64,000 bases of DNA, from assembly GCA_964649715.1 (NCBI GenBank), contig CAZYTH010000003.1, positions 4,713 to 68,712 on the forward strand, written 5' to 3'. The notes under the pieces are model-generated. The model did no database searches, was not told the origin of the DNA, and saw nothing but the letters and a program-made list of their open reading frames with translations. Shown piece after piece: positions 1 to 64,000 of the stretch (positions are counted from its first letter, which is position 1; every line of letters starts with the position of its first letter). Both the position numbers and the translations under genes were made by a program. Source of the DNA: an uncultured Candidatus Saccharibacteria bacterium. Its GTDB lineage: Bacteria; Patescibacteriota; Minisyncoccia; Phycocordibacterales; UBA12445.

Positions 1-372
1 ATATTTCAGCTCTTAATAAAAAAAGATTGCCGAATCTAGAATCAAAAAAACTTTTAACAATATCTGTGTGTGTATTAAAAAGTATCATTCCTGCTATAAA
101 TTTAGATTCATTACCAAGATAAAGTGAATTAAAGAAACAGTTTAGCATTAAAAAAGAAACCAAAAAGGCAAAAAGAATAGCAAAAATTCCGACAATTATT
201 TCTACATCCGAAACATGCCCCAAAAAATAAGCAAACACAAAAATAGTTCCCAATAAAATAGAAAATATCTTTAACACAGAAACTATCTTTTTCCTTATGT
301 AAACAGGTAGATAACTCTCTAAAAATAAAATAGGATAAAAAGAAAGTCTTTTTAATAATTTTGCGATATCTT

Positions 373-753
373 TCATTTATAAAAAATAAGATAAATACCG
401 GCACTAAATAAAGAAATAAGAATAACAGGGAGAAACAACCACAATAAAATAAATATAAAACCCAGAGCAAAACAGAATACAAAAGATACTAATCCGATAA
501 AAATTGTACTTATCCTAATACCAAAACCGACCACCCTCATTAACGTGTTGATTATAATAAAACCAGGATCAAAAAATTTTTTCTTTTCACCACCGAGCCT
601 TCTCCATGGATGAAACAAAGAAAATAATAAAATTTTTACAGAAAAATATTCCAGAACAAAAAATAGAAAATTTTTCCAAATAAAAAAAACGTCCAGTAAC
701 GCTTTCGTATAGTGCCAAATAAAATAATTTATAAGAAATGAAAACAATCCCAT
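373..753 (-). CDS. hypothetical polytopic membrane protein. The alternative-frame ORF 129..482 overlaps it, so this may be one gene with a frameshift or a low-complexity artefact.
   Basis: Hydrophobic 126-aa ORF with no recognisable motif. Confidence 0.3.
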   Translation of the reverse strand: MGLFSFLINYFIWHYTKALLDVFFIWKNFLFFVLEYFSVKILLFSLFHPWRRLGGEKKKFFDPGFIIINTLMRVVGFGIRISTIFIGLVSFVFCFALGFIFILLWLFLPVILISLFSAGIYLIFYK

Positions 754-757
754 TAGT

Positions 758-1729
758 CTATTGTAACACGACAGATGATTGATTCAAATCTTTAGAAGCT
801 TCTCTGAATTTATAAAAAACCTTTTTTCCATAACGAAGATCTACATATTCAATAACACCTCCACTCTTTTTTAGATTATCTATAAATGTATCTGTTTTAA
901 AAGTAATACTCATATTCCTGAGGACACGAACAAGTCTAGATTCGAAATCACCCATATCCTCCTCGGACTTAAGTATACTATTTTGCGCGCTAGCCAAAGA
1001 ATCGTTCAAAACACCTTCTTTTCTCGTTGTAAATTTTATCACCCAATTATTTTTATCACTGTCGCTAATATACAAAGAAAAGTTATTCTCCGGAGTTACT
1101 TCAATGTGTGATATTTTATATTCCTTATTTATGTTTTCTCTTATTATCCCTTCTGCTTGAGAAATGAACATGGATATCTTTTTTAGCTTATCTCCATCCA
1201 TCATTCTTTTGCCTAGTTTGTTATCTTTTTTTAAAATAGAAACCGTATCCTCTCCAAAAATTTTCAATAGAGATGTTTCTTTTTCCTTAACAATATCAAA
1301 AGAAAAACCATTATAATCCAAATAAAAACACTCGGCATGCGGGCACCATACATAGGCTGGTTCCCTCTCCTTTATTATTAATGCTATTTTTTTTAATTCC
1401 AAAAAATTTATTGTTACGTCCTCCGCTCTTAGATATTCTGACAAGATCTTCTCTTTTATTTTGTTTTTCGGATAAATAAAAAGGTTGCTCTTTGGAAAAA
1501 GATAAAAATAGAAACCCGACATTTCCTCTGAAACTACCCCAAAAAGTTCTTTACTTCCCAAAACCTTATTACCTGATATTACGACCTTATCAATTATTAG
1601 ATTATCTTTTTGAAAAACATAGGCCGAATAAACAAATAATGATATTAGAGAAGCAAAAATAAGCGAAATAAATTCGAACGTCTTTTTTCGCTTCATCTTT
1701 TTTCTTGAATTTCTAACTATATCTTTCAA
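758..1729 (-). CDS. ftsQ: FtsQ/DivIB-like cell-division protein.
   Basis: N-terminal basic stretch plus a transmembrane segment, followed by a POTRA-like region (VVISGNKVLGSKEL). Size is typical of FtsQ. Confidence 0.5.
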   Translation of the reverse strand: MKDIVRNSRKKMKRKKTFEFISLIFASLISLFVYSAYVFQKDNLIIDKVVISGNKVLGSKELFGVVSEEMSGFYFYLFPKSNLFIYPKNKIKEKILSEYLRAEDVTINFLELKKIALIIKEREPAYVWCPHAECFYLDYNGFSFDIVKEKETSLLKIFGEDTVSILKKDNKLGKRMMDGDKLKKISMFISQAEGIIRENINKEYKISHIEVTPENNFSLYISDSDKNNWVIKFTTRKEGVLNDSLASAQNSILKSEEDMGDFESRLVRVLRNMSITFKTDTFIDNLKKSGGVIEYVDLRYGKKVFYKFREASKDLNQSSVVLQ

Positions 1730-1825
1730 GTTATATTCTGCTTACAAACATATAATGATTACTGCTAATATTATAACACTTAAACCCCTTTTTAAATAAG
1801 GGGTTATATTTGTGATTTATTTTTT

Positions 1826-3094
1826 TTACTTTGAGATAATATCTTTTCCCCCCATATAGGGCCTCAATACCTCTGGTATTACAACGGAACCGTCTGCTTG
1901 TTGATAATTCTCTAATATAGAAATAAGAATTCTCGGTGTCGCTATGGCTGTATTATTCAAAGAGTGAGCAAATTTCAACTTTCCGTCATCGTCTTTGTAT
2001 TTAATGTTAAGTCTTCTTGTTTGAAAATCATGAAAATAAGAAGCTGAATGAGATTCCCTGTATTTACTATCCGAAGGAACCCAGACCTCAATATCGTATT
2101 TTTTTACCTGACCCTGTCCGAGATCACCTCCACAATTCACAACAACATGATAAGGGATTTTAAGATCCTGCAGAAGTTTCTCTGCATTATTAGTAATCTC
2201 TTCATGTATTTTTACCGAAGCCTCATGACTAGCCTCACACAGAACCACCTGCTCTATTTTCATAAACTCATGAACACGATATATCCCTTTTACATCCTTT
2301 CCATGACTACCTATTTCACGTCTGAAACAAGAAGAAAAAGAAACGAATTTTACAGGAAGTTGTTTTTTTTCCAAAACTTCATTCATATAATATCCCATAG
2401 TTGGAACTTCTGCTGTACCAGCAAGATACATTTCATCCTGAACCTTATATAAATCTTCTTCCCCATGCGGCAAATATCCTGTACCAAAAAAAGATTCTTT
2501 TTTTACAAGTGAGGGACAAAGCATTGGGATAAAACCCCTAGACATCATTTGATCTAAAACATATCTCCAAATAGCAAAACAAAGAGTTACTCCTTCATTT
2601 TTCAAAAAATAACCACGAAAACCGGCGACCTTTGTACCTTTCTCAAAATCAGCAAGATCCAAATCCTCCATAAGCTGAATGTGGTTCTTTGGTACAAAGT
2701 CAAATTTTGGTATCTCCCCCCATGTCTTTAATTCTTTATTTTCAGCGTCAGAAGATCCCTCCGGAACAGACATGTCGGGAATATTGGGAACTTGAAGCAT
2801 AAGTAATCTCCATTTTTTCATCACATCATTCATTCGCTCTTCTTTTTTCTGAAGTTCCTCTTTTAAATTCTTCATCTCAAAAATAAGATCATTTCTTGTC
2901 TGGAGGTCTTGAGCCCCACTAATCTTTGCATTCATTGAATTCTGCCTTGCGCGCATATCGTCAACTTCTTTTATGAGAAAAATTCTATCACCTTCTGCCT
3001 CCAAAAGTTCTTCTATTTTGAAATCTATGCGTTTCTTCCTCGCGGCCTCCTTTATGAGGTCCGAATTTTCTTTAATAAATTTAATATCTAACAT
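1826..3094 (-). CDS. serS: seryl-tRNA synthetase. The likely start is the internal MLDIKFIKEN; the ORF track begins 9 codons upstream.
   Basis: Class II aaRS motifs are present: N-terminal coiled coil, FRREIGSHGKDVKGIYRVHEF, and a GSxxxIxR-like C-terminus. Confidence 0.9.
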   Translation of the reverse strand: MLDIKFIKENSDLIKEAARKKRIDFKIEELLEAEGDRIFLIKEVDDMRARQNSMNAKISGAQDLQTRNDLIFEMKNLKEELQKKEERMNDVMKKWRLLMLQVPNIPDMSVPEGSSDAENKELKTWGEIPKFDFVPKNHIQLMEDLDLADFEKGTKVAGFRGYFLKNEGVTLCFAIWRYVLDQMMSRGFIPMLCPSLVKKESFFGTGYLPHGEEDLYKVQDEMYLAGTAEVPTMGYYMNEVLEKKQLPVKFVSFSSCFRREIGSHGKDVKGIYRVHEFMKIEQVVLCEASHEASVKIHEEITNNAEKLLQDLKIPYHVVVNCGGDLGQGQVKKYDIEVWVPSDSKYRESHSASYFHDFQTRRLNIKYKDDDGKLKFAHSLNNTAIATPRILISILENYQQADGSVVIPEVLRPYMGGKDIISK

Positions 3095-3124
3095 AAAAAG
3101 AATATTAACAAAAAATACCAAAAA

Positions 3125-4015
3125 ATGGTAGTATCTCTCTCAATGACAAAATTAAGAAAATTAAAGTCGGAGGAAATACCCAAAAGGATACTTGAAATAC
3201 CACAACCACCGAAACAGCTATATATTGAAGGAACAATACCAGATGAAGATGAATATTTATTTTTGGCAGTTGTTGGTTCACGAAAATTTTCAACTTATGG
3301 AAAAGAAGCTTGTGAAAAAATAATCTCAGAATTGTCGGGTCAAAATATCGTAATAGTTTCCGGGCTTGCATACGGGATAGATACTTTCGCCCACAAAAGT
3401 GCAATCAAGTATGGTTTAAAAACAGTGGCATTCCCTGGGTCGGGTCTCTCCAGAAAAGTTCTTTATCCTTCAATGAACAGAAAATTAGCAGAAGAAATAT
3501 TAGTGCAAAAAGGGGCCCTAGTTTCTGAATTTGAACCGGAACAGCCTGCTACAACCTACACTTTTCCACAAAGAAACAGAATAATGGCAGGTATATCAAA
3601 TGCTGTCCTTGTGGTAGAGGCAATGGAAAAATCAGGAACCTTGATAACCGCAAGATTGGCCACAGATTACAACCGCGAACTTTTGGTTGTTCCTGGCTCT
3701 ATCTTCTCTCCAAACTCGGCGGGTTCAAACAAACTTATTAATCAAGGGGCCACTCCTGTGTCCTCTGGCGAAGATGTTTTAAGACAACTTGGAATAGATA
3801 TAGATAGAAAACAGAAAGAATTGAATCTAGATAATCCCGAATTCTCAAAAATCGAAAAAATGATTCTAGGGTTTTTGTCTGTGGAACCACTATTAAGAGA
3901 TGAACTTATAAAAAAAACGGGGCTCACCATAAGCGAAGCGAACACAACACTTTCAATTATGGAAATAAAGGGTCTTATCAAAGAATCTATGGGACAAATA
4001 AGAATGGATTTTTAA
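3125..4015 (+). CDS. dprA: DNA processing protein DprA/Smf.
   Basis: Rossmann-like DprA core (LAVVGSRKFSTYGKEA...VSGLAYGIDTFAH...ITARLA) followed by a C-terminal winged-helix-like tail. Confidence 0.85.
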   Translation: MVVSLSMTKLRKLKSEEIPKRILEIPQPPKQLYIEGTIPDEDEYLFLAVVGSRKFSTYGKEACEKIISELSGQNIVIVSGLAYGIDTFAHKSAIKYGLKTVAFPGSGLSRKVLYPSMNRKLAEEILVQKGALVSEFEPEQPATTYTFPQRNRIMAGISNAVLVVEAMEKSGTLITARLATDYNRELLVVPGSIFSPNSAGSNKLINQGATPVSSGEDVLRQLGIDIDRKQKELNLDNPEFSKIEKMILGFLSVEPLLRDELIKKTGLTISEANTTLSIMEIKGLIKESMGQIRMDF

Positions 4016-4170
4016 TTATTTTGAATACAATTTTCCCCACACCTCCCATGATTCAATATTTAATATATGGATAGTAAATAGGACTTGAAAAAGTAAACAT
4101 AAATGTTAGTCTTTGCTTTGTCTTTGCTCTTTAAAAATAGACATTTTAAACAGACAAAAGGAGAACACTA

Positions 4171-4509
4171 TTGAGAACATGGCATTCTTTGATCATCTTC
4201 CTTTTTTTCTTTAACCTAATAGCACAAACATCTTTTGCTCAAGAAAATATCTTCCAAGGGAGAATATTTACAAACTCTTTTAAACCAATTAAAAAATACG
4301 AAAGTGACTTTCAAAAAGCCACAAAAGAAAATCCTAAAATATTTGTAAATTTCTTAAACAAACTTTTTAAAAATTTTACAATGAAAGAGAAATTAAGGTT
4401 TTTTTTACTGATCGAAGAAGATCTTGTAACGAACAAAGTCGACCCAAAAGATATTTACAAAATAATAGATCTTGCTCTGGGCCCAAAAACAAAAAAGAAG
4501 AAAGAATAA
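4171..4509 (+). CDS. small secreted hypothetical protein with a TTG start.
   Basis: AAGGAG lies 8 nt upstream of the TTG. Signal-peptide-like N-terminus ending AQTSFAQE, with a Lys-rich tail. Confidence 0.4.
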   Translation: MRTWHSLIIFLFFFNLIAQTSFAQENIFQGRIFTNSFKPIKKYESDFQKATKENPKIFVNFLNKLFKNFTMKEKLRFFLLIEEDLVTNKVDPKDIYKIIDLALGPKTKKKKE

Positions 4510-4674
4510 ATAACGAAATCAACACGTCTGTATAAGAATGAAGAATTTATAGAAACATTCAAGCAGGGCGGACTTCGGTCTGCTCTTTTTAAATTCACAA
4601 AAAACCAAATTTGACTTTTTTGTCAAAAACACATTACTATACTCCAATAACTCTTTGTTTAATTTTTACACTAA

Positions 4675-6840
4675 ATGAAACTTTTAATAGTTGAGTCTCC
4701 GGCAAAAGCAAAAACAATCTCAAAGTATTTGAACAATGAATATAACGTAAAAGCTTCTGTCGGACACATCAGGGATTTACCGAAAAGCAATAAAGATGCC
4801 ATCGACATAGAGGGTGGATTTATCCCCCGCTATGAAATCTCTAAGGGAAAAGAAAAAGTTGTCTCGGAACTTAAAAGTCTATCAAAAAAAGCAGAAGAAA
4901 TACTTCTAGCGCCAGACCCCGATCGAGAAGGAGAAGCCATAGCTTGGCACATAAGCGAAGCTCTTAATTTGAAGAATCCCAAAAGAGTAACTTTCAACGA
5001 AATAACAGAAGAAGCTGTCAAAGAAGCTGTCAAACATCCCCGAAAGATAGATGACAATCTAAAGAAAGCCCAAGAAGCACGACGAGTTTTAGACAGAATT
5101 GTGGGGTACGATTTATCTGGGCTTATCTGGAAAAAAGTTCGCTATGGTTTATCCGCCGGACGTGTTCAGTCCCCCGCCCTTCGTATAATAATGGAGAAAG
5201 AACGCGAAATAAGGGCTTTTATCCCAGAAAATTACTGGGTCATCGAAGCCGACACAAAGACTGCAAAAAACGAACGAGCAACTTTCAAATATTCCGAAGA
5301 GCCCAAGACAGAAGAAGAAGCGGATCTGGTAGTAAAAGCGACCGAGGGTTCTGATTTAACGATCATCAACATCGAAGAAAGCAATTATGCAAGAAAACCC
5401 CGCGCGCCTTTTTCAACATCCACCCTTCAACAATCAGCGAGTTCGCAACTTGGCTTCTCTCCTTCTCGCACAATGAAGATCGCACAAAAACTCTACGAAG
5501 CGGGGCATATTACATACATGAGGACCGATAGCACGAACCTAAGCGATTATGCGATCGCCGGAATAAAGAATGCCATACTAAAAGAATACGGCGACAAATT
5601 CTGGAGTCCAAAAGAATATAAGACTAAAGTAAAGAATGCCCAGGAAGCTCACGAAGCTGTAAGACCTTCAAAATTTGAAAATAAAACAATAATGGGATCG
5701 GAAGAAGAAAAAGATCTCTATGAACTCATTTGGAAAAGGACGGTTGCAAGCCAAATGCCGGATGCTCTATTCATAAAAACAAGAATAATGGCCGAAACAG
5801 AAGATAAGACCATAAAACCATACCAAGTAAACGGCTCACGACTCACATCTCCCGGATGGCTTCTTTGTGACCTCGGTGCTAAGGGAGATGATATTATCTT
5901 ACCTGAGATTAAAAAAGGAGAAAAATTAAAAGTGACCGCAGTAAATTCCGAAGGAAAACAAACCGAACCACCAGGAAGATACTCCGAGGCTGGACTAGTA
6001 AAAGAACTTGAAAAAAGAGGAATTGGACGCCCGAGTACCTATGCTTCTATCATTCAAACCTTGATTTCAAGGGGCTATGTCGAAAAAGAAAATAAATCAC
6101 TCAAACCTACCGATACAGGAGAAGTTGTGAATAATTTCCTCGAAGAACATTTCAGTGGAATAATAAGCGATACATTCACAGCACAAATGGAGGAAGACCT
6201 CGATGACATTGCGAACGGAACAAAAGATTACGAGAAAACCCTGCGAACTTTTTACACGCCCTTTCAAAAGGAAATTAAATCCAAAGATAAAGTCGCAAAA
6301 GTTACCACACTCGGTGAAGCTCCAAAAGATATTAAATGCCCCACATGTGCGGGCAGAATGGTGATAAAACTTGGAAGATCGGGAAAATTCTTGAGCTGTG
6401 AAAAATTTCCTGAATGCGAAGGCGCAAGGACGATGGAAGGCGAAGCGATGGAAGGACCAAAAGAAACCGGCGAAGTTTGTCCCGAATGTAAAGACGGAAA
6501 ACTTGTCGAAAGACATGGAAAATTCGGCACCTTTATCGCCTGTTCAAAATATCCTAAATGTAAATATATAAAAAAAGAGGACGCTGAAGGAAAACCGCTA
6601 AATACGACAGGTGTAAAATGCCCCGAGTGCAAGAACGGCGAACTTGCGGAAAGGCGCGGAAGATTTGGAGTATTTTACAGTTGTACAAATTATCCTAAAT
6701 GCAAATTTGCAATCAAAGCGAAGCCGACTGGCCGAGTCTGCGATAAATGCGGAAGCTTGATGATGGAAGGCACAAAGACGATCCCAGAGAGGTGCTCAAA
6801 TAAGGTTTGCGAGAACCATCGTCCTAAAATTACGAATTAG
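4675..6840 (+). CDS. topA: DNA topoisomerase I with multiple C-terminal zinc-ribbon modules.
   Basis: Toprim N-terminus (LLIVESPAKAKTI), the active-site tyrosine region (HITYMRTDS), and three or more CxxC...CxxC ribbons. Confidence 0.95.
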   Translation: MKLLIVESPAKAKTISKYLNNEYNVKASVGHIRDLPKSNKDAIDIEGGFIPRYEISKGKEKVVSELKSLSKKAEEILLAPDPDREGEAIAWHISEALNLKNPKRVTFNEITEEAVKEAVKHPRKIDDNLKKAQEARRVLDRIVGYDLSGLIWKKVRYGLSAGRVQSPALRIIMEKEREIRAFIPENYWVIEADTKTAKNERATFKYSEEPKTEEEADLVVKATEGSDLTIINIEESNYARKPRAPFSTSTLQQSASSQLGFSPSRTMKIAQKLYEAGHITYMRTDSTNLSDYAIAGIKNAILKEYGDKFWSPKEYKTKVKNAQEAHEAVRPSKFENKTIMGSEEEKDLYELIWKRTVASQMPDALFIKTRIMAETEDKTIKPYQVNGSRLTSPGWLLCDLGAKGDDIILPEIKKGEKLKVTAVNSEGKQTEPPGRYSEAGLVKELEKRGIGRPSTYASIIQTLISRGYVEKENKSLKPTDTGEVVNNFLEEHFSGIISDTFTAQMEEDLDDIANGTKDYEKTLRTFYTPFQKEIKSKDKVAKVTTLGEAPKDIKCPTCAGRMVIKLGRSGKFLSCEKFPECEGARTMEGEAMEGPKETGEVCPECKDGKLVERHGKFGTFIACSKYPKCKYIKKEDAEGKPLNTTGVKCPECKNGELAERRGRFGVFYSCTNYPKCKFAIKAKPTGRVCDKCGSLMMEGTKTIPERCSNKVCENHRPKITN

Positions 6841-6865
6841 TAATTACGAATTTTCAACTCTTTTT

Positions 6866-7060
6866 TGCCTGCCCCGTAGCGAGCTATGCTCTGCTACTGG
6901 GGTCATTCCCGACCTGATCGGGAATCCATGGCTGTGAAAAAACATGGATCCCGGATCGGGGTCCGGGATGACAAGAGAGAGATGCTTCCCGTCATTGCGA
7001 GAAAAGCAAAGCTATCCAGTGTTTGAGTTTGTATGTCATTCCGAGCTTGACCCGGAATCC
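6866..7060. repeat. cluster of GC-rich hairpin repeat units with GTCATT...GGAATCC-type termini, plus additional stem-loops.
   Basis: Units at 6903-6928 (gtcattcccga-cctga-tcgggaatcc), 6991-7017 (gtcattgcgag...ctatcc) and 7035-7060 (gtcattccgag-cttgac-ccggaatcc). A separate hairpin at 6948-6969 reads atcccgga-tcgggg-tccgggat. Confidence 0.7.
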
Positions 7061-7062
7061 AA

Positions 7063-7118
7063 TTTTTTATTCACTATAGTATTATTCCAATTGGAATAAT
7101 ACTATAGTGAATAAAAAA
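7063..7118. repeat. perfect 56-bp AT-rich palindrome with 28-nt arms centred on ccaa|ttgg.
   Basis: ttttttattcactatagtattattccaa followed by its exact reverse complement ttggaataatactatagtgaataaaaaa. Confidence 0.9.
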
Positions 7119-7127
7119 ATAGAACGA

Positions 7128-7152
7128 AAAAAGCGGGGAATATCCCGCTTTT
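7128..7152. terminator. bidirectional intrinsic terminator.
   Basis: aaaaa-GCGGGA-ata-TCCCGC-ttttt. It sits between topA on the plus strand and the converging minus-strand gene. Confidence 0.7.
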
Positions 7153-7165
7153 TAAACTTAACAAA

Positions 7166-7753
7166 TTATCTTTGCGATGAGTTAATCCCGCTCTCAAATT
7201 GTTTGATGATTTGATCATAATTACCACAGATGCTGATTTCAAACAAATAACGAGCCAAGAAATAATTCTCCCTTCCTGTAAACCCTTTTAACGCGAGGTC
7301 CTTAAAAGCCACCGGACACACTTTTTCAAGCTCGCCATAAGACAAACCCCTGAACAGATAAATCAACTTTTCAATATACCTTCCCGGATACTTCCTGATT
7401 GTTTGACGGAAGGAATCGTTGGAAAAAATTTTATCGGCACGCGTAACCCAGAAATAATAATACATTTTTCCGGATTCGCCCTGCGTAGAACACTGGTATC
7501 CCAAACAATAACGACTATCCTTCTTTCCGTATTCATCAGAAGAAATCGGATCGTCGGATGTTTTTCCTTTCATCAATTCAATTCCCGCTAGTAGTTTGGC
7601 ACGAAATTCTTCGTAGAAATATTCATTGAGCACGTGAATTGTGGCAACGACAATATTTTTTTCTTTCAGTCTCTCATACGCCGGGCCGGCATTTGCTGGC
7701 AAAAGCGAGAACAAAAAGAAAAGAACAAGCGAGAGACCAAGAACCTTTTTCAT
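7166..7753 (-). CDS. secreted hypothetical protein.
   Basis: Clear signal peptide (MKKVLGLSLVLFFLFSLLPANA). No recognisable catalytic motif. Confidence 0.5.
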   Translation of the reverse strand: MKKVLGLSLVLFFLFSLLPANAGPAYERLKEKNIVVATIHVLNEYFYEEFRAKLLAGIELMKGKTSDDPISSDEYGKKDSRYCLGYQCSTQGESGKMYYYFWVTRADKIFSNDSFRQTIRKYPGRYIEKLIYLFRGLSYGELEKVCPVAFKDLALKGFTGRENYFLARYLFEISICGNYDQIIKQFESGINSSQR

Positions 7754-7764
7754 GGATTACCTCC

Positions 7765-8184
7765 CTATTTTGCTTCCTCGGAGACATCCGAGCCATTATC
7801 TGATCCGCTGGAAATTTCTTTTATTACCAGATCAACAATCTGTGGCCCATAAACAATGTCGCCATCCTCATTAAACCTCACCAATTTCATTGCCTCGCGA
7901 ATATTGACCGAACCTCTTTTCTTGTTGAGCGTATAAACGAAAAGCGGACCGGACGGAGACTCTTCAACGAAGAAATTAAAGAAAACAGGCTTCATCGAAG
8001 TCAGACATGCTCGCATGAATTGCTGATGAAAAAGATATTTAAGAAATGATATGAACATATCCTCTTTTGTGAGTGGCTTTTTTGATTCCTCATTATTTCC
8101 TTTTTCAATTTCTTTACTCTTTTGCCAACCGAAACGGAATAAAGTGATGACACCAACAGATGACACCAACAAGAATGAGAGCAA
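7765..8184 (-). CDS. membrane-anchored hypothetical protein.
   Basis: N-terminal transmembrane segment followed by a charged soluble domain. Confidence 0.4.
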   Translation of the reverse strand: MLSFLLVSSVGVITLFRFGWQKSKEIEKGNNEESKKPLTKEDMFISFLKYLFHQQFMRACLTSMKPVFFNFFVEESPSGPLFVYTLNKKRGSVNIREAMKLVRFNEDGDIVYGPQIVDLVIKEISSGSDNGSDVSEEAK

Positions 8185-8416
8185 GCAACACCACCAAAAA
8201 CCACATCATAACCACCTCCATTTATGATTTTATCAAAGTCCTGAACCGCCATTCATCCTAACAGAAAAACGCAAAAAGTAAAACAAAAAAGATTCATGAT
8301 TTAGGATATCTCTTAAAAATGTGTTTAATTTTTATTCATAGACAATGAATCGTGAATCATAAATCGTCTTACTCCCTCTTGTCACCATTCATCAATAAAA
8401 GTATTATAATAATCAT

Positions 8417-9934
8417 ATGGTAGCAGAAAAAAATACGGAAAATAACATATGTATCGATTGCTCAAAAGATGTACAAGAAATTTTGACATTAATGACAAGA
8501 CCCACAAAAGAGGATGAGGCTTTAATTCAAAAATCTTACGATTTCGCAAAAGAGGCACATAAAACACACAAAAGACTTTCTGGAGAGCCTTATTTAGTTC
8601 ATCTTGTTAGTACGGCAAAAAATTTAGCAAATATAAAAGCTGATGCTCAAACCGTAGCAGCAGGACTTCTTCATGATGTTCTTGAGGATACTGATACGGC
8701 AAGAGAAACCATACTAAAAAATTTCGGCGAAGACATCCTTTTTATGATAGAAGGCGTAACAAAACTAGGAAAAATAAAATACCACGGCCTAGAGAGACAT
8801 GCCGAAAGCTTAAGAAAGCTTTTTATAGCAACAGCCAAAGATGTTCGAGTTCTTTTAATAAAACTTGCTGATAGATTAAACAATGCAGATACTTTAGAAA
8901 ATTTATTTCAAGTTCGTCCAGACAAAGCAAAAAGAATTGCTGTTGAAACCCTTGAAATATATGCTCCAATTGCTAATAGACTTGGGATGGGACAAATAAA
9001 AGGAAAACTTGAGGATGACGCTTTCCCTTATATACAGCCCGAAGAATATAAGCAAACATTAAAACTTAGACAGACAAAAGCAAAAGAATTCTCCAAGAGA
9101 CTTGAAAAAATAAGCAGGGATCTTGCAAAAAGACTTGTAAAATCTGGAATTGTTAAATTTAAAACAGATTTCAGAGTAAAGCACATCTATAGTCTTTTTA
9201 AAAAACTAGAACGATATAATATGGACATAGATAAAATATATGACATTCTTGCTCTGCGTGTAATCGTTCCTTCAACAGAAGATTGTTATCGTGTTCTCGG
9301 TATTGTTCATAGCACATGGAGACCTCTCCCAGAAAAACTAAAAGATTATATTGCCGTTCCCAAACCAAACGGATATCAAAGTATTCACACTGTTATTTTT
9401 ACCGGAGATGGTGGTATCGTTGAAATACAGATAAGAAGTGAAGTAATGCACGAAGAAGCTGAGTTTGGTATCGCCTCACACCTTTTGTATGACGAACAGG
9501 GCAAACCAAAGAGTGGTGGAAATATAAATAAAGCCGACAAAAGAATACGCTGGATAGACCAACTTATTGAATGGCAAAAGAATATTCATGAATCAGGAAA
9601 TTTTATGGAAAACCTAAAAACTGATTTCTTCAAAAACCAAATCTTTGTTTTTACACCAAAGGGCGATGTTGTTGAGCTCCCTGAAGGATCTGGCCCGATA
9701 GATTTTGCCTACATGATTCATACAGATATTGGAAACCATGCTTTTGGTGCTAAGATAAACGGAAAATTTTCTGCTTTTGATACCACACTCAAAAATAGTG
9801 ATATTGTTGAAATACTCACAAAAGAAAATAGCAAGCCAAGTCAAAAATGGTTTGAATATGCCAAAACTTCTGAAGCAAAAAAAAGAATAAGGATTGCTTT
9901 ATGCAAAAGTGAACCCAAAAACACTAAAAAATAA
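8417..9934 (+). CDS. rel: short RelA/SpoT-homologue (p)ppGpp synthetase/hydrolase. HD, synthetase and TGS domains are present; there is no C-terminal ACT region.
   Basis: HD motif (HLVSTAKNL...LLHDVLEDT), synthetase core (DILALRVIVPSTEDCYRVLG...RPLPEKLKDYIAVPKPNGYQSIH) and TGS (IFVFTPKGDVVELPEGSGPIDFAY). Confidence 0.85.
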   Translation: MVAEKNTENNICIDCSKDVQEILTLMTRPTKEDEALIQKSYDFAKEAHKTHKRLSGEPYLVHLVSTAKNLANIKADAQTVAAGLLHDVLEDTDTARETILKNFGEDILFMIEGVTKLGKIKYHGLERHAESLRKLFIATAKDVRVLLIKLADRLNNADTLENLFQVRPDKAKRIAVETLEIYAPIANRLGMGQIKGKLEDDAFPYIQPEEYKQTLKLRQTKAKEFSKRLEKISRDLAKRLVKSGIVKFKTDFRVKHIYSLFKKLERYNMDIDKIYDILALRVIVPSTEDCYRVLGIVHSTWRPLPEKLKDYIAVPKPNGYQSIHTVIFTGDGGIVEIQIRSEVMHEEAEFGIASHLLYDEQGKPKSGGNINKADKRIRWIDQLIEWQKNIHESGNFMENLKTDFFKNQIFVFTPKGDVVELPEGSGPIDFAYMIHTDIGNHAFGAKINGKFSAFDTTLKNSDIVEILTKENSKPSQKWFEYAKTSEAKKRIRIALCKSEPKNTKK

Positions 9935-9938
9935 TTTT

Positions 9939-10958
9939 TTAAACCGAAAAGTTACTTACAGCGTAAAGGTCGGAATCTGTACAATCCTCAGGGGTACTAT
10001 CATCAATTGCTTCTTCCAATACAACCTGATTTTGCTCTGGATTATTAACATCTGCTATTTTTATATTTTGGTCTAACAAAGGATTAATCATCACCCCACC
10101 AACGGGTATCGAAAGCTTTCCCTTGGACACCATATCAAGGAGTGTTCTTAGATCATCTTTTGAGAAAAAATCTATCGTTATTTTACCACCAAAGTCCCTC
10201 CTCTCAATATGCACCCTTGTTCCAAGCTTTTCTGTTAGTTTGCTTTCCATATCTAAAATATCAGGATCTACAATATATTCCTTTTTTCTAACCTTATCTG
10301 AAGCAATGTGTCTTGAGATAGATTCGGCCTCTCTAACCGTTAATTTCTTATAAATTATCTCCTTATAAAGAGTCATCTGCTCTTCCGGTCTATCACCAAG
10401 CATAAGAAGCGGTCGACAGTGCCCTTCGGTTATCTTGCTCCCAAGAATTCCCTCTTGTATATCTGGAGGCAGAGCTAATATTCTTATACTATTAGACACA
10501 TACTCGCGACTTTTTCCTATCTTGGCGGCTATCTCAATGTGTTTATAATTAAACTTTTCAGCAAGTTGCTGAAAGGCCTTAGCTCTATCTATTAAATTAA
10601 GATCTTCCCTTTGCAAGTTCTCGATTATTGCGAGTTCAAATTTTAAAGCATCTGACTGATCTCCGGTCCGTATAACCACTGGTACCTGCAAAAGACCAGC
10701 GAGTTTTGATGCACGCAGTCTTCTTTCTCCAGAAATTAATTCATACTCAACAGACAAACCACCATCGGGTGTTTCTATCTCTTTTCTCGTAGCCACAAGT
10801 GGCTGAAGAATACCGTACTGCTTAATAGAATCGGAAAGTTCCCTCAGTGACCTGTCTTCAAATTCTTTCCTGGGCTGAAACGGATTTGGCTTTATCTTTC
10901 CAACCTCTATCCAGAAGATAGAGTTACTTATACTATTCTTGCTTTCGATTGGTTCCAT
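9939..10958 (-). CDS. parB: ParB/Spo0J-family partition protein with a long C-terminal extension.
   Basis: ParB box (GILQPLVATRK...ELISGERRLRASKLAG) and an HTH region. No parA is adjacent. Confidence 0.8.
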   Translation of the reverse strand: MEPIESKNSISNSIFWIEVGKIKPNPFQPRKEFEDRSLRELSDSIKQYGILQPLVATRKEIETPDGGLSVEYELISGERRLRASKLAGLLQVPVVIRTGDQSDALKFELAIIENLQREDLNLIDRAKAFQQLAEKFNYKHIEIAAKIGKSREYVSNSIRILALPPDIQEGILGSKITEGHCRPLLMLGDRPEEQMTLYKEIIYKKLTVREAESISRHIASDKVRKKEYIVDPDILDMESKLTEKLGTRVHIERRDFGGKITIDFFSKDDLRTLLDMVSKGKLSIPVGGVMINPLLDQNIKIADVNNPEQNQVVLEEAIDDSTPEDCTDSDLYAVSNFSV

Positions 10959-11064
10959 GAGAATTTTTGTAATTTTAATTGATTATAGATAGATTCTAAC
11001 ACCAAAAATATCTTTTGCAAAAAAACTTTTTTTACTGTATATTTACATAATAAAATTAAAAATT

Positions 11065-11119
11065 GTCGCGGTGGCGGAATGGCAGACCTGCCTGCCGGCA
11101 GGCAGGCGCAATAGACTCG
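11065..11119 (+). pseudogene. partial duplicate of the 5' half of tRNA-Leu(CAA), roughly nt 1-34, interrupted by a 20-nt perfect palindrome.
   Basis: GTCGCGGTGGCGGAATGGCAGAC + CTGCCTGCCGGCAGGCAGGC + GCAATAGACTC. Apart from the insert it matches 11365-11398 with one mismatch. Confidence 0.8.
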
Positions 11120-11121
11120 AT

Positions 11122-11355
11122 ATGTTTTATGTTTACGCAATAAAAAGCATTAAGAGAAAGTATATTTACGTCGGATTGACAAATCATATAGAAAAACGAT
11201 TTAATCAACACAATACAGGCAAAGAGAGGACCACCAAACCTTATCTTCCATACAATTTGATTCACGTAGAAGAATTCAAATTGCGAGTGGAAGCAAGAAA
11301 AAGAGAAAAGTTTCTTAAATCAGGGTCTGGAAAAGAGTATTTGAAATCATTATAG
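11122..11355 (+). CDS. small stand-alone GIY-YIG nuclease-domain protein (UPF0213/YhbQ-like). The ORF-track start at 11071 lies inside the tRNA fragment, so the MFYVYA start is preferred.
   Basis: Y-V-Y motif, Y-V-G-x-T, R...H.N.G and a downstream E (MFYVYAIKS...YIYVGLTNHIEKRFNQHNTG). 78 aa. Confidence 0.75.
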   Translation: MFYVYAIKSIKRKYIYVGLTNHIEKRFNQHNTGKERTTKPYLPYNLIHVEEFKLRVEARKREKFLKSGSGKEYLKSL

Positions 11356-11364
11356 TAATATTTT

Positions 11365-11447
11365 GCCGCGGTGGCGGAATGGCAGACGCAATAGACTCAA
11401 AATCTATCGAGGGCAACCTCATGAGGGTTCGAGTCCCTCCCGCGGCA
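11365..11447 (+). tRNA. tRNA-Leu(CAA), class II with a long variable arm.
   Basis: Acceptor GCCGCGG/CCGCGGC, anticodon stem ATAGA/TCTAT with loop CTCAAAA, long variable arm, T-arm GAGGG-TTCGAGT-CCCTC and discriminator A. No encoded CCA. Confidence 0.9.
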
Positions 11448-11584
11448 CAACAAATCGCTGAAAAGCGATTTTTGTATACGCGGAGCAAGCAAACTTCTTT
11501 GCTTGCGAGGGGGACGAGAAGGGGTTGAGTATATTACGCCGAGCAATGCGAAGGCGGAATACGAAACCCGTACCGAATATGTAA

Positions 11585-11608
11585 TGTTCGAGTCCCTCCC
11601 GCGGCACA
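11585..11608 (+). repeat. direct repeat of the last 22-24 nt of tRNA-Leu (T-loop plus 3' acceptor), about 135 bp downstream of the tRNA. It has the form of an att-like remnant.
   Basis: GTTCGAGTCCCTCCCGCGGCACAA is identical to 11428-11450. Confidence 0.8.
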
Positions 11609-11924
11609 AAAACAAATGGACCGAATGTGAAAACATTCGGTGATTTTGTTTTGTAGGCGTCGGAGGGGCGAGAAAACCGGAAGCGGGTACCGTCGCCGAC
11701 GTAGCAAAGCGAAGTGGCGCACGGTCGCTGAGGCGTAGATCGAGAAATTTTTGTGTAACAAAAATATTCGTGATCGAATCCTCAACCAAAAAACGGGCAG
11801 GCCTCCAATGGCACAATAAAAAACATCTTTCTTTTAAATTTTGTAAACACTAAAAAATATCCGAGCAAGTGAAGTTTTTTTATGCTATTATTTAAATAAT
11901 TAAGAATTAAAAGATAATAAAAAA

Positions 11925-14747
11925 ATGCGAAGGAACATAAAAAACTTTTTCCCCATCATGCTCATTATCATGTGCACTTTTTGGGGAGTTGTGTCGTTTG
12001 CTCAAGAGACAGCAACCGCACCAAACGGGCCATCGGCGCCCGACATGGAAGTAGCGCAAAACCAAGCAAAATCAGAGGCAAGTAAAACGGCCGAAGATAG
12101 AGCCGCAGAAGAATCTGCGGGAATGAGGGCTCAGTTTAAAAGAGAGTTCGGTGCACCGCCGGAAGCTTTTCAAAAACACGAACCACAAAAACCACAATTC
12201 GAACAACCCCAAAGAGTTCCGGATGAAGCGAAAAAATATTTAACAGATGCAGAACTTATTCCGATATACTGTGCGATGACCAAATGGAAGACAGGGCAAT
12301 TCTTCGGTGCAATGAATGCTCTTAAAGAAAACATGTTGCCGGCAATGCAAAAAGCCAAAGATGTTTTGGGCATTACGCTACCTCTGCCCAATATCGACAA
12401 AATGATCGAGGACGGAAAAACAAAAATAAACACTGTATGTTCCACAAAAGTACTTTCCGAGGCCGAGGACACTGTTATGTCATTCACCACCATGGGTCAA
12501 GATCTTGATCAGAACGGGATCGGTGCCTTCATGACCGAATTTGAAAATAAAATGAAAGCAAAAGGCAATGAAATAAAAACAAAGATCGAGGCGATGGTGT
12601 TACCTTTAGTGGAAGAAGAAAAAGCCAAAATACAACCGGAAATAGAAAAAGAGGCGCATTTCTATGTTAAAAATAATATAAAATTTGACCGAGAACCAAG
12701 CCCAGCCGATATTACAGCGGTCAGGACACAAGTTGAAAATTATCTCAAACCAATCATAGAAGCCAAAAAACAGGAAATAACCCAAAAGATCCAATCCAGA
12801 ATAAACGAGATCAAAGATAAAGAAGTTGCGGAAATTGAAGGACTCGGAAAGATGTTCGAGGGAATGGATCAAAAAATAAACGATGCCTCTCAAAAAGGTC
12901 TTGAGGAATACGACCAGTATAAAAAAGAAGCGTTCAGGCTCAGGAAAGAAGTTGTCTTCAAAATACTCGATAAAAACTTAGATGAGGGACTAAAAAAACT
13001 GGATGAGGCAGACAAAGACATCGAAGACGCAAGAAAAGATGACCCTTCTTTAAAGTCTGTTAGTCAGATAAAGTCAGAGATAGCACAGGATAGAAAAAAC
13101 TTGGAATCAAAACTTGAAGTCGCCATGGAGGCTGGAGATGAAATATCTTTCCAGCAGGCGGTCAACGATTTCAAGACAAAATGGGAAGCAGCGAGGGTTG
13201 AAAGCGAAAAAGCCGCCGAACAATCCATGACAAAAGCATGCAATATAGCCAAAGCTGAATTCGGAAAAGCAAAAGGCCAAATGGAAAGCAATCTCGCCAA
13301 ATTGAACAATATACAAAAAAAATGCGAAGGTGTTTTTTCCGATGAGTGTTCAAGTATCGCCGAATTCGGAGACAGATTCGAGACGTTAAAGAACAAAATA
13401 TCTGACATAAGATCAGAAATGGATATGGCCGAAAAAATGTGTGCGGATACGAATATGACGGACAAAGCGAGCATGGTCGCTCTTATGAGAAAGATCCAAA
13501 ACGACGGCGAGGATCTTAAAACATACGGCGACTCCCTGAACGCCGAAAAAACAAGAGTTATCGCCGATTCTGCGGCCAAAGCGTGTTCACAAATAATTCC
13601 ACAAATGGAAGCCGCCAGAACCGAAATAATCAAAAACGACCTCCAGATACTCGAAAATAATTTCAAAAAATGCGAAGGAAAGAACACCGACGATTGCGAT
13701 ATCATAAATCAGGCTTCGCCAAAATTCAAAGAATTTTCCAAAGACTCTTCTTCCTTCTCAGAAAAGATCACTGAAATAGAAAATTTCTGCAAGAACCCAA
13801 CAGGGGAAGCTTTTGAAAAAATATCAATTAGCTGGAATATACTAAAGGAGGAAGGTAATGAACTTCGACTAAAAGGAAAAGAATTACAAAGCGAGATTGC
13901 CGTAACTTTGAGCGAAAAAGCAATCTGTAAGGCAATAGTGCCCCAGATCAACTCCGCAAGAATGGAAGTAACCGCGGGAATTAAAAAAGTTTCCGACACC
14001 CAAAACAACTGTTTCGGAAAGAATGACGAAAAATGTCTCGCAATAAACGCCCTAAAACCGAAACTTGAAGAAATAACAAAAAGATCGAATATTCTTCTAT
14101 CTAGACTGGATGTTTCCCTTTCCGCTTGTGCCAACCCGGGAATCGTAAAACCGAGCCAAGATTTTCTTACCAAAGTTGAACAAAGCGGTATAAAAGAAGA
14201 AGCTACCGCCTTGATAAAATTGGCCAAAGAGTTAGCCGACCTTCAATCAAAAGCCACTCTTTTTGGAAAAGGAATAAAAATAGAAGCTGAAGACGAAATG
14301 TCTACGAAACTTCTTCCCAAAACAGAAAGTTGGCACTCAAGAGAAGAGACGAATCCGAGCTGGAGACCCCCCTTCTTCGGAACGGGTGTTTGGTATCTAT
14401 CAAGGGGTGGAGAGTATCTTCAATACAGATTCGAAGCACCAATATCCGCAAACTATGATATTTGGGTAAGAGACTATGTGGATAATTTCCAGCCGGCCGG
14501 AGTAAGACGAGTCACATATTACATTAACGGCAACAAAGTGATCACTGCACCGGAAGTGACAATGAATAAAAATAAAATAGATGCGAAGATTGGATCATTT
14601 GGTTGGCACAAGATAGCCGGAGCATACAAAATAAATGGAGGAAGTAATATACTTAAAGTCGAAAAAGAAAAAACAACCTCCGGAGCAGCGATACTTGATG
14701 TATTCTATATAACCAACAATCCGAACGACATCCCCCCGGAACTATAA
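11925..14747 (+). CDS. large (940 aa) secreted coiled-coil protein with recurring Cys pairs and a C-terminal beta-sandwich-like domain that may bind carbohydrate or act as an adhesin.
   Basis: Signal peptide, long Lys/Glu-rich heptad-like region with repeated KKCEG...C / NNCFGKNDEKC modules, and a C-terminal NYDIWVRDYVDNF...ILDVFYITNN domain. Confidence 0.7.
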   Translation: MRRNIKNFFPIMLIIMCTFWGVVSFAQETATAPNGPSAPDMEVAQNQAKSEASKTAEDRAAEESAGMRAQFKREFGAPPEAFQKHEPQKPQFEQPQRVPDEAKKYLTDAELIPIYCAMTKWKTGQFFGAMNALKENMLPAMQKAKDVLGITLPLPNIDKMIEDGKTKINTVCSTKVLSEAEDTVMSFTTMGQDLDQNGIGAFMTEFENKMKAKGNEIKTKIEAMVLPLVEEEKAKIQPEIEKEAHFYVKNNIKFDREPSPADITAVRTQVENYLKPIIEAKKQEITQKIQSRINEIKDKEVAEIEGLGKMFEGMDQKINDASQKGLEEYDQYKKEAFRLRKEVVFKILDKNLDEGLKKLDEADKDIEDARKDDPSLKSVSQIKSEIAQDRKNLESKLEVAMEAGDEISFQQAVNDFKTKWEAARVESEKAAEQSMTKACNIAKAEFGKAKGQMESNLAKLNNIQKKCEGVFSDECSSIAEFGDRFETLKNKISDIRSEMDMAEKMCADTNMTDKASMVALMRKIQNDGEDLKTYGDSLNAEKTRVIADSAAKACSQIIPQMEAARTEIIKNDLQILENNFKKCEGKNTDDCDIINQASPKFKEFSKDSSSFSEKITEIENFCKNPTGEAFEKISISWNILKEEGNELRLKGKELQSEIAVTLSEKAICKAIVPQINSARMEVTAGIKKVSDTQNNCFGKNDEKCLAINALKPKLEEITKRSNILLSRLDVSLSACANPGIVKPSQDFLTKVEQSGIKEEATALIKLAKELADLQSKATLFGKGIKIEAEDEMSTKLLPKTESWHSREETNPSWRPPFFGTGVWYLSRGGEYLQYRFEAPISANYDIWVRDYVDNFQPAGVRRVTYYINGNKVITAPEVTMNKNKIDAKIGSFGWHKIAGAYKINGGSNILKVEKEKTTSGAAILDVFYITNNPNDIPPEL

Positions 14748-14781
14748 CATTATTTTATTTTTAACTTTATAACTTGATAAT

Positions 14782-15378
14782 ATGAAAAAACTTAGAACTA
14801 ATCGCGGAATCGCCCCCCTTATTATTCTTCTAGTAATTGCGGTTCTTGCCATCGGTGGAGGTGCGGTCTATCTCAAATCACAAGATAAGCCCATATCCGT
14901 TGAATCAGCCAGAGAAAATATTCTCGGTATACAAAAAGACGAGACACTTGATTCTTTGGAGATAGATACCGAGGGTTTTAATTTCTCTCTATCTTCACTC
15001 CCGGCCATAGAAATAACCGCGCTCAATCTCGAAATACCAAAAATGGAAGTCCCTAAGATTGGCGGATTTAACACCAAACTAAATGTGATCTCGCCCACAA
15101 TAGATAAAAATAAAATAAACATATCGATGCCATCTCTCGCAAATATAACCCCAACGATATCCATTCCATCCAATCCAACAAACATCCCAACCGAAGCTCC
15201 CGCCAATCTGCCGCCGATTGACGTCCCCACAAGTCATACAGACGGGCAAGGCAGTATACCTTCAAGTGGCGGAGCTCCTCAGATAGACTGCTCTCAATTC
15301 CAAATGGTCCCTAGCTGTTCTTATGTTCCGGCAGGCCAAGCACAGGATGCATGTAAAAAATGCTTTCCAAGTAAATAA
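14782..15378 (+). CDS. membrane-anchored Pro/Thr/Ile-rich hypothetical protein.
   Basis: N-terminal transmembrane segment (RGIAPLIILLVIAVLAIGGG). Low-complexity PT-rich region with C-terminal Cys residues. No prepilin G-F-T-L-I-E motif. Confidence 0.5.
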   Translation: MKKLRTNRGIAPLIILLVIAVLAIGGGAVYLKSQDKPISVESARENILGIQKDETLDSLEIDTEGFNFSLSSLPAIEITALNLEIPKMEVPKIGGFNTKLNVISPTIDKNKINISMPSLANITPTISIPSNPTNIPTEAPANLPPIDVPTSHTDGQGSIPSSGGAPQIDCSQFQMVPSCSYVPAGQAQDACKKCFPSK

Positions 15379-15412
15379 ACCCCGTTAAGAAAATTTTTAC
15401 TTAAAAAGACAA

Positions 15413-15988
15413 ATGTACACTGAAAAAATATTTGAATTAAGAAATTTAAAAGGACTTTCTGAAAAACAAATTTCTGAACACTTAAAGCTTTACTCCGGAT
15501 ATGTAAAGAATACAAATAGTCTCCTGGAAAAAATAAGCGAGTTAAGAAACGAAGAAAATGGCGACTCTTATATGTTAGCTGAGCTAAAAAGACGTCTTGG
15601 TTTTGAATGGAACGGAATGAGACTCCACGAATATTATTTTAAAGAACTTGGTGGTGATGGTATTATAATGGAAGGCGCCCTCAAAAATGCGCTTTCAAAC
15701 GAATTTGGATGCTGTGATTCATGGTTGTCAGATTTTAAAAACACCGCTATCCAAAGGGGTGTCGGATGGGCGCTTCTTTGCAAGGACACAGAAACAGGTA
15801 AATTATTTAACATATGGATTGGAGATCACGATGTCGGACATCTCACTGGAACAAAAATAATACTGGCACTCGATATTTGGGAGCATGCTTTTCTTTTGGA
15901 TTATATTCCGTCTCAAAGAAAAAATTACATTGAAGCATTCTTATCCAATTTAAATTGGAAGGTTTTGGAGAAAAGATTCAATAAATAA
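15413..15988 (+). CDS. Fe/Mn superoxide dismutase-family protein, divergent.
   Basis: The C-terminal DIWEHAFLLDY aligns with the canonical DVWEHAYYxDY (Asp/His ligands). His in LHEYYF and EH near the N-terminus align with ligand positions. The second HH of the N-terminal motif is absent. Confidence 0.7.
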   Translation: MYTEKIFELRNLKGLSEKQISEHLKLYSGYVKNTNSLLEKISELRNEENGDSYMLAELKRRLGFEWNGMRLHEYYFKELGGDGIIMEGALKNALSNEFGCCDSWLSDFKNTAIQRGVGWALLCKDTETGKLFNIWIGDHDVGHLTGTKIILALDIWEHAFLLDYIPSQRKNYIEAFLSNLNWKVLEKRFNK

Positions 15989-16021
15989 AAAACCGCACGC
16001 TTTTGCGTACGGTTATAAGGT

Positions 16022-16660
16022 TTATTTTTTCGTCCTCAGCAAACCGCAGTTATCGTCATCATCGACAATGTTTTTTAAATTTTCACAATATTCTGCAAAA
16101 GAGAGTTTGATCATTCCCTCAGTCAAACCCACAGGCAAACCGGAAATACTTTCTGGCTCACCTTCGATCCTCAAGACATATGGCAGAATAAGCGGGTGCT
16201 CGTGATCGAATCCACCGGAATGAAGAAACGGATCACCACTTGCGATGTAATCATCGATCACACCTTCCGAAATATTACCAAACCATATCTTAGCTATATC
16301 GGTTCCCGTAAAACGCTTTTTGGTGGAAGTGTTTACGACGACCACAGAAGTTACCGTTTCCGCAGGATATTTGTTGTGAAGCAAAATAAATCGCTTCGCC
16401 TCTTCGGCACTTGTGGGTTTTTCGAGAATTGTTCCGTTGCAAACCACGACCTGATCGGAGGTGATAAGTATCGCATTTTTTCCGACCCGCGAAAGAAGTG
16501 CATCGGCTTTTGCATTCGCAAGGACCCGCGTCAATTCTACAGGATCTTCAAGGCGGATCGCTTTCTCGTCGATATTTGCCGGCATTACTTCAAATTGATA
16601 TCCCATCGACTCCAAAATTTTCTTTCGGGCAAGAGATTGGGACCCCAGAATGATCTTCAT
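16022..16660 (-). CDS. maf: Maf-family nucleoside-triphosphate pyrophosphatase / septum-formation protein. The start is probably MKIILGS.
   Basis: N-terminal ILGSQSxxRKxIL and the family-typical length. Confidence 0.75.
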   Translation of the reverse strand: MKIILGSQSLARKKILESMGYQFEVMPANIDEKAIRLEDPVELTRVLANAKADALLSRVGKNAILITSDQVVVCNGTILEKPTSAEEAKRFILLHNKYPAETVTSVVVVNTSTKKRFTGTDIAKIWFGNISEGVIDDYIASGDPFLHSGGFDHEHPLILPYVLRIEGEPESISGLPVGLTEGMIKLSFAEYCENLKNIVDDDDNCGLLRTKK

Positions 16661-17045
16661 CCTGCTAAAGCTCTTCACGAATTACGATTTGAACGTTTGG
16701 GGTAAAATACGGGCCTCGAAACAATGTCATACTTTCTCCCGAGCCTCATCTTGTATTGTGACCTCGTCAATTTCTTCTTTTTCTGAGGTGAAGGCAAGGT
16801 GATACGGAGATTATAGATACCAGAACAGTCAAACATTAAACTGCCTCCTTTTTTTATTTATTTTTAAAAGTCCCATTTACCCAAAAAGACTACATTTTCA
16901 AGCCATTTTTGTCAAAAATAGATACGCAGAATTTTTATTTATTTCCCTTCTCTCACCCTCCTTGTTTACGCGGATATGCCACCATCCCCTCGTCCTAACG
17001 AACGGGGTTTTATTGGGATTTATGATTTAGAAATTGTTTAAAGAT

Positions 17046-17086
17046 TAGACCTGCCTACCGATAGGCCTGCCTGCCGGCAATGACGA
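17046..17086. repeat. GC-rich motif related to the palindrome inserted in the tRNA-Leu fragment.
   Basis: AGACCTGCCTaccgataggcCTGCCTGCCGGCA shares AGACCTGCCT and CTGCCTGCCGGCA with 11085-11100. Confidence 0.6.
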
Positions 17087-17093
17087 AAAAAAA

Positions 17094-18104
17094 TTACAAT
17101 AAATCTTTTAATGCCTCTACATGCTTCACAAGCATATTCGCGTAACCCCACTCATTATCATACCACGCCATCACCTTCACCAATTCTCCTCCTACAACCC
17201 TTGTGAGATTAAGATCAGCAACGGATCCATGAGGATTCTGAAGAATATCAGAAGACACTATCGGCTTTTCCGTAACTGTAAATATCCCCTGCCACTCGGG
17301 TTTTTCCGAAGCATCTTTTAATATGTGATTTATTTCTTCGACCGATGTTTTATCCTCTGCAATAAAAGTAAAATCTAAAATTGATCCTGCGGGCACCGGC
17401 ACTCTGAGTGCCATTCCGTCAAACTTCCCCACGAACGAAGGAAGCGCTTTTCCGACAGCCGAAGCTGCACCAGAAGTTGTGGGTACTATATTTTGGGCGG
17501 CTGCTCTTCCCCTTCTCATGTCTTTGTGAAGCTTTGGCATCGGTCCGTCAACAAGACTTTGCTCTGCAGTATACCCGTGCACAGTATTAACCACGGAATA
17601 TTTTATGCCTGGTTTTTTACTCAATATCACCGCTATCGGCATTATAGCATTCGTTGTACAAGAAGCATTTGATGTTATCTTTGATTCAGACAATGAACTT
17701 ACATTCACATTTGGGGTACACATAGGTGTTGTATCATCTTTTGCCGGAGCTGAGATTACAACTCTTTTTGCTCCCGCATCCAGATGTACTTGAGCCTTGT
17801 CTGCCGAAGTAAACCTACCTGTACACTCGACAACGATATCAATATTCAAATCTTTCCACGGAAGCTTAGTCGGTTCAGGTTCCTGAATAAATTTTATAAT
17901 TTTACCCTCAATAACAAGATTACCTCCATTGATTTCAATCTTTTTATTATATCCTCGATACACAGAATCAAACTCGAGAAGATATGCTAGATTATCTAAC
18001 TCACCAAGATCATTAATGGCCACTATTTCCATCTCAGGATTTTCAGAGGCTATCTTAAAAAACTGCCTACCTATTCTTCCAAAACCATTTATTGCTATTC
18101 TCAT
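17094..18104 (-). CDS. gap: glyceraldehyde-3-phosphate dehydrogenase (type I).
   Basis: NGFGRIGR NAD-binding motif and the ASCTTN catalytic Cys motif. Confidence 0.9.
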   Translation of the reverse strand: MRIAINGFGRIGRQFFKIASENPEMEIVAINDLGELDNLAYLLEFDSVYRGYNKKIEINGGNLVIEGKIIKFIQEPEPTKLPWKDLNIDIVVECTGRFTSADKAQVHLDAGAKRVVISAPAKDDTTPMCTPNVNVSSLSESKITSNASCTTNAIMPIAVILSKKPGIKYSVVNTVHGYTAEQSLVDGPMPKLHKDMRRGRAAAQNIVPTTSGAASAVGKALPSFVGKFDGMALRVPVPAGSILDFTFIAEDKTSVEEINHILKDASEKPEWQGIFTVTEKPIVSSDILQNPHGSVADLNLTRVVGGELVKVMAWYDNEWGYANMLVKHVEALKDLL

Positions 18105-18152
18105 CTTTTTAATCCATTACATATTAATAAAATAATTATACTTCATTTGCAC

Positions 18153-18180
18153 AATAAAAAAAATCCGCCCTAGGCGGATT
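18153..18180 (-). terminator. intrinsic terminator downstream of the mltG-like gene.
   Basis: AATCCGCC-ctag-GGCGGATT stem followed by a T-run on the minus strand. Confidence 0.6.
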
Positions 18181-19303
18181 ATCTCAAGTATTTAAACTTA
18201 TTTTCCTTATGTTCTTCAAAAGTAACGGCATAGTGCATGTTCCCCCCTTTATCAGATAGAAAAAACCAATACTTATTCGGGGTCGGGTAAATAGCTGCCA
18301 GAATAGAATCTAAGCCAGGATTAGATATAGGAGCGGGTGGTAAACCCTTATATTTATAAGTATTATAAGGAGAATCAACATCTATATCTCTCAAAGATAC
18401 CTCTGCACTCCCTTTTCCCATTAAATAAACAAACGAAACATCTACTTGAAGAGGCATTCCCACATCTATTCTTCTCCACAAAATATCCGATATAATCTTC
18501 CTTGTCTTTTCTGTTCTCGCCTCCCCCTCTAAGATAGAAGCCATTGTGATTATTTCACTTAACTCTTTCCCTGAGGACAAAATGTCTGAATTTATCTCTT
18601 CAATCCTTTTATAAAAATTAGAATTCATTGCTTCTAAGACTCGTTCTGGTGTTATTTCTTTATCAAAAAAATAAGTATCCGGAAATAGATACCCTTCTCT
18701 ATTTTCCGCTAATAACAAAAATTTACTGCTATCAAAATTTAAAAATTCTTTTGCTAATATTTTAGCAACTCCCCTATTGGTCAATCCTTCTGGTATCGTA
18801 ACCTTCACAACATTCATCCCAAATTCCGTATTAGTCATTTTCGAAACAACATCAAAAATACTAGGTGGTAAATCAAAAACATATCTCCCTGCCACCACGC
18901 CCTTGTTGCCACGAGACCAAACAACTAAAAACCTAAACAAAAGAGGAGATCTTATGACATAATTTTCTCTTAAGTAGATACTGGCTTCTTTTATAGTCAT
19001 TCCAGAATTTATTTCAAGAATTTTGTTGAGAGGAAATTTTGTAGGTGGAAAGAATAAATAATAAAAAAAGAAAACAACAAAAAACAGTAATACAGGAAGA
19101 AAAATTATAAAATTTTCCTTTAAATTTGATAGATTAAAAATGAAAAAATTGCCCGCTTTACGCCAAACAGAAACAGATTTATTACTTTCGTAATTTTCAT
19201 TATTTTTCACGACAAAGCGCTTTTCTTTTTGAGATAACAATTTTTTGTAACTAAACAGGGAGGTTAACAGGTGCCTCAGATCTCTTAGACTCAATTCTTC
19301 CAA
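18179..19303 (-). CDS. mltG: YceG/MltG-family endolytic murein transglycosylase. Its 5' end overlaps the upstream ORF by about 50 nt, so the start is uncertain.
   Basis: N-terminal transmembrane segment and a YceG-like domain (LEGEARTEKTRKIISDILWRRIDVGMPLQVD...YNTYKYKGLPPAPISNPG). Confidence 0.75.
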   Translation of the reverse strand: MEELSLRDLRHLLTSLFSYKKLLSQKEKRFVVKNNENYESNKSVSVWRKAGNFFIFNLSNLKENFIIFLPVLLFFVVFFFYYLFFPPTKFPLNKILEINSGMTIKEASIYLRENYVIRSPLLFRFLVVWSRGNKGVVAGRYVFDLPPSIFDVVSKMTNTEFGMNVVKVTIPEGLTNRGVAKILAKEFLNFDSSKFLLLAENREGYLFPDTYFFDKEITPERVLEAMNSNFYKRIEEINSDILSSGKELSEIITMASILEGEARTEKTRKIISDILWRRIDVGMPLQVDVSFVYLMGKGSAEVSLRDIDVDSPYNTYKYKGLPPAPISNPGLDSILAAIYPTPNKYWFFLSDKGGNMHYAVTFEEHKENKFKYLR

Positions 19304-20510
19304 ATGTTGGAGTTACTGCAACCGCACCCGGGAAGTGATAAATCGTAGCCAGTTCTTCGGTATTAAGAGTTATCGGATTATTATTAAGAAATGGCCTATA
19401 AAAATAACCCCGATTTACATAGGACCTAAATATCTGAGACTTTTTCCTTGCTAATTCACTTCCTATGAAAGGAAGTTTTATAGGGAACTTGGGTGGGCAA
19501 AGAAGTTCCTTCCACCAAACAAGACCCGTTATACTAACGGGCTTAAAACTATTCAAATTAGTTGAACCATATTGTCTAAAAGAAGCAAATAGAGAAGTTA
19601 TGTTGCCAGCATTAAATTTTGTCCTCTTTGTGTTTGCCAAATAAATCGTTCTTATGCCACAATCGAACCCAATCTTAGAGATATTTCTTTCAACAGACTC
19701 AACAACCTCTCTTTCGCCAGCAGTCAATGATACTGGAGTTATTGGAGAAACACCCGGTATTCCTCTTTTTAATATTTTATCAATAACACTTTTTGCGTTA
19801 CCCTTCCAATCTTCTTTTCCAAACCATGTTCCATTTTTATGGAATCTTGGTTGTGCAGCCATAATCATTATTTGTATCCAAACATGTTCACCTGAACCCA
19901 CAGAACCCAAAAATTCTATAGTAGATGTTAGAGGGTCAACCTTTTGTTCCTCCTTAACCAGTTCACGATCAAGACCGTAATCTACATAAGTTTTTATCGG
20001 ATAAGCATCTGCCCTTACCAAAACATGTTCCATTCCAAATAAAGCCCAATCGGAATTAGGCGCATCGTAATTAACAGCCCCTACATAATCTGGCACCTGA
20101 TGCAATTCCGCTTCCGGATATTGTGAATATATATGGTTTTCAATAGAATTTCTTTGCCCCTTTGGTGTTCTTATAAAAAAATGTACATGACCCTCAATAG
20201 ATACTATTTCTAAAGAAAACCACACAGGAACTTTTCCCGTCCACCAATAATCATAAAAAGTCGGGGGGGTCGGAAAATTATAAAAAGAACCAAGAACAAC
20301 CTCCATGGCCTGAGGTGTTTTTTGGTGGTCTTTCGGCAATTTAACCTCAAGAAAGACCCAGTCTATCTTTGAAATAAAATCCCTAACGATGTAGTAACGC
20401 CACAAACGCCAAGAAGTAACGATTAAAATTACAGGCAAAACAAAAGGGATTAAACTCAAAAAAACCCCGAAAAGAGATTGAAATCCTGCACGATAAATAT
20501 CCAAAATCAT
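19251..20510 (-). CDS. hypothetical membrane protein (419 aa).
   Basis: N-terminal transmembrane pair followed by a large extracytoplasmic-looking domain. No known motif. Confidence 0.5.
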   Translation of the reverse strand: MILDIYRAGFQSLFGVFLSLIPFVLPVILIVTSWRLWRYYIVRDFISKIDWVFLEVKLPKDHQKTPQAMEVVLGSFYNFPTPPTFYDYWWTGKVPVWFSLEIVSIEGHVHFFIRTPKGQRNSIENHIYSQYPEAELHQVPDYVGAVNYDAPNSDWALFGMEHVLVRADAYPIKTYVDYGLDRELVKEEQKVDPLTSTIEFLGSVGSGEHVWIQIMIMAAQPRFHKNGTWFGKEDWKGNAKSVIDKILKRGIPGVSPITPVSLTAGEREVVESVERNISKIGFDCGIRTIYLANTKRTKFNAGNITSLFASFRQYGSTNLNSFKPVSITGLVWWKELLCPPKFPIKLPFIGSELARKKSQIFRSYVNRGYFYRPFLNNNPITLNTEELATIYHFPGAVAVTPTFGRIESKRSEAPVNLPV

Positions 20511-21544
20511 ATTATCAAGTATTTTCCGTTTTTGTCTTTTTTAAAATATTTCTTATTTTGAAGATTGACCAAAACGGTATTTTCTTTTATATATCTTTCC
20601 CGCAAAACCTTTTTTAATATATCCTCTTTTGTTTGCGGACCCTTTTCTTCTATTACAAGTTTTATTATATCACGAACTGTCCCTTGACTGTAGCCCCACT
20701 TGGTTAGAGCGTACAAACCTCTTCCAACAAGAACAAATCTTTTATCTTTAATTAATTCGTTGTGACACGTAGCCTCATTTGCACTTTTTCCGAATGTTTG
20801 TTTTATCGCCTTTGCCACCTCCCTAAAATGCATAGGGGAGCCATGTTTTCTTAAAACTAAATAAGCAAGATCTCTTATACCACGAACTCTAACGTTTGGA
20901 GAATTAGAAACACCCCATTCTCCTAACGCATTCTTTCCTATCTTCTTAGATACGTAAATCCATCTCTTTGCGAGTTCCTCACTTCTCAGATCTCTCACAG
21001 TGTCTCCAAGATGGTCTAAAAACTTCATAATCATCTCGCTCTCGGAGATAAGATCGTCTTCAGAAAGACTTTGATAAAGTTTTTTGAGAGAATTTTGAAC
21101 CTTTTCAGCTAATTGAGCGTTAATAGTCCATCTGTGAGAAAATTCATCATCTTCTTTTATTTTTATAAAATCATTTCCAAGTTCCAAATAAAAACTTATA
21201 TGATTCTGAAGTTCTCGGTCACCTGTAAGATGACTCAGGAAATTACTTTCATGAACTATTCCTCCGTATTCATCGAGGTGTTTTTTAAGTTCCTCAAAAG
21301 TAGCCAGATTTTCTGAATAAACGTTTGATTTTCTAATTGAATTTAAAGCAAAATTTTCTATCTGTCTTACACGCTCTCTCGTTATGCCATAACTTTCCCC
21401 AATGGCCTCAAGTGTCATACCTCGACTCCCCAAATCAAGACCGTATCTCTTTTTTATTATATCTCGTGCTCTAACAGGTAGTGCTCCCAAAAGATCTTTT
21501 GTAACCTTCTTTGGATTAAAAGTTAATTTATGCTGTTTGGCCAT
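20507..21544 (-). CDS. DNA-binding protein with an N-terminal sigma-70 region-4-like HTH and a C-terminal HARE-HTH-like domain.
   Basis: LPVRARDIIKKRYGLD...TLEAIGESYGITRERVRQIE (sigma region 4.2 pattern). C-terminal PMHFREVAKAIKQ...HNELIKDKRFVLVGRGLYALTKWGY (HARE-HTH pattern). Confidence 0.6.
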   Translation of the reverse strand: MAKQHKLTFNPKKVTKDLLGALPVRARDIIKKRYGLDLGSRGMTLEAIGESYGITRERVRQIENFALNSIRKSNVYSENLATFEELKKHLDEYGGIVHESNFLSHLTGDRELQNHISFYLELGNDFIKIKEDDEFSHRWTINAQLAEKVQNSLKKLYQSLSEDDLISESEMIMKFLDHLGDTVRDLRSEELAKRWIYVSKKIGKNALGEWGVSNSPNVRVRGIRDLAYLVLRKHGSPMHFREVAKAIKQTFGKSANEATCHNELIKDKRFVLVGRGLYALTKWGYSQGTVRDIIKLVIEEKGPQTKEDILKKVLRERYIKENTVLVNLQNKKYFKKDKNGKYLII

Positions 21545-21624
21545 ATTTTCAAGTTATAACGTTTTGCTAATTTAGTCAATATATAAACATCCTACTCAAA
21601 ATAATAAAAAAATCAACTATCTAA

Positions 21625-22320
21625 TTACCAATCTTTTTTCTTGAGAGCATTGCTAGCGGCATCTTCTTGTGCTTCCTGCTTTGAATGACCTCGACCCTCA
21701 GAAAATAACTCTTCTCCAACGTAAAGACCAACAGTAAAAACTTTATTGTGATCAGGTCCACTTTCACTCAGAGTTTTATAGACTGGAGTTATGCTCATTT
21801 CTTCCTGAGCCTTTTCTTGAAAAAGACTCTTAGGATCCTTCCAGAGAGTTTTTTCGATTATGTTGTCTATCATTGGGAAAAGATTATGAGAAATAAATTC
21901 TTTTGCCTGCCCATAACCACTATCCAGGTATATCGCCCCAATTAAAGCCTCAAAGGTATTTGCTAAAATTACTTGTCTTGCCCTGCCGATATCTTTCGAT
22001 TCCCCTTTAGATAAAAGAAGAAATTCATTCATACCCAAGTCTGCTGCATTTTTAGATAAAGTTACGGTATTTACGAGAGATGCCCTTAGACTAGTTAGCT
22101 CTCCCTCTTGCTTGTCCTTGTATTCCTTATATAAAAATTCGGTGACAACTAGTTCTAAAACAGCATCACCCAAAAATTCCAATCTTTCGTTGTGTGAACC
22201 CAAAGAAAACCTACTTTCGTTTATATAAGATCGATGCGTAAAAGCCTGACGAAGAAGATCCTTATCTTTAAAAGTTACCCCTATTTTTTGTTCGATTATA
22301 GAAAAATCAGGTACGCTCAT
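21625..22320 (-). CDS. rnc: ribonuclease III.
   Basis: RNase III signature (HRSYINE...NERLEFLGDAVLELVV) and a C-terminal dsRBD. Confidence 0.9.
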   Translation of the reverse strand: MSVPDFSIIEQKIGVTFKDKDLLRQAFTHRSYINESRFSLGSHNERLEFLGDAVLELVVTEFLYKEYKDKQEGELTSLRASLVNTVTLSKNAADLGMNEFLLLSKGESKDIGRARQVILANTFEALIGAIYLDSGYGQAKEFISHNLFPMIDNIIEKTLWKDPKSLFQEKAQEEMSITPVYKTLSESGPDHNKVFTVGLYVGEELFSEGRGHSKQEAQEDAASNALKKKDW

Positions 22321-22335
22321 TTTTAAAAAAAATAA

Positions 22336-23238
22336 TTATTGTGAAATTGTTTTTATTGCTTCAGTAATAAGTGGAACAATATCATCGTACATCCTAAGAT
22401 GTAATATTTCCGATATCTCAAACCACCTAGCATCATCCAATCCACCAGTATCTTTTAATTTTAATTCTAAGATATCCTCAGTTTTTCCAAGAAAATAAGA
22501 AACCTTTTTAAGTATCTTACCTTTTTTGGGATCAGAGGCTATATATTCATTTGTGCCTAATTTTTTTATCGGCTCGGCCAATATTCCAATCTCTTCCATA
22601 ACCTCCCTGGAGGCTGCTTCGGCCTCCCTTTCACCATCCTCTATCCTTCCCTTAGAAAGGGTCCAATAACCAAAAATGTCATGCACCATGGCAAAATGAA
22701 TATCTCCATTTTCATTTTTATGATAAACAACCATTCCCCCCAATTTTTCAACCGGAAGATCTTTGGGGTCAATAGGCTCTTGTGTCTTTTTTATTTTTGT
22801 AACCTCATCCTTTCCTGGCTCCCCCATCTCTTTGTATATCGTCCCCATAACACCATTGATAAATTTACCGCTATTTTCTCCCCCAAAAGTTTTTGCTAAT
22901 TCAATAGCCTCATTTATTGCAACCTTCGCGGGAACTTCAGTTTTTTCCATAAATAAAAGTTCATATATACCTATCCTGAGAACATTTCTATCAACAACAG
23001 ATATTCTATCCAACGGCCACTCTGGGGCAGCTTTTGATATAATTGGATCTATTACATCCAATTTATTTATCACACTCTCAAGTAGTGATTCCAAAAAAGA
23101 AAAATCGGTCAACCCAGGACCGAATTCCCCTATATTTTCATGAAGAATGTTTCTCAACTTTGAATTATCACGGCCATTAAAGTCCCACTCAAAAAGGGTT
23201 TGTAAAACGATGCTTCTTGCTAAATGCCTATTGGCCAT
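22336..23238 (-). CDS. nusB: NusB antitermination-factor domain fused to a C-terminal NUDIX hydrolase domain.
   Basis: NusB N-terminus (RHLARSIVLQTLFEWDF...VDRNVLRIGIYELLF). C-terminus carries a perfect Nudix box, GRIEDGEREAEAASREVMEEIGI, matching G-x5-E-x7-REUxEExGU. Confidence 0.75.
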   Translation of the reverse strand: MANRHLARSIVLQTLFEWDFNGRDNSKLRNILHENIGEFGPGLTDFSFLESLLESVINKLDVIDPIISKAAPEWPLDRISVVDRNVLRIGIYELLFMEKTEVPAKVAINEAIELAKTFGGENSGKFINGVMGTIYKEMGEPGKDEVTKIKKTQEPIDPKDLPVEKLGGMVVYHKNENGDIHFAMVHDIFGYWTLSKGRIEDGEREAEAASREVMEEIGILAEPIKKLGTNEYIASDPKKGKILKKVSYFLGKTEDILELKLKDTGGLDDARWFEISEILHLRMYDDIVPLITEAIKTISQ

Positions 23239-23300
23239 ATGATTATTTCAAAATAACAAAAACTAATCGACAAAAATCGACGAAGCAAGCAATCTTAAAC

Positions 23301-23516
23301 TTAAGATCTCTTTGCTTCTTTTTTATTCTTCTTCTCGATCTTCACCATTGTATTTATCTTCTCGTTACCTTTATAATATCCACAAGCAGGACAGACTTCA
23401 TGTCTCTTGGCAAAAGCCGAACACTTGGGACAGCTATAAATGGCTGCACTTTTTAGTGCGTGGTGCGATCTTCTATTCGCGGTATGTGCCCGCGTATGTC
23501 TCATTCTAACTACCAT
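23301..23516 (-). CDS. rpmF: ribosomal protein bL32 with a Lys-rich C-terminal extension.
   Basis: MVVRMRHTRAHTANRRSHHALK and a Cys4 zinc-ribbon-like CPKC...CPACG. Confidence 0.8.
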   Translation of the reverse strand: MVVRMRHTRAHTANRRSHHALKSAAIYSCPKCSAFAKRHEVCPACGYYKGNEKINTMVKIEKKNKKEAKRS

Positions 23517-23880
23517 AGTAAGACCATATTACACTAATCTTATAAAATGGCAAGAGCAAAATAATGATTCATGATTCCATCCTGAATGAAATTATTTCAG
23601 GCAAATTAAGACTTAAAATTTATGAAATAATTTTCAATTTATAATTTTACAATTTTTAATCAATTTACAATAAAATAATTTTTAAAACAAAAGGCCCGCG
23701 ATTTGCGAGCCAATCAACAACCAACGCAGCTATTTCATCTTGTCCCTAATTTGCCTCAAGATACTTTCAATTGACCACAAAGAAACAATGATACTTACTA
23801 GACCGAAAGTTATAACAAGTTCCAAATTCTTCCTCCTTTGAAAAAGTACTCTACCGCAAAAGATTCTATTGCATTTTATA

Positions 23881-23918
23881 AAAAAAACAACCCCTCACCT
23901 TTCAGTTTGGGGTTGTTT
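23881..23918 (-). terminator. intrinsic terminator downstream of the KH-protein gene.
   Basis: AACAACCCC...GGGGTTGTT stem followed by T8 on the minus strand. Confidence 0.6.
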
Positions 23919-23933
23919 TAATTTCAAACAAAA

Positions 23934-24257
23934 TTAAAGTTTGAGATCCTGCATGGCCTCATCAACCGTCTTTGAGGCTGATGATTCGTGGCTCATCCTT
24001 GTGCTTCCCTCCGGTTCGTTAATCTTGAGATTAACTCTAGCATTGTGCTTCATTCCCACAACGCGAAGAAGGGTTCGGATCGCCTTCGCTGTATTTCCGC
24101 TTCGGCCGATTATCTTGCCCATATCGGCAGGATTAACATCCAAAGAAAGAAGGACTCCCATCTCATCGACGGTCCTATTTACTTTGATGTCATTCGGATT
24201 GTCTACCAAAGCTCTTACAACTGCTTCTAGAAATTCCTGATCTTTTTCCATTTTCAA
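23934..24257 (-). CDS. khpA: KH-domain RNA-binding protein (YlqC/KhpA-like), in the usual position downstream of rpsP.
   Basis: KH GxxG loop (IIGRSGNTAKAIRTL). Synteny with rpsP. Confidence 0.7.
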   Translation of the reverse strand: MKMEKDQEFLEAVVRALVDNPNDIKVNRTVDEMGVLLSLDVNPADMGKIIGRSGNTAKAIRTLLRVVGMKHNARVNLKINEPEGSTRMSHESSASKTVDEAMQDLKL

Positions 24258-24419
24258 TTCATTTTCTCTTGTAAAATTGCAGTCATTCGACCTCGTACTG
24301 CTTGGTAGTATTTATATCACATTAGGCACACATAAAGCAAATATAAAAAACAAACCATAATTTTAATGGTTTGTTTTTTTATAAATTTAATTCAGAATTT
24401 TATACTTTAAGGAAACAAA

Positions 24420-24734
24420 TTATGCTTTTGGTGCTTCTGCTGTTTCTGGTTTTGCAGCCCCAACCTTCTTCTTGGGTAAAACGTTCACTTTCTTATCATT
24501 CACTAATTTATTTTTTACCAATATATTGTGAACAGTTCCACTAGCCTTAGCACCAACAGACAGCCAATGACTTATTCTTTCTTTCTTTAATTGTGGCCTC
24601 CCCCCCCTTGCATCATAATGACCCAAGACCTCAGTAAACCTTCCACTCTTAGTGCTGTTTTTGGAGTCGGTAACAACTATCCTAAACGAAGGATCGTGCT
24701 TTTTCCCAACTCGTTGTAATCTAATCATTAACAT
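24420..24734 (-). CDS. rpsP: ribosomal protein bS16.
   Basis: MLMIRLQRVGKKHDPSFRIVVTDS. Confidence 0.9.
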   Translation of the reverse strand: MLMIRLQRVGKKHDPSFRIVVTDSKNSTKSGRFTEVLGHYDARGGRPQLKKERISHWLSVGAKASGTVHNILVKNKLVNDKKVNVLPKKKVGAAKPETAEAPKA

Positions 24735-24811
24735 AGCGGATATACTAACAAAACGTTATTTTTTAGTCAAATTGCCAAAAGACAGACTGAGCAATTATTG
24801 GTGACTTGATA

Positions 24812-24883
24812 TACACACAGAATGGATCGAACCTTCGACCTTTCCTAAGCGAACGGAACACTCTATCGCTGAACTATGTGTGC
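24812..24883 (-). pseudogene. degenerate tRNA-like sequence (72 nt) with several non-canonical features. It may be a tRNA pseudogene or an unusual tRNA.
   Basis: Folds as acceptor GCACACA/TGTGTGT, D-stem GTTC/GAGT with a loop lacking G18G19, anticodon stem TTCCG/AGGAA carrying a G·A mismatch and loop TTCGCTT with U at position 37, and T-arm GAAGG-TTCGATC-CATTC with a G·A mismatch. Confidence 0.3.
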
Positions 24884-25340
24884 AGACCCATAAATCATAG
24901 AGCAAAAAAACACAATAAAGAAAACCCGACAAAATGCCGGGTTTAAAAAAACAAAGACTACTCTTCCTTGAAATTATCAAAAAGGAAGCGTATGCCCTCG
25001 TCGGTGGCAAGAAGGCAAAGCCCCCTCGCGAGAAGAAAACTCTTAAGACCATGGATATCCTCCTTTCCTCGCCAACTATTGACGAGAGAACTAGCCCCAA
25101 ACACCCACCCAATCTCCAGACAAAGAACTTCTAGTCGATTGAGTTCCTTATTGAGTTCCCTGAAGAATCTCTCCTCCTTGTTCTGCATTCAAACACCCCC
25201 CTTCTTTTTCTGTTAATGTTCTAAATACGCCAGTCTTATACACCTAAAAAATTAAAAAGTCAAACAAAAAAAGAACAAACACCACAGAACATCAAAAATA
25301 TTGATTTTAATTTATCTTTTGGTTAGTATAGATATCTAAT

Positions 25341-25411
25341 GGGCCTATAGTATAGCGGTAGAACGCATCCATGGCATGGATGAGGTCGGGGTTCGACTCC
25401 CCGTAGGTCCA
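25341..25411 (+). tRNA. tRNA-Ala(GGC).
   Basis: Acceptor GGGCCTA/TAGGTCC with a G3·U70 pair, anticodon stem CATCC/GGATG with loop ATGGCAT, T-arm CGGGG-TTCGACT-CCCCG. Confidence 0.85.
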
Positions 25412-27087
25412 TAAATAGAGGCAAAACGGGTTTCAAGAAATTGAAATCCGTTTTTGCATTTAAAAATAAGGCTACTATCAGAAATAAAAAGTTCGGAAAA
25501 GATAGTTCTAGCAATTAGCTCTTTTTCTTGTAAATTTGCATTTAAGTAAAAGAATAGGCCATCTTTTATGAGTTCGGAAAGAATTACGACATCTCTAATA
25601 ACTTCCCCCATTGAAACGTCTGATGAAATCTCTTCGTTTTGTATTTCAAGAATCTCAGCATTAAGATTGTCCTCTTCTTCCATGAACGTTTTTGGAGAAT
25701 ATGCTCCCGTCATAAGCAAAGATAATTTATTAGTTCTCAGATATGATAATTTTTCTCTTATTCTTTTCTTTCTACCCTCTCCTTCTTCAATATTTTTAAT
25801 CCTTTTTTCTTCAAATAGCGAGACGTCTTCACTTGTCACAATATTTAAGTTGTTCTTTTCTTCGTCTCTCAACTTTAACATAGACATAAAATCCACAATT
25901 TTTTCTTCCAGAAAATTACCGTTAAAATTTTTCTTAGAATTTTTACAACCTTTAATGCATCTAGAACCATAATACTGGATACCCTTCTGAACATATGGTG
26001 TATATGCACGCCCACACTCAGAACAACGGGCAACGCCACGATAAGGTAACTCTAATTTATTTGTATAACGCAAGCTTACATTCTTCTTCGAGAGTCCTTT
26101 TTGAACTTTATTAAAAAGTTCCTCTGAAATTATGGCCTTGTGACTTTTGCTTGGTATATAAACACCATCACTATTTAAAGTTTTTCCTGTATAAAATTTA
26201 TTTCTGAGTATTTTTTGAACAAGAGTTGCAGTAATTGGTCTGGTGACTTTTTCGATCTTACTCTCGACATCAGTTTCTTCATTTTCCAATATCTCCCCCT
26301 CTGTTCTTCTTCTGCGCATTGGTACTGTCGTCATGCCATGTTCATTAGCCCACCGAGCCAAATCAGCAACGCTCCACTCACCGGTAGTATAATATTCGAA
26401 TAGTTTCTTTACAAAAGGACCCCGAACAGGATCTACCGGCTTATTTTCTGAATTTCCTTCATTTAAATAACCTATCGGAGCCCGATATGTGCAAATCCCG
26501 TCTGCTCGCATTTTTTGAGTAGTAAGCTTAATTTTCTCACTTGTTACCCGAGAATAATGTTCTGCAAACATGCCATCTATGTCCATATGGAGAGCACCCG
26601 AGCTACTTTTCTCATATTTTGCTTGAACAAAACGGAAATCGCATCCATTTTTAATCAACTTACGAATCAAAGTATCATCTGCTTTATTTCTACTGATGCG
26701 ATCCCAACAAAGACAGATAACACCCTTAAAAAATTTCTTACTCAAAAAATAAGTAAGTCTCTGAAATTTTGGTCGGTCTATTCGATATTGGACTAAACCC
26801 TCTTCTGTGAAATTGATATCTTCATCTTGTTTGTAACCAGATTGTTTCTCTGAAATTATTCCGTTATGACAAAAACCTTTTATATCAACGGGGGCAATGG
26901 GCAATTTTTCTTTCTTTGCAAACTTGGAATTTTCGAATTTCTGGTATTCCAAAGAATTTTTCTGTGAATCGGCCTCATCTGTACTCTTTCTGTTGTAAAT
27001 TAAATAACCATCACGATACTTACCGCTCAATATTTCCTTCTCGATATCTTTTTGTCTTTTGTTTATTTGTGTTTTATTTTTTGACAT
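25345..27087 (-). CDS. large serine recombinase (phage-integrase type). The ORF reads through the antisense of tRNA-Ala for its last ~24 codons.
   Basis: N-terminal resolvase domain with the catalytic Ser (YNRKSTDEADSQKNSLEYQ), a recombinase domain, a zinc ribbon (CSECGRAYTPY...C..GC) and a C-terminal coiled coil. Confidence 0.85.
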   Translation of the reverse strand: MSKNKTQINKRQKDIEKEILSGKYRDGYLIYNRKSTDEADSQKNSLEYQKFENSKFAKKEKLPIAPVDIKGFCHNGIISEKQSGYKQDEDINFTEEGLVQYRIDRPKFQRLTYFLSKKFFKGVICLCWDRISRNKADDTLIRKLIKNGCDFRFVQAKYEKSSSGALHMDIDGMFAEHYSRVTSEKIKLTTQKMRADGICTYRAPIGYLNEGNSENKPVDPVRGPFVKKLFEYYTTGEWSVADLARWANEHGMTTVPMRRRRTEGEILENEETDVESKIEKVTRPITATLVQKILRNKFYTGKTLNSDGVYIPSKSHKAIISEELFNKVQKGLSKKNVSLRYTNKLELPYRGVARCSECGRAYTPYVQKGIQYYGSRCIKGCKNSKKNFNGNFLEEKIVDFMSMLKLRDEEKNNLNIVTSEDVSLFEEKRIKNIEEGEGRKKRIREKLSYLRTNKLSLLMTGAYSPKTFMEEEDNLNAEILEIQNEEISSDVSMGEVIRDVVILSELIKDGLFFYLNANLQEKELIARTIFSELFISDSSLIFKCKNGFQFLETRFASIYGPTGSRTPTSSMPWMRSTAIL

Positions 27088-27447
27088 TGTTTTCTTTTTT
27101 AACTCGACTTTTTGGTATCTCGACGCCTTCAGAAATAAGTCTTTTGCGAATAATCATAAATATTTTACCAAGTTCTCTTAAAGAATTAACATTTTCTAAA
27201 TTAAGTGTGATATCTGGGCTATCAAAAACAATATCTAAATTTGGACGAATACTTGCAGTTACAGAGGGGTCTAAAAGCATCAAGGGAGCCTTTAAGGGAA
27301 CATTCTCTAATTTTTTTTTATTTTTTTTATACATTTTAACTCTTTGTTAAAAATTATTAAACTTAAACTTTAATTATATTTATCAGTTGATGGTACGAAA
27401 CCAGGATATCTTGAAAAAATGAAATTTCGGGACTTTTTATTGTATCC

Positions 27448-27720
27448 TCATAACTTCAAATCAAAAAACCTGGAGTGTTTCGCTGGTTCATCCCCTAATC
27501 TATAATATTTGTGAATTTTCACGCAATTATCACACACACTCCTAACAGGTTCATCGGCTTTCATCTGTGAATTAACCTGGAGTGCGTTAAGGCAATCAAA
27601 GCAAAACCTATTAGAACACTCAAAGCAGATATCCATGGGATTTTGATAATTTCTGGGACTTTTACACTTATGACATTTTTCTTTAAAATTCTTAAATTTA
27701 TTATTGTTACCATTTAACAT
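27448..27720 (-). CDS. small Cys-rich zinc-finger protein.
   Basis: CHKCKSP...CFECSNRFCFDC...CDNC. Confidence 0.4.
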   Translation of the reverse strand: MLNGNNNKFKNFKEKCHKCKSPRNYQNPMDICFECSNRFCFDCLNALQVNSQMKADEPVRSVCDNCVKIHKYYRLGDEPAKHSRFFDLKL

Positions 27721-29053
27721 GTCTTTTAAGCTTAGATGTGGACAAAATTTGAGGAGTTTTTCCTAAAGTTGAGGTTTTACTCATTAGGGAGTTTTTTGTC
27801 TCATTTTTAATAATAATTTTCCTACTTTTTTCTTTCATATTTTTAATTGTTTTATTTTTTCTTGTAAGAAGAACTAGCCTAAAAATACAAAGTAATATCC
27901 AAGAGATATTTCTAACGATTTTGAGGCTGACAACTCGCTATATATTTTCCATTCTGTTAAAATTAATTTTTAATGAAAAAAATAAAAATCACATTAATAT
28001 TTAAAGCTAAAATAAAAAATCTTAATGACGAGTTGCTAAAATGGTAAGTTGGCTAAATAATGCCTGAATCCTAAAAGCTTGAGTCTAATAGATTGAAAAT
28101 AAATGCTATTCTGCTATATGTGGTTTTCAAATTTCCTCTGATTTCAAATCAGTAACCTGAGTTTATCAAAGCCATAGAAAAATAAAAATAAAAACGTGGA
28201 TAACTTTAGTTTCAAATATTATTATGTTAAAAATAATTAATTGCTGGTTAGTCTACATAACATTTTTGCCATATTTCACGCAAAACATCTCTCTGAATTG
28301 ATATTTAAACCGAAACATAAGTCCACAAAATTGGGGTTTTTTGGCAATCCAGTGGTAAAATTTTTTCACAACACACTTGCTACAAAAAGTTAAGTATTTG
28401 AATTGGCTATTTTTTTTTAGACTATGTTAATATTAGAAGGTTGGTTCTCCATCTAAAAGATGGAGTTGAGACAAATAAAGGCTTTGACTTTGCCCAGCTA
28501 CCGAGGAAGAACAACTTTCTTGAAAAACGGTAAAAACCACCAAGGTGGAAAGGTGAAATAATAAAGTTTTTATATTTTGTTCTTTTATAAATAGGTTGGT
28601 TATTATCTAATCGCAAGAATACCAACCTCATGCACAGCTGAAGAGACGATTAGTTAGACGTGTTTTGTCGAACCTAGGAGGCCGTCAATACGTCTATAAA
28701 CAAAAGATCCATATTGGTATCGCAGATAACAGGTGCTCCGTCTGCGGGAGATACGAAAGCCAGTATGGAGATAAACCATCCACTTGGGATTGGTTAAGAC
28801 AACCGAGCATTGGGTTAACACCCAGACGTTAACAAACTGTGGTATCGTAAAATATTTACCACTGGAAACACCCGGATTTTTTTGAGTCACATTCTTTTCA
28901 ATCATATTAACCTGTAAAAGAAAGCGGATAAAAACAATTCTTCAGCCAAAAAGAACCGTGGGGGGCCCAGGCCAAACACCAGTTTTTATATCAGGACCAG
29001 TATGGTTTCAATAAACCAATTTGGTCCAAAATATAATATTCTGTTGTTTGGTT

Positions 29054-29088
29054 AAAAAAAGGAGGCCGGCCCGAAGGGGACGGCCTCC
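29054..29088 (-). terminator. strong intrinsic terminator on the minus strand inside the ORF-free region.
   Basis: GGAGGCCG-loop-CGGCCTCC followed by T7 on the minus strand. Confidence 0.6.
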
Positions 29089-29212
29089 TTGTAACTAGTT
29101 AATATTTTAAACAAAGTATTAACGTATTTTGCGAAATATTTTGTTCTTTGTGTTTAAAGTTTTTTTCAATAACATTTGATAAGAATGGTATCTGGTATCC
29201 TTTTGTTTTTTG

Positions 29213-29235
29213 GACCTTAATGGGTCCTTTTTTTG
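29213..29235 (+). terminator. intrinsic terminator on the plus strand.
   Basis: GGACC-ttaat-GGGTCC followed by TTTTTTT. Confidence 0.55.
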
Positions 29236-29502
29236 CTATTGACCCCGGCATCAGGCTGGTAGCAAGAAGATAACAAAAGTTTTTTGGGTCGCTGACAAGT
29301 TTTTTTATTTTTGTGTGTGAATATAATCAAAATATTGAAAGTCCTTTGAAATGCTGGCGAGATGGTCTGGGTGCAGAATTTTGTCCTCTATGGGGTCAAC
29401 TTATCCTCCCTCCCCCCTTTTTAGTGTTTTTAAAAAGAACATTAAAACGGGGCGAGAGGTTCGATAAGCCCTTAGATTATAAGAATTAAGTACACACTGC
29501 GA

Positions 29503-29670
29503 TGGCTAAAATAAAAGTCAAAACAGGTGGTGTCGCTCCCAATTCGGGGCAATATCAAGTTTCGGGAACGAAACACGAGATTACCCTGTCTAAAGGTGAG
29601 CGTGTTCCTCCTTATGGAGGAAAGGCAAAAGCTTTTGTTCTTGTCGATAAGACAAAACATAAGTAAGTAG
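29503..29670 (+). CDS. small (55 aa) basic protein of unknown function, below the ORF-track cutoff.
   Basis: ATG-initiated ORF MAKIKVKTGGVAPNSGQYQVSGTKHEITLSKGERVPPYGGKAKAFVLVDKTKHK. It sits immediately upstream of, and co-oriented with, the RNase H-like gene. Confidence 0.35.
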
Positions 29671-29724
29671 CCGATCACTGAACTTTTCTCGTCAGCATTT
29701 TAGGGGATTTTTTATTTTTTAAAC

Positions 29725-30519
29725 ATGTACGACCAAAATGCTGTAAAAATATATACAGATGGTTCTGCCAAGCCTAATCCAGGCAAGGGTGGTGTTGGTA
29801 TGGTTGTGGAGTTCCCAGACAATTTTAGCCTTGAAAATTTAGAATTAAATGAGGGTTATTTCATAAGCAATAATAATCGTATGGAATTGAGAGCGTGTAT
29901 ACATGCGCTTGAGTGGCTTTAGGGATATATATTCACCAGGGCCATTATCATAACCAATTCCGAATATGTCTGTTCAAATCACAAAAACGCTCCCTTTTGG
30001 AAAAAGAACCACTGGACCACCTCTGAGGGGAGGCCCTATGAAAATGTTGACCTTTGGGACACGTTCCTAAAAAACCGACAGAAAATAAGGTTTCCTGTCG
30101 AGTTGGTTTGGGAAAAGGGCAAAAAAAGGCCAATACTTATTCGCGTAGATGAACTTGCAAAAACGGGGGCCGATAGCCCGACAAAAATAGACCATGGTTT
30201 TCAACCTGGTAAATTTACCTCATCCAGAACACTGGGCGGAAAAACCGCCACGTTATATTCTTCGATGGGTGAGGAAATATTAATTCGTGTATATAAAAAA
30301 CGTATCTATGGCAAAAATGAAAACGCGATATATAAAATAACCTTCGATATTTATGATGAAATTAAGGGTATTTATACGGAAAAACGCTATGCTTATCTTA
30401 AGAATAATACCGTAGACCTAAAAAGAAATAATTGCTATCGCGTGGTATTTAATGACGATCCTAAGTTTCCGATGATTATTAAGGCGACAGAAATCGAGTA
30501 TCTGAAAAATAAAAACTGA
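29725..30519 (+). pseudogene. RNase HI-like gene with a C-terminal extension of about 110 aa. It is interrupted by a single in-frame TAG at 29920-29922, and catalytic residues are substituted.
   Basis: IYTDGSAKPNPGKGGVGMVV and NRMELRACIHALEWL match the RNase H N-terminus. After the TAG the same frame continues through IIITNSEYV...NVDLWDTFL...VDELAKTGA (Asp70 becomes Asn and the HxxH His is absent) into the 30103..30519 ORF. Confidence 0.6.
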
Positions 30520-30528
30520 GCCAGCACG

Positions 30529-31194
30529 CTACTTCTCAAAATTTATTCGCTTATAAATGGCCCTAGTGGTTTCCACATCTCTTTTGCAGTAGTCGCAAAT
30601 CTCTTTTACCTTGCCCGCTTTGTAGAAGTCATAGACTTGTGAACCATCTATTCCATCCTTTGGTGTAGGAATACCAAGCGCCAAGGCAACGTGCTCCAAT
30701 CCGGCCCCTTTTGTCTCTGTCCATTTGGACCATTCGTGCATAGTGTCGTATATAGGATCATGCCTATATCGAGCAAAATTAAGGTCTCTTGATGGTTTTA
30801 TACCGAGAACAATGGATCTCTGATACAGGAATTTAAAGTCGAAACCGAAGATATTGTGACCAATAAATAAATCTGCGTCTTTCACAAGATCCCAGAATTT
30901 TTGGAGTGTTTCCTTCTCGTTCTCTGGGTTACAGATAACTTCCGTCTCATCGTCATTTATTGCGTAAGCGATACAAAGAACACGGCCAAAGCCTCCATCG
31001 AAAGAGGTTCCTCTTACATAGTCATCAAATTTTGCCTCCTCCTTTTCTGGTAAATATTCCTCTACGACGACCTCCTCGGACATTTCTTTTCTTTTATTCT
31101 TCTTTTCTAATTTCTTTTGGAAGAGAAATCGGAGCGCCTCGTGCTTGCTCTCATCTGCCGGCAGTGTTTCTATATCAAAATATATTTTTTTCAT
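30529..31194 (-). CDS. DEDD-type 3'-5' exonuclease (RNase H-fold, PolB-exonuclease-like).
   Basis: YFDIETLP (Exo I), GHNIFGFDFKFL (Exo II) and YCKRDVETTRAIY (Exo III, Y-x3-D). Confidence 0.65.
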   Translation of the reverse strand: MKKIYFDIETLPADESKHEALRFLFQKKLEKKNKRKEMSEEVVVEEYLPEKEEAKFDDYVRGTSFDGGFGRVLCIAYAINDDETEVICNPENEKETLQKFWDLVKDADLFIGHNIFGFDFKFLYQRSIVLGIKPSRDLNFARYRHDPIYDTMHEWSKWTETKGAGLEHVALALGIPTPKDGIDGSQVYDFYKAGKVKEICDYCKRDVETTRAIYKRINFEK

Positions 31195-31336
31195 TTGTTA
31201 TTTTATTAAATTCCATTTATCAAGGAAATATCCCATTTCGTGATTTCTATTGCCAAGATATATTTTTTCATTTTAATTTTAATGCTAATAAATTACTTTT
31301 TTTATTATACGCCCATTGCGTAAATAATAAAAATAA

Positions 31337-31364
31337 AACAGGCCCGAGATGAGCCTGTTTTTTA
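31337..31364. terminator. hairpin terminator. An identical 26-nt copy occurs at 33340-33365.
   Basis: AACAGGCCCGAGATGAGCCTGTT followed by TTTTT. Confidence 0.55.
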
Positions 31365-31381
31365 GAAACTTGGTTTAAGAA

Positions 31382-31642
31382 TTAAAGAAACACTTCAATT
31401 GCACCCTCCCCTCCGTCCTGAATCTTGGATGGTCTGTATTTTATTCCATTCTTATTTAAAAAACTCTCCACAAAAGGTTTTAAGATTGGGCCATTTTCTC
31501 TGTAACTTGCCTTACCTGTAATAATTCTTATGTGTCTTGGTCTTTTATCCGCCAATAATTCATGAAGAACAATTTCTGCATCCCTTCTGGTGTGGCCATG
31601 AAAATCTATTTCCTCACTGGGGATTTGTTCGTATTTGTTCAT
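31382..31642 (-). CDS. Smr (small MutS-related) domain protein.
   Basis: IDFHGHTRRDAEIVLHELL...IRIITGKA matches the Smr pattern DLHG...A and ITGKG. Confidence 0.7.
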   Translation of the reverse strand: MNKYEQIPSEEIDFHGHTRRDAEIVLHELLADKRPRHIRIITGKASYRENGPILKPFVESFLNKNGIKYRPSKIQDGGEGAIEVFL

Positions 31643-31646
31643 GAAT

Positions 31647-32393
31647 TTATTTATTCACAGAAAACACTTCTCCATATTCAGTATTCAATTTTTCTGCAAA
31701 TTCGTATATTCGATTATATGACATGCCAAAAGAAACCGACTGAGGAATAACACAAAAAGAAGTTTTATCTGTCTTTGTAAAATACATTTGTCTTGTTATC
31801 CCATTGGGCGTTTTTCCAATTATTTCTGCCCAAGTTCCATCGTTTAAATATCTTAAGGAATAAAAAATAACCAAAACAGGAGCGTGCTTCTCTATTAAAT
31901 GTTTTAATTCTTGAATTCGCTTGGGTTTATAAGTAGTGAGATACTCCTTTCTGGAACTCAGCCCTTGCAATCCATATTCTCTATATAACCATGTTGACTC
32001 ATCGGCTTTTTTCGACGGTAATGGCATAAGCTCGATAGCGGCGCTTTCTTTTATTGCACTATCACCAAAGATTAGTCCTTGGTGTTCACGAATTTCCTGT
32101 TGAGATGGTATTCGGCGATTCTTTAAATATAGATAGAGAGCAATTGGATATCTCCATGTTGGTTGTACGGGAAAGGGTTCTTGAAACCACCTCATAAATT
32201 TCGGCAAATGAGATAAATCCTGACGTAAATCTACCATTGATTTTCCATCACAAGCAAGCATGAGATCTTCAAGTTCTGTTTCTGTAACGTCACCAAGACC
32301 CTCTTCCATTCCAATAAACCACACCTTTGCATCAAGGCTTCCATACCCCCAAAAGTTTTTTATTCTATTTTGTAAAATGTCTGGTGTGATCAT
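31647..32393 (-). CDS. hypothetical protein (248 aa), possibly a divergent uracil-DNA-glycosylase-superfamily fold. This is weak.
   Basis: WFIGMEEGLGD loosely resembles UDG motif A (GxxPG). It sits in an operon with Smr and SppA. Confidence 0.4.
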   Translation of the reverse strand: MITPDILQNRIKNFWGYGSLDAKVWFIGMEEGLGDVTETELEDLMLACDGKSMVDLRQDLSHLPKFMRWFQEPFPVQPTWRYPIALYLYLKNRRIPSQQEIREHQGLIFGDSAIKESAAIELMPLPSKKADESTWLYREYGLQGLSSRKEYLTTYKPKRIQELKHLIEKHAPVLVIFYSLRYLNDGTWAEIIGKTPNGITRQMYFTKTDKTSFCVIPQSVSFGMSYNRIYEFAEKLNTEYGEVFSVNK

Positions 32394-32482
32394 AAAATAT
32401 GTAGGTAATTAAGAATTTAATGTCGGCCATTCCAATAATGAAACTATATGAGATTCTACTTCTTTACTGTTCTGATCCAATA

Positions 32483-33301
32483 TTAATATTCGCAGACATT
32501 TATCTCTCCCATATCCACGCCCAGGATATCCGCTAAATATTCTTTAACTTCATATAGCCCTCCGATCTTGTCTATAAGGCCCGCCTCGATGGCTTTTGGA
32601 GGGATAATTGTTGATCCGTCAGCAAACTTGGCGACGTCTGAAATATCCAGTCCCCTGTTTGTGGCAATATCTTTAACCATAACTTCATGAAAATGTTCGA
32701 GGTCTTTCATTATCATTTGTCTTTCTGTATAAGTTAGAGGCCTGTCACCGTTAAACATGTCTTTATACTTACCTGATTGAAATTGATTGTAGTTGTATCC
32801 TTCTTTTTTGCTTTTCTCAACATCGTCAAAGAAAGATTGTATTATTGCAATAGAACCCAAGTCTGAAAATTCAGAAGCGAAAATTTTGTCTGCTCCAGTA
32901 GCAAGATGATAAGCGGCGGAGGTTCCTTGTTCTTTTATCAGTGCAACTGTTGGCTTTTTAACTCTTTTTAACGCTCTAGATATTTCTTGCCCAATCACTG
33001 GGCTTCCTCCTCCTGAATCTATCTCAATGATGATTGCCTCAACTTCTGGGTCTTCGTCTGCTTCTTCTATCAGGTCATAAATATCTCCAGCGACCGCTTC
33101 ATCTGTCCAGTCTTCGTTTCCCCCATTCTTATAACTTACGATCTCACCTCTTACTGGTATCTTTGCAACGTTGCAGTCACTGGAATAATCTTCCGGCTCA
33201 ATTATTACGTATAAAACAGAGACAAGAACTAAAAGGAGAAAGGACATTGCGACAGTGTCGAAGAATCTTCTCCATGTTATTTTTGAGAGGATGTTTTTCA
33301 T
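32483..33301 (-). CDS. sppA: signal peptide peptidase SppA (S49, 36K type).
   Basis: N-terminal transmembrane segment and EAIIIEIDSGGGSPVIGQEI...KPTVALIKEQGTSAAYHLATGADKIFA (Ser-Lys dyad region). Confidence 0.8.
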   Translation of the reverse strand: MKNILSKITWRRFFDTVAMSFLLLVLVSVLYVIIEPEDYSSDCNVAKIPVRGEIVSYKNGGNEDWTDEAVAGDIYDLIEEADEDPEVEAIIIEIDSGGGSPVIGQEISRALKRVKKPTVALIKEQGTSAAYHLATGADKIFASEFSDLGSIAIIQSFFDDVEKSKKEGYNYNQFQSGKYKDMFNGDRPLTYTERQMIMKDLEHFHEVMVKDIATNRGLDISDVAKFADGSTIIPPKAIEAGLIDKIGGLYEVKEYLADILGVDMGEINVCEY

Positions 33302-33341
33302 TTGATTATCAATTTAGCTTTTAAATTAAAATGATGCAAGA

Positions 33342-33364
33342 AACAGGCCCGAGATGAGCCTGTT
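33342..33364. repeat. second copy of the 31337 terminator hairpin, downstream of the 928-aa gene.
   Basis: AACAGGCCCGAGATGAGCCTGTT identical to the 31337 copy. The T-run is weak. Confidence 0.5.
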
Positions 33365-33384
33365 TTAACAAATCTATTTTAAAA

Positions 33385-36171
33385 TTAAAATCCAAACCAA
33401 GACCAGAAACGAGACCATACACTTTTCTTCACAACCGGAGGTTCTGTGTGTGTTGTGCTTGCGGTAAGTGTGGGCGTGGTTGTGGTACTAATAATTGGCA
33501 CAGGAGAGCCCGTTATCCAAGAGGCCAGACGACTAAACCAGGATAATTTCGATTGCTCCATTCGTGGAGGTGTCCTTTGGTCAGAAAATTCTTTATCTAA
33601 ATCTTTTGATTCAATAACGATCGATTCCTTAACAATAGACTCCTTCATTGGTTGAGCTTGCTGAGTTTGTTCTTCTGTTTTTTCCTGTACCTGAATAGCT
33701 TTTGGCTGTTCTACTACTTTCCCTGTAATTTGTTCTTTAGGGCTGGTAATTAATTCTCCTTTTTTATCTGTTTTAGCAATAAATAATTTTAGGGATTTAA
33801 GCTTATTCGCATCCATATTTTCTAAGGCTGAAAATTTAGAGTTAATATTGATCGGAATACTAGATAATGCACCCAAATTATTAAACCAATTATTTATTAC
33901 ATTCATAGATAATATTAACCCCATGGTATTATCTTCTCCAACATACCCACCCGAAGGTATTCCTATAAACTTACCGTTCTTTAAATAGGCGCCACCGCCA
34001 GAACTTCCGTGCTCTAAAATAGCAGTAGTTTTAAAATAATCTCCACTGTCGTCGATTCCACTAAAATCACCACTTGTGTACGTTAACTTTTTACCGAAAG
34101 CTGCAGGGTAACCGTAAGTTAAAATCTTTTCACCTAAAGCAATACTTATATTGCCCCTTGTGATATCAATGGGTGTAAAATTTATATTTCCGGAATTTCT
34201 AATTTTTAATAAAGCGATATCTTTATCCGGTGATGTCTTAACAACGTCAGCCACAAACCATCCATAGGGTTCATCGTCAAAATTGTTTATAAATCCAACA
34301 TAACAGCCTACGGTCTCAGAAATAACATGTTTATTGGTCAGAATAATTCCGATCGCATTAATTATCGTACCAGACCCCTGCGATGCAGATTGCGCATCAA
34401 CCGGACAAATAAGTTTTACTGTGGCCTTTAAAATCTTATCCTGGTTTACAACTTCTATAGACTCATCTGGTGGAGGTTGTGGCGGTCTATTTGGGGGTGT
34501 GCAGTATCTATCTGTAATGGGTGGTGCTGTTTGAACGTTAGGACAATCATAGGTTTTAGTACAAGTTCGGCTTTGTATTCCAGAAATAGAACATTCTCCC
34601 CAATAAGAACAGGTCCATTCATCAGCTGTACAAGATGGAATATAGGAACAAGATTGGGTCGTTATTGGCGAAGCAACTCCACCTTCACAATTTGATATCT
34701 TATTACATGTTCTTGATTGTGTTCTGTTTGCAGAACAAGCAGACCAACCACCACAGGACCAATCGCTAGAAGTACAAGGTGGCATATAAGTGCAATTCTG
34801 ACTTAAAATTGGACCACCACCAACACAACCATTCGGCAATGAAGAAATTATTGTTCTTGTTTGGGTTCCGTTAGAAGAACATGTGGACCATTCAGAATAT
34901 GTCCACGAAGTACATGTGGGTGGAATATATGTACAGTTTTGAATTATCACTGGCTCATATGTTCCGGTACAGATATCTGAATTTTTATTACATACTCTGG
35001 TTTGTTTACCACTAGGATTACACGCACCCCAAACACCGCAAGTATAATCATCAGCGTCACATGCTGGGCTACAAGATTGGGTTGTTGCCGGAGAGGGGGT
35101 ATCGATTAAAGAACAATCATTTGTCTTTGTGCATGTTCTATTCTGAGATCCACTGCGAGAGCAGGTGCTCCATGATTCGCATGTCCATGTGTCAGATATA
35201 CAGGCAGGGGTACATGCTTGGGTCGTAATTGGGGGAGGAGTTGTTATTCCAGGACAATCCAAAGACATGTAGCATGATCTTGTTTGCGAACCGTCTATTG
35301 AACATGAATTCCAATCATTACATATCCATGTATCAGCAGTACAAGTAGGAACATAGGTACAAGACTGCGTTGTGGCTGGTGATGGATCGTTTGTAAGCGG
35401 ACAATCATATGTCCTCGTGCATGTTCTGGTCTGGGTGCCATTAGACTGACATCCGGCCCAGCTTCCGCAAGACCAAGTATCAGCAGTACATTCTGGTGTG
35501 CAAGATTGAGTCGTTTCCGGCGACGGTGTATCTACCGCAGGACAATCTAATGCCTTGGTACAGGCTCTAGATTGATTACCGTACAGAGAACAAGAACTCC
35601 ATGACCCACAATCCCAAATATCTTGAGCGCAATGATCCTTAAGGAAAAAGCTACCCGATAGATAAGATGATGGCTGAGCGGTATTGTAACTCACCTCCCT
35701 ATAACAAGTATCTGTGGTGCATTTTTGTGCACAACTATCAACTTCACAAATTGGGGCCCTACCAAAGACTGTAGGAATTTCAATTTTCAGATTAACCGCC
35801 TTATTGTCGTAGCAAGATGGATCGGCGTATAATGAAGAAAAATAATTTAATGGGACTTTTAATATTATCTGGGAATCACTCCAAGAAATAACATTACTGT
35901 TAGATACTTCGGGAATTGAAGCGTTGACATAACTAACCCCGCAGCTATCGTTGATATACGCATACCCACTAACGTAACCCAACCCACTACTGTTGCGCTG
36001 AAAATGCGTAAAACGCCAAGAGCTATTAAAATTACCACCATTTATAGTAATGGTATCACCAGGAGAAATAATACTTGGGGTAATAGATGTAATAAAAGGC
36101 TCCCCGACTGCTAACGACGTGCCACCAAAAACGAAGAACAACGTAACCACAAACAACAGAATTTTTTTCAT
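33385..36171 (-). CDS. 928-aa secreted multidomain protein. It has an N-terminal IPT/TIG-like domain, eight tandem thrombospondin type-1-like Cys repeats, a trypsin-like (S1/Do-type) serine protease domain and a Thr-rich, Trp-rich C-terminal tail.
   Basis: Signal peptide. Repeats of about 47 aa follow the pattern W-x-C-x-x-W-S-x-C-S-x(3-4)-Q-(S/T)-R-x-C-T...DCP...TTQSC. Protease motifs: TNKHV (His), DIALLKI (Asp) and GSSGGGAY (Ser). Confidence 0.8.
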   Translation of the reverse strand: MKKILLFVVTLFFVFGGTSLAVGEPFITSITPSIISPGDTITINGGNFNSSWRFTHFQRNSSGLGYVSGYAYINDSCGVSYVNASIPEVSNSNVISWSDSQIILKVPLNYFSSLYADPSCYDNKAVNLKIEIPTVFGRAPICEVDSCAQKCTTDTCYREVSYNTAQPSSYLSGSFFLKDHCAQDIWDCGSWSSCSLYGNQSRACTKALDCPAVDTPSPETTQSCTPECTADTWSCGSWAGCQSNGTQTRTCTRTYDCPLTNDPSPATTQSCTYVPTCTADTWICNDWNSCSIDGSQTRSCYMSLDCPGITTPPPITTQACTPACISDTWTCESWSTCSRSGSQNRTCTKTNDCSLIDTPSPATTQSCSPACDADDYTCGVWGACNPSGKQTRVCNKNSDICTGTYEPVIIQNCTYIPPTCTSWTYSEWSTCSSNGTQTRTIISSLPNGCVGGGPILSQNCTYMPPCTSSDWSCGGWSACSANRTQSRTCNKISNCEGGVASPITTQSCSYIPSCTADEWTCSYWGECSISGIQSRTCTKTYDCPNVQTAPPITDRYCTPPNRPPQPPPDESIEVVNQDKILKATVKLICPVDAQSASQGSGTIINAIGIILTNKHVISETVGCYVGFINNFDDEPYGWFVADVVKTSPDKDIALLKIRNSGNINFTPIDITRGNISIALGEKILTYGYPAAFGKKLTYTSGDFSGIDDSGDYFKTTAILEHGSSGGGAYLKNGKFIGIPSGGYVGEDNTMGLILSMNVINNWFNNLGALSSIPININSKFSALENMDANKLKSLKLFIAKTDKKGELITSPKEQITGKVVEQPKAIQVQEKTEEQTQQAQPMKESIVKESIVIESKDLDKEFSDQRTPPRMEQSKLSWFSRLASWITGSPVPIISTTTTPTLTASTTHTEPPVVKKSVWSRFWSWFGF

Positions 36172-36288
36172 TTTTTTTTAACTACTAACAATTTAATTAT
36201 TTTTTAATTATACTCCTATCAAAATAATAATAAAAATAAAGGTGGCCCGAAAATGGACCACCGTTTATTATCCCCCATCATCCCCTCT

Positions 36289-36504
36289 CTACACCTCAAA
36301 AGACTGTATATACTCCTCCGCCTCAGGATAAGACAGGGATTGAATGTATGAGAGACTTTGTTCCCTGTCTTCTTGCTCGTGGACATTTCTATAGATGAGT
36401 TCTGTGAGTTTTCGTAACTGTTCCCTCGTAATACCTCTTTCATTTTCTTCTCGTAGATATTTGTTGTGGTAGTAGACCCTACTATCTAGCGTATTTTTAG
36501 ACAT
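36289..36504 (-). CDS. small hypothetical protein.
   Basis: ORF only. Acidic with a coiled-coil-like sequence. Confidence 0.3.
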   Translation of the reverse strand: MSKNTLDSRVYYHNKYLREENERGITREQLRKLTELIYRNVHEQEDREQSLSYIQSLSYPEAEEYIQSFEV

Positions 36505-36528
36505 ATATATTTTTTAAGTTTGTAATAT

Positions 36529-37197
36529 CTAACGAAGTCCAATGTAAGATGAAATGGAATCACTAGCTTCAGCTTTCGTCATGTGAGGGATCTCTTCTAA
36601 AAGTTTCTGCTTTTCCTCGTCGTGATAAACATGACGCTTTATGAGAACGGCAAGAAGTTCTTTTTGTCTTTCTGTAATGGGAACTTCTTTTGGGGTATTT
36701 TCAGCCTCAGAGGAAACATTACTTGTCGGCATATCCTCAAGATCCTGAGTGAATATATCAGAAAGGCCCGTCGTGCGTATCACGGCGCTAACAAAGGCGC
36801 GTTTTTCTGCGAGCTTAATTGTTGTATTGGGATTGTTTTGATGGTCTTTTAGTTGTGATGATCCTCGGCCCTCGCCAACTATTTTATTATCTCGACCCAA
36901 CAGACACTTATAGGCAACTAAACCCTCCACACCCGGAAAACATGCCATTGTATCCGAGTCTTTCTCGAAACGAGACACGAGTCCCCAGACCGAGGCCAAC
37001 TTCTCGGCCCCTCCCTTTGCTAAACTCTTCTTACCTTTAATAACGAAATAGTCTTGGCCCTCTCGGAGTAATGGCATTACTTGCGAGATAAAGTAAGATC
37101 GTCTCAAAAGTAAATCATCCACCCCCTGTTTAAAGCTCTGGAGCGCTTCTGTATTTCCAAGGCGAACCATACCTTTATCTATTGTTTCTGTATTCAT
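36529..37197 (-). CDS. putative phage single-strand annealing protein (ERF-like). This is weak.
   Basis: GGAEKLASVWGLVSRFEKDSD resembles the ERF core (SSYARKYcLnGLFGIDD). Context includes an exonuclease and a recombinase. Confidence 0.35.
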   Translation of the reverse strand: MNTETIDKGMVRLGNTEALQSFKQGVDDLLLRRSYFISQVMPLLREGQDYFVIKGKKSLAKGGAEKLASVWGLVSRFEKDSDTMACFPGVEGLVAYKCLLGRDNKIVGEGRGSSQLKDHQNNPNTTIKLAEKRAFVSAVIRTTGLSDIFTQDLEDMPTSNVSSEAENTPKEVPITERQKELLAVLIKRHVYHDEEKQKLLEEIPHMTKAEASDSISSYIGLR

Positions 37198-37207
37198 TTG
37201 TTTTTAA

Positions 37208-37426
37208 TTATCTTCTTTTAATAACTACGGCCCCGTCTGAATAATCGATATCTATCTTCTGGCCCACACGGAAGCCAAATCGATAAAGGATGCTATTAGC
37301 TATCCTTATCATTGGCTTCTGGATGCCAGATTTTAGGCGACAATATTTTCCGGTCGCATAATTGACTGTCATATGTTTTCTCATTTGACTGGCAAAGGGG
37401 TAACTTGTAGATAATAGAAAAGGCAT
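37208..37426 (-). CDS. AbrB/MazE-like swapped-hairpin DNA-binding protein. The true start may be the internal MIRIAN.
   Basis: C-terminal GQKIDIDYSDGAVVIKRR matches the SpoVT/AbrB pattern. Confidence 0.45.
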   Translation of the reverse strand: MPFLLSTSYPFASQMRKHMTVNYATGKYCRLKSGIQKPMIRIANSILYRFGFRVGQKIDIDYSDGAVVIKRR

Positions 37427-37683
37427 ATCTTGCGAGGAAAACGTTTGATAACTTTCCCGTCCTTATCTTTCTTCTCAATAATGACAGTAGATCTGATAAC
37501 TCCTTTTTCACCCTTGCGAACTTTGTAACCGTTAGCCAGCCATTTCTCATATGTAAGGCAATTGGTGTAAGGGTCAAATATTTTTCCCTCTTCCTCTCCC
37601 CATATGGAAATTATCTGCTGACGCACATCTTCATAGGTCTCTTTTGATCCTGTATAATTGGATTTTTCTTTTATTTCCAACAT
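37381..37683 (-). CDS. DUF1738/ArdC-N-like ssDNA-binding domain protein.
   Basis: YTNCLTYEKWLANGYKVRKGEKGVI resembles the ArdC_N W.T..QA...G..VRKGEKG motif. Confidence 0.4.
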   Translation of the reverse strand: MLEIKEKSNYTGSKETYEDVRQQIISIWGEEEGKIFDPYTNCLTYEKWLANGYKVRKGEKGVIRSTVIIEKKDKDGKVIKRFPRKICLFYYLQVTPLPVK

Positions 37684-37948
37684 ATTTTTTCTTCTAAACG
37701 AATAATAAAAAACCAGTGACTAGCTGGCTTGGACATAACATCCGAGAAAAGGGTGATAATCATAAAACCAAAAAGTAATGATGATGTAGGGAAAATAAAA
37801 GAAGGAAGTAGCTATATTCGTCTGTTTCTAAATTGGTCAGGGGGGGTTGTTTCATTTGGGACCCCCAGACGACAAAAGACACTGTGGGTAAGGAACTTAT
37901 CTCTGTTTTTTATGCTTTTTAAAAGTTGGACTATTGTAAAATGTATGT

Positions 37949-38518
37949 ATGGATAGAATATTAGTTGAAAGCTGTTTTTCGCTTGATATAAGCCAGTTTA
38001 AGGGAGATATTATGCGCTTTAAGAGCTCATGTGAAAGTGTGGCTGGACTATATGCCACAAAGCATGATGAAAAAGAGATAAAGATAGATTATGTCATTGA
38101 AGATGATGGACACGATGGGATAATCCGGTTATCGATTAATGGTGCCAGTTCGCAGGGCATTGTGCTCTGTGACAAGGTGCTGACTTATGGGAGTAGAACA
38201 TATTTTACCTGTGAATGTGGTTCTTTGTTCTCAAGGCTGTATATGGTGCCAAATAGCACAGCCTTAAAATGCCGAAAATGCCACCATTTGAAATACGAGA
38301 TAAATTCATTCAATAGGAATAGCAAACATGGGAAACTTTTCCTAGCTATGCACTTTGCGCTTAAAGCCACAAAGGAAAGAGAGACTGTGAAAAGAATGTT
38401 TATTAATGGGCGTTATACAAAAGCTTTTATTCGTAGCCTAAGAACAGCTAACAAAGCTGGGTGGACAGGTTACAGTAGGGAGGCCAGGAGGCTTCTGAGG
38501 GCTATGTGGTTTACGTAG
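37949..38518 (+). CDS. zinc-ribbon hypothetical protein.
   Basis: CDKV...CECG...CRKCHH. Confidence 0.4.
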   Translation: MDRILVESCFSLDISQFKGDIMRFKSSCESVAGLYATKHDEKEIKIDYVIEDDGHDGIIRLSINGASSQGIVLCDKVLTYGSRTYFTCECGSLFSRLYMVPNSTALKCRKCHHLKYEINSFNRNSKHGKLFLAMHFALKATKERETVKRMFINGRYTKAFIRSLRTANKAGWTGYSREARRLLRAMWFT

Positions 38519-38887
38519 AGGGTTTTTATGTAGCACAGAGCATTTTACACAGGGTTCAGTGCACAGGGCGAGGAGCACGGAATACAGGGCACAGGGCATA
38601 GAGCATAGAATTCCGTAAATGGTTTGAGTGGGGATGTAGAGACCCTTCTTAAAATTAAATCTTGCCCTGACGATACTGACGATGTTTTTTGAATATTTAT
38701 ACTAAAGAAAGGAGGTGTTTTATTTCTTTTTTGGTTAATTGTGGGGGGGGTAGCTTCCCGAAAAGATTACTATCTAATGATTTTAACTGTTGAATTTTCA
38801 AAAATTTGCTTCAATTCTTTAATGCTTAATTTAATAGAATCAGAGTGCTTACAAAGTTCTGAAATCCATTTTTCTAGTCCACAAAAA

Positions 38888-40027
38888 TTATCTTATCACC
38901 CCTCCGCCTAAACATATTTCTCCGTCATAAAGCACAAGGGATTGTCCCGAGGCAATAGACTCTTCCGGCTCATCGAAAATAATTCTCGCTTTCTTTGTTC
39001 GAGAATGAACTTCGCTCAAAATACATGGTTTCAAATCTTCCCGATACCTTATTCGTGCTGAATATTTTTTATTCGAATCAGGAAACTCTCCTTTTATCCA
39101 GCTAACATTCTCTATCTCTATTTCGGTTCTTGAAGAAACTTCTTCTTTTTTATTATGAGAAACAACTAATATATTTTTCTTTATGTTCTTATCTACAATA
39201 TAATATGGCGCATTGTCTACACCATCTGGCGAATTTTTTGTGATACCAAAACCATGCCTCTCTCCTATTGAATAAAAAGGAGATCCATTGTGTTCACCAA
39301 TAATTTCCCCCGCTTCGTTCAAAACCTTGCCCTTTTTAAATTTTATATATCTCTTCAAAAATTCCTTCGTATCTATCTTGCCCAAAAAACAAAGGCCCTG
39401 ACTGTCTTTCTTGCTAGCTGTCGGCAAGCCAAATTTTTCTGCCAGTCTTCTGACCTCGCTTTTTTCCAAATACCCGACAGGAAACAAAGTTTTTGATAAC
39501 TGCTTTTGTGTAAGTGTCCACAGAAAGTAAGATTGATCTTTGTTCTTGTCTTCTCCTGCAAGCAAGTTATATTCTAATTTTAAATTTTTATTTGAATTTT
39601 TGATTTTTGATTTTTGATTTTTGATTTCACAGACACGCGCGTAATGTCCCGTTGCAACAAAATCGGCCCCGTTCCTTATCGCCCAATCAAAAAAAGAACC
39701 AAATTTAACCTTCTTGTTACACATGACATCTGGATTTGGAATCCTGCCAGCCTTATATTCTGATATCATATAATCAACGACGCCTTTCTTATATTCCTTT
39801 TCAAGATTTATAGTAATGAAAGGTATCTGAAGGACCGCAGCACACCTCATCGCATCTCTTCTCTCTTCTTTCCAGCCACAAGGAAGCCATTCTGGTGACC
39901 AGACTTTTATAAAAACCCCCGTCACTTCATAGCCTAATTTTTTAAGTAATGCAGCGGAAACAGAAGAATCTACACCGCCAGACATTCCAACGAAAACTCG
40001 ACCTTTGTTTGCTATTGTTTTGTTCAT
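38888..40027 (-). CDS. mnmA: tRNA 2-thiouridylase MnmA, with a low-complexity insert encoded by a 7-nt microsatellite.
   Basis: PP-loop SGGVDSS, catalytic Cys residues and a C-terminal barrel. Insert KNQKSKIKNSNKN lies at 39594-39628. Confidence 0.9.
   Translation of the reverse strand: MNKTIANKGRVFVGMSGGVDSSVSAALLKKLGYEVTGVFIKVWSPEWLPCGWKEERRDAMRCAAVLQIPFITINLEKEYKKGVVDYMISEYKAGRIPNPDVMCNKKVKFGSFFDWAIRNGADFVATGHYARVCEIKNQKSKIKNSNKNLKLEYNLLAGEDKNKDQSYFLWTLTQKQLSKTLFPVGYLEKSEVRRLAEKFGLPTASKKDSQGLCFLGKIDTKEFLKRYIKFKKGKVLNEAGEIIGEHNGSPFYSIGERHGFGITKNSPDGVDNAPYYIVDKNIKKNILVVSHNKKEEVSSRTEIEIENVSWIKGEFPDSNKKYSARIRYREDLKPCILSEVHSRTKKARIIFDEPEESIASGQSLVLYDGEICLGGGVIR
39594..39628. repeat. microsatellite (gattttt)x4.5 inside the mnmA coding sequence.
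   Basis: gaatttttgatttttgatttttgatttttgatttc. Confidence 0.85.
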
Positions 40028-40127
40028 CTTTTTATTTTACAGAATATTATAATGATATTTAGAATAAGACATAAAAATAAAAATGAAAGCCCCGAACCAA
40101 AATTACTTTATGGCACGGGGCTAAATT

Positions 40128-40535
40128 TTATTTAACCTTTTCGGCTAATCCACCTCTTGGTGTCGCCTCTTTTACAAAGTCTTCAAAAACATCCCGCTTC
40201 TCTACCCTCTTGTACTTGAAAATAAGAGGAGGCAACTCTTTTGAAACAAAAGCCACCAGACTGTTGTTTCTTTTCTTTACGATAACCGGAAATGCTTTTT
40301 CTCCACCATCCAAAACAACAACACCGGAAGAAACCACCTCATAGATGTCATTTTCTTCCAAAACCGAACTTGCGTCAACGACAGTTCCGACACCACAAGC
40401 AACGAAGGACACGATCATGAGGAAACCAACTAATGTTACAAAAAAAAGTTTAAGAAATCCGTCTTTAATAGAAAAATTGTTAGTCATTTGAACAAAAACA
40501 AAAAGAGAAAACAAACCCAACAAAAACATTTCCAT
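40128..40535 (-). CDS. hypothetical membrane protein.
   Basis: Two N-terminal transmembrane segments. Confidence 0.4.
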   Translation of the reverse strand: MEMFLLGLFSLFVFVQMTNNFSIKDGFLKLFFVTLVGFLMIVSFVACGVGTVVDASSVLEENDIYEVVSSGVVVLDGGEKAFPVIVKKRNNSLVAFVSKELPPLIFKYKRVEKRDVFEDFVKEATPRGGLAEKVK

Positions 40536-40636
40536 TAAAATTCCCCCTATTATTTTTCAAAGTCCAAACGAATAATATATCAAAAAAGGATAAAGTCAAT
40601 AGTGTTTACGGCGTTTCTTTTTGCAACAATGAATGC

Positions 40637-42547
40637 ATGTCCCAAATAAAGATCGCAACGGTTATACCAATATCTGGTGGTATTTTTAAAGAATCATTAA
40701 CTTATTTCACGAACAAAGACATCGAAATCGGTTCGCTTGTCTTTGTTCCTGTGCGAAAAAATAAAATCCCAGCAATCTTGATATCTCAAAAACCGACCGA
40801 GGAACTAAAAATAGAACTAAAAAACTCCAATTTTGAACTCAGGAAATTAGATTCTGCAATAAATGGTAAAATCCTTTCTCCTGAATTCATAAGGGCAACA
40901 GAAAAGACTTCTGATTATTTTGCCGCAAACACGGGGCAGGTAATAAATAATTTTATTTCCAATTCTTTTTTAAAATCCTTAGAAAAAACAAAAGGTGATG
41001 GTTTTTATCGAAACGTTAAAGGTGTAGAAAATAAAAAAAATGTAGCTGAGTCTTTTTTGGTGCAAGGCGAAAATGACGAAAGAATGGCATTTTACAAAAG
41101 TCTTATCAGAGAAGAGTTTGTAAAAAATTCTTCCATCTTTTTATTTTTCCCAACAATTCACGAATTAAATATTTTTAGCGAATTACTCAAACGAGGGATA
41201 GAAGACTATACCATCATCTTAAAACACGAGGACTCTTCAAAAAAAATGCTTTCTAATTTTAATCGGATAAATTCAACAAAACATCCTCTCCTTGTCATGG
41301 GAACTCCGACTTTTGCATTTATGCTAAATGAAAAATTTGGCACAATAATAATAGAAAAAGAAAGCTCTCCTGCCTATAAATGCATAGGAAGACCCAACGT
41401 GGATTCAAGATATTTCCTTGAAGAAATTTCTAAGCAATATGGAATAAAAACTTTTCTGGGGGATGTTGTATTGCGAATAGAAACACTCTTTGGCAGAGAC
41501 GAGAATACACACCAACCGTCTTCTCTTTTTAAATTTAAATCTTTCAACAATACCGCCAGAAAGATCATCGATATGAATAAAGAGGAAAAAGGAAAAACAA
41601 TATTAAGCAAAGAAGTCTTATCTATTCTCAAAAGAACAGTTGAAGAAAAAGAAAACACACTGCTACTATCAACAAGAAAAGGACTTGCATCAGCCGCTTG
41701 TTGTCACGATTGTGGAACATTGATTGATTGTTTAAAGTGTGGAGGAACAACTGTTCTTCACAAAAAAATGGGATTTAATATTTTTACCTGCCACAAATGT
41801 GGACAATCACATAAAACCGATTCTCTTTGCAAAAAATGTGGCAGTTGGGATATAAGAACTATCGGTTTTGGAACCGAAAAAATAGAAGAAGAGGTGAATA
41901 AAGTTATCGATCAAAAAGCAGTAAAAAGAATGGATGGAAATAACGTCAAAAACCACAAAGAAGGGAAGGTGTTAATAAATGAATTTTTATCCAAAAAAGG
42001 AAATGTACTTATTGGAACAGAAATGGCACTTTTTTACCTAACTGAACCAATCGATAATATAATAATTGTGTTACCTGATACATTGTTTTCTATTCCGGAC
42101 TTCAAAATGAATGAAAGGATTTTTAGCTATCTAACAAATGCAAGATTGATGTCTACAAATAACTTCATTATTCAAACGAGATTACCCGATATAAATATTT
42201 TTGAAAAAATTATGCAGGGAGATTTACTTCAATTTTACAGAGAAGAATTGAACGAAAGAAAAATATTCGGCTATGGACCGTACAAAACAATCATCAAAAT
42301 AACGCTTGAAGATAAAAAAGACGTGGCTGAAAAAGAAATGGATTCTATATTTGAAACATTAAAAACATGGAACCCAGAAAAATACAAAACCAAGTCCCGT
42401 TCTTCAAAAGACAAAATAATGGCTAATCTTCTAATTAAAATAGACAAAAAAGATTGGCCAACCGGAGAAAATAAAAAATTATTGAAATTTCTTCGTTCGC
42501 TTCCTCCTAACTATATCATAAAAGTAGACCCCGATAGTATAATGTAA
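40637..42547 (+). CDS. priA: primosomal protein N' (PriA)-like with degenerate helicase motifs.
   Basis: PriA N-terminus and the Cys-rich zinc-binding insert (CCHDCGTLIDCLKCGGTTVLH...CHKCG...CKKCGS). No GxGKT Walker A, and DEEH reads EKES. Confidence 0.65.
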   Translation: MSQIKIATVIPISGGIFKESLTYFTNKDIEIGSLVFVPVRKNKIPAILISQKPTEELKIELKNSNFELRKLDSAINGKILSPEFIRATEKTSDYFAANTGQVINNFISNSFLKSLEKTKGDGFYRNVKGVENKKNVAESFLVQGENDERMAFYKSLIREEFVKNSSIFLFFPTIHELNIFSELLKRGIEDYTIILKHEDSSKKMLSNFNRINSTKHPLLVMGTPTFAFMLNEKFGTIIIEKESSPAYKCIGRPNVDSRYFLEEISKQYGIKTFLGDVVLRIETLFGRDENTHQPSSLFKFKSFNNTARKIIDMNKEEKGKTILSKEVLSILKRTVEEKENTLLLSTRKGLASAACCHDCGTLIDCLKCGGTTVLHKKMGFNIFTCHKCGQSHKTDSLCKKCGSWDIRTIGFGTEKIEEEVNKVIDQKAVKRMDGNNVKNHKEGKVLINEFLSKKGNVLIGTEMALFYLTEPIDNIIIVLPDTLFSIPDFKMNERIFSYLTNARLMSTNNFIIQTRLPDINIFEKIMQGDLLQFYREELNERKIFGYGPYKTIIKITLEDKKDVAEKEMDSIFETLKTWNPEKYKTKSRSSKDKIMANLLIKIDKKDWPTGENKKLLKFLRSLPPNYIIKVDPDSIM

Positions 42548-42560
42548 AATAAATAACTTT

Positions 42561-43142
42561 TTGATTTTTTTATCCATTTTTATTAATATGACCTTTATGT
42601 CAAAAATAAAAATAGTTCAACATGAAGATTCTGTTTTGAGACAAATTGCAAAAGAGGTCCCAGTAGAAGATATTGGGGCTCCAAAAATTAAAAAAATAAT
42701 AGAAGACATGAAAAGCGCCATGGATGCTACTTATGACGGCGTAGCTATAGCCGCTCCGCAAATAGGAATATCACTCCGTATTTTTATGATATCTCCAAAA
42801 GCTTTTCTAAAAGAGGGAGAAAATTTTAACGAAAAAGAATTATCAGAAAAAGAACATCCTGTTTTTATAAACCCCAGGATAATAAAATTATCTTCAAAAA
42901 CCACAAGGCTAGACGAGGGGTGTTTGAGTGTTCGTGGTATATTTGGAAAAGTAAGAAGGGCAGAAAAGGCAACGATTGAAGCATATAATGAAAATGGTAA
43001 AAAATTCACACGGGGGGCAAGTGGACTAATAGCAGAAATATTTCAACATGAAATTGAACATCTTAACGGTGTACTCTTCACAGACACCGCCACAGATTTA
43101 TACCAACTCACCACAGAAGAAAAGGTAAAAAATGAAAAATAA
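42561..43142 (+). CDS. def: peptide deformylase.
   Basis: GVAIAAPQIG, EGCLS and QHEIEHLNG motifs. Confidence 0.85.
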   Translation: MIFLSIFINMTFMSKIKIVQHEDSVLRQIAKEVPVEDIGAPKIKKIIEDMKSAMDATYDGVAIAAPQIGISLRIFMISPKAFLKEGENFNEKELSEKEHPVFINPRIIKLSSKTTRLDEGCLSVRGIFGKVRRAEKATIEAYNENGKKFTRGASGLIAEIFQHEIEHLNGVLFTDTATDLYQLTTEEKVKNEK

Positions 43143-44010
43143 AAAAACTCAAATAGTTTTTTGGGGCACATCTAAATTTAGTGTCTTTGTCTTGGAGGAA
43201 ATGGAGAGGTGCGGATTTTTACCAGAAGCCATCGTCACCACACCAGATAAACCAAGGGGAAGAAATCTTATTATTAATCCCCCTCCAGTAAAGATATGGG
43301 CAGAAAAAAGAAATATAACACTATACCAACCAATATCACTAAAAGATTTTACCCTACCTGGCAAATACGAAGTCTTTGTTCTTGCTGCATATGGGAAAAT
43401 AATACCGAAAAACATATTGAACATCCCAATGCACGGGTTTATTAATGTGCACCCTTCTCTTCTCCCTAAATGGAGAGGTGCTAGCCCCATACAATCAAGT
43501 ATTTTGGCAGGTGAAAAAGAAAACGGTGTTTCTGTAATACTGTTGGATGAGGAAATGGACCATGGCCCGATAATAAAAAAAGAGAGAAATATTATTGCAA
43601 ATGAAACACAAACTTATGTTGAACTTGAGGAAAGACTAGCTCGTATTGGAGGAAAAATGGTTTGCGAAATAATTCCCGAATGGATAAATGGGCAAATAAA
43701 AACAATCCCGCAAGCAGAATCAGATGCAACTTATTGCAAAAAGATAGACAAAAAAGATGGTTTTATACCCCCGGAAATTATATTAGGAAAAGAAAAAGAT
43801 CAGGAAAAAATAATTTTAGCCGAAAGAAAGGTTCGGGCACTAAACCCAGATCCCGGCACGTTTACCATTCTTAATATTAATAAAACAGAAAAACGTATTA
43901 AAATTTTGAGCGCAAAAATTATCGAAAATATATTCGTTCCGGAAAAAATTATTCCCGAAGGGAAAAAAGAAATGAAATGGGAAGACTTTTTAAGAGGCCA
44001 CAAAATATAA
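43132..44010 (+). CDS. fmt: methionyl-tRNA formyltransferase.
   Basis: IVFWGT...NVHPSLLPKWRGASPIQ. Usual def-fmt synteny. Confidence 0.9.
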   Translation: MKNKKTQIVFWGTSKFSVFVLEEMERCGFLPEAIVTTPDKPRGRNLIINPPPVKIWAEKRNITLYQPISLKDFTLPGKYEVFVLAAYGKIIPKNILNIPMHGFINVHPSLLPKWRGASPIQSSILAGEKENGVSVILLDEEMDHGPIIKKERNIIANETQTYVELEERLARIGGKMVCEIIPEWINGQIKTIPQAESDATYCKKIDKKDGFIPPEIILGKEKDQEKIILAERKVRALNPDPGTFTILNINKTEKRIKILSAKIIENIFVPEKIIPEGKKEMKWEDFLRGHKI

Positions 44011-44106
44011 AAGTGGAACCATTCCCATAAAATACTTTTTTAAATACTAAAAGCAAAAGCCCCTAACAAAGGGGCCTTCGTAGAAAACAAATTAAAAAAT
44101 TATCTT

Positions 44107-44754
44107 CTATTTTATGCTTATGCTTTCTATTAAAACATCAACCAAGGGATGATCACCTCTTGCCTTATCTGTATCGACTCCTTCTATTTTCAAAACAACA
44201 TCCATTCCTTCCTTAACTCTCCCAAAGGCTGTATATGCTCCATCTAACCATGGCGTGGATTCAGCAGTAACAATAAAGAATTGACTCCCGTTTGTATTTC
44301 GACCAGCATTTGCCATTGCCAAGACACCACGAACAAGGAGGACATCGTTTATCTCATCCTGAAACTGGTAACCAGGACCACCCATTCCATGAGTAGACCA
44401 ATCATCTAATTTAGTATTTGGATCACCTCCCTGGATCATAAAATCTTTAATTACACGATGAAACTTTGTTCCATTATAAAAACCTGAATTAGCAAGTTTT
44501 ATAAAATTACCAACAGTCAAAGGAGCTTTTTCTCCATAAAGCTCAAGAATGATATCGCCGTAGTTGGTTTTCATAACAGCCTCATATGTCCTCTTTTCGC
44601 TCATTTCTACCATTGTTTCTTCTTTATTTTCTAAATTTTCTAATAAAATTTCTTCGGACTCTTCGCTAGAACCACCCATTCCATAAAAAGCTCCGATGGC
44701 TAAAATAACCACAACCACCAAAGAAGCTACTATAGAAAAATTTTTATTTTCCAT
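44107..44754 (-). CDS. ppiB: cyclophilin-type peptidyl-prolyl isomerase with an N-terminal membrane anchor.
   Basis: FHRVIKDFMIQGGDP and GYQFQDE. Confidence 0.85.
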   Translation of the reverse strand: MENKNFSIVASLVVVVILAIGAFYGMGGSSEESEEILLENLENKEETMVEMSEKRTYEAVMKTNYGDIILELYGEKAPLTVGNFIKLANSGFYNGTKFHRVIKDFMIQGGDPNTKLDDWSTHGMGGPGYQFQDEINDVLLVRGVLAMANAGRNTNGSQFFIVTAESTPWLDGAYTAFGRVKEGMDVVLKIEGVDTDKARGDHPLVDVLIESISIK

Positions 44755-44821
44755 TGATTCGTGTTATCTTCTAGATTCGCTTATAATACTTCTATATTAA
44801 AACAGAAAAATAATAATTTCA

Positions 44822-46741
44822 ATGGCAAAAGACAAGGACAAATATAAACGTTGCATAATATCTCTCACAAAAAAAGGAGAAGGTTTTGGGGTGTGTGATG
44901 GTATTAAAAAAGATATATTTATTTCAAAAGACAAGTTAAAAGGTGCTCTTCATGGCGACACCGTTCTTATACAAATTGAAAATGAAAAATATTGGGAAGG
45001 CAGAGTCACCAAAATCGAAGAACGTGCAAAGGAAGAATTTTCTGGCACCATCCAAAAAGATAAAGTTGGCTACTTTGTGATACCAAAAGATCAAAAAGCT
45101 CAACAAATAAAAATATTAATTAAAGATCTCGGCGAATATATATTTAAAGAAGGAGATGTGGTTGCTGTCAAAATAACGGACTGGAAAAACGGGAATGAGA
45201 TGCCAGAGGGAAAAATAATAAAAAGACTCGGAGTGGCTGGCGACAACAATACCGAAATGGAAGCAATAGCTTTTGAGCATGGATTTCAACAAGGCCACGG
45301 CGGAGCGCTCATAAAAGAGGCAGAAGAAATAAATCATAACGGAATAGGAGAGAATGATATAAAAGGTAGGCGCGACTTCAGAAGCGTGGTCACGTTTACG
45401 ATAGACCCCGACGATGCGAAAGATTTTGATGATGCGCTTTCAATAAGACCAACGGATGAAGGTAAATTTGAGATAGGCATACACATCGCAGACGTATCTC
45501 ACTATGTTAAACCTGGCTCAGTCTTAGACAAAGAGGCTTTAAAAAGAAGCACTTCAGTCTATTTGGTAGATAGGGTGATTCCGATGCTTCCAGAAATACT
45601 TTCTAATAATTTATGTTCTCTCTTGCCAAATAAAGACAGATTGACTTTTTCCGCCGTGTTTATAATAGACACTTCAGGCAATATACATGACGAATGGTTC
45701 GGTAAAACAATCATTCATTCAGACAGAAGATTCACATATGATGATGTGCAAAAGATTATTGAAACCGGTTCGCCAGAAGATGGAGAAAAATTTAATAAAG
45801 AGATATTGATGCTTCAAAAGATCGCAAAGAAACTCCGCAAAGAAAGATTTGCCAATGGGTCTGTTTCTCTCGATTCCGTTGAAATAAAATTTAAATTAGA
45901 CGAAAAAGGTAAACCTATCGGCGTATACAAAAAAGTCCAAAATGATGCCAATAAACTAGTTGAAGAATTCATGCTTCTTGCAAATAAAAAGGTTGCGGGA
46001 AAAATATTCAAACGAGGTGACGACGCCGGAAAAATTTTCGTATACAGAAATCACGAACTTCCAGACAGCGACAAGCTTGAAGGACTAAAAGAAGTTCTTG
46101 TTAACTTCAGATATAATATTCCACAAAAAGTAGGCATCGATTCAAAGGTTTTGAATAAAATAATCGAGGAATTTGAAGGGAAAATGGAAAGATCCCTTGT
46201 AATGTGGATAATACTTCGTTCAATGTCTAAGGCCGATTATTCTACCGAAAATTTAGGACACTTCGGACTTGCGTTTGATTCATATACCCATTTCACCTCG
46301 CCGATAAGAAGATATCCGGATGTTATGGTGCACCGCTTACTTGATGCCCACCTTCAAAATCAAAAAATAAAACAGGACAAGAAAGATTACGAAAAAATCT
46401 GTAAACATGCATCTGAGATGGAAAGAAGAGCAATGAATGCTGAACGAGAATCGATAAAATACAAACAAGTTGAATTCGTTTTAGATAAGATAGGAGAAAC
46501 TTTCGACGGGATAATCACAGGGGTAACCGACTGGGGAATGTTTATTGAGGCACAGGAAATTTTTTGTGAGGGTATGGTATCCCTTCGAGACATTAAAGAT
46601 GACCACTATTCAATTGACAAAAAAGGGTTCACACTTGTCGGTCAAAAAACGAACAAAAAATACCGCATAGGTGATGCGGTACGAGTTGAACTCATTTCTG
46701 CAAACCTAAAGAACAGGACGATTGACTTTCGATTAATCTAA
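44822..46741 (+). CDS. rnr: ribonuclease R.
   Basis: RNB domain (RRDFRSVVTFTIDPDDAKDFDDALS), cold-shock/OB N-terminal and S1 C-terminal domains. Confidence 0.9.
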   Translation: MAKDKDKYKRCIISLTKKGEGFGVCDGIKKDIFISKDKLKGALHGDTVLIQIENEKYWEGRVTKIEERAKEEFSGTIQKDKVGYFVIPKDQKAQQIKILIKDLGEYIFKEGDVVAVKITDWKNGNEMPEGKIIKRLGVAGDNNTEMEAIAFEHGFQQGHGGALIKEAEEINHNGIGENDIKGRRDFRSVVTFTIDPDDAKDFDDALSIRPTDEGKFEIGIHIADVSHYVKPGSVLDKEALKRSTSVYLVDRVIPMLPEILSNNLCSLLPNKDRLTFSAVFIIDTSGNIHDEWFGKTIIHSDRRFTYDDVQKIIETGSPEDGEKFNKEILMLQKIAKKLRKERFANGSVSLDSVEIKFKLDEKGKPIGVYKKVQNDANKLVEEFMLLANKKVAGKIFKRGDDAGKIFVYRNHELPDSDKLEGLKEVLVNFRYNIPQKVGIDSKVLNKIIEEFEGKMERSLVMWIILRSMSKADYSTENLGHFGLAFDSYTHFTSPIRRYPDVMVHRLLDAHLQNQKIKQDKKDYEKICKHASEMERRAMNAERESIKYKQVEFVLDKIGETFDGIITGVTDWGMFIEAQEIFCEGMVSLRDIKDDHYSIDKKGFTLVGQKTNKKYRIGDAVRVELISANLKNRTIDFRLI

Positions 46742-46825
46742 AAAATATAGGTTCAATAAAAAAATTGACAAATTGCATAACGTGTTATAAGGTAAATTAG
46801 TAATAGAACTTTAAAAGGAGGTTTT

Positions 46826-47059
46826 ATGATCTCAACGATTGGCTTCATCGTCTTTGGGGCACTGCTTGCATACGAATTCATCGCCTACTGGCTGGGGATC
46901 TTGGGCACTTATCTTTCGGCCACCAAAAGTATCCAAGAAGATGGTCTTCGGGGGGTCATCGGCAAAGCGGAAGACATCTGGGTCCGATTCTGGACGAGGT
47001 CTCTCGTTCCAATCCTGATGATTTGTTTCTGTTTCTACCTCCGAAATATCGGCCTCTGA
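46826..47059 (+). CDS. small two-transmembrane protein at the edge of a GC-rich island.
   Basis: AAAGGAGG Shine-Dalgarno 5 nt upstream of the ATG. GC content is well above the flanks. Confidence 0.45.
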   Translation: MISTIGFIVFGALLAYEFIAYWLGILGTYLSATKSIQEDGLRGVIGKAEDIWVRFWTRSLVPILMICFCFYLRNIGL

Positions 47060-47095
47060 TATTTTCTTGGCCACACAGAAGCCCTGCACACAAAA

Positions 47096-47185
47096 TGCGG
47101 GGTTTTTCTTTGCCCTTTTTATGAGCGAGGTTCAACCTCGCTCATAAAAAAAAGAAAACCCCGCACTTACGTGAAGTTGCGGGGT
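47096..47185. repeat. compound GC-rich hairpin set. It acts as a minus-strand terminator for 47199..47630 and also contains nested and alternative stems.
   Basis: TGCGGGGTTTTTCTTT pairs with AAAGAAAACCCCGCA. The inner palindrome is ATGAGCGAGGTT-c-AACCTCGCTCAT. CCCCGCA can alternatively pair with the downstream TGCGGGG. Confidence 0.6.
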
Positions 47186-47198
47186 CGGTAAAGAACAA

Positions 47199-47630
47199 TC
47201 AGAAGGAGGGGATCCGAGCAAACGGACTGCTCTTGGAGGTCATCGGGGCGCAACCCCGAAGTCGCCAGTCGGTCTCGGTCTTGGAAACTGGGGTGGCGGG
47301 TGGGGTCTTCGGCTTGGCGACCGGAGCATTGAATCCCGGATCTTCCCAGACAAGACCTCCTCGAGGCGTGGTGTCGAGAGGCACATTCGCCTCCTCGTCG
47401 ACCTCGTCGATTTCCTGAATTTCAAAAGCCACCGTCGCGAAGAAGCGAGACTTTTCCTTCTTTTCCCTCCTCCCTTCGTCGTCCCAGCTCATCGGCCTAC
47501 CGCGGGACTTGGCGCGAATGCGGGCGAAGTGCGACTTGATCGCCTTCTCCTTCACTCCGCCCTTCGTCATCACCACCTTCACCGCCTCGGCCAGATACTC
47601 GAACCACCAGTCGTATAATTCCCAATCCAT
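47199..47630 (-). CDS. hypothetical protein encoded in strongly GC-rich DNA (roughly 55-60% by eye, against an AT-rich background), likely recently acquired.
   Basis: GC-ending codons (ctc, gtc, gcc, ggc) unlike the neighbours. A terminator lies downstream. The protein MDWELYDWWFEYLAEAVKVV... has no recognised motif. Confidence 0.45.
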   Translation of the reverse strand: MDWELYDWWFEYLAEAVKVVMTKGGVKEKAIKSHFARIRAKSRGRPMSWDDEGRREKKEKSRFFATVAFEIQEIDEVDEEANVPLDTTPRGGLVWEDPGFNAPVAKPKTPPATPVSKTETDWRLRGCAPMTSKSSPFARIPSF

Positions 47631-47860
47631 ATTCTTCTCCTTTCAAAAATTGTATTTTCAATTATCTATTATATATTATAAACCTATTTTATATGTTTTG
47701 TCAAGATTTTTGTTGTTTCCCCTTTTGTTTTAGGGCTATTTTTAAAAAATATCCTATCCCCCATCTGAGTCCGACAACCTATCTGAATTACAAAAAAAAC
47801 GGGTAGTTTAAAAAAGCACCTTACAAAGGTGCTTCGTTTTCAACAAAAAAATTAGTTTTA

Positions 47861-48115
47861 TTATTTTTTAAGTGGCCCAATAAGACCTTCGGCTTCGGCC
47901 AAAATTTTTGTCTTCTCCTCCTCAGACAGTCCAATAATCTTTTCCATTCCGATAAGCTCTCCGCTTCTTTTCAGATAACACTCGTGGTTGTGCGAGTCCC
48001 AAGAAAGAGGATTATCACCACCACTCTCTCTGGAGACACCACGAAACCAGCACAGATAAGCCAATAATTCTCTAAAATAAAAAGATTTAAGGGCATTAAA
48101 TGTCTTATCCATCAA
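47861..48115 (-). CDS. small hypothetical protein.
   Basis: ORF only. Confidence 0.3.
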   Translation of the reverse strand: MMDKTFNALKSFYFRELLAYLCWFRGVSRESGGDNPLSWDSHNHECYLKRSGELIGMEKIIGLSEEEKTKILAEAEGLIGPLKK

Positions 48116-48303
48116 AACCCCCTTTTCTCATCATCATAAAAGAAAAAAATCAAAATAATTACCGATGCAATAGAAAGAAATAGGGCAATAAAAAAATCCA
48201 TATTCTCCCTCTCTTTTTTTAAAGAACCTTATTGGTGACAAATTAACACAGTTGCAAACAACATTCAATAATAAAACACTTTCTCTAAAATAATTTGTTT
48301 TTT

Positions 48304-50484
48304 TTATTTAGCGATTGTCACAGCTTCATCAAACTTTATTGAAAGTAGCTTAGACACACCGTCACCCCCCATAGTTACACCATAAAGTATTCCCGCGCGA
48401 GACATAGTCTCTCTATTGTGAGTAACGACAATAAGCTGAGAGATTTTTGAAAGATTCTCGAGCATATCTCCATATTTCTTTGAGTTAGACTCATCTAGTG
48501 CCGCATCTGTCTCGTCAAGAACTAAAAATGGAGGCGGATTCACCTGGGATACCGCAAAAAGAAGAGCAATTGACGTAAGCGCTCTTTCTCCTCCAGAAAG
48601 CATCGTGAGGCCTTTTATTTTTTTTCTCGGCAAATTAACATTTATATCTATGCCAGCCTCAGGCTTCTTTTCGTCTTTTTCCATAAAATTTTCACTTTTT
48701 GGATTTTCAGCATTTTCTTCGAACAATCTCTCTTCGGTTGTTTTCTTCTTTTCGGGGAAATTAAGAGTGAGCTCCGCTGAACCTCCACCGAACATCGACA
48801 CAAAAAATTCCTGAAATTGCTTATTTATTTTTTCCAACCCCTTTTTAAATTCAATGTCTATCTTTTCAGAAAGTTCCAACATCAAAGAACGCAAGCCTTC
48901 TGCACTGTCGACAAGATCGGCAACTTCTTTCTCTAAAAACTTTTCTCTCTCTTCGGTCTCATTATATTCTTTAAGGACATCTTCTCCCGCATTTCCCATA
49001 TCTTCAAGTCTTATTTTTATTCTTTCTATCTTTCTCCTTCTTTCTTCCTGCATAATCCTTGGCTCGTTATCTATTTGTGTTTCGATTCCTCCAAAATCCT
49101 TATAATTAACAGCCTCCCTTCCAGCCAATACGACCGCCTCGGTAAGTTCCATCTTAAAAGCACCCTCTTCCAGCAAAAGTTTTTCTTCTTTAGCCCGAAC
49201 AGCATTTAATTGTGCCAATATTTCGCTTTTTTCCGCACGCAAAAGATACAGCGCCCTCTCCGAATCCCTGAATTCATCCTTTTTATTCTCTAAACCAGAT
49301 TTGATCGAGGATATTTCACCACCAACTCGCGATTCGCTTTCGCACAGAGAGACGATCATCTTCTCAAATTCCCCCCGCTTGGTTCTTAACTCCGAAACTT
49401 CCCTTTCTCTCTCTTTCCTAAGCTCATCTTCCCTGCTTTCATCTAATGTCTTCACTACCACTTGTCCGCAATAAGAACAGACTTTCTCCCCCTTATCATT
49501 TACTTTTATGTTTTTATTATGATTCCCCCTCTCCATGTCACACTTTATTTCTATCAAAGCATCTAATCTGCCAATCTCTCTTTCTAGGTTGGTTTTTTTG
49601 TTTCTAATTTCCAGAAGATTTACCTCTAAATCCTTCATTTTGTCGGAAGATTCCTTTGGCAAAACATTGACTTCTGCAAGCATCTGGCTCAACCTCGCTG
49701 TTTCCGCATCTATATTCTTTATTTGTTCTTCAGGTAAGGTTCGATTCTTTAAAATATCCGCTCTGAAATTATTCAGGTAATTATCTTCTCTTTTAAAATA
49801 TTCTTTATATAGGTTTATTAGCTCGAGTCTCATCTCCTCCGCCTTTTTTACTTGCTCAATCTGTTTTCTGAGAAAACGAAGATGGGGAGCTATTTCTCTT
49901 CTTAAAGACTCTACCTCTTTTATATTTTCTTTGGTCTTTTGGAGCTTTTTTTCGCTTTCCTCTTTTTTATATTGATAAACCTTAAGACCAAGGGCATCTT
50001 CTATCATCTCTCGTCTCTCAAATATATTTGCATTCAAAATCCTATCAGCTTCACCCTGACTAATTATATGATGACTAGACACACCCAAAGACACAGCCGA
50101 GAGGAGTTCTATCACATCTTTTAAGCGAACCTTGCTCCCATTTATATAATATTCGTTTGTTCCATCACGATAGATATGGCGAGATATTGCGACCTCGTCG
50201 AACTCCAAATTGAATTTTCTCTCTTTGTTATCAAACACAACCAGAACGCTTGCGTGGTTCAGTTTTGAGTAACCGGCAGAACCGTTGAAGATTAGGTCTT
50301 CTCCCCTCTTCCCTCTAAGCGATTTCAGTGACTGTTCTCCAAGCGCCCAGCGAAGCGCCTCGGCTACGTTTGATTTACCAGATCCATTTGGACCCACAAC
50401 CGCCGTTATAGAAGACTCAAAGTCTAAAACCGTCTTTTTTGCAAAAGACTTAAAACCAAGCAATTCTACTCGTTTTAGATTCAC
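48304..50484 (-). CDS. smc: short (726 aa) SMC-family ATPase. A CxxC motif sits where a hinge would be expected, in the middle of the coiled coil.
   Basis: N-terminal head (LLGFKSFAKKTVLDFESSITAVVGPNGSGKSNVAEALRWALGEQS). C-terminal signature and D-loop (LSGGERALTSIALLFAV...FLVLDETDAALDESN...GVTM). KVCSYCGQVV lies in the coiled-coil midpoint. Confidence 0.8.
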   Translation of the reverse strand: MNLKRVELLGFKSFAKKTVLDFESSITAVVGPNGSGKSNVAEALRWALGEQSLKSLRGKRGEDLIFNGSAGYSKLNHASVLVVFDNKERKFNLEFDEVAISRHIYRDGTNEYYINGSKVRLKDVIELLSAVSLGVSSHHIISQGEADRILNANIFERREMIEDALGLKVYQYKKEESEKKLQKTKENIKEVESLRREIAPHLRFLRKQIEQVKKAEEMRLELINLYKEYFKREDNYLNNFRADILKNRTLPEEQIKNIDAETARLSQMLAEVNVLPKESSDKMKDLEVNLLEIRNKKTNLEREIGRLDALIEIKCDMERGNHNKNIKVNDKGEKVCSYCGQVVVKTLDESREDELRKEREREVSELRTKRGEFEKMIVSLCESESRVGGEISSIKSGLENKKDEFRDSERALYLLRAEKSEILAQLNAVRAKEEKLLLEEGAFKMELTEAVVLAGREAVNYKDFGGIETQIDNEPRIMQEERRRKIERIKIRLEDMGNAGEDVLKEYNETEEREKFLEKEVADLVDSAEGLRSLMLELSEKIDIEFKKGLEKINKQFQEFFVSMFGGGSAELTLNFPEKKKTTEERLFEENAENPKSENFMEKDEKKPEAGIDINVNLPRKKIKGLTMLSGGERALTSIALLFAVSQVNPPPFLVLDETDAALDESNSKKYGDMLENLSKISQLIVVTHNRETMSRAGILYGVTMGGDGVSKLLSIKFDEAVTIAK

Positions 50485-50600
50485 TTATGTATTATAGCAA
50501 TTTTATAAAATACAGGAAACACAAAATTATTATGAAATTCTTTTACGTTAAAGCCAAAATAAAAAAACTCCCACCAAGGTGAGAGTAAAAATATCTTATT

Positions 50601-50837
50601 TTAGACAAAGAGACAAAGAATAGACAACGCAGATAAAATAATAAAAACAGTGGCGAAGATAACTTTTATATTATTATCATAAATGAAACTTTCATGATCT
50701 TCATTGTCATACTTGGTATCAATACCTAATTTCTGAGGAATGATTGCGTCTTCCTTGTGACAAACTTCACATTTGTCTAAAGAAACACAAAATGTGGATT
50801 GTCTTGGATCGCATGAAATACAAACCTTCTTTTTCAT
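50601..50837 (-). CDS. small Cys-rich protein with a C-terminal transmembrane segment.
   Basis: CISCDP...C...CEVCH and a hydrophobic tail. Confidence 0.35.
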   Translation of the reverse strand: MKKKVCISCDPRQSTFCVSLDKCEVCHKEDAIIPQKLGIDTKYDNEDHESFIYDNNIKVIFATVFIILSALSILCLFV

Positions 50838-51272
50838 CCTAAAAACCTCCCTAAATAAATTTCTTTTAAATTTATTGCCAGGTCATATAACAAATTGCCA
50901 AAGCAAATAAAATTTGTTTCAAATGTGCTTATTTCAAGAAGCAAGATAACACAAGGGAAAAATAAAATCAAAAATCCATCTTAAAAAATATCAAACAAAA
51001 ATTTAACCCCACCTTATTTGGGCGGGGTTTTTGTCTTTATTCCTCCTTCTTCACCGGGACATTGTCATTCCGATCGAGACCGAGGAGCTTTCGCTCCTGG
51101 TCCAACATCTTCTGGGAGACGACGAGGCCATCGGACGAAATCCAGAGTTCCATACTTCCTCCTTAAATTTTTGATCAAACTTGATTCCTATTTAACTATA
51201 CACCTATATTTACGTTTTGTCAATACATTTATTTATGAAAAAGCTCCGAAGTTATTTCGGAGCAAAAAATCC

Positions 51273-51941
51273 TTATTTATCAAGGCTATAATAGGGATAA
51301 CCACATTTCATCGGCAGTGCCTCAAGGAAGAACCAGTCAAGAGTTGGTGTATCCCTCTTCATAAAGATACCGGGGGCAGATGACTTACCGTAGCGAGAAC
51401 CTAGGGCACCGACATTGTGCCTATTTAAGGTTTCGGTATGAATGCAAAGAGAGATTAGCTCCTCAACCACCATCGGTTTTTTTTGATTATTTCTGATAAC
51501 CCTTTCCACATCCGAGGGAACATATCCTCTGCCCTCCCAACCGTCATTAACATCAAAAATGTAATACGGCTCCTTCGGTAATTCCCTTCCATTTTCAATC
51601 CCGGACACATCGATCTCGATAGTTCCAGTGGAATCATTTTTCTTTACCATTTCCATTTGTCTCACATAAGAAAGCCACGACTCCGGAATAACCGGAAGAA
51701 AAGGGACGTTCCCCCTTCTTGTCCTAATCCCAAGCGCGCGCTCGGCTACTCGCATTTTTTCCCGATAAAGCCTGTCAATAATAAATTCCGGACAACCCCG
51801 ATCATCCAGACGGTCGATCTGTTCGTCAAAAAGATCAAGTAGTTCGTTCAATCGGCCCCATTCATCCTTCTCGCTCTGGCATTGAACCGAAAAAAACAGA
51901 ACGAACAACAAAACTAAGATAAGGTATCGGCTTGCTTTCAT
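51273..51941 (-). CDS. secreted hypothetical protein with moderately elevated GC.
   Basis: Signal peptide MKASRYLILVLLFVLFFSVQCQS. Confidence 0.5.
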   Translation of the reverse strand: MKASRYLILVLLFVLFFSVQCQSEKDEWGRLNELLDLFDEQIDRLDDRGCPEFIIDRLYREKMRVAERALGIRTRRGNVPFLPVIPESWLSYVRQMEMVKKNDSTGTIEIDVSGIENGRELPKEPYYIFDVNDGWEGRGYVPSDVERVIRNNQKKPMVVEELISLCIHTETLNRHNVGALGSRYGKSSAPGIFMKRDTPTLDWFFLEALPMKCGYPYYSLDK

Positions 51942-52069
51942 TTATCCTCCTTTTATTATCAAAAAACTATTACAATGAGAGATGGTAGCAAAAAACCAAA
52001 AAAATTGAAATTGGGGCATCGAATCAAAAAATATGTTAAAATATCAAAGTTAATAATTAAGATAAAATT

Positions 52070-52372
52070 ATGAAAAACACAGACAAAATGACCGATGATT
52101 TTCTTAAAAACAAGGGGTTCGATCAAGAAGGCAATCCGATCGAAGAAGGTACTGCAAAAGAAAATGAAAAAAAAGCCGAGGAAACAGTAGAAAATTTAAT
52201 AAAAAAGATATCTGAGTTAAACAGTGAAGATTTAAACAATTTTAGAAATGCCTTGCTAAACAACAACATGGAGTCTGAAGAAAAATTAAACGAGGGACAA
52301 AAAAATCTTCTTCTTGAATTAAGGAAAAAAGGCCTGGATAAAATACTAAAAATCGAAGATTTAACTTTTTAA
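52070..52372 (+). CDS. small acidic hypothetical protein.
   Basis: ORF only. Confidence 0.35.
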   Translation: MKNTDKMTDDFLKNKGFDQEGNPIEEGTAKENEKKAEETVENLIKKISELNSEDLNNFRNALLNNNMESEEKLNEGQKNLLLELRKKGLDKILKIEDLTF

Positions 52373-52390
52373 AATAGGAATACAAAAAAA

Positions 52391-52419
52391 CCACACAAGA
52401 TTACTTTGTGTGGTTTTTG
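52391..52419. terminator. bidirectional hairpin terminator. It is copy 1 of a near-identical pair.
   Basis: aaaaaaCCACACAAgattactTTGTGTGGttttt. Confidence 0.6.
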
Positions 52420-52430
52420 TTGGTTGGAAA

Positions 52431-52868
52431 TTACTTGTCAACCAACTCGGCTTCAGAAACCTGTTCTTTCTTCGCCCCAAAAACAGATTTTTCAAAATGC
52501 TTACAGTTCTTGCAACAATCCATCAGATTGTTTTGAAGAAGTCTTTCCATGTTCCGCAAAAAAGCCTCTTGTTCTTTTCTTGCGCGATTATTTTGAATAT
52601 CAACATTTTCAATCATTCTCTCCAGAACACGACCGAACTTATCCGCCAGATTAGAATGCATATTGCGCCGAATGTTTTGTTCGGTAGCTTTAATAATAAA
52701 CTCAGAAAAAAGTTTCGCAAAAAGTGCTATAAGAAAAATACCTGTCCAATAGTGCCCAACGGTCACAGCGTTCATGGCGGCCAAAAAAATACTAAAACAC
52801 AAAAACAAACTCCAAAACATAGACGTTCCCTCCTTTTCAACGAACTTTAACCGTAAACAAGCTAACAT
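52431..52868 (-). CDS. membrane hypothetical protein flanked by the paired terminators.
   Basis: N-terminal transmembrane segments. Confidence 0.45.
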   Translation of the reverse strand: MLACLRLKFVEKEGTSMFWSLFLCFSIFLAAMNAVTVGHYWTGIFLIALFAKLFSEFIIKATEQNIRRNMHSNLADKFGRVLERMIENVDIQNNRARKEQEAFLRNMERLLQNNLMDCCKNCKHFEKSVFGAKKEQVSEAELVDK

Positions 52869-53003
52869 AGATAAAAAAACCCGTAAAGACTGTGGAAGAA
52901 TATTTAAATTTTGATCTTAAACCTTTCTGCCGGTTGACGAGAATTGCAACTTATTAGCCTCTTAATTAATTCTTTTTTGTAAAGACAACCAGCAGGTAAA
53001 AAA

Positions 53004-53036
53004 CCACCCAAGATTACTTTGTGTGGTTTTTGTTTT
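53004..53036. terminator. copy 2 of the hairpin terminator, with one stem mismatch.
   Basis: aaaaaaCCACCCAAgattactTTGTGTGGttttt. Confidence 0.6.
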
Positions 53037-55635
53037 TCTCTTTTTTGCAATTTGTCCCGGAAAGACACTTCTTTAGGTATTTGGCTGTATACGAAGTTTT
53101 GTGATTTGAAACCTCTTCCGGTGTACCAGTAACAATTATCTTTCCTCCATCTTCCCCTCCTTCGGGACCCATATCTATTATATAATCAGCGCTCTTCACT
53201 ACATCCATATTATGCTCTATTACGATCACGGTATTGCCCCTGTTGACCAAGCGGTGAAGTATCCCTATCAAATTTTTTACATCTTCATAATGAAGACCGA
53301 TTGTGGGCTCGTCCAAAAGATAAACAGTCCTCTCTGTGTGCGGTCTATAAAACTCGGAAGCTATCTTTACCCTCTGCGATTCTCCGCCGGAAAGTGTTGT
53401 GGCGGATTGCCCCAGCTCAAGATATCCAAGGCCAACATCGAGAAGGCAATCAAGCCTATCGGATATGGCCGGAATGTCTTTAAAAAATACAGCGGCCTCT
53501 TCAACCGTCATCTTTAGAACATCGTATATATTTTTCCCTTTATATTTTACCTGTAAAGTCTCTTTATCAAATCGCTTACCGAGGCAAACATCACACGGCA
53601 CATAAACTGTCGGCAGAAAGTGCATCTGAACAGATATCATTCCGTTTCCCTCGCAAGTTTCGCACCTTCCTCCCTTCACGTTAAAAGAAAATCTACCAGG
53701 CTTCCACCCTCTGACCCTAGCGTCTTCAGTATAGGAGAACATATCTCTTATGTGTGTCCATGCACCTGTATATGTCGCAGGATTGGATCTTGGAGTCCTT
53801 CCTATCGGAGATTGATCGATCAAAACGACCCTAGAAACGTACTCTGATCCCAAAAAATTCTTACAGTTTATTGTTTCTTTCGGACCGCGCCACCTCATCA
53901 ACTTCGCATCTAAATTTTTGTGTATAATATCATACATTAAGGTAGATTTTCCGGAACCAGAAACACCTGTAATGCAGACGAGTCGGCCCAAAGGAACATC
54001 GGTGTTCAAGCCACAAAGACTGTTAACCTTTCCGCCGATTATCTTGAGACTCCCCTTTTCCTTATTTCTCCTTTTTTCGGGGAGCTCCACCCCCTTATCC
54101 CCCCTCAAATAATCCAGCGTTAGGGACTTTCCTTCGGGGTGTTTTTTCTTATCTGTTATAAGCTCTTCTGTGCTACCTTCAATAACGATATTGCCACCAT
54201 GAACCCCAGCTCCGGGACCAATATCCACCAAATGATCGGAAGAAAATATTGTATCCTCGTCATGCTCAACAACAATAATCGTATTACCAAGATCTCTTAA
54301 TTTATGGAGAGTTTTTACCAACTGCTCATTGTCTCTTGAGTGTAAGCCGATCGTCGGCTCATCAAGCACATAAAGAGCCCCCACAAGGTGGGAGCCAAGC
54401 TGTGATGCGAGCCTTATTCTCTGCGCCTCACCACCAGAAAGGGTTCCCGCCCTTCTGTCGAGTGTAAGATAACCAAGTCCAACATCAAGCATAAATTTTA
54501 AACGCGAGTTTATTTCTCTTGTAAGAACTCTGGATATCTCCTCTTCGCGAGGAGTCATTTTAATATCTCTAAAAAACTGATCGGCCTCTTTTATAGAAAG
54601 AGATGAAAGTTCAACAATATTCTTCCCGCCGATACGAACCTGAAGCGCTTCTTGCTTCAGACGAAGACCGTTGCAGGCTGAGCATATCTTTTCGCTCCAC
54701 AAAGATTCTGTCCCTATGCCATGGCATTCTGGACAAGCGCCATAAGGAGAATTAAATGAAAAAAGTCTCGGCTCTATTTCGACGAAAGAAAAGCCGTCGT
54801 TCGGACAAGTATATCTGGCAGACATCGCAAACTCCTCCCATTTCTTTCCTAAATCTGATAACCGAAGCTTCCCCCCATCATAAGAAAATACGACTCTCAC
54901 AGTGTCTTCGGCAAGAGAAAGCGCAAGCGGAACAGACTCAGATAGTCTTTCTTTTATTTTCTCCATATCACCTATTTCTATCTCATCAACAAGAATATCA
55001 ATATCGTGTTTTTTGTTTTTATCAAGAACAATCCTCTCCCTTAAGTGACACAAATCTCCATCAACTCGAGCCTTGACGTATCCCTTTCCTAAATAATCAT
55101 ATAAGAGCTGATAATATTCCCCCTTTCTACCCCTTACAACCGGAGCAAAAATAAGAATACGAGAAATTTCATCCTTTCTCTCGGAAACATTTACTTTGTT
55201 TAAAATAAATTGAATTATCTCGTCGTTTGATAATTTTTTTATAGGCTCGCTACATAAGAGACAGTGTGGAATACCTATTCTGGCATAAAGAACACGTAAA
55301 TAATCATATATCTCGGTTATTGTTGCGACAGTAGACCTTGGGTTGGCCGAGTGTGATTTCTGATCAATAGAGATAGCTGGAGAAAGACCCGTTATTTCGT
55401 CAACATCGGGCTTCTGAAATTGCTTTAGAAACTGGCGAGCATAAGAAGAAAGTGATTCAACGTATCGCCTCTGACCTTCGGCAAATATCGTATCAAACGC
55501 AAGAGATGATTTTCCAGACCCAGAAAGACCAGTGAAAACCACCATCTTTCCTCGTGGGATTTCTAGGTCTATATTCTTCAGGTTGTGGGTTCGTGCTCCC
55601 TTAATTATTATTTTTTCCTCTTTTTTCTTATCCAT
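53014..55635 (-). CDS. uvrA: excinuclease ABC subunit A.
   Basis: Two ABC cassettes (GLSGSGKSS / GVSGSGKST), zinc fingers and LSGGE signatures. Confidence 0.95.
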
Positions 55636-55980
55636 CTTTTTTAATTAAGCGACACAGTATACATTTTTTATGAATGACTTGCAAGTATGTCAATAATGTG
55701 TTTGTATGATATATAGTTCTTTCTAAAAAGGAGGTGATTCTGTGGGATTATTTTTCATTGTTGTGGCCGTCGTTCTCGTAGGCATTATTATCTCGTGCAT
55801 CACAAACAAAGAATAACCTTGGTATCAGTAAGCCACCCTCTCTTGGGGTGGTTTTTAAAATTTGTTGCAACAAAACCAAATATATGTTTCTATTCTTTCA
55901 GAATAGGGCAATTTTAAATATAGAAGTTCTCATGTTTGTTTTAAAAAATTTAGCGCAAATCCATAAAACAAGGAGGGGAA

Positions 55981-56583
55981 ATGAAATTTAATTTAGAACG
56001 TTCTTCTGTAACACTTAAAATATCGATTATAAAAATAAATGATAAAAATTTTTACCGAATATCATCTTTCAGGTGGGGACCGCTTCTGGTTCCAACAAAC
56101 AAACTTGAAATAAAAATTGTTCCCGATGCATTAAAAAGCATAAGTTATATTCTTGTAGATGTGGTTGATCCGAATACCTCTGTTAATCACCCGTGCAAAG
56201 AAGCGATCATCGCAGGTGAGAAAGAAGAGGATTTGAGAGAGTACTTCAGGAATTCCAACGTCCCTTTTCCAGAACACAAAAACAGCCTGACAGAGATGCA
56301 GAATTCTCTTGTCTGTCTTGCGGGAAGAGAAAAACTTACACAAGAACAAAAAGAGAGCCTGATTGAAGAAATTCAAGGCCTTTGTAACCACAAAAATACA
56401 GTGTTCGCATTTGACGGCAAAGAACAAATTTTCACCCTTTGTGCTTTTTGCGGAAAAGAAGAAAAATTCCTCTTTACTAGATCAACGATAATCAAGCTAA
56501 AGAAGATGGGTTTTAGAACAATCGACATCAAGGTTCTCTTCTCAAGAAAAAAGCGTCTTTTTAAAAAACTTGGTATTGAGTAA
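55981..56583 (+). CDS. hypothetical protein between uvrA and uvrB.
   Basis: ORF with a downstream terminator at 56592-56625 (CCCGCC...GGCGGG followed by a T-run). Confidence 0.5.
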   Translation: MKFNLERSSVTLKISIIKINDKNFYRISSFRWGPLLVPTNKLEIKIVPDALKSISYILVDVVDPNTSVNHPCKEAIIAGEKEEDLREYFRNSNVPFPEHKNSLTEMQNSLVCLAGREKLTQEQKESLIEEIQGLCNHKNTVFAFDGKEQIFTLCAFCGKEEKFLFTRSTIIKLKKMGFRTIDIKVLFSRKKRLFKKLGIE

Positions 56584-56631
56584 GCAGTATCACCACCCCG
56601 CCCCACAAAGGCGGGTTTTTATTTTTTGTTT

Positions 56632-58686
56632 TTAAATTTTAAATTTTTGAAGCTCTTTAATCTCATCTCTCAAAATGGCGGCGGTCTCAAAATCAAGTAT
56701 TTTTACCGCTTCGTTCATTTGTCTTTCTTTTTCTTTTATTAGAGCCCTTGGATCTTTTTGGAGCAACACGCTATCTATTTCGAGAAGCCTCCCAACGGCT
56801 TTATTGTGCTTCATCTCGAGAGTATCAGTAATATCACTGATATTTTTCTTTATAGTCTTTGGTGTAATACCATTCTTTTTATTATATTCAAGCTGTCTCT
56901 TCCTTCTTCTGTTGGTCTCATCTATGGCTCTCTTCATGGAGCCGGTCATATTATCTGCATAAAGTATCACACGGCCATTCACGTTTCTTGCCGCTCTTCC
57001 TATTGTTTGAATAAGAGCAGTCTCTGAACGCAAAAATCCCTCCTTATCCGCATCCAAAATTCCAATGAGCGATACCTCGGGCAGATCGAGTCCTTCGCGA
57101 AGCAAGTTTACCCCGACAAGACAATCAAATTTACCTTTCCTAAATTCAGTTAAAATCTTTATCCTTTCTATCGTCTTTATGTCGCTATGCAAATATTCAG
57201 CTTTGATTTTTTTACCCTTTAGATAATCAGAAAATTCCTCCGCCATTTTCTTTGTAAGAGTAGTTACGAGGACGCGGTCGCCTTTTGCAATGGTTCTTTT
57301 AGTCTCTTCAATCAAATCTTTGACTTGACCGGGATACGAACACGGATTCCCGTCTGCACGAGAATGACAAACAGAAGGCATTATCGGCTTCACAAAAAGC
57401 TCAGGATCTATCAAGCCGGTTGGTCTAATTATCTGTTCCACTATCTGAGCAGATTTTTCTTTTTCATACTCATCAGGAGTTGCCGAGGTATAAATTATCT
57501 GACCGACCCTTTCGCTAAATTCATTGAATCTAAGAGGTCTATTATCAAGAGCGGACGGCAGTCTAAAACCAAACTCAATAAGTGTTTTTTTTCTTGATTG
57601 ATCACCGGCGTACATCCCTCTTATCTGAGGCACGGTAACATGTGACTCATCTATTATTGTAAGAAAATCAGGTTTTCCTTTTTCATCTTTAGGAAAATAA
57701 GAGAGCAAAGTATCTGGAGCCTCCCCGGCTTTCCTACCAGATAGATGTCTTGAGTAGTTTTCTACGCCGTTGCAGTATCCAACCTCATTTATCATCGCAA
57801 TGTCATAGTTGGTTCTTCTTTTTAGTCTTTCTGCTTCAAGTATTTTCTTTTCCTTTTTAAGCTGTCTTAATCTTTCGGCTAATTCTATCCCAATATCCTT
57901 AATAGCTCTCTCTCTTTCTTCTTGCGGAATTAAAAAGTGTTTTGCGGGAAATATGAAAACAGAACCCTCTTCTCCGATTATTTTTCTTGATATAGGATCT
58001 ATTAAGTGTATCTTTTCTATTTTTTGTGTCGAACCACCAGAAAGTTGAATACTCCAAATATTCTTCTCTGAAGATGGCATTATTTCAACAGTATTTCCTA
58101 TCGCACGAAATGTACCCGGAGACAGATCCGCTGTTGTTCTTTCAAAGTGAATAAAAACTAATTTCTTCAACAAAGAAATCCTCTCTACAACATCCCCCTT
58201 ATTGATCATTAAATTTTCCTCTTTGTATTCCCTTGGGTTTCCCAGGCCGTAAATACAAGACACAGAAGCAACAATTATCACATCCTTTCTCGAAAGAAGT
58301 GCTTGTGTTGAGGCGTGTCTTAATCTTTCTATCTCCTCATTAATTTTAGCGTCTTTTTCTATATAGGTATCAGTTATTGGCATATAAGCCTCCGGCTGGT
58401 AATAATCATAATAAGAAACAAAATAATGAACAGCATTATTTGGGAAAAATTGCCTGTATTCTTCTGCGAGCTGAGCAGCTAGGGTTTTATTGTGGGCAAT
58501 CACGAGTACTGGCTTATTAAATTTCTGAATTACATTTGCAATCGTAAACGTCTTACCCGATCCCGTAACCCCAAAAAGTGTCTGATGAGAAGAACCTTCT
58601 TTTAGTCCCTTAAGTAAACTTGAAATAGCTTCGGGTTGGTCTCCTGAAGGTTTAAATGGGCTATTAATTTTAAAGTTGTATTTCAT
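56632..58686 (-). CDS. uvrB: excinuclease ABC subunit B. The start is at MKYNFKINS.
   Basis: FKPSGDQPEAI and GVTGSGKTFT, helicase motifs, and a C-terminal UVR domain. Confidence 0.95.
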   Translation of the reverse strand: MKYNFKINSPFKPSGDQPEAISSLLKGLKEGSSHQTLFGVTGSGKTFTIANVIQKFNKPVLVIAHNKTLAAQLAEEYRQFFPNNAVHYFVSYYDYYQPEAYMPITDTYIEKDAKINEEIERLRHASTQALLSRKDVIIVASVSCIYGLGNPREYKEENLMINKGDVVERISLLKKLVFIHFERTTADLSPGTFRAIGNTVEIMPSSEKNIWSIQLSGGSTQKIEKIHLIDPISRKIIGEEGSVFIFPAKHFLIPQEERERAIKDIGIELAERLRQLKKEKKILEAERLKRRTNYDIAMINEVGYCNGVENYSRHLSGRKAGEAPDTLLSYFPKDEKGKPDFLTIIDESHVTVPQIRGMYAGDQSRKKTLIEFGFRLPSALDNRPLRFNEFSERVGQIIYTSATPDEYEKEKSAQIVEQIIRPTGLIDPELFVKPIMPSVCHSRADGNPCSYPGQVKDLIEETKRTIAKGDRVLVTTLTKKMAEEFSDYLKGKKIKAEYLHSDIKTIERIKILTEFRKGKFDCLVGVNLLREGLDLPEVSLIGILDADKEGFLRSETALIQTIGRAARNVNGRVILYADNMTGSMKRAIDETNRRRKRQLEYNKKNGITPKTIKKNISDITDTLEMKHNKAVGRLLEIDSVLLQKDPRALIKEKERQMNEAVKILDFETAAILRDEIKELQKFKI

Positions 58687-58984
58687 AATATTATTCCATA
58701 TTTTATACAACTTATCTTAATCTTTGTAAACAAAGAAGAAAAACCCTAGAACGTTTTTCTATCTCAAATAAGGCTAGCAATAAAATAATTTTAATTTTAT
58801 TCAGCAGAAGCGGTCTCGCTTATTTTTTCGTCTTCAACCAAAACCATAGGTGTATCAACTCTATTTATCGCAAGAAAAATACCCCCAAATAAAAACAAAA
58901 GGATAAAAGCCCACAAAAGTTTAATATTCATAAATATTTACTATAATCTTAATAATAAACCTACAGTGAATAAAAAACAAATAA

Positions 58985-59476
58985 TTATAAACCAGGGCAA
59001 TTAACAGCTTTTTGATATCCGGCGGACTCTGCCTCCTCGCGAGTTGAAAAACTTATTAAATTCGCCGATAATATTCTTCTTGCACCAATACAGTCCGACA
59101 AATAATATTTTGTGCCATTTCTTGATGCCACAAATATTTCTTTTTTATTATCGACTGCGGTCAAAACACCTTCCTCTCCGTCCCCAGAAAAACCATTTGA
59201 TTCGGGTTTCGTTGTATCTTTGATGGTAATTGGTGTTTTTCTCTCTGTTATCACCGAAAGCCTACCTATCCCGATTCCCAAAAAAATAGAAAAAAATATC
59301 AGTAAGATCAAAAAAAATTCTTCTAGAAACGAATGCTTCTTTTTTAAAAATTCCCTGATAAAAAAGATGGTCTTGTTGCCAATGTGCCGAAAATATGCCA
59401 TGAGGTTGCTTTTTTCTTTGAAATGCTTTAGTATTTCCATATCACAAAAGATTAATATATTTTTTATTAAAAGCAA
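58985..59476 (-). CDS. hypothetical membrane protein.
   Basis: Central transmembrane segment and a C-terminal YYLSDC...GY..A.NCPG region. Confidence 0.4.
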   Translation of the reverse strand: MLLIKNILIFCDMEILKHFKEKSNLMAYFRHIGNKTIFFIREFLKKKHSFLEEFFLILLIFFSIFLGIGIGRLSVITERKTPITIKDTTKPESNGFSGDGEEGVLTAVDNKKEIFVASRNGTKYYLSDCIGARRILSANLISFSTREEAESAGYQKAVNCPGL

Positions 59477-59545
59477 AATCTATAAACTGATTTTCCAGTA
59501 TTATCGTGGACTTTCTGTCTTTATAGATTTTATGAAATAAACATT

Positions 59546-59818
59546 ATGGCACATACAAAAGCTGGCGGTAGCGCAAAAAACCTTACCGACTCAAAACCAA
59601 AATATCTCGGGACAAAACTTTACGCCGGAGAAAAAGCTAAAGTGGGATCTATTATAATCAGACAAAGAGGCTCTGTTATTATGTCTGGGGAAAATACAAA
59701 AATGGGAAAAGATCACACAATATTTGCGATAAAAGAGGGAATCGTATTTTTTAATACCAAAAGAAAGAAGAGCTTTGACGGAAAAACTCATATAAAAAAA
59801 GTTGTGAATGTAAAATAG
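59546..59818 (+). CDS. rpmA: ribosomal protein bL27.
   Basis: MAHTKAGGSAKN...IIRQRGS. Confidence 0.85.
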   Translation: MAHTKAGGSAKNLTDSKPKYLGTKLYAGEKAKVGSIIIRQRGSVIMSGENTKMGKDHTIFAIKEGIVFFNTKRKKSFDGKTHIKKVVNVK

Positions 59819-59875
59819 TCAAAACAAACCATGATTTTAAAAAGCTACCTAAGTTAGGTAGCTTTTTGTTATTAT

Positions 59876-60349
59876 TCATTTCACTTTATAAGGACAATTA
59901 ATTCTTGAATCTAAACGATCATTTTCGATTTGAGAAATAATAATACCAAACATTTTCTGACGATCTTTCCTTTTTGGCATCTCAATCAATTTTCTCAGAA
60001 TACTTTTTTCACCCGCTCGTGTTATGGCGTTGGGATAATTATATCGTTGTTGTGTCGGATATCTTCCATTAAAAAAAGTCACAGAAACACTGACCACAAG
60101 AAATTCAGAATTTATTGTATCGTCATCCTTCAAATAATAAGCAACATTCTTTTCATGGCGATTCGCTCCGTCAGATATGCAAAATTCATCGGAAACGTAA
60201 TAATATATATTATATTTTTCACCGTCGAGCACAACTTCAACCTTCCGATACTCAAAAGACTGAGGTGTTCCTAAAAAGTAAAAGATTAAATAACATATCA
60301 AATAGAGAACAAAAAAAAGGAAAAAAGCCAAAATAATTTGCATCTGCAA
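59876..60349 (-). CDS. hypothetical membrane-anchored protein.
   Basis: N-terminal transmembrane segment. Confidence 0.4.
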   Translation of the reverse strand: MQMQIILAFFLFFVLYLICYLIFYFLGTPQSFEYRKVEVVLDGEKYNIYYYVSDEFCISDGANRHEKNVAYYLKDDDTINSEFLVVSVSVTFFNGRYPTQQRYNYPNAITRAGEKSILRKLIEMPKRKDRQKMFGIIISQIENDRLDSRINCPYKVK

Positions 60350-60474
60350 CCGCCTTTCTTTTTAATTATCGAATTGATTTTATTTTAAAAAAACAAGTCT
60401 TCAAGTAAAATACCACAATATCATAGAAAACAAAAATGCCCCTTTGATTTACAAAGGGGCATTGATTTTGTTTT

Positions 60475-60915
60475 CTATTCTTTCGCCGCATTTATCTTCA
60501 ATTTTACCTTATGGTTTTTGTTGCCAATTTTTATCAGAAAATCATGATCACCTTCTGTTTTTATTGGATTCTCTATATCTATTTCCTTGGGACCAATCAC
60601 AATTCCCAAATCAACCAAAGATGAGATAATGTCTTCTTTTTTTATGGCAGCAAACAATCCACCATCTTTATTCCCCTTGGCAACTATACACAAATCGTTG
60701 ATACCTTTTATCTTTTCTAGCAACAGTGTCTCTTTATTTTTCTGGTCTTCATCCGCCTTCTTCTTCATCGCGTCTATTTTTTTAATAATTTTTTCATCAG
60801 CAATCTCAGCCAATTTATTTTTCAAAAGATAATTCCTAGCATAACCATCCGAGACATCTTTTACCTCAAACCTTTTTCCAATCTTGGGAACATCATTTAA
60901 AAGTATGACTTTCAT
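60475..60915 (-). CDS. rplI: ribosomal protein bL9.
   Basis: MKVILLNDVPKIGKRFEVKDVSDGYARNYL. Confidence 0.85.
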   Translation of the reverse strand: MKVILLNDVPKIGKRFEVKDVSDGYARNYLLKNKLAEIADEKIIKKIDAMKKKADEDQKNKETLLLEKIKGINDLCIVAKGNKDGGLFAAIKKEDIISSLVDLGIVIGPKEIDIENPIKTEGDHDFLIKIGNKNHKVKLKINAAKE

Positions 60916-61049
60916 TAATATTACTTAACTAATTATTATTAAATCTAATTAAAAGTAATATAGTTTAATTAATTAAAAATGTAAATATCAAAAATCAAAA
61001 TTACAATTTAAAATTTAAAATTATCTGGTCAACTTTGCGTACGAAACAG

Positions 61050-62396
61050 TTACTTTCCTTTCAATAAATATTCCACCGCCCTATTTAACTGAGGGTCAAT
61101 TCCAGCAGAAAAATCTTCTTTCGTAAAAGGAACAACAATGTCGGGAGTTAAACCAAAATCAGAAATAGAATGCCCATTTGGAGTCAACCACTTAGCAACT
61201 GTTATCTTCAAAAAAGTATTATCTGTTACAGGAATCAACTCCTGAACCGAACCTTTTCCAAAGGTTTTTTCACCCACCAATTTCGCAATATCATGTTCCC
61301 TTAAAGCCCCAGCCAATATTTCGGAAGCGGAAGCAGAACCCATATCAACCAATATAACCATTCTTAAATTTTTATTAAAAATATCATAACCCTTGCTTCT
61401 GTGTACTCTATCGGGAATATTGCTGTTCTTGCCAAATGCCTCTGTTACAACAACTTTTCCTGGGGAAAGAAACCAACTGGCCATATCCACAGAAGCTTCA
61501 AGATATCCACCAGGATTACCCCTAAGATCCAAAAGTAGCTTGTCTGAGCCGGATAAAATAAATTTTTTCAAAGCCTCTCTAAAAAGATCTGCAGAAGGAG
61601 CAGAGAAATTAAAAAGTCTTATAACAAAAATACCATCATCTCGAAGACCATTACCTGAATTATTACCTCTGATGGGGTTTCCATCTTTAGCCTTACCATT
61701 ACCTAATTGAATTGTAGGAATATCTATCGTGTCTCTTGTTATCTTAAAATCAATCAAATCTTCTTCCCCCTCTCTCGCAACCTTAAAAGATATTGATGTT
61801 CCTTTCTTGCCCCTTATCAAAGATACTGCTTCTTCTGTGCTCATTCCAAAAGTACTTTTGTCTTCGATAGAGACAATCTTGTCTCCAGCTCTTACTCCAG
61901 CTCTTTTGGCGGGTGTACCTTCAAGTGGAGCCACGATGGTTATAACACTATCCTTTATTCCAAGCTCCATCCCAACCCCCTCAAAAGTTCCGCTTATTTC
62001 ACTCTGAAAACTTTTTGCTTGCTCTGGTGGCATAAAAACTGAATAGGGATCACCAAGCGAACCAACCAACCCAGATATGGCGCCCCAAACCTTATCTTGA
62101 TCTGACGGCATCCTTTTGGCCAAAGTCGATGTAGCAGAGGACGTCGCAGTGATAGCAATATCTTCATTAAAAACATCGCCATTAACATATTTTTGATTTA
62201 TAAGATTCCACGCCTTCCAAAAAGGAGCAAAATCAGTCTCAACGGGAATAATGGGTTCTTTGTTCTTTAATGTAATAGCTTTTTCTATTTCCGGACGAGA
62301 ATCATATCCGACACCCATACCCAAAAGAAAAGAAACCCCGATAACCAAGATAGAAACAAAAAAAGAATTTATTTTTTTCCAATCAAACATAAACAA
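61050..62396 (-). CDS. ctpA: C-terminal processing peptidase (S41).
   Basis: PDZ domain followed by LDLRGNPGG and the Ser/Lys catalytic region. Confidence 0.85.
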   Translation of the reverse strand: MFMFDWKKINSFFVSILVIGVSFLLGMGVGYDSRPEIEKAITLKNKEPIIPVETDFAPFWKAWNLINQKYVNGDVFNEDIAITATSSATSTLAKRMPSDQDKVWGAISGLVGSLGDPYSVFMPPEQAKSFQSEISGTFEGVGMELGIKDSVITIVAPLEGTPAKRAGVRAGDKIVSIEDKSTFGMSTEEAVSLIRGKKGTSISFKVAREGEEDLIDFKITRDTIDIPTIQLGNGKAKDGNPIRGNNSGNGLRDDGIFVIRLFNFSAPSADLFREALKKFILSGSDKLLLDLRGNPGGYLEASVDMASWFLSPGKVVVTEAFGKNSNIPDRVHRSKGYDIFNKNLRMVILVDMGSASASEILAGALREHDIAKLVGEKTFGKGSVQELIPVTDNTFLKITVAKWLTPNGHSISDFGLTPDIVVPFTKEDFSAGIDPQLNRAVEYLLKGK

Positions 62397-62628
62397 AATA
62401 TAAAATTAAATTTTACTAGGATAAATAATTATGACACAAATCAACGGTTTGATACAAGCACCGATATCCAACGAGGGTATGGACTTATTTATTTTTTAGG
62501 TTATACTGTCTCCTATTATTAAATAACACTGTTCATTTCTTACTTTAAGGTCACGAAGTTGAACAGGACCCCCTTGTTCCATTAAAAGGGAATGTCCCAA
62601 ATAATAAAACGGGGAAAATGGTAAAAAA

Positions 62629-63780
62629 ATGTCAACACTTTTAGATAAAATTTCGAGTGCAAGAAATGCACACTTCATGGAGAAGGTCTTAAAAGACGCT
62701 CCTGTGGCCCTGCAAATGGGTCAGCTTGTAGAGGGAAGAGTTATTGGTCACGACAAACTAAGACTCTATATAGACATTAAACCTTTTGGAACCGCGCTTA
62801 TCTATGGAAGAGAATATTTAAACGCAAGAGACGTAATCAAAAACACAAAAGAGGGTGATTCCATTACAGCGAAAATAGTTGAGCCAGAGACAGAAGATGG
62901 TTATATTGGACTTTCGCTAAAAGAAGCAAGGCAGGCTGTTGTATGGGGGGAAGCAGAGGACGCCATAAAAAACAAAACGGCATTTGAACTTTTAGTAAAA
63001 GACGCTAATAAGGGCGGACTAATGCTAGACTGGCAAAATATTTCTGGTTTTTTGCCTGCTTCACAATTAAAAGAAGAACATTATCCAAGAATAAGCGACG
63101 GCAACAAAGACAGAATATTAGATGAGCTAAGAAAACTCGTCGGAAAGAAGATTTTTGTCAATATAATCGGTGCTACTCCGAAAGAAGATAAACTAATTTT
63201 CTCAGAAAAAAATGTCGATCAAAAAGATCGAACTGAGCTTGTGGAAAAATACAAAGTCGGAGATGTCCTAGACGGAGAAGTCACTGGTGTCGTTGATTTT
63301 GGAATTTTTGTTAAAGTTGAAAGTGGACTAGAGGGACTAGTACATATTTCAGAACTGGACTGGTCTCTAGTAGAAAATCCAAGAAAATTATTCAGTGTCG
63401 GAGATAAAGTTAAGGTTCAAGCGATAGAAATAAAAGATGGGAAAATATCACTCTCTATAAAATCCTTAAAAGAAAACCCATGGAAAAATGCTGAGTCGAA
63501 ATACAAAAAAGGGATGAAGGTTTCAGGGCTTCCAATAAAATACAATAAACACGGCGTACTTGTAAGCATTGAAGAAGGCGTTGCTGGTCTTGTCCATATC
63601 TCAAATTTTGGTACAGAAGATGTTATGAAGCAAAAACTCGAGCTTGGTAAAAGCTACGACTTTACAATAAACTTATTTGAACCAAAAGACCAAAGAATGA
63701 CGCTCGTTCTTGCTGGACAAGAAACAAAAGAAGAAAAATCGGGAGAGAAAAAAGAAGAAACAAAAAAGAAAGAGGAATAG
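62629..63780 (+). CDS. rpsA: ribosomal protein bS1-like with four S1 repeats.
   Basis: Repeated S1 OB-fold motifs (GQLVEGRVI..., GDVLDGEVTGVVDFGIFVKV..., GDKVKVQAIEI...). Confidence 0.8.
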   Translation: MSTLLDKISSARNAHFMEKVLKDAPVALQMGQLVEGRVIGHDKLRLYIDIKPFGTALIYGREYLNARDVIKNTKEGDSITAKIVEPETEDGYIGLSLKEARQAVVWGEAEDAIKNKTAFELLVKDANKGGLMLDWQNISGFLPASQLKEEHYPRISDGNKDRILDELRKLVGKKIFVNIIGATPKEDKLIFSEKNVDQKDRTELVEKYKVGDVLDGEVTGVVDFGIFVKVESGLEGLVHISELDWSLVENPRKLFSVGDKVKVQAIEIKDGKISLSIKSLKENPWKNAESKYKKGMKVSGLPIKYNKHGVLVSIEEGVAGLVHISNFGTEDVMKQKLELGKSYDFTINLFEPKDQRMTLVLAGQETKEEKSGEKKEETKKKEE

Positions 63781-63848
63781 AGCGAGGTTTCAGTAAAAAG
63801 GAATATTTAATTTTAATATTCCAAATTCTATCCCAATACTCAACCAAA

Positions 63849-63888
63849 AACAACAAAACCCCACTTTTTTGGGGTTTTGTTGTTTTTG
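63849..63888 (+). terminator. intrinsic terminator after rpsA.
   Basis: AACAACAAAACCCCA...TGGGGTTTTGTTGTT followed by TTT. Confidence 0.65.
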
Positions 63889-64000
63889 ATAAAAATTTTT
63901 TTAATTATAGAGGCTCATAGCCTTCTCTCTACCCTCTTTTATCATCACCGTTGTAGCTGTGGCCAGTCTCTTGCTTATTTTTTTTAAATCCTCCATTTCT

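Follow-up and report, generated by a model that had tools for sequence, protein, structure and literature searches.

A palindrome-associated GIY-YIG nuclease gene next to tRNA-Leu: a putative selfish cassette recurring across bacterial phyla

The window, by which we mean the whole 64-kb stretch of DNA analysed, contains a tRNA-Leu(CAA) gene preceded on the same strand by a small GIY-YIG nuclease gene and by a partial copy of the tRNA, which is split in two by a perfect palindrome. The features of the locus and its surroundings are as follows.

11015–11043, + strand: promoter-like site TTGCAA-17-TATATT, found by consensus scan; putative promoter
11065–11086, + strand: pseudo-tRNA 5′ fragment, part a (tRNA positions 1–22), 21/22 identical to the intact gene
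11087–11106, no strand assigned: perfect 20-nt palindrome CCTGCCTGCCGGCAGGCAGG, between tRNA positions 22 and 23, at the D-loop/D-stem junction
11107–11118, + strand: pseudo-tRNA 5′ fragment, part b (tRNA positions 23–34), 12/12 identical
11119–11398, + strand: 280-nt segment missing from the empty relative L236, made up of GAT, the ORF, the 9-nt spacer TAATATTTT, and the duplicated tRNA positions 1–34
11122–11355, + strand: GIY-YIG nuclease gene (77 aa; PF01541 match), stop codon TAG at 11353–11355
11365–11448, + strand: intact tRNA-Leu(CAA), called by ARAGORN and matching the Rfam tRNA model with 59.6 bits
11449–11585, + strand: 137-nt non-coding segment between two copies of the tRNA 3′ end, read directly from the sequence; also in the GIY-less L236
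11586–11612, + strand: direct repeat of the tRNA 3′ end, from T-loop to discriminator plus 4 nt
11655–11790, + strand: second, more degenerate copy of the structured repeat unit that lies downstream of the tRNA (..CCGGAAGCGGG..GCTGAGG..CGTGATCGAATCCTC)
17050–17079, no strand assigned: intergenic, decayed abutting palindrome remnants CCTGCCTACCGATAGG + CCTGCCTGCCGGCA

The 5′ copy spans 11065–11118 and reproduces positions 1–34 of the tRNA; it begins 300 nt before the intact gene and aligns to it with E ~1e-6 (blastn-short), as the initial annotation had described. That annotation also recognized a perfect 20-nt palindrome within the copy, but the 20-mer it gave, CTGCCTGCCGGCAGGCAGGC, is off by one base and is not palindromic. 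The palindrome is a clean insertion at the D-loop/D-stem junction and ends 16 nt upstream of the nuclease ATG; no perfect palindrome of this length is expected in shuffled sequence. The ORF joins the tRNA copy at position 34/35, which is the tRNA-Leu group I intron site, and the foreign DNA amounts to 246 nt, a 234-nt ORF plus 12 nt (GAT and the 9-nt spacer). The promoter-like site lies in a block, TTTTGCAAAAAA...TGTATATT, that is also kept 5′ of the tRNA in L236, and would correspond to the native tRNA promoter region, now positioned 5′ of the partial copy.

The nuclease matches PF01541 over residues 1–71 (59.9 bits against a cut-off of 22.6, E = 3e-16), which confirms the domain proposed earlier, with a length of 77 rather than 78 aa. 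It has 388 homologues at 57–74% identity. Homologues all start at the position matching ATG 11122; a longer GTG-started ORF, running from 11071 through the tRNA fragment and the palindrome, is an ORF-finder artefact, and the N terminus is not built from tRNA sequence as had been suggested. Residues Y5, Y16, R26, H30, and E62 are invariant in 31 aligned sequences, and we take them to be catalytic by analogy with I-TevI and UvrC. The AlphaFold model (pLDDT 97) has the beta-beta-alpha-beta-alpha-alpha GIY-YIG fold (strands 2–9, 15–20, and 44–52; helices 23–32, 55–66, and 68–75), and Foldseek matches it to UPF0213, Slx1, I-TevI, and UvrC, the nearest solved folds being UPF0213 and Slx1. The catalytic domain is intact and, judging by the PF01541 span and the model, constitutes the whole protein, with no DNA-binding domain; a single domain of 77 aa also falls within the limit of 150 aa set for the Ssn nucleases discussed below. 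NCBIfam holds no specific model for the protein, and its exact sequence is not on record. The family has no match in plasmid records and one weak match in phage records (36% identity, Rhizobium phage), and libraries of defence systems and phage families returned nothing meaningful.

Downstream of the intact tRNA, the direct repeat of its 3′ end (11586–11612 against 11427–11453, 26/27 identical, E ~2.5e-7) had been included in the rearranged locus by the initial annotation. The repeat is real but lies outside the cassette, since it and the preceding 137 nt are conserved in the GIY-less L236. Those 137 nt hold a terminator-like hairpin, ATCGCT-GAAA-AGCGAT, followed by a T-run (11454–11473), a further hairpin (GCAAGCAAACTTCTTTGCTTGC), and degenerate tRNA-like pieces, and no GIY remnants occur between the tRNA and the 3′ repeat. 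The repeat itself, followed by a terminator at 11620–11641, supplies the 3′ strand of a structured repeat unit that is specific to the clade. Judged by sequence, the 3′-end duplicate and 11449–11585 together are an older, separate structured repeat that is independent of the GIY cassette.

Comparison of the tRNA-Leu locus in related genomes, which had been proposed as a check, reveals both occupied and empty alleles of this one conserved target, the pattern used to recognize homing endonucleases. In the closest relative, L236 (ParB 81% identical), the tRNA lies 107 nt from ParB, is 95% identical to that of the window, and is accompanied by neither a GIY gene nor a palindrome. L237 and L241/242 are also empty, and the window, L239, and L066 (the same organism as L239/240) are occupied. 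Once the 280-nt segment and the palindrome are removed, the window is colinear with L236, and the difference between the two is essentially the palindrome, the ORF, and the duplicate of tRNA positions 1–34. The edges of the 280-nt segment can be rotated anywhere inside the 34-nt repeat.

Homologous GIY loci are found in 80 genomes of Bacteroidota, Patescibacteria, Ignavibacteriota, and Omnitrophota. Among the 74 genes with adequate flanks, 64 have a co-oriented intact tRNA-Leu within 200 nt (anticodons CAA, TAA, TAG, CAG, or GAG), and none has one on the opposite strand. On its other flank the gene has a pseudo-copy of part of this tRNA, with the palindrome inside it. Two arrangements occur, one with the 5′ fragment and palindrome followed by the GIY gene, 4–25 nt, and the tRNA (~45 loci), and one with the tRNA followed by a terminator, the GIY gene, and the 3′ fragment and palindrome (~24 loci); in Cyclobacteriaceae, opposite configurations are present at a single chromosomal locus. 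More distant homologues have an equivalent layout at tRNA-Lys, Arg, Asn, and Ser genes. Tandem arrays and decayed copies are also present. This recurrence, the exact empty site, and the tandem arrays bear out the earlier suggestion of a small mobile-type cassette at tRNA-Leu. The window locus is one copy of a widespread and apparently undescribed cassette rather than a product of local decay; full-text literature searches for the 20-mer, and for GIY-YIG proteins together with tRNA-Leu or a palindrome, found no description of it, the closest work being the study of Ssn nucleases.

Several features, the tandem arrays among them, are signs of recombination. In 28 of 38 loci the pseudo-5′ fragment matches the local tRNA at 100% identity, although the GIY proteins differ by 25–40%. 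Nearest-neighbour GIY proteins share an anticodon in 47% of cases versus 20% under the null. One cross-phylum pair of GIY proteins is 84% identical, and some of the cross-phylum similarities depend on the binning of metagenome-assembled genomes. The breakpoints between ORF and tRNA fragment range over positions 24–50 on the 5′ side, and the duplications sometimes extend past the tRNA; because of this variation, either homologous recombination or a long staggered target duplication could account for the chemistry of insertion.

The identical palindromic 20-mer, in like placement, is found in 78 of the 80 loci (98%), so that the gene is flanked by a hairpin-forming inverted repeat within the 20–50-nt range described for Ssn genes. 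This regularity contradicts the view of the palindrome as a random interruption or a sign of decay. As single-stranded DNA it folds into an 8-bp stem with a CCGG loop (-8 kcal/mol). Of 119 palindrome copies, 105 lie within 250 nt of a GIY gene, and the 58 copies that can be verified as clean n/n+1 insertions use six recurrent loop/stem junctions. The 20-mer is invariant over the whole range of the GIY family, including the distant members at tRNA-Lys, Arg, and Asn. Other types of hairpin also occur inside pseudo-tRNAs (loci L005, L021, L032, L046, and L214). In the window itself, the one intact copy is accompanied by a single decayed one; the initial annotation had pointed to another copy at 17046–17086, which proves to be only the decayed pair of half palindromes at 17050–17079, and no second full palindrome is present in the 64 kb.

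An unbiased scan for the 20-mer recovered 35 viral and at least 120 metagenomic stretches (at least 155 unrelated), mostly with solo palindromes. GIY-YIG is the sole ORF family that recurs near the scanned 20-mers (9 loci, median distance 81 nt). A search for a hidden transposase near the palindrome found no other recurrent protein, the remaining clusters being distant phage structural genes. Insertion at the apex of pre-existing hairpins was rejected as a general rule for solo palindromes, the enrichment being weak (flank pairs of at least 8/10 at 2.6% of sites versus 0.5% under the null). Direct repeats of at least 8 nt surround 11% of sites versus 0.8% under the null; as target-site duplications these were likewise rejected, since they occur only in simple tandem-repeat DNA and insertion is clean in most cases. 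The palindrome is a specific, conserved component of the cassette and plausibly a site for the nuclease. It is a perfect dyad whose flanks are not conserved, and a restriction-like mode on double-stranded DNA is as possible as a hairpin mode.

Based on these observations, we consider the locus to be probably a selfish cassette of nuclease and hairpin, similar to the Ssn/NTS systems, that uses tRNA genes as portable homology. The native tRNA promoter would read through the pseudo-5′ fragment, the nuclease ORF, and the tRNA, the ORF probably being expressed as the leader of the tRNA transcript, and the 34-nt duplication would keep the tRNA functional. The minimal GIY-YIG domain may recognize its cognate hairpin, or else the hairpin/loop junctions of DNA that has been unwound, and cut nearby, and the break would be repaired by recombination of the pseudo-copy with tRNA genes. 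Such recombination would hold the pseudo-copy identical to the local tRNA, build tandem arrays, and remove the cassette precisely; it could also copy the cassette to other tRNA-Leu genes or to incoming or recipient genomes, with the strongly conserved tRNA as its portable homology arms. The palindrome would be a tiny repeat in its own right, carried in trans to many further sites; action in trans is assumed because the few kb available around most solo palindromes contain no GIY gene. If tRNA-Leu DNA were itself cut, the intact neighbouring tRNA would be a target as well, which counts against this explanation.

In a bolder version, which we regard as doubtful, the 20-nt palindrome would be the smallest known mobile DNA unit, which the 77-aa GIY-YIG nuclease, acting in trans, would cut out of single-stranded DNA, and ligate into it, at loop/stem junctions. 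The gene for this nuclease would then be an ORF-only parasite that crosses phyla by taking its homology arms and promoters from universally conserved tRNA genes, with the tRNA regenerated by partial duplication. The two would jointly make up a new class of nuclease-driven element lacking a transposase, from which new sequence-specific nucleases for ssDNA could be drawn.

Partial copies of a tRNA typically accompany att sites, and the 3′-end direct repeat and the ORF junction at the group I intron site could likewise be read as scars of integrase insertion and excision at the tRNA, as the initial annotation proposed, or as the degenerate remains of a group I intron and the homing endonuclease gene it carried. 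This is already contradicted and almost certainly wrong: the insert consists of little else than the ORF and encodes no integrase, the locus shows no site-specific att logic, the duplication covers the 5′ rather than the 3′ part of the tRNA, the tRNA is intact and uninterrupted, and the 3′ repeat is present in L236. No group I or II intron, nor any Rfam family other than tRNA, was detected at E <= 10 in the locus, and none in the relatives. It is also quite improbable that two unrelated elements share one landing pad, with the palindrome moved by another enzyme that tolerates or prefers dispensable pseudo-tRNA DNA and the GIY gene arriving independently. The predominance of solo palindromes and the other hairpin types inside pseudo-tRNAs would fit such a history, but it leaves unexplained the presence of the palindrome at nearly every GIY locus, its invariance across the range of the family up to the tRNA-Lys, Arg, and Asn members, and the failure of any other protein family to recur beside it.

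Alternatively, the small nuclease could be a domesticated host factor controlling, for example, recombination or transformation, a role proposed for SsnA of Neisseria, and kept beside tRNA-Leu for its expression, with the pseudo-tRNA hairpin as a regulatory or binding site. The strong purifying selection on the protein (16 residues invariant across phyla), its strict orientation and spacing relative to the tRNA, and the domestication proposed for SsnA in Neisseria (PMC11893778) all agree with this. We nevertheless think it unlikely, given the exact empty site and the patchy distribution among very close relatives, the tandem arrays and decayed copies with pseudo-tRNA debris accumulating around the cassette, the use of different tRNA-Leu isoacceptors, and the opposite configurations at the same Cyclobacteriaceae locus. 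We give no greater probability to classical homing, in which the enzyme would cut duplex tRNA-Leu DNA in the D-/T-loop region, the cassette would be copied by double-strand-break repair, and the palindrome would be a co-transferred protective disruption rather than a binding site. The palindromes do fall on the best-conserved segments of the tRNA (GGAA/TTGGTAGA/C and GGTTCGA/ATCC), alleles vary by presence and absence, tandem arrays are expected when a cut intact copy is repaired from the pseudo-copy, and the window junction at 34/35 is the classical intron site. On the other hand, a 77-aa protein lacking a DNA-binding domain is unlike I-TevI or the Seg enzymes, the intact tRNA next to the gene could still be cut, and an immunity scar cannot explain palindromes that accompany GIY genes at Lys, Arg, Asn, and Ser tRNAs or occur at more than 150 non-tRNA sites.

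If the selfish nuclease and hairpin cassette is real, it would explain the small genes annotated as "GIY-YIG nuclease family protein", the tRNA-Leu fragments, and the mis-called tRNAs found by tRNA genes in Bacteroidota and Patescibacteria. It would represent a new route of persistence for a selfish gene, an ORF-only insert, probably driven by the tRNA promoter, whose essential target is saved by duplication instead of splicing. A minimal nuclease would also be tied to a single exact 20-mer that ranges from phage-like contigs to several bacterial phyla, so that ideas on how short palindromic repeats arise and spread could be tested directly. If the enzyme is Ssn-like, it becomes a candidate for a nuclease that cuts ssDNA sequence-specifically, at a new and defined site. 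Annotations should mark tRNA fragments that contain the palindrome as pseudogenes and begin the ORF at the conserved ATG.

Among known systems, the Ssn nucleases consist of one GIY-YIG domain, bind hairpin repeats that flank the gene encoding them, and cleave ssDNA (PMC11893778); SsnA of Neisseria meningitidis, with its NTS/SRM hairpin repeats, is one of them (Chenal et al. 2025, PMC11893778). They share with the cassette a single GIY-YIG domain of less than 100 aa, an IS-like architecture, a broad bacterial distribution, and a hairpin-forming repeat of 20–50 nt that flanks the gene and also occurs at many other sites. The sequence of the hairpin differs, and the cassette has a perfect dyad without an oriented flank, whereas the NTS is oriented. 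Moreover, the cassette repeat is embedded in a pseudo-tRNA and its gene is locked to tRNA genes, and the word "tRNA" does not occur in PMC11893778. The published SRM pattern, HGTCWYN(0-2)YYVSBRHN(0-5)WNVSBRGN(0-2)RNCYNB, which in a control does match NTS sequences, has 3 matches in 428 kb of GIY loci versus 1.2 in shuffles, 1 of them within 500 nt of a GIY gene. On this measure the SRM motif is absent near these genes.

The GIY-YIG homing endonucleases I-TevI and Seg ("intronless homing") have the same catalytic domain, presence and absence at a conserved target gene, and probably a similar spread by break repair on flanking homology. Unlike them, the cassette has no DNA-binding domain and no intron, is chromosomal rather than phage-borne, and preserves its target by partial duplication, not splicing. 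In the tRNA elements of tyrosine integrases, a partial direct duplication likewise leaves the tRNA intact after insertion; the cassette differs in having no recombinase and an insert of little more than one ORF, in that the duplicated part can be the 5′ half, and in the conserved palindrome that the duplicate carries. By structure, the nuclease is close to Slx1 (TMq ~0.7, rmsd 1.7 Å), which is structure-specific for branched and stem-loop DNA and, unlike the cassette enzyme, needs Slx4 and a RING domain. UPF0213 (YhbQ/BH0048) is the best match in both sequence and structure, and sequence identity to Slx1 and UPF0213 is just 27–31%. We know of no link between UPF0213 proteins and tRNA genes or the palindrome.

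Finally, REP/BIME elements with RAYT and the IS200/IS605 family also couple short dispersed palindromes to a small enzyme gene that they flank, and ssDNA hairpins are likely substrates in these and in the cassette. The cassette repeat is only 20 nt and is cross-phylum, in contrast to REP/BIME, and its enzyme is a hydrolytic GIY-YIG nuclease rather than a Y1/HUH transposase, and therefore cannot itself perform covalent strand transfer. The GC clusters of yeast mitochondria are mobile GC-rich palindromes of an organelle genome. Comparable GC-rich palindromic clusters occur as repeats in the organelles of Volvox (PMC2670323). Such elements are very short GC-rich palindromes that insert selfishly into AT-rich intergenic DNA and into one another, as the cassette palindrome may do. 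They form lineage-specific families for which no dedicated nuclease gene is known, whereas the cassette combines an exact 20-mer, shared across phyla, with a particular family of nucleases.

The window holds one tRNA-Leu(CAA) gene and, exactly 300 nt upstream of it, a copy of its first 34 nt, as the initial annotation had claimed; this copy is interrupted by a palindrome and followed by a small GIY-YIG nuclease gene (GIY). The locus comprises:

11065-11086: pseudo-tRNA fragment matching positions 1-22 of the intact gene
11087-11106: perfect 20-nt palindrome CCTGCCTGCCGGCAGGCAGG, separating both pseudo-tRNA pieces
11107-11118: pseudo-tRNA fragment matching positions 23-34 of the intact gene
11122 (ATG) to 11353-11355 (TAG): GIY-YIG ORF, 77 aa (Pfam PF01541)
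11365-11448: intact tRNA-Leu(CAA) (ARAGORN and Rfam; one such gene found)
11586-11612: 27-nt repeat of the tRNA 3' end

The palindrome is perfect, although the string first reported was shifted by one base. None would be expected by chance, and the palindrome's predicted fold as ssDNA is a stem of 8 bp capped by a CCGG loop (-8 kcal/mol). The ATG lies 3 bases past the pseudo-tRNA fragment, and the intact tRNA starts 9 bases past the ORF stop. Two further claims did not survive: the longer, GTG-started frame, with its ORF N-terminus built from palindrome and tRNA sequence, is an artefact, given that every homologue starts at ATG, and the second palindrome copy at about 17046 is just a decayed pair of half sites. 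Elsewhere in the window, two divergent tRNA-Ala genes (CGC and GGC; 24811-24884, minus strand, and 25340-25412, plus strand) lie about 450 nt apart.

ParB, encoded next to the tRNA locus, marks the source as a Patescibacterium of Parcubacteria/Paceibacterota type. Relatives were picked through this protein, and their contexts were compared, a check proposed at the outset; distribution of the cassette (the GIY gene between the intact tRNA and the palindrome-bearing pseudo-copy) is patchy. L236, a related contig whose ParB is 81% identical, carries a tRNA-Leu(CAA) 95% identical to that of the window, 107 nt from ParB and positioned exactly at the start point of the window's 5' fragment; GIY gene and palindrome are absent from this L236 locus, which represents an empty allele. 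Contigs L237 and L241/242 are likewise empty, and L066 (same organism as L239/240) is occupied, with junctions as in the window and a GIY protein just 60% identical. With the palindrome and 280 nt (11119-11398) removed, the window is colinear with L236, and therefore the foreign DNA consists of GAT, the ORF and about 9 nt; the remainder of the 280-nt segment is a second copy of tRNA positions 1-34. This insert is too small to include a promoter, a recombinase or terminal repeats, which, together with the colinearity of the healed window, contradicts an origin as integrase scars. A degenerate group I intron is contradicted as well, as Rfam matches no family other than tRNA at the locus. The promoter-like block upstream of the 5' fragment is conserved and aligns between the window and L236. 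The putative -35 region of the tRNA promoter (11010-11025) is a conserved AT-rich palindrome, TTTTGCAAAA(AA), common to the window, L066 (about 2880-2900) and L236 (upstream of the tRNA).

The duplicate of the tRNA 3' end, initially described as part of the same rearrangement, is present and is a separate feature from the cassette, since conservation of 11449-11612 extends to L236, which lacks GIY. In this clade, tRNA-Leu(CAA) is followed by 1 to 6 structured units of about 100-125 nt each, also in relatives without a GIY gene:

window 11449-11800
L236 3250-3705, minus strand
L066 3327-3950
L237 2060-2200
L241 about 2300-2597, minus strand

The 3' strand of each unit copies the tRNA T-loop/T-stem, optionally with the acceptor strand, and the 5' strand is complementary to that copy; the consensus is GGGAGAGAATCGAARGCCGGAAGCGGG-[hairpin]-GGGAGCTGAGGNGGGGTCGCG-[variable hairpin]-TGTGACCGATTCTCTCC. 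RNAalifold on five sequences predicts 26 pairs, 8 with compensatory changes. The outer helix co-varies. One L066 unit bears the palindrome, and an Rfam search of the unit returned no family match. Two possible identities for the repeat are a gene for a small RNA and a second element of the tRNA-targeting kind.

A homologue scan with one genome per species recovered >530 loci, of which the best 80 were examined. Among these, GIY directly adjoins a co-oriented tRNA-Leu, of any anticodon, in 64 of the 74 genes with sufficient flank; no tRNA-Leu on the opposite strand lies within 200 nt of any of the 74. Two mirror-image configurations occur in this set: a 5' tRNA fragment, GIY, 4-25 nt and the intact tRNA (about 45 loci, including the window's type), or the intact tRNA, its terminator, GIY and a 3' tRNA fragment (about 24 loci). 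In both, the fragment bears the 20-mer or a close variant. The palindrome is present at 78 of these 80 loci, and 105 of its 119 copies there lie within 250 nt of GIY. More distant homologues repeat the design, with an identical 20-mer, at tRNA-Lys, Arg, Asn and Ser.

Tandem arrays of 2 or 3 GIY genes, 90-99% identical, were also observed (L034 1-958, L028 2692-3231, L037 2696-3231, L024 2682-3228, L051 3001-3547), each gene having a palindrome-bearing tRNA fragment before or after it. ARAGORN "tRNA-Leu" calls at L069 3256-3339 and L076 2837-2918 contain palindrome sequence at their ends, so cassettes can yield false tRNA annotations. At L112 (about 800-1000), ARAGORN makes no call for the tRNA that was regenerated after the cassette; this tRNA seems to hold a long insert just past its anticodon region. 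The insert may be a group I intron, of a kind reported in Patescibacteria. In-frame TGA codons within the GIY ORF of a tRNA-Leu(TAA) cassette (L214 572-1300) suggest a genetic-code-25 host.

The palindrome inserts cleanly at loop/stem junctions. All 58 copies with both flanks alignable to the neighbouring tRNA are n|n+1 insertions, with nothing duplicated or lost, at six recurrent cloverleaf boundaries:

GGAA|TTGG, D-loop
AGA|CGC, D-loop/D-stem junction
anticodon loop, each side (two sites)
GGG|TTCRA, T-arm
TTCGA|TYCC, T-arm

Some loci have nested or multiple palindromes. An unbiased scan for the exact 20-mer returned 35 viral-contig stretches and at least 120 metagenome-contig stretches; no tRNA or GIY gene lies close to most of those listed. 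The palindrome thus also occurs by itself, inserted into very diverse DNA, high-GC phage-like contigs among them. Most insertions are clean, with a purine|pyrimidine junction bias. Flank complementarity at solo copies (a seat at the apex of an older hairpin) is weakly enriched; target-site duplication is enriched, but only in simple tandem-repeat DNA. Solo exact copies in intergenic short-tandem-repeat DNA (ggtgagagg..., tctcgtctctcgct, cgtacctcgtaaat) include L081 10596 and 11254, L083 1660, L089 8396, L110, L118 429 and L161 435; some are bounded by 8-17-nt direct repeats, and several lie in high-GC phage-like contigs. Other hairpin mini-insertions, such as CCTACCGAAGGTAGG, TCCCGATAGCTATCGGGA and CCTGCGTGCCGAAGGCACG, occur just up- or downstream of GIY (L005, L016, L021, L029, L032, L046, L050/L064, L059); because they sit in the same pseudo-tRNA fragments, they suggest a wider family of small palindromes behaving alike. 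In L214, a different palindrome, TCCCGCAAGGGCGGGA, interrupts downstream T-arm fragments and resembles the stem of NTS, the Neisseria hairpin repeat.

The 77-aa protein is a whole GIY-YIG catalytic domain with no further domain (PF01541, 59.9 bits). This domain is conserved in hundreds of homologues (57-74% identity) from Bacteroidota, Patescibacteria and other groups. AlphaFold predicts a canonical fold (pLDDT 97), closest among solved folds to UPF0213 and Slx1, a structure-specific nuclease. Several signs point to ongoing recombination. In 28 of 38 loci, the fragment on the left side of the palindrome matches the local tRNA at 100% identity, lineage-specific acceptor stem included, despite GIY proteins diverging 25-40% between loci; this implies that conversion or re-insertion has happened repeatedly. 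The fragment derives from another tRNA-Leu in a few loci (L016, L073), and at the Cyclobacteriaceae Thr-Leu(GAG)-Leu(CAG) locus the cassette occupies differing tRNAs in both configurations. Nearest-neighbour GIYs share phylum in 77% of cases (null 42%) and anticodon in 47% (null 20%); cross-phylum pairs reach 84% identity, if MAG binning is correct.

The anatomy and recurrence of the cassette are, in our judgement, nearly certain. That it is selfish and mobile, the latter in line with the small mobile cassette at tRNA-Leu suggested at the outset, is probable, given its recurrence across phyla, the empty allele and the tandem arrays; a nuclease domesticated for a host function is a less likely alternative, for which the conserved catalytic domain speaks and against which the patchy distribution does. 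We lean slightly towards the palindrome being the enzyme's site. Their coupling is exclusive, GIY-YIG being the sole family recurring close to the 155 listed 20-mer loci in ORF clustering (9 loci, median 81 nt); a palindrome independent of GIY is a less likely alternative, favoured by the solo copies and countered by this coupling. The nuclease would make breaks upon recognising either its cognate hairpin or junctions of hairpins in unwound DNA; a classical homing enzyme, a less likely alternative against which the bare GIY-YIG domain speaks, would instead cut duplex DNA. Under the hairpin reading, the tRNA would serve as portable homology: the host may resolve the breaks by recombining the pseudo-copy with tRNA genes, leading to homogenisation, arrays, precise loss or transfer of a copy to further tRNA-Leu genes or to other genomes. 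This homology-guided route specifically is a tentative proposal, somewhat doubtful as it stands. The tRNA promoter probably drives expression of the ORF.

Full-text literature searches on the 20-mer, on GIY-YIG with tRNA-Leu and on GIY-YIG with palindrome found no description of the cassette. Ssn enzymes are single-domain GIY-YIG nucleases that cut ssDNA and bind hairpin repeats located in the flanks of the gene encoding them (PMC11893778). The published repeat motif of that family, SRM, is absent near window-type GIY genes, and cassette GIYs sit at tRNA genes, whereas tRNA is nowhere mentioned in the Ssn study (PMC11893778). The resemblance in design is strong, and the Ssn family is the closest known system, to which we would liken the cassette by design rather than by family assignment.

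What the first reader, a model, noticed from the sequence alone, without database searches (positions are those of the whole stretch)
11925..15378. 940-aa secreted coiled-coil protein with repeated Cys-pair modules and a C-terminal beta-sandwich-like domain, followed by a PT-rich membrane-anchored protein
The large protein has a signal peptide. Its very long Lys/Glu-rich region has recurring C-x4-7-C motifs (KKCEGVFSDEC, KKCEGKNTDDC, NNCFGKNDEKC) that suggest disulfide-stapled helical repeats. The C-terminal domain (about 150 aa) looks like a carbohydrate-binding or adhesin module. The adjacent 198-aa gene encodes a transmembrane-anchored protein with an extended IPT/PT-rich spacer and C-terminal Cys residues. 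For a small-genome, possibly episymbiotic organism this pair is a candidate surface or attachment apparatus with no recognisable family.
Basis: inference. Interest (0 to 1): 0.55.

Follow-up and report, generated by a model that had tools for sequence, protein, structure and literature searches.

The report
Secreted helical stalk, glycan-binding tip, anchor partner
Two adjacent genes found only in ultra-small (CPR/Patescibacteria) bacteria encode a secreted, cysteine-stapled helical rod ending in a sugar-binding-type domain and a small membrane-anchored partner. Together they probably form a cell-surface tether, but its function has not been tested.

Summary

The large protein has four parts:
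- a canonical Sec signal peptide
- an N-terminal domain with one conserved Cys pair
- a long helical stalk ending in three homologous ~115-aa four-Cys modules (hhalign E 1e-14 to 1e-18), so these are four-Cys modules rather than Cys pairs
- a C-terminal β-sandwich of the CBM6/CBM35 clan (profile vs PDB E=2e-7; AF2 pLDDT 96.7; Foldseek TM up to 0.82), although the column aligned to the sugar-binding Asn is never Asn

The small protein has an N-in membrane anchor, a conserved ~45-aa motif, a Pro-rich spacer and an invariant terminal 4-Cys knot (52/52 members).

The two genes are adjacent in every locus examined, about 18 in all, starting from either gene. The partner follows the stalk even where the CBM tip is missing, doubled or replaced. 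No family model (Pfam, NCBIfam or PHROGs) covers the stalk or the partner.

The best reading is a membrane-tethered surface fibril with an exchangeable glycan-binding tip, which would be a new variant of the stalk-plus-tip adhesin design. Its function and ligand, and whether the two proteins touch, are inferred. Interest is moderate.

The parts
11925..14747 (+). Gene for the 940-aa secreted stalk-and-tip protein
   Evidence: ORF. There are 22 close full-length homologues and 162 representative clusters including partial architectures. Pfam, NCBIfam, PDB sequence search and PHROGs give no hit for the whole protein.
11925..12002 (+). Sec type-I signal peptide (aa 1-26: MRRNIKN / FFPIMLIIMCTFWGVV / SFA|QE)
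   Evidence: The layout of basic residues, hydrophobic core and A-x-A cleavage site is shared by 18 of 21 family members (the other three look N-terminally truncated). There is no lipobox. Judged by rule, because no SignalP-type tool was available.
12126..12221 (+). Conserved Pro-rich linear motif (aa 68-99; consensus QFExEFGAPPEAF...KPQFE..VP.E.KKY)
   Evidence: F71, G76, P78, P79 and E93 are invariant. Mean pairwise identity is 53%, yet the AF2 model has pLDDT below 60 here, which is typical of a segment that folds on a partner. A docking role is inference.
12222..12452 (+). N-terminal helical domain (aa 100-176) with the conserved Cys pair C116/C172
   Evidence: pLDDT is 75-91 and the region forms helices 100-173. 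C116 and C172 are invariant. This domain begins the core shared with the shorter stalk-only paralogues.
12453..13199 (+). Cys-free helical stalk (aa 177-425), with helices of 75, 52 and 48 residues among others
   Evidence: Secondary structure of the AF2 model. It is not detectably the same repeat as the 4-Cys modules (hhalign probability 5% or less). Only compositional PDB hits were found, such as ApoA-IV.
13200..13544 (+). Four-Cys helical module R1 (aa 426-540; C439, C467, C475, C506)
   Evidence: A helix-(C-x7-C turn)-helix-helix layout is predicted.
13545..13889 (+). Four-Cys helical module R2 (aa 541-655; C554, C583, C591, C622)
   Evidence: The model's helix 514-582 runs across the R1/R2 boundary.
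13890..14234 (+). Four-Cys helical module R3 (aa 656-770; C668, C696, C704, C735)
   Evidence: This is the least conserved module, at 36% mean pairwise identity.
14274..14744 (+). C-terminal CBM6/CBM35-clan β-sandwich tip (aa 784-940), ending in a conserved ..PPE[KL] tail
   Evidence: The family profile hits CBM35 of CITase 3wnl at E=2.2e-7, plus agarase CBM6 and CsxA CBM35. Of 43 members, 14 match Pfam CBM_6 and 7 match CBM_35. The AF2 domain model has pLDDT 96.7 and pTM 0.91. All top 50 Foldseek PDB hits are CBM35/6/36, with TMq up to 0.68 and TMt up to 0.82.
14782..15378 (+). Gene for the 198-aa membrane-anchored partner
   Evidence: ORF. The family has 52 clusters, all unannotated and without Pfam domains. 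The gene lies immediately downstream of a stalk gene in every locus examined.
14806..14874 (+). N-in signal-anchor transmembrane helix (aa 9-31), preceded by four K/R residues
   Evidence: Hydropathy. The uncharged span averages 24 aa across the family, and the segment does not meet prepilin criteria.
14947..15087 (+). Conserved extracellular motif (aa 56-102; LD.SLSPLP.L..SALN ... SVNTDFSY)
   Evidence: S69, S71 and N82 are invariant or nearly invariant in 24 diverse members.
15088..15285 (+). Variable spacer rich in Pro, Thr, Ser and Ile (aa 103-168)
   Evidence: Its length and sequence vary between homologues, with P117 invariant. A wall-spanning role is inference.
15286..15375 (+). C-terminal 4-Cys knot (aa 169-198; C-x2-F-x3-P-S-C-x11-C-x2-C-x4)
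   Evidence: Present in 52 of 52 family members, with two C-terminal flavours..CFPNK and ..CKAAGY. Whether it holds two disulfides or a metal site is not resolved.

Best explanation
The two genes encode a two-protein cell-surface fibril specific to CPR/Patescibacteria.

The large protein is exported by Sec and its signal peptide is removed. It folds into an elongated rod made of an N-terminal helical domain, long helical bundles and three tandem ~115-aa three-helix modules. In each module the helical hairpin is probably stapled twice, with C2-C3 closing the turn and C1-C4 clamping the open end. The rod ends in a β-sandwich of the CBM6/CBM35 clan.

The large protein has no anchor of its own. 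I propose that it is held at the surface by the co-encoded small protein, which sits in the membrane by an N-terminal helix, crosses the wall with a Pro-rich spacer and presents a conserved motif and a 4-Cys knot that dock onto the conserved N-terminal or stalk part of the rod. The CBM-like tip would then point outward and bind a glycan, on a partner or host cell or on particulate polysaccharide.

Shown: the domain anatomy, the export signal, the conserved Cys, the homology of the repeats, the fold and clan of the tip, the strict two-way gene pairing, and the fact that the tip can be exchanged.

Inferred: the disulfide connectivity, the physical contact between the two proteins, which end of the rod is nearest the cell, and the ligand.
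For: - Export: the signal peptide is conserved across the family and no member has another hydrophobic segment. Fourteen Cys are conserved.
- Rod: the AF2 model (mean pLDDT 76) is all-helical from 38 to 778, with helix-turn-helix connectivity. R1-R3 are homologous. In each module C1 lies 28-29 residues before the C-x7-C turn and C4 lies 31 residues after it, the geometry expected for an antiparallel hairpin clamped at both ends.
- Tip: CBM6/35 clan by profile, by Pfam hits of members and by fold. Distant relatives of the tip sit next to cohesin, dockerin and NHL domains, all extracellular.
- No own anchor: no LPXTG-like sorting signal, lipobox, C-terminal TM segment or wall-binding Pfam domain.
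- Partnership: the small gene directly follows the stalk gene, from an 11-nt overlap to a 99-nt gap, in all loci. This includes loci with unrelated neighbourhoods and four loci reached by starting from divergent small proteins.
- Partner tracks the stalk: it also follows stalk proteins with no CBM (L014, L017, L018; the L012 match also ends at residue 770), with a different tip (P0020 in L016), and in a locus where the stalk gene is duplicated in tandem and followed by a partial partner-like ORF (L015).
- Partner topology: basic N-terminus, a ~24-aa hydrophobic span, then a Pro-rich spacer and a universally conserved knot.
Against: - No experiment and no complex prediction links the two proteins. 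Adjacency shows a functional link but does not prove contact.
- The orientation, with the tip outward, is assumed.
- The column aligned to the Asn of CITase's 'N-L-D' motif is I/L/V and never Asn (CBM6/35 signatures from PMC9843283). If that Asn is the region-C residue, canonical sugar binding is not guaranteed.
- The window's own tip sequence does not reach any Pfam threshold.
- The tip is as conserved as the stalk core. In three related genomes the pair lies among housekeeping genes (ParB, SOD, GAPDH, MltG). That looks more like a core envelope component than a fast-evolving host adhesin.
- Inter-domain geometry is unreliable (pTM 0.37) and I could not inspect model coordinates, so the disulfide pairing is deduced from spacing only.
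Confidence: 0.5

Rival explanations
1. This is an envelope-structural tether with the opposite orientation. The CBM-like domain binds the cell's own wall (peptidoglycan or a secondary wall polymer), as many C-terminal wall-binding modules of monoderm surface proteins do. The rod and its membrane partner then act as a spacer or scaffold between membrane, wall and S-layer rather than as an adhesin.
For: - The tip is as conserved as the stalk core, as expected for a constant self ligand.
- In three related genomes the pair lies in a conserved housekeeping neighbourhood that includes wall enzymes (an SLT lytic transglycosylase and MltG/YceG).
- No second copy was found in the window.
- A CBM35 domain that works on peptidoglycan is described for C. 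jejuni Ape1 (abstract of bioRxiv 10.1101/2021.09.23.461501, listed).
Against: - Several lineages keep the stalk and partner without any CBM (L014, L017, L018), carry two CBMs (P0042, P0045), or carry a different tip (P0020). That is easier to reconcile with an exchangeable outward-facing tip than with an essential anchor.
- A membrane-anchored partner would already provide the anchoring.
Confidence: 0.25
2. This is a non-catalytic polysaccharide-capture protein. The rod displays a glycan-binding module to hold polysaccharide or oligosaccharide near the cell for scavenging, by analogy with the CBMs of cellulosome scaffoldins or with surface glycan-binding proteins, and has no role in cell-cell attachment.
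For: - The tip belongs to the CBM6/35 clan.
- Relatives of the tip occur with cohesin and dockerin modules.
- CPR bacteria are fermenters that depend on external substrates (general knowledge).
Against: - No glycoside hydrolase, transporter or other glycan-utilisation gene is consistently next to the pair.
- The column aligned to the sugar-binding Asn is never Asn.
- Stalk-only variants exist.
Confidence: 0.15
3. The small protein is a type-IV-pilin-like subunit with a class III signal peptide, and the large protein is a pilus-associated tip adhesin.
For: - The window protein has R-G|IAPLII followed by a long hydrophobic helix.
- The family profile gives weak hits to the N-terminal helices of archaellins and a geopilin (E 0.08-1.7).
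- Type IV pili are prominent in CPR bacteria (general knowledge).
Against: - Only 23 of 52 family members have a [KR]-[GA]-hydrophobic junction, none has Glu at +5, and many start 'MKK' directly followed by the hydrophobic span.
- There are no Pfam pilin hits.
- The best PDB hit is FliL, an ordinary bitopic membrane protein.
- No pilus assembly genes are consistently nearby.
Confidence: 0.03
4. This is an α-helical pore-forming toxin (of the ClyA, Hbl/Nhe or YaxAB type) with a receptor-binding lectin domain, used to extract nutrients from a host.
For: The protein is long, helical and secreted, carries a lectin-like domain, is encoded as a two-gene unit, and the organisms have a parasitic lifestyle (general knowledge).
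Against: - No family member has a hydrophobic hairpin or tongue beyond the signal peptide.
- Disulfide staples would hinder the large refolding that α-PFTs require.
- No structural hit to this toxin class was found. The only toxin hits are Cry protoxins with rmsd above 20 Å.
Confidence: 0.03
5. This is a phage-derived receptor-binding protein or tail fibre carried on a prophage.
For: Weak Foldseek hits to phage minor tail and tail-fibre proteins that share a β-sandwich tip. A GIY-YIG gene and tRNA fragments lie upstream.
Against: - There are no PHROGs hits.
- The viral matches have TMq of about 0.1 and mostly very large rmsd.
- The pair keeps the same housekeeping neighbours across genomes at 49-52% identity.
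- A Sec signal peptide and a membrane partner are not features of phage fibres.
Confidence: 0.02

Closest known systems
CBM35 / CBM6 carbohydrate-binding modules (e.g. CBM35 of B. circulans CITase 3wnl, C. thermocellum CBM35 2w1w/2w47, CsxA CBM35 2vzp, agarase CBM6 2cdo)
   Same: - Same β-jelly-roll sandwich (TMt up to 0.82, TMq up to 0.68).
- Significant profile similarity (E=2.2e-7).
- Shared core motifs in the alignment: G-x-Y..(W/V)-x-R, (I/V)-D-G, L-x-x-G-x-H, and L-D in the last strand.
- A near-invariant Glu/Asp pair (E789, D925) may correspond to the conserved calcium site of CBM35s (PMC5408701). That correspondence is my inference.
   Different: - About 160 aa instead of about 130, with an N-terminal extension.
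- The column under the Asn of CITase's 'N-L-D', which I take to be region C, is I/L/V and never Asn in 43 members.
- It is attached to a helical rod and not to a carbohydrate-active enzyme.
- The window sequence itself falls below all Pfam thresholds.
- BT0996-C (7zvo), which also lacks the signatures yet binds polygalacturonate (PMC9843283), is a precedent and is in the hit list (rank 45).
Fibrillar surface adhesins of monoderm bacteria (stalk of tandem repeats plus a distal adhesive domain, e.g. LPXTG-anchored adhesins)
   Same: A signal peptide, an elongated stalk with tandem repeats, a terminal ligand-binding domain, and a Pro-rich region suited to crossing the wall.
   Different: - The stalk is α-helical and Cys-stapled instead of being built from Ig-like or β repeats.
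- There is no LPXTG sorting signal, lipobox or wall-binding module.
- The membrane anchor and the Pro-rich spacer are on a separate, obligately co-encoded small protein.
Spectrin-like three-helix repeats (spectrin/α-actinin; bacterial EzrA)
   Same: The period of about 115 aa is close to the 106 aa of spectrin (general knowledge). Each unit is predicted as three helices, and one helix (514-582) runs continuously from one unit into the next.
   Different: - No sequence similarity to the Pfam Spectrin family, and no structural hit for the stalk.
- It is extracellular.
- Each unit carries four conserved Cys, which spectrin repeats lack.
- The three-dimensional packing could not be checked.
Phage receptor-binding fibres (rod plus C-terminal β-sandwich tip)
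   Same: The overall design of a rod ending in an exchangeable lectin-like tip. There are weak fold hits to minor tail proteins.
   Different: No homology. The gene is chromosomal and lies in conserved synteny, the protein is Sec-exported, and it is paired with a membrane protein.

Membership tests
CBM6/CBM35 clan (C-terminal domain) | β-jelly-roll sandwich fold of about 120-140 aa | tested here: met
   AF2 domain model with pLDDT 96.7 and 11 strands. All top 50 Foldseek PDB hits are CBM35/6/36, with TMt up to 0.82.
CBM6/CBM35 clan (C-terminal domain) | Significant sequence similarity to family members or the Pfam models CBM_6 / CBM_35 | tested here: inconclusive
   The family profile hits CBM35/CBM6 PDB chains (E=2.2e-7). 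Of 43 aligned members, 14 match CBM_6 and 7 match CBM_35, some above the gathering score. The window's own domain gives no Pfam hit even at E<=1.
CBM6/CBM35 clan (C-terminal domain) | Invariant 'region C' Asn at the base of the variable-loop binding site (PMC9843283) | tested here: not met
   The column aligned to the Asn of CITase 'N-L-D' is I20/L11/V8/T1/Q1/M1 and never N. That this Asn is the region-C residue is inferred from the motif and was not checked against a structure.
CBM6/CBM35 clan (C-terminal domain) | 'Region A' Trp that stacks on the sugar (PMC9843283; Trp507 in PsCITase, PMC5408701) | tested here: inconclusive
   A conserved F/W892-G-W894 (W894 in 42/43) lies in the same loop as the CITase W-G-T-W, but the alignment is offset by 1-5 positions.
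CBM6/CBM35 clan (C-terminal domain) | Appended to a carbohydrate-active catalytic module | tested here: not met
   No catalytic domain is present in the protein or consistently in neighbouring genes.
CBM6/CBM35 clan (C-terminal domain) | Demonstrated carbohydrate binding | not testable with these tools
   Needs recombinant protein and glycan arrays or ITC.
Sec-exported protein (type I signal peptide) | Basic n-region, hydrophobic h-region and an A-x-A cleavage site | tested here: met
   MRRNIKN/FFPIMLIIMCTFWGVV/SFA|QE in the window. The same layout holds in 18 of 21 family members, and the other three look N-terminally truncated. Judged by rule, because no SignalP-type predictor was available.
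Type IV pilin-like proteins (small protein) | Class III signal peptide: Gly/Ala at -1 after basic residues, and Glu at +5 in bacterial pilins | tested here: not met
   Only 23 of 52 members have [KR][GA][hydrophobic], none has Glu at +5, and many lack any leader beyond 'MKK'. No pilin Pfam hit was found.
Sortase-anchored (LPXTG) or lipoprotein surface proteins (large protein) | C-terminal LPXTG followed by a TM segment and basic tail, or an N-terminal lipobox | tested here: not met
   No member has either feature. The C-terminus ends in a conserved ..PPE[KL] tail, and there is no C-terminal hydrophobic segment.
Spectrin-like repeat | Three-helix unit of about 106 aa whose last helix is continuous with the first helix of the next unit | tested here: inconclusive
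α-helical pore-forming toxins (ClyA/Hbl/Nhe/YaxAB) | A hydrophobic β-tongue or helical hairpin for membrane insertion | tested here: not met
   No 19-residue window with mean hydropathy above 1.6 occurs beyond residue 60 in any of the 21 members.

The most novel reading that the evidence does not exclude
The pair is the core of a host-contact organelle specific to CPR bacteria. In this reading the organelle is a membrane-tethered, disulfide-hardened α-helical spike, and its lectin tip is swapped, doubled or lost between lineages to match the surface glycans of different host cells. The small Cys-knot protein would be a previously unknown kind of surface-anchoring adaptor that replaces sortase or SLH-type anchoring in these reduced genomes.
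Probability: 0.2. Interest if true: 0.7.

Novelty: new variant of a known kind. Interest (0 to 1): 0.45.

Why it matters
How CPR/Patescibacteria, a large fraction of bacterial diversity, hold on to other cells or substrates is largely unknown beyond type IV pili, and most of their surface proteins are unannotated.

This locus provides a concrete, testable candidate. It is a strictly paired two-gene module with a defined export signal, a well-predicted glycan-binding-type tip that can be expressed on its own, and an unannotated anchoring partner.

It also defines three sequence families with no existing model: the N-terminal domain plus stalk, the 115-aa four-Cys helical module, and the small TM/Cys-knot partner. 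These could be added to family databases to improve annotation of CPR genomes.

If the tip turns out to bind the cell's own wall, the result is more ordinary: a lineage-specific envelope scaffold.

Tried and rejected
- Single-sequence searches of both proteins against Pfam, NCBIfam, PDB sequences and PHROGs found nothing meaningful.
- The whole-family profile against the PDB gave only compositional helix matches, to ApoA-IV, HA2 and designed SNARE bundles. I rejected these as homology.
- BLASTP of the protein against itself found no internal repeat. Profile-profile comparison was needed to show it.
- The Cys-free stalk (aa 85-425) is not the same repeat as R1-R3.
- The prepilin idea for the small protein was tested and rejected.
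- A phage origin was rejected (plus synteny).
- The pore-forming toxin idea was rejected because no hydrophobic hairpin exists.
- Small ORFs upstream of the large gene in related loci are not homologous to one another, so they are not part of the unit.
- No paralogue of either gene or of the CBM exists elsewhere in the window. The other large secreted protein (33385-36171, minus strand) is an unrelated trypsin-like protease.
- No Dsb- or VKOR-like candidate was found in the window, which is uninformative.
- Alternative tips and stalk-only paralogues have no Pfam domains.
- The last deep protein search, with the CBM profile, returned only six short unnamed proteins.
- Three literature searches found nothing on this family. 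Searches did lead to the two CBM35 papers cited here.

Full report
**Observation.** The large protein is Lys/Glu-rich (K 11.5%, E 10.3%). The quoted motifs KKCEGVFSDEC, KKCEGKNTDDC and NNCFGKNDEKC are real C-x7-C pairs at 467/475, 583/591 and 696/704. They are the inner halves of three four-Cys sets (439/467/475/506, 554/583/591/622, 668/696/704/735) with spacing 28-29/8/31 and a period of about 115 aa. Apart from one Cys in the signal peptide, the only other Cys are C116 and C172.

**Is it more than chance?** Yes. A search of 5.8 billion proteins found 22 close homologues, most of them full length (36-56% identity), none with a Pfam domain or a functional name. In a 21-sequence alignment all 14 Cys outside the signal peptide are invariant or at least 90% conserved. 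Profile-profile comparison of the three ~115-aa segments gives probabilities of 98-99% and E-values of 6.6e-14 to 3.5e-18, in register over about 105-111 residues. The Cys-free stalk upstream (aa 85-425) shows no such relationship. BLASTP of the protein against itself had missed the repeat.

**Export.** The N-terminus reads MRRNIKN / FFPIMLIIMCTFWGVV / SFA|QE. Of the 21 family members, 18 have 2-3 K/R, a hydrophobic core and A-x-A followed by Q/E, and the other three look N-terminally truncated. No member has any other TM-like segment. There is no lipobox and no LPXTG-type signal, and the C-terminus ends in a conserved ..PPE[KL] tail. The finding's stated refutation criteria, an intracellular family match or no signal peptide, are therefore not met. 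No SignalP-type tool was available, so this is a rule-based judgement backed by family conservation. NCBI's gene call starts at Met12 (929 aa), which removes the basic residues that the rest of the family has before the hydrophobic core.

**Anatomy of the large protein.**
- The full-length AlphaFold2 model built on the family alignment has mean pLDDT 76 but pTM 0.37. Local structure is usable and global arrangement is not.
- Residues 38-778 are helical. Helices of 75, 52 and 48 residues make up the Cys-free stalk.
- Each four-Cys module then reads long helix, C-x7-C turn, helix, loop, helix. Helix 514-582 runs across the R1/R2 boundary.
- C1 lies 28-29 residues before the turn and C4 lies 31 residues after it. 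An antiparallel hairpin would bring C1 next to C4 and C2 next to C3. I infer a double staple per module but could not measure distances, because model coordinates are not exposed.
- The layout resembles spectrin-type three-helix repeats, but no sequence or fold match supports homology.
- From helix lengths the rod could be roughly 20-35 nm long if the bundles stack end to end (inference).
- 'Coiled coil' is thus only loosely right.

**The C-terminal domain.**
- Alone, the window's tip gives no Pfam hit.
- An exhaustive HMMER search of 1.84 billion cluster representatives found 162 clusters and showed that the protein is modular. The tip (aa ~780-939) occurs in many other architectures, and the N-terminal region plus stalk occurs in shorter proteins.
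- In distant relatives the tip-homologous region scores above Pfam's gathering score for CBM_35 (P0105) and CBM_6 (P0064). It sits beside cohesin, dockerin and NHL domains.
- A 43-sequence profile of the tip hits solved CBM35/CBM6 modules directly: CITase 3wnl at E=2.2e-7, plus agarase CBM6, CsxA CBM35 and C. thermocellum CBM35. Of the 43 members, 14 match CBM_6 and 7 match CBM_35 individually.
- The domain model has pLDDT 96.7 and pTM 0.91. Its top 50 PDB matches are all CBM35/6/36, with TMq up to 0.68 and TMt up to 0.82. The full-length model gave the same answer.

**Is the tip a regular CBM6/35?**
- According to PMC9843283, CBM6/35 binding sites have a 'region A' Trp and an invariant 'region C' Asn.
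- In the alignment to CITase CBM35, the column under the Asn of 'N-L-D' is I/L/V in 39 of 43 members and never Asn. That this Asn is the region-C residue is my inference from the motif.
- An aromatic loop, F/W892-G-W894, lies in the same loop as the CITase canonical Trp (PMC5408701), but the alignment is offset by a few residues, so this point is inconclusive.
- E789 (42/43) and D925 (43/43) may form the conserved structural calcium site (inference).
- I therefore file the tip as a divergent branch of the clan and not as a regular CBM35. A precedent, BT0996-C, lacks both signatures and still binds polygalacturonate (PMC9843283), so the missing Asn does not exclude glycan binding.

**The small protein.**
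- It has four K/R residues, then a 23-residue hydrophobic span (aa 9-31), a conserved motif (LD.SLSPLP.L..SALN...SVNTDFSY), a variable Pro-rich spacer, and a terminal C-x2-F-x3-PS-C-x11-C-x2-C.
- A profile search found 52 clusters, all unannotated. The knot is present in 52 of 52.
- The R-G-I-A-P junction and weak profile hits to archaellin and geopilin N-terminal helices suggested a prepilin. Only 23 of 52 members have a [KR][GA]-hydrophobic junction, none has Glu at +5, and many begin 'MKK' directly followed by the hydrophobic span. It is an ordinary N-in signal anchor.
- Whether the knot holds two disulfides or a metal ion is open.

**The pair.**
- In a relative at 52% identity the neighbourhood is syntenic (ParB ... 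large, small, SOD ... GAPDH, YceG), and its downstream ORF is 50% identical to the window's small protein (E=4e-58).
- Two homologues at 38-40% identity lie in unrelated neighbourhoods and still have the partner directly downstream.
- A profile of the partner found it immediately after the large gene in all 13 loci then in hand, about 10 of them independent. These included eight loci from a scan of GTDB species genomes, labelled Patescibacteria, Uhrbacteria, Buchananbacteria, Paceibacterota and Saccharibacteria, one unclassified, and one labelled Gammaproteobacteria that I suspect is mislabelled.
- The partner also follows a 632-aa stalk-only paralogue (L014). It follows a 748-aa paralogue that is itself followed by a second stalk gene and a partial partner-like ORF (L015). 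And it follows P0020, whose C-terminal domain is unrelated to the CBM (L016).
- Starting instead from the four most divergent small proteins with long contigs, a stalk-family gene lay immediately upstream every time (566, 788, 933 and 943 aa), and two of these lack the CBM.
- Spacing between the two genes ranges from an 11-nt overlap to a 99-nt gap.
- The link is therefore two-way, and the partner tracks the stalk, while the tip can be absent, single, double (P0042, P0045) or replaced.

**Mechanism.** The large protein is exported and has no anchoring device of its own. The partner has exactly what is missing, a membrane helix and a Pro-rich segment long enough to cross a wall, and it is always co-encoded. 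The most economical model is a membrane-tethered rod whose conserved N-terminal part docks on the partner's ectodomain and whose tip points outward to bind a glycan. The candidate docking region includes the Pro-rich motif at aa 68-99, which has 53% mean pairwise identity but low pLDDT. The export signal, anatomy, conservation, tip fold and pairing are shown. The contact, the orientation and the ligand are inferred.

**What tempers the adhesin reading.** The tip is as conserved (55% mean pairwise identity) as the stalk core (55-57%) and more conserved than R3 (36%). In the window's closest relatives the pair sits among housekeeping genes. That fits a conserved ligand, which could be the cell's own wall, hence the structural-tether rival at 0.25. 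A polysaccharide-capture role is possible, but no glycan-utilisation genes accompany the pair. The pilin, pore-forming toxin and phage-fibre readings were tested and are unlikely.

**Novelty and verdict.** The design of stalk plus binding tip plus wall-spanning anchor is known from monoderm fibrillar adhesins, and the tip belongs to a known clan. The stalk's N-terminal domain, the four-Cys helical module and the small Cys-knot anchor have no family model and no literature that I could find. Placing the anchor on a separate, obligately paired protein is unusual. I rate this a new variant of a known kind, of moderate interest (0.45). It is a well-defined, experimentally approachable candidate for a CPR surface structure, but its function is unproven.

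Noticed in passing
window 11060-11615: Fragments of tRNA-Leu(CAA) flank a GIY-YIG gene. The first ~37 nt of the tRNA are copied at about 11065-11125, with a 19-nt palindromic insert (ctgcctgccggcaggcagg), and this copy overlaps the start of a 94-aa GIY-YIG ORF (11071-11355; Pfam E=5.8e-16). The intact tRNA is at 11365-11448. Its last 23 nt recur at 11588-11610, followed by a terminator-like hairpin at 11620-11641. This looks like the footprint of a homing-endonuclease insertion at a tRNA gene.
   Followed up: partly
window 11645-11825: A GC-richer non-coding stretch lies between the tRNA remnants and the large gene. It folds better than shuffled controls (-61.1 kcal/mol, z = -2.9), has no Rfam match at E<=1, and has no copy in the 20 related loci. 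It remains unexplained.
   Followed up: partly
window 11891-11925: The only promoter-like hexamer pair upstream of the large gene ends 7 nt before the ATG, and no Shine-Dalgarno-like sequence is visible. The mRNA may be leaderless. NCBI's gene call starts at Met12 instead (929 aa).
   Followed up: no
window 15413-15988: An Fe/Mn superoxide-dismutase-like gene follows the pair on the same strand after 34 nt. Its C-terminal domain match is strong (E=3.9e-23) and its N-terminal match falls below threshold. No terminator-like site lies between it and the pair. A hairpin at 15991-16014 sits between it and the convergent maf gene. SOD also follows the pair in L002 and L003 but not in L004 or L005. 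Co-transcription is possible.
   Followed up: partly
L015:4001-9498: The stalk gene is duplicated in tandem. A 748-aa stalk gene with a 213-aa partner is followed directly by a 736-aa stalk paralogue and a 133-aa partner-like ORF that matches only the N-terminal two-thirds of the partner profile and appears to lack the Cys knot.
   Followed up: partly
P0020 (L016:257-3022); P0042, P0045, P0056, P0064: The tip is exchangeable. P0020 keeps the stalk and the partner but has an unrelated ~170-aa C-terminal domain with no Pfam hit. P0042 and P0045 carry two tandem CBM-like domains on a stalk. P0056 and P0064 have two copies without a full stalk.
   Followed up: partly
P0105, P0121, P0104, P0140 (relatives of the tip domain): The same CBM-like domain occurs in other metagenomic proteins fused to cohesin, with or without dockerin, or to NHL β-propellers. 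This hints at cohesin-dockerin-type surface assemblies in the organisms that carry it. Their taxonomy is unknown.
   Followed up: no
window 14733-14744 and all homologues: The large protein ends in a conserved tail..N-[ED]-x-P-P-E-[KL]-COOH, in which P937 and E939 are at least 90% conserved. It could be a recognition or processing motif, and its role is unknown.
   Followed up: no
window 32483-36171 (- strand): A second large secreted protein (928 aa, with a signal peptide, Cys-rich repeats and a trypsin-like peptidase domain) lies next to an S49/NfeD-type peptidase with a TM segment. It is unrelated to the finding.
   Followed up: partly
L011 and L007 (record titles): Two homologous loci come from MAGs labelled 'Gammaproteobacteria' (on a 9-kb contig) and 'Saccharibacteria'. 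All other named sources are Parcubacteria-type lineages. The two labels probably reflect mis-binning or mislabelling rather than a wider distribution.
   Followed up: no

What the first reader, a model, noticed from the sequence alone, without database searches (positions are those of the whole stretch)
22336..23238. NusB-NUDIX hydrolase fusion protein
One 300-aa ORF contains a complete NusB domain followed by a domain with a textbook Nudix box (GRIEDGEREAEAASREVMEEIGI). Fusing a transcription antitermination factor to a nucleotide pyrophosphohydrolase has not been described as far as I know. It could link rRNA antitermination to nucleotide or alarmone hydrolysis (for example Ap4A or ppGpp-like substrates) or to RNA decapping. 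A short RelA/SpoT is encoded in the same window.
Basis: seen in the sequence. Interest (0 to 1): 0.6.

Follow-up and report, generated by a model that had tools for sequence, protein, structure and literature searches.

The report
NusB with tethered Ap4A-hydrolase-like Nudix domain
The gene is real: a large clade of tiny "candidate phyla radiation" bacteria carries its rRNA-transcription factor NusB permanently fused to an Ap4A-hydrolase-type Nudix domain, in an operon with RNase III, and although this copy looks catalytically intact, many relatives have lost the catalytic residues yet keep the domain, so binding rather than hydrolysis is probably its conserved job.

Summary
Observation confirmed. 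ORF 22336..23238 (minus strand, 300 aa) has a full NusB domain (Pfam E 8.7e-35; TIGR01951 above its cutoff), a 27-residue disordered linker, and a Nudix domain (E 1.8e-13) with a perfect Nudix box at residues 197-219.

It is not a merge artefact. The same ~300-aa architecture occurs in at least 462 GTDB species representatives, all Paceibacteria-type Patescibacteria among those read. It sits in a conserved rpmF - nusB::nudix - rnc operon (rnc downstream in 80/80 loci).

By sequence and predicted fold the Nudix domain belongs to the Ap4A/Ap6A-hydrolase clade, not MutT or RppH.

New point: the catalytic set E203/R211/E212/E215/E216 is intact in only 110 of 242 family members, and the state flips about 40-50 times on a tree. 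Yet the domain stays almost as conserved in the "dead" lineages, and residues aligning with Ap4A-hydrolase substrate-binding residues persist.

My reading is that NusB carries a tethered nucleotide-polyphosphate-binding module at the rRNA transcription/processing complex, and that this module is hydrolytically competent in this genome. The exact ligand is inferred, not shown.

I found no paper describing the fusion; databases label it only "NusB". I rate it a new variant of known kinds, of moderate interest.

The parts
22336..23238 (-). Complete nusB::nudix ORF (300 codons plus stop)
22828..23238 (-). NusB domain, residues 1-137. All-helical. F16 aligns with E. coli Y18 (NusE interface). F126 aligns with E. 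coli F122 (stacks on BoxA U8). N122 aligns with E. coli D118.
   Evidence: Pfam/TIGR01951. Alignment to E. coli NusB 1ey1. AF2 helices and Foldseek match to Aquifex NusB in the NusB-NusE-BoxA complex 3r2c, TM 0.87, rmsd 1.9. F16 and F126 are invariant in 111 homologues.
22747..22827 (-). Linker, residues 138-164 (MGEPGKDEVTKIKKTQEPIDPKDLPVE). Predicted disordered. Median family length 27 residues.
   Evidence: pLDDT below 50 for residues 141-155 and pTM 0.48. Lowest conservation of the three segments, 0.23. Length distribution. Translation.
22339..22746 (-). Nudix-fold domain of the Ap4A/Ap6A-hydrolase type, residues 165-300
   Evidence: Pfam NUDIX. Best PDB sequence hits are Ndx1, CT771, and the Aquifex, C. 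elegans and human Ap4A hydrolases. Foldseek gives TM 0.85 to 3i7u and 0.83 to 1vc8.
22582..22650 (-). Nudix box, residues 197-219 (GRIEDGEREAEAASREVMEEIGI). Catalytic/metal residues E203, R211, E212, E215 and E216 are all present here.
   Evidence: family statistics
22651..22686 (-). Motif V185-H-D-I-F-G-Y-W-T-L-S-K196 immediately before the box. It is the most conserved part of the Nudix domain. K196 aligns with the phosphate-binding Lys of the Ap4A-hydrolase 'W-T-P-P-K-G' motif.
   Evidence: 186-187 of 188 close homologues keep V185, H186, D187, F189, G190, W192, T193 and K196. W192 and K196 are kept in at least 90% of 55 divergent representatives. Alignment to C. elegans K36.
23301..23516 (-). 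rpmF (ribosomal protein L32), upstream gene of the conserved operon
   Evidence: Pfam Ribosomal_L32p. Upstream of the fusion in 76 of 80 loci; the 4 misses are loci where the fusion lies within about 150 nt of the locus start.
21625..22320 (-). rnc (RNase III), starting 15 nt downstream of the fusion's stop codon
   Evidence: Pfam Ribonuclease_3 + dsrm. Directly downstream in 80 of 80 loci and in two divergent members.
23526..23553 (-). Sigma-70-like promoter match just upstream of rpmF (weak evidence)
   Evidence: Promoter-like matches were not enriched over shuffles. A terminator-like hairpin at 23693..23711 (-) precedes it.

Best explanation
This is the clade's NusB orthologue carrying a C-terminal Nudix module of the Ap4A-hydrolase type on a ~27-residue flexible tether. 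It is expressed from an rpmF-nusB::nudix-rnc operon.

Proposed mechanism. The NusB domain pairs with S10 on a BoxA-like element of nascent pre-rRNA and joins the RNA polymerase antitermination/chaperone complex, as in other bacteria. This holds the Nudix module at high local concentration next to the 5' leader. The module binds an adenine-nucleotide polyphosphate group. Most likely this is the 5'-terminal triphosphate or Np4 cap of the nascent transcript; alternatively it is free Np(n)N. Where the Nudix box is intact, as in this genome, the module hydrolyses that group. In many sister lineages the catalytic glutamates are gone and the module would only bind. The conserved contribution would then be a second grip on the leader's 5' end, or ligand sensing, that assists rRNA looping and RNase III processing.

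Shown: the fusion, its spread, the operon, the domain types, the flexible linker, intact catalytic residues here, and repeated loss of those residues elsewhere with retention of the domain.

Inferred: NusE/BoxA binding, the identity of the ligand, action in cis on nascent rRNA, and any coupling to RNase III.
For: The fusion is real and ancient.
- The 120 best homologues all have both domains.
- At least 462 GTDB species encode it.
- About 55 full-length 50%-identity clusters reach down to about 30% identity.

NusB part.
- TIGR01951 scores above its cutoff.
- The predicted fold matches NusB in the NusB-NusE-BoxA complex, TM 0.87.
- The F122 and Y18 equivalents are invariant (residue roles from PMC3177189).
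- Stand-alone NusB proteins of sister CPR lineages are about 58% identical, so the fused domain is the orthologue and not an RsmB-like paralogue.

Nudix part.
- The nearest solved relatives are Ap6A hydrolase Ndx1, CT771, and the Aquifex, C. elegans and human Ap4A hydrolases.
- K196, K239/K241/K244 and Y284 align with C. elegans K36, K79/K81/K83 and Y121. These match the Lys and stacking-aromatic substrate-binding scheme described in PMC4734340.

Catalysis is dispensable.
- The five catalytic residues are intact in 110 of 242 members.
- At least 39-52 state changes are needed on an NJ tree.
- The intact fraction falls from 85% among members at least 65% identical to this protein to 6% among those below 35%.
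- At equal NusB divergence, the non-box part of the Nudix domain is nearly as conserved in dead as in intact lineages: 0.54 vs 0.57, 0.61 vs 0.67, 0.76 vs 0.79.
- W192, K196, Y248, W272 and Y284 are at least 90% conserved in 55 divergent representatives, while no box glutamate is.

Tether: residues 141-155 have pLDDT below 50 and pTM is 0.48.

Operon: rnc lies downstream in 80 of 80 loci and rpmF upstream in 76 of 80. The same holds for divergent and degenerate members, one with a 16-nt overlap into rnc.

Literature context.
- Nus factors tether BoxA to RNAP, and nusB defects are suppressed by rnc mutations (PMC4807359).
- The rrn antitermination complex boosts co-transcriptional RNase III cleavage by bridging the 5' and 3' ends (bioRxiv 10.64898/2026.03.17.712431).
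- The Ap4A hydrolase NUDT2 trims PPP-RNA to P-RNA (PMC8616924).
- Np(n)N act as 5' caps in bacteria and are removed by RppH and ApaH (PMC7044304, PMC8833179).
Against: - There is no direct evidence for the ligand or for action in cis.
- AF2 predicts no interface between the domains, so allosteric coupling is unsupported.
- If conversion of 5'-PPP to 5'-P mattered, catalysis should not be lost so often. The model therefore has to assume that binding alone suffices.
- Some of the most conserved residues (W192, Y248, W272) may be fold-core residues rather than ligand contacts. I could not inspect model coordinates.
- The loop-5 stacking Tyr maps only approximately: Y232 lies 3 residues from the aligned position.
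- The C. elegans catalytic base E103 has no clear equivalent.
- No rRNA operon or BoxA from these genomes was available.
- I could not test whether fusion-bearing genomes also hold a second, stand-alone nusB.
- Three sister genomes with stand-alone nusB have no Nudix gene next to it, so there is no 'Rosetta stone' neighbourhood support.
Confidence: 0.4

Rival explanations
1. Free-ligand sensor. The Nudix domain binds a soluble nucleotide signal (Ap4A, other Np(n)N, or ATP) and tunes NusB activity or availability. This would resemble the Nudix effector domain of NrtR regulators, or CF Im25, which binds but does not cleave Ap4A. Hydrolysis, where retained, would reset the signal.
For: Catalytic residues are lost repeatedly while residues aligning with Ap4A-hydrolase binding residues are kept. 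Non-catalytic Nudix domains in multidomain regulators are an established class (PMC5389931). CF Im25 binds Ap4A and ATP without hydrolysis (PMC2425470). Foldseek also lists the NrtR Nudix domain 3gz8 among the matches.
Against: AF2 predicts no interface between the two domains (pTM 0.48, disordered linker), so there is no obvious route from ligand binding to NusB function. The ligand is unknown. This is not distinguishable from the best explanation with the present data.
Confidence: 0.2
2. SuhB-like structural subunit. The Nudix fold is an enzyme-derived protein or RNA interaction module that stabilises the rRNA antitermination complex. In E. coli the inositol monophosphatase SuhB does this without needing its catalytic activity. 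Nucleotide binding would be irrelevant.
For: The domain is retained under purifying selection without catalytic residues. The precedent is SuhB, which is recruited in a NusB-dependent way; its growth phenotype is not tied to IMPase activity, and suhB cold sensitivity is suppressed by rnc mutations (PMC4807359). Final SuhB recruitment stabilises the complex and boosts RNase III processing (bioRxiv 10.64898/2026.03.17.712431). The operon with rnc is conserved.
Against: The best-conserved residues coincide, by alignment, with the nucleotide-binding residues of Ap4A hydrolases rather than with a new surface. About half of the family keeps a perfect catalytic box, which a purely structural role would not need. 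The presence or absence of suhB in these genomes was not tested.
Confidence: 0.15
3. Functionally unlinked bifunctional protein. A housekeeping Ap4A hydrolase gene fused to nusB during genome streamlining. Each half does its usual job independently.
For: The linker is flexible and no interface is predicted. The catalytic box is intact in this genome and in 85% of its nearest relatives. CPR genomes are small and compact. That last point is general knowledge and was not tested here.
Against: A housekeeping hydrolase should not lose its catalytic glutamates about 40-50 times. If it were redundant, the domain should decay or be deleted. Instead it is kept at nearly unchanged conservation and length across the clade. 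The fusion and its operon are stable down to about 30% identity.
Confidence: 0.15
4. RsmB-like arrangement. The N-terminal domain is only a NusB-fold RNA-targeting module and not the antitermination factor. It delivers a Nudix enzyme to rRNA, and a separate true NusB exists elsewhere in the genome.
For: RsmB proves that a NusB fold can be an N-terminal targeting domain for an rRNA enzyme. RsmB models do give weak hits.
Against: TIGR01951 is above its equivalog cutoff, whereas RsmB models are far below theirs (52.6 vs 319). Identity to stand-alone CPR NusB is about 58%. The NusE-interface and BoxA-stacking residues are invariant. No second NusB or Nudix gene was found among all 61 ORFs of at least 80 aa in the window. 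That covers only 64 kb.
Confidence: 0.07
5. Assembly or annotation artefact that merges two adjacent genes.
For: None found.
Against: Hundreds of independent assemblies from different studies carry the same uninterrupted ~300-aa ORF.
Confidence: 0.01

Closest known systems
NusB (TIGR01951 / PF01029), partner of S10/NusE on BoxA RNA
   Same: The N-terminal 137 residues match: score above the equivalog cutoff, same all-helical fold (TM 0.87 to Aquifex NusB in the BoxA complex), and conserved equivalents of E. coli Y18, D118 and F122.
   Different: Canonical NusB is a ~140-aa single-domain protein. This one has a 27-residue linker and a 136-residue Nudix domain. It also sits in an rpmF-...-rnc operon instead of the groEL...nusB-hup context seen for stand-alone NusB in sister CPR genomes.
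Nudix Ap4A/Ap6A hydrolases (human NUDT2, C. elegans Ap4A hydrolase, Aquifex aq_158, T. thermophilus Ndx1, Chlamydia CT771)
   Same: These are the best sequence and fold matches (E about 1e-8; TM 0.83-0.85). They share the 'W-T-x-x-K-G' motif before the box, the lysine-rich beta-hairpin and the C-terminal stacking aromatic.
   Different: Those enzymes are free-standing and keep their catalytic residues. Here the domain is fused to NusB and the catalytic set is lost in more than half of the family. C. elegans His31 aligns with Tyr here. The extra-box catalytic Glu (C. elegans E103) has no clear counterpart.
RppH (bacterial RNA 5' pyrophosphohydrolase / Np4 decapping enzyme)
   Same: It is a Nudix enzyme related to the Ap4A-hydrolase group that works on RNA 5' ends. 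It is the closest functional analogue of the proposed activity (PMC8616924, PMC8833179).
   Different: All RppH NCBIfam models score far below their cutoffs (best 28 against 118). This protein is not a member.
RsmB/Sun (NusB-like N-terminal domain + rRNA methyltransferase)
   Same: Same design principle: a NusB fold lies N-terminal to an enzyme domain that acts on RNA.
   Different: The enzyme domain is different. In RsmB the NusB-like domain is a divergent paralogue. Here it scores as the true NusB equivalog.
Non-catalytic Nudix modules (NrtR effector domain; CF Im25/NUDT21) and SuhB in the rrn antitermination complex
   Same: These are enzyme-fold domains kept for binding rather than catalysis, within transcription or RNA-processing machinery. 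CF Im25 binds Ap4A without cleaving it (PMC2425470). SuhB's role in the Nus complex is not tied to its phosphatase activity (PMC4807359).
   Different: Different partners and folds (SuhB is an IMPase). In this family catalytic and non-catalytic versions coexist among close relatives, and the copy in this window looks active.

Membership tests
NusB (transcription antitermination factor) | Sequence match to the curated equivalog model above its cutoff | tested here: met
   TIGR01951 scores 123.9 bits against a cutoff of 88.35. Pfam NusB gives E 8.7e-35.
NusB (transcription antitermination factor) | All-alpha NusB fold | tested here: met
   AF2 predicts seven helices with pLDDT about 90. Foldseek gives TM 0.87, rmsd 1.9 to 3r2c/3r2d and TM 0.80 to 1tzv.
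NusB (transcription antitermination factor) | Conserved aromatic on helix alpha7 that stacks on BoxA U8 (E. coli F122), and the NusE-interface aromatic (E. coli Y18) | tested here: met
   F126 and F16 align with them. Both are invariant in 111 homologues. F126 is invariant in 55 divergent representatives. Residue roles are from PMC3177189.
NusB (transcription antitermination factor) | Binds S10/NusE and BoxA RNA; supports rRNA antitermination | not testable with these tools
   Needs biochemistry. No rRNA leader from these genomes was among the 85 sequences held.
NusB (transcription antitermination factor) | It is the genome's (single) NusB | not tested
   Only 64 kb of the genome is available. 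No second NusB was found among 61 ORFs.
Nudix hydrolase superfamily | Nudix fold (alpha/beta/alpha sandwich) | tested here: met
   The AF2 domain spanning residues 163-299 has pLDDT about 90. More than 500 PDB Nudix matches have E below 1e-3.
Nudix hydrolase superfamily | Nudix box GX5EX7REUXEEXGU with the metal-binding and catalytic Glu residues | tested here: met
   Met for this protein (residues 197-219). In the family as a whole it is intact in only 110 of 242 members. Pfam NUDIX still detects 45 of 55 divergent representatives.
Nudix hydrolase superfamily | Mg2+-dependent pyrophosphohydrolase activity | not testable with these tools
   Needs an enzyme assay.
Ap4A/Ap(n)A hydrolase subfamily (NUDT2/Ndx1 type) | Closest relatives by sequence and by structure are Ap(n)A hydrolases | tested here: met
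   phmmer top hits are 1vc8, 4ilq, 3i7u, 1kt9 and 3u53. Foldseek top hits are 3i7u, 9cxx, 4mpo and 1vc8.
Ap4A/Ap(n)A hydrolase subfamily (NUDT2/Ndx1 type) | Phosphate-binding Lys of the 'W-T-P-P-K-G' motif, Lys on loop 5, and a pair of adenine-stacking aromatics | tested here: inconclusive
   K196 aligns with K36, K244 with K83 and Y284 with Y121 of the C. elegans enzyme. The loop-5 Tyr (Y76) aligns 3 residues away from Y232, and His31 aligns with Tyr. The scheme is taken from PMC4734340. No curated model of this subfamily was available.
RppH | Match to curated RppH equivalog models | tested here: not met
   The best score is 28.2 bits against a cutoff of 118.
MutT (8-oxo-dGTPase) | Match to curated MutT models | tested here: not met
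   TIGR00586 scores 21.2 against 97.9. PRK10776 scores 22.9 against 148.
RsmB/Sun | NusB-like domain followed by a SAM methyltransferase domain | tested here: not met
   RsmB models hit only the NusB part, far below their cutoffs. There is no methyltransferase domain.

The most novel reading that the evidence does not exclude
Paceibacteria build their rRNA transcription/processing complex around a NusB with a built-in reader, and in some lineages an eraser, of the RNA 5' end. The Ap4A-hydrolase-derived domain would grip the 5'-triphosphate or Np4 cap of the nascent pre-rRNA leader while NusB/S10 hold BoxA. This would couple 5'-end status to rRNA looping and RNase III cleavage, and would functionally replace SuhB-type stabilisers. 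It would be a bacterial form of co-transcriptional 5'-end recognition, and a natural series of active and 'dead' variants with which to dissect it.
Probability: 0.2. Interest if true: 0.8.

Novelty: new variant of a known kind. Interest (0 to 1): 0.55.

Why it matters
NusB is a universal and usually invariant single-domain factor. Here a whole class of ultra-small bacteria has remodelled it by permanently attaching a nucleotide-polyphosphate-binding or -hydrolysing domain, and has placed it in an operon with RNase III.

If the module acts at the antitermination complex, it would reveal a new way to couple rRNA transcription to one of two things: RNA 5'-end chemistry (triphosphate or Np4 caps) or alarmone levels. 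It would also give a second example, after SuhB, of an enzyme fold recruited into this machine.

The patchwork of catalytically intact and dead orthologues is a ready-made natural experiment for separating binding from catalysis.

There is a practical point too. Thousands of database entries are labelled only 'NusB', which hides the second domain. NusB is also, to my recollection (not checked here), among the phylogenomic marker genes, so the extra 160 residues matter for alignments.

Tried and rejected
- **Artefact or frameshift:** rejected.
- **MutT or RppH identity of the Nudix domain:** rejected, because all curated models score far below their cutoffs.
- **Link to the Rel gene in the window:** no conserved synteny. 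Only rpmF and rnc are conserved neighbours.
- **'Rosetta stone' check:** three sister CPR genomes with stand-alone nusB show groEL...nusB-hup and no adjacent Nudix or rnc. The fusion is therefore not foreshadowed by gene adjacency.
- **Search for rRNA genes or BoxA** in the window and 84 loci, using conserved 16S/23S motifs: none present (Rfam found only 3 tRNAs in the window).
- **Literature:** four full-text searches and one in-paper term search for any description of the fusion found nothing.
- **Taxon names for 10 divergent members:** uninformative.
- **Foldseek against AFDB50:** the library was not available.
- **Internal translation start for a separate Nudix protein:** M169 is not conserved (the family consensus has Ala), so I did not pursue it.
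- **Mapping conserved residues on the model:** I could not do this because coordinates are not exposed. I relied on alignments to solved Ap4A hydrolases instead.
- **Third large protein search and second structure job:** I left these unused because neither would have discriminated between the remaining hypotheses.
Full report
**1. The observation**

The window holds an uninterrupted ORF at 22336..23238 on the minus strand, 300 codons long. Pfam places a full-length NusB domain at residues 7-136 (E 8.7e-35) and a NUDIX domain at residues 189-285 (E 1.8e-13). NCBI's equivalog model for NusB, TIGR01951, scores 123.9 bits against a cutoff of 88.35. The only addition is the strand.

**2. Not an artefact, and not rare**

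A search of 5.8 billion clustered proteins returned 120 best hits. All are about 300 aa, carry both Pfam domains, share 57-76% identity with this protein, and come from independent assemblies on contigs of up to 430 kb.

The 80 best are all Paceibacteria-type Patescibacteria, with names such as Nomura-, Vogel-, Taylor-, Campbell- and Yonathbacteria, 'Paceibacterota' and 'Minisyncoccia'. In all 80 the ORF is continuous, at about 298-311 aa.

An exhaustive HMMER search of 1.84 billion 50%-identity cluster representatives gave 154 hits below 1e-30. About 55 of these are usable full-length two-domain representatives, reaching down to about 30% identity. The same search also returned many 140-160-aa stand-alone NusB proteins that are 50-60% identical to the N-terminal half.

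The fusion is therefore an old, fixed architecture of a large CPR clade. Sources annotate it only as 'transcription antitermination factor NusB'.

**3. Genomic context**

In the window the gene lies 62 nt downstream of rpmF (L32; 23301..23516) and 15 nt upstream of rnc (RNase III; 21625..22320), all on the minus strand.

- Across the 80 related loci, rnc follows the fusion in 80 of 80 and rpmF precedes it in 76 of 80. The four exceptions are loci where the fusion lies within about 150 nt of the locus start.
- Nothing else is conserved around it.
- Two very divergent members have the same arrangement. These are P0209, and P0206, whose Nudix part is so degenerate that Pfam no longer detects it. 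In one of them the fusion overlaps rnc by 16 nt.
- A promoter-like match precedes rpmF, and a terminator-like hairpin separates it from the upstream KhpA gene. This is weak evidence.
- Stand-alone nusB genes of three sister CPR genomes sit in a different context (groEL ... nusB - hup) with no Nudix or rnc gene nearby.
- All 61 ORFs of at least 80 aa in the window were scanned. There is no second NusB or Nudix protein.
It is not syntenic with the fusion elsewhere.

**4. The NusB half**

The closest solved sequences are NusB from Thermotoga, Aquifex and E. coli (E 3e-24 to 1e-16). The AlphaFold2 model (mean pLDDT 86.6) gives seven helices, and Foldseek matches Aquifex NusB in the NusB-NusE-BoxA complex with TM 0.87 and rmsd 1.9 Å.

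Three functionally important E. coli residues have equivalents here:

| This protein | E. coli NusB | Role of the E. coli residue |
|---|---|---|
| F16 | Y18 | Site of nusB5 (Y18D), which likely disrupts the NusB-NusE complex |
| F126 | F122 | Stacks on BoxA U8; F122D is defective |
| N122 | D118 | Changed to Asn in the nusB101 allele |

The roles are taken from PMC3177189. F16 and F126 are invariant in 111 homologues, and F126 is invariant even in 55 divergent representatives. Together with about 58% identity to stand-alone CPR NusB, this makes the fused domain the NusB orthologue rather than an RsmB-type paralogue. RsmB models score far below their cutoffs.

**5. The Nudix half**

phmmer against PDB sequences ranks these first: T. 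thermophilus Ndx1 (an Ap6A hydrolase), Chlamydia CT771, Aquifex Ap4A hydrolase, C. elegans Ap4A hydrolase and human NUDT2. Foldseek gives the same picture: 3i7u with TM 0.85, 1vc8 with TM 0.83, plus the M. tuberculosis Rv2985/MutT1 diadenosine polyphosphatase and CT771. Curated MutT, RppH, NudC and other NCBIfam models are all far below their cutoffs.

In the alignment with the C. elegans enzyme:

- K196 aligns with K36 of the 'W-T-P-P-K-G' motif.
- E212 and E216 align with E52 and E56.
- K239, K241 and K244 align with K79, K81 and K83.
- Y284 aligns with Y121.

According to PMC4734340, Ap4A hydrolases share a substrate-binding scheme. It comprises a Lys of that motif, a His, a Lys and a Tyr on loop 5, and a second stacking Tyr or Phe near the C-terminus. 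My recollection of the specific C. elegans residue roles (Bailey et al. 2002) is from memory. The residue numbers agree with the aligned sequence. The loop-5 Tyr and the extra-box catalytic Glu (E103) do not map cleanly.

**6. The two domains are beads on a string**

Residues 141-155 have pLDDT below 50, and pTM is only 0.48 although both domains are confident. The linker is the least conserved segment (0.23, against 0.54 for NusB and 0.43 for Nudix). Its median length across the family is 27 residues.

**7. Catalysis is dispensable in the family**

This is the unexpected result. I aligned 242 full-length members: 188 close homologues and 54 divergent cluster representatives.

- The catalytic and metal-binding set E203/R211/E212/E215/E216 is intact in only 110.
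- E212, the 'RE' glutamate that aligns with C. elegans E52, is kept in 126 of 188 close members and 12 of 54 divergent ones. It is usually replaced by K, V or I.
- On a neighbour-joining tree the intact/not-intact state needs at least 39-52 changes. This means many independent losses rather than one divergent subclade.
- The intact fraction falls from 85% among sequences at least 65% identical to this protein to 6% among those below 35%. Even 70-72%-identical relatives such as P0007, P0012 and P0015 have lost it.

Yet the domain is not decaying.

- At matched NusB-domain divergence, identity of the non-box part of the Nudix domain is nearly the same in 'dead' and intact lineages: 0.54 vs 0.57, 0.61 vs 0.67 and 0.76 vs 0.79.
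- The motif V185-H-D-[VI]-F-G-x-W-T-[LI]-S-K-G just before the box is essentially invariant in the close set.
- In the 55 divergent representatives the residues conserved at 90% or more in this half are W192, K196, Y248, W272 and Y284. None is a box glutamate.
- Pfam NUDIX still recognises 45 of these 55, and NusB 55 of 55.

From established Nudix enzymology (my knowledge, not tested here), loss of the 'RE' and 'EE' glutamates reduces activity by orders of magnitude. The function that selection preserves across the clade is therefore something other than turnover. The protein in this window, and 22 of its 26 nearest relatives, keep everything needed for hydrolysis.

**8. Mechanism**

*What is established elsewhere.*

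- NusB/S10 bind BoxA in the rRNA leader and tether it to RNA polymerase. nusB and suhB defects in 30S maturation are suppressed by rnc mutations (PMC4807359).
- Np(n)N serve as 5' caps on bacterial RNA and are removed by RppH and ApaH (PMC7044304, PMC8833179).
- The Ap4A hydrolase NUDT2 converts PPP-RNA to P-RNA (PMC8616924).
- Non-catalytic Nudix domains act as binding modules in multidomain proteins (PMC5389931). CF Im25 binds but does not cleave Ap4A (PMC2425470).

*What I infer.* The NusB half docks the protein on the nascent leader at the polymerase. The tethered Ap4A-hydrolase-type module binds a nucleotide-polyphosphate group there. I favour the 5' end of the nascent transcript (triphosphate or Np4 cap) because of the tether and the fixed operon with rnc. 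Where the box is intact, as here, the module also hydrolyses that group. I put this at about 0.4.

*Rivals.*

- A sensor of free Ap4A or nucleotides (0.2).
- A SuhB-like structural subunit whose nucleotide pocket is irrelevant (0.15).
- An unlinked bifunctional fusion (0.15). This is disfavoured because a housekeeping enzyme would not lose catalysis repeatedly while keeping the domain.
- An RsmB-like targeting arrangement with a separate true NusB (0.07).
- An artefact (0.01).

None of the first three can be separated from the others without biochemistry or whole-genome censuses.

**9. Novelty and verdict**

Four full-text searches found no description of a NusB-Nudix fusion: NusB + Nudix; Nudix + Candidate Phyla Radiation; NusB + MutT + fusion; and a term search inside the main survey of the Nudix clan. 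The library lacks most subscription-journal papers, so this is absence of evidence only.

Both domains are well known, and the architecture is visible in public databases. This is therefore a new variant of known kinds rather than a new kind of system. The points of interest are:

- the scale: it is the default NusB of a large clade;
- the fixed operon with RNase III;
- the mosaic of active and inactive Nudix boxes, which argues for a binding role at the rRNA transcription/processing machinery.

Interest 0.55.

Noticed in passing
window 8417..9934 (+): A Rel-type (p)ppGpp synthetase/hydrolase of only 505 aa, with HD_4 + RelA_SpoT + TGS domains and without the usual C-terminal regulatory domains. 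It is not syntenic with the fusion in other genomes.
   Followed up: partly
window 25340..31200: A large serine recombinase (25345..27087, minus strand; Resolvase + Recombinase) abuts and overlaps tRNA-Ala(ggc) at 25340..25412 (+). A run of small unannotatable ORFs follows, and then a PolB-exonuclease-like protein (30529..31194, minus strand). This may be an integrated mobile element next to a tRNA. A second tRNA-Ala (cgc) lies at 24811..24884 (-).
   Followed up: no
window 19251..21544 (-): Directly downstream of rnc is a 345-aa protein with Sigma70_r4 + HARE-HTH domains. It overlaps by 4 nt a 419-aa ORF that has no Pfam match. Among the 80 related loci, only L001 (the closest relative) showed matches to this pair.
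   Followed up: partly
window 16022..16678 (-): A Maf-family nucleotide pyrophosphatase is encoded 6 kb from the fusion, so another nucleotide-polyphosphate enzyme lies in the neighbourhood. There is no conserved linkage.
   Followed up: no
window 11925..14747 (+) and 33385..36171 (-): Two very large ORFs. The first (940 aa) has no Pfam hit at all. The second (928 aa) has only a trypsin-like peptidase domain at residues 599-738. They look like typical CPR 'dark' proteins.
   Followed up: no
family members P0241, P0250, P0251 (338-345 aa): In these fusion proteins the Nudix-box region is replaced or interrupted by long K/E-rich low-complexity inserts, while the flanking Nudix segments remain. 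This is an extreme form of the box degeneration.
   Followed up: partly
L085 672..1568 (P0206): This orthologue's C-terminal half no longer hits Pfam NUDIX. It keeps the same length and the rpmF-X-rnc operon, starts 3 nt after rpmF, and overlaps rnc by 16 nt.
   Followed up: partly
P0139, P0149 (protein-representative hits): These proteins have NusB N-termini joined to unrelated C-terminal sequences, one of which looks like a cytidylyltransferase fragment. They may be chimeric assemblies or other NusB fusions.
   Followed up: no
L052 and many 'uncultured Candidatus Saccharibacteria' loci: The record titles ('Burkholderiales bacterium', 'Saccharibacteria') are at odds with the Paceibacteria-type gene content and with 56-60% identity to Nomurabacteria proteins. 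These are probably mislabelled MAGs.
   Followed up: no
L086 5624..7714: In a divergent member, rnc is followed by smc, as in Bacillus (rnc-smc-ftsY; from memory). This suggests that the rpmF...rnc neighbourhood is a remnant of the Firmicute-type rpmF-plsX-fab-acpP-rnc region after loss of the lipid-synthesis genes.
   Followed up: no
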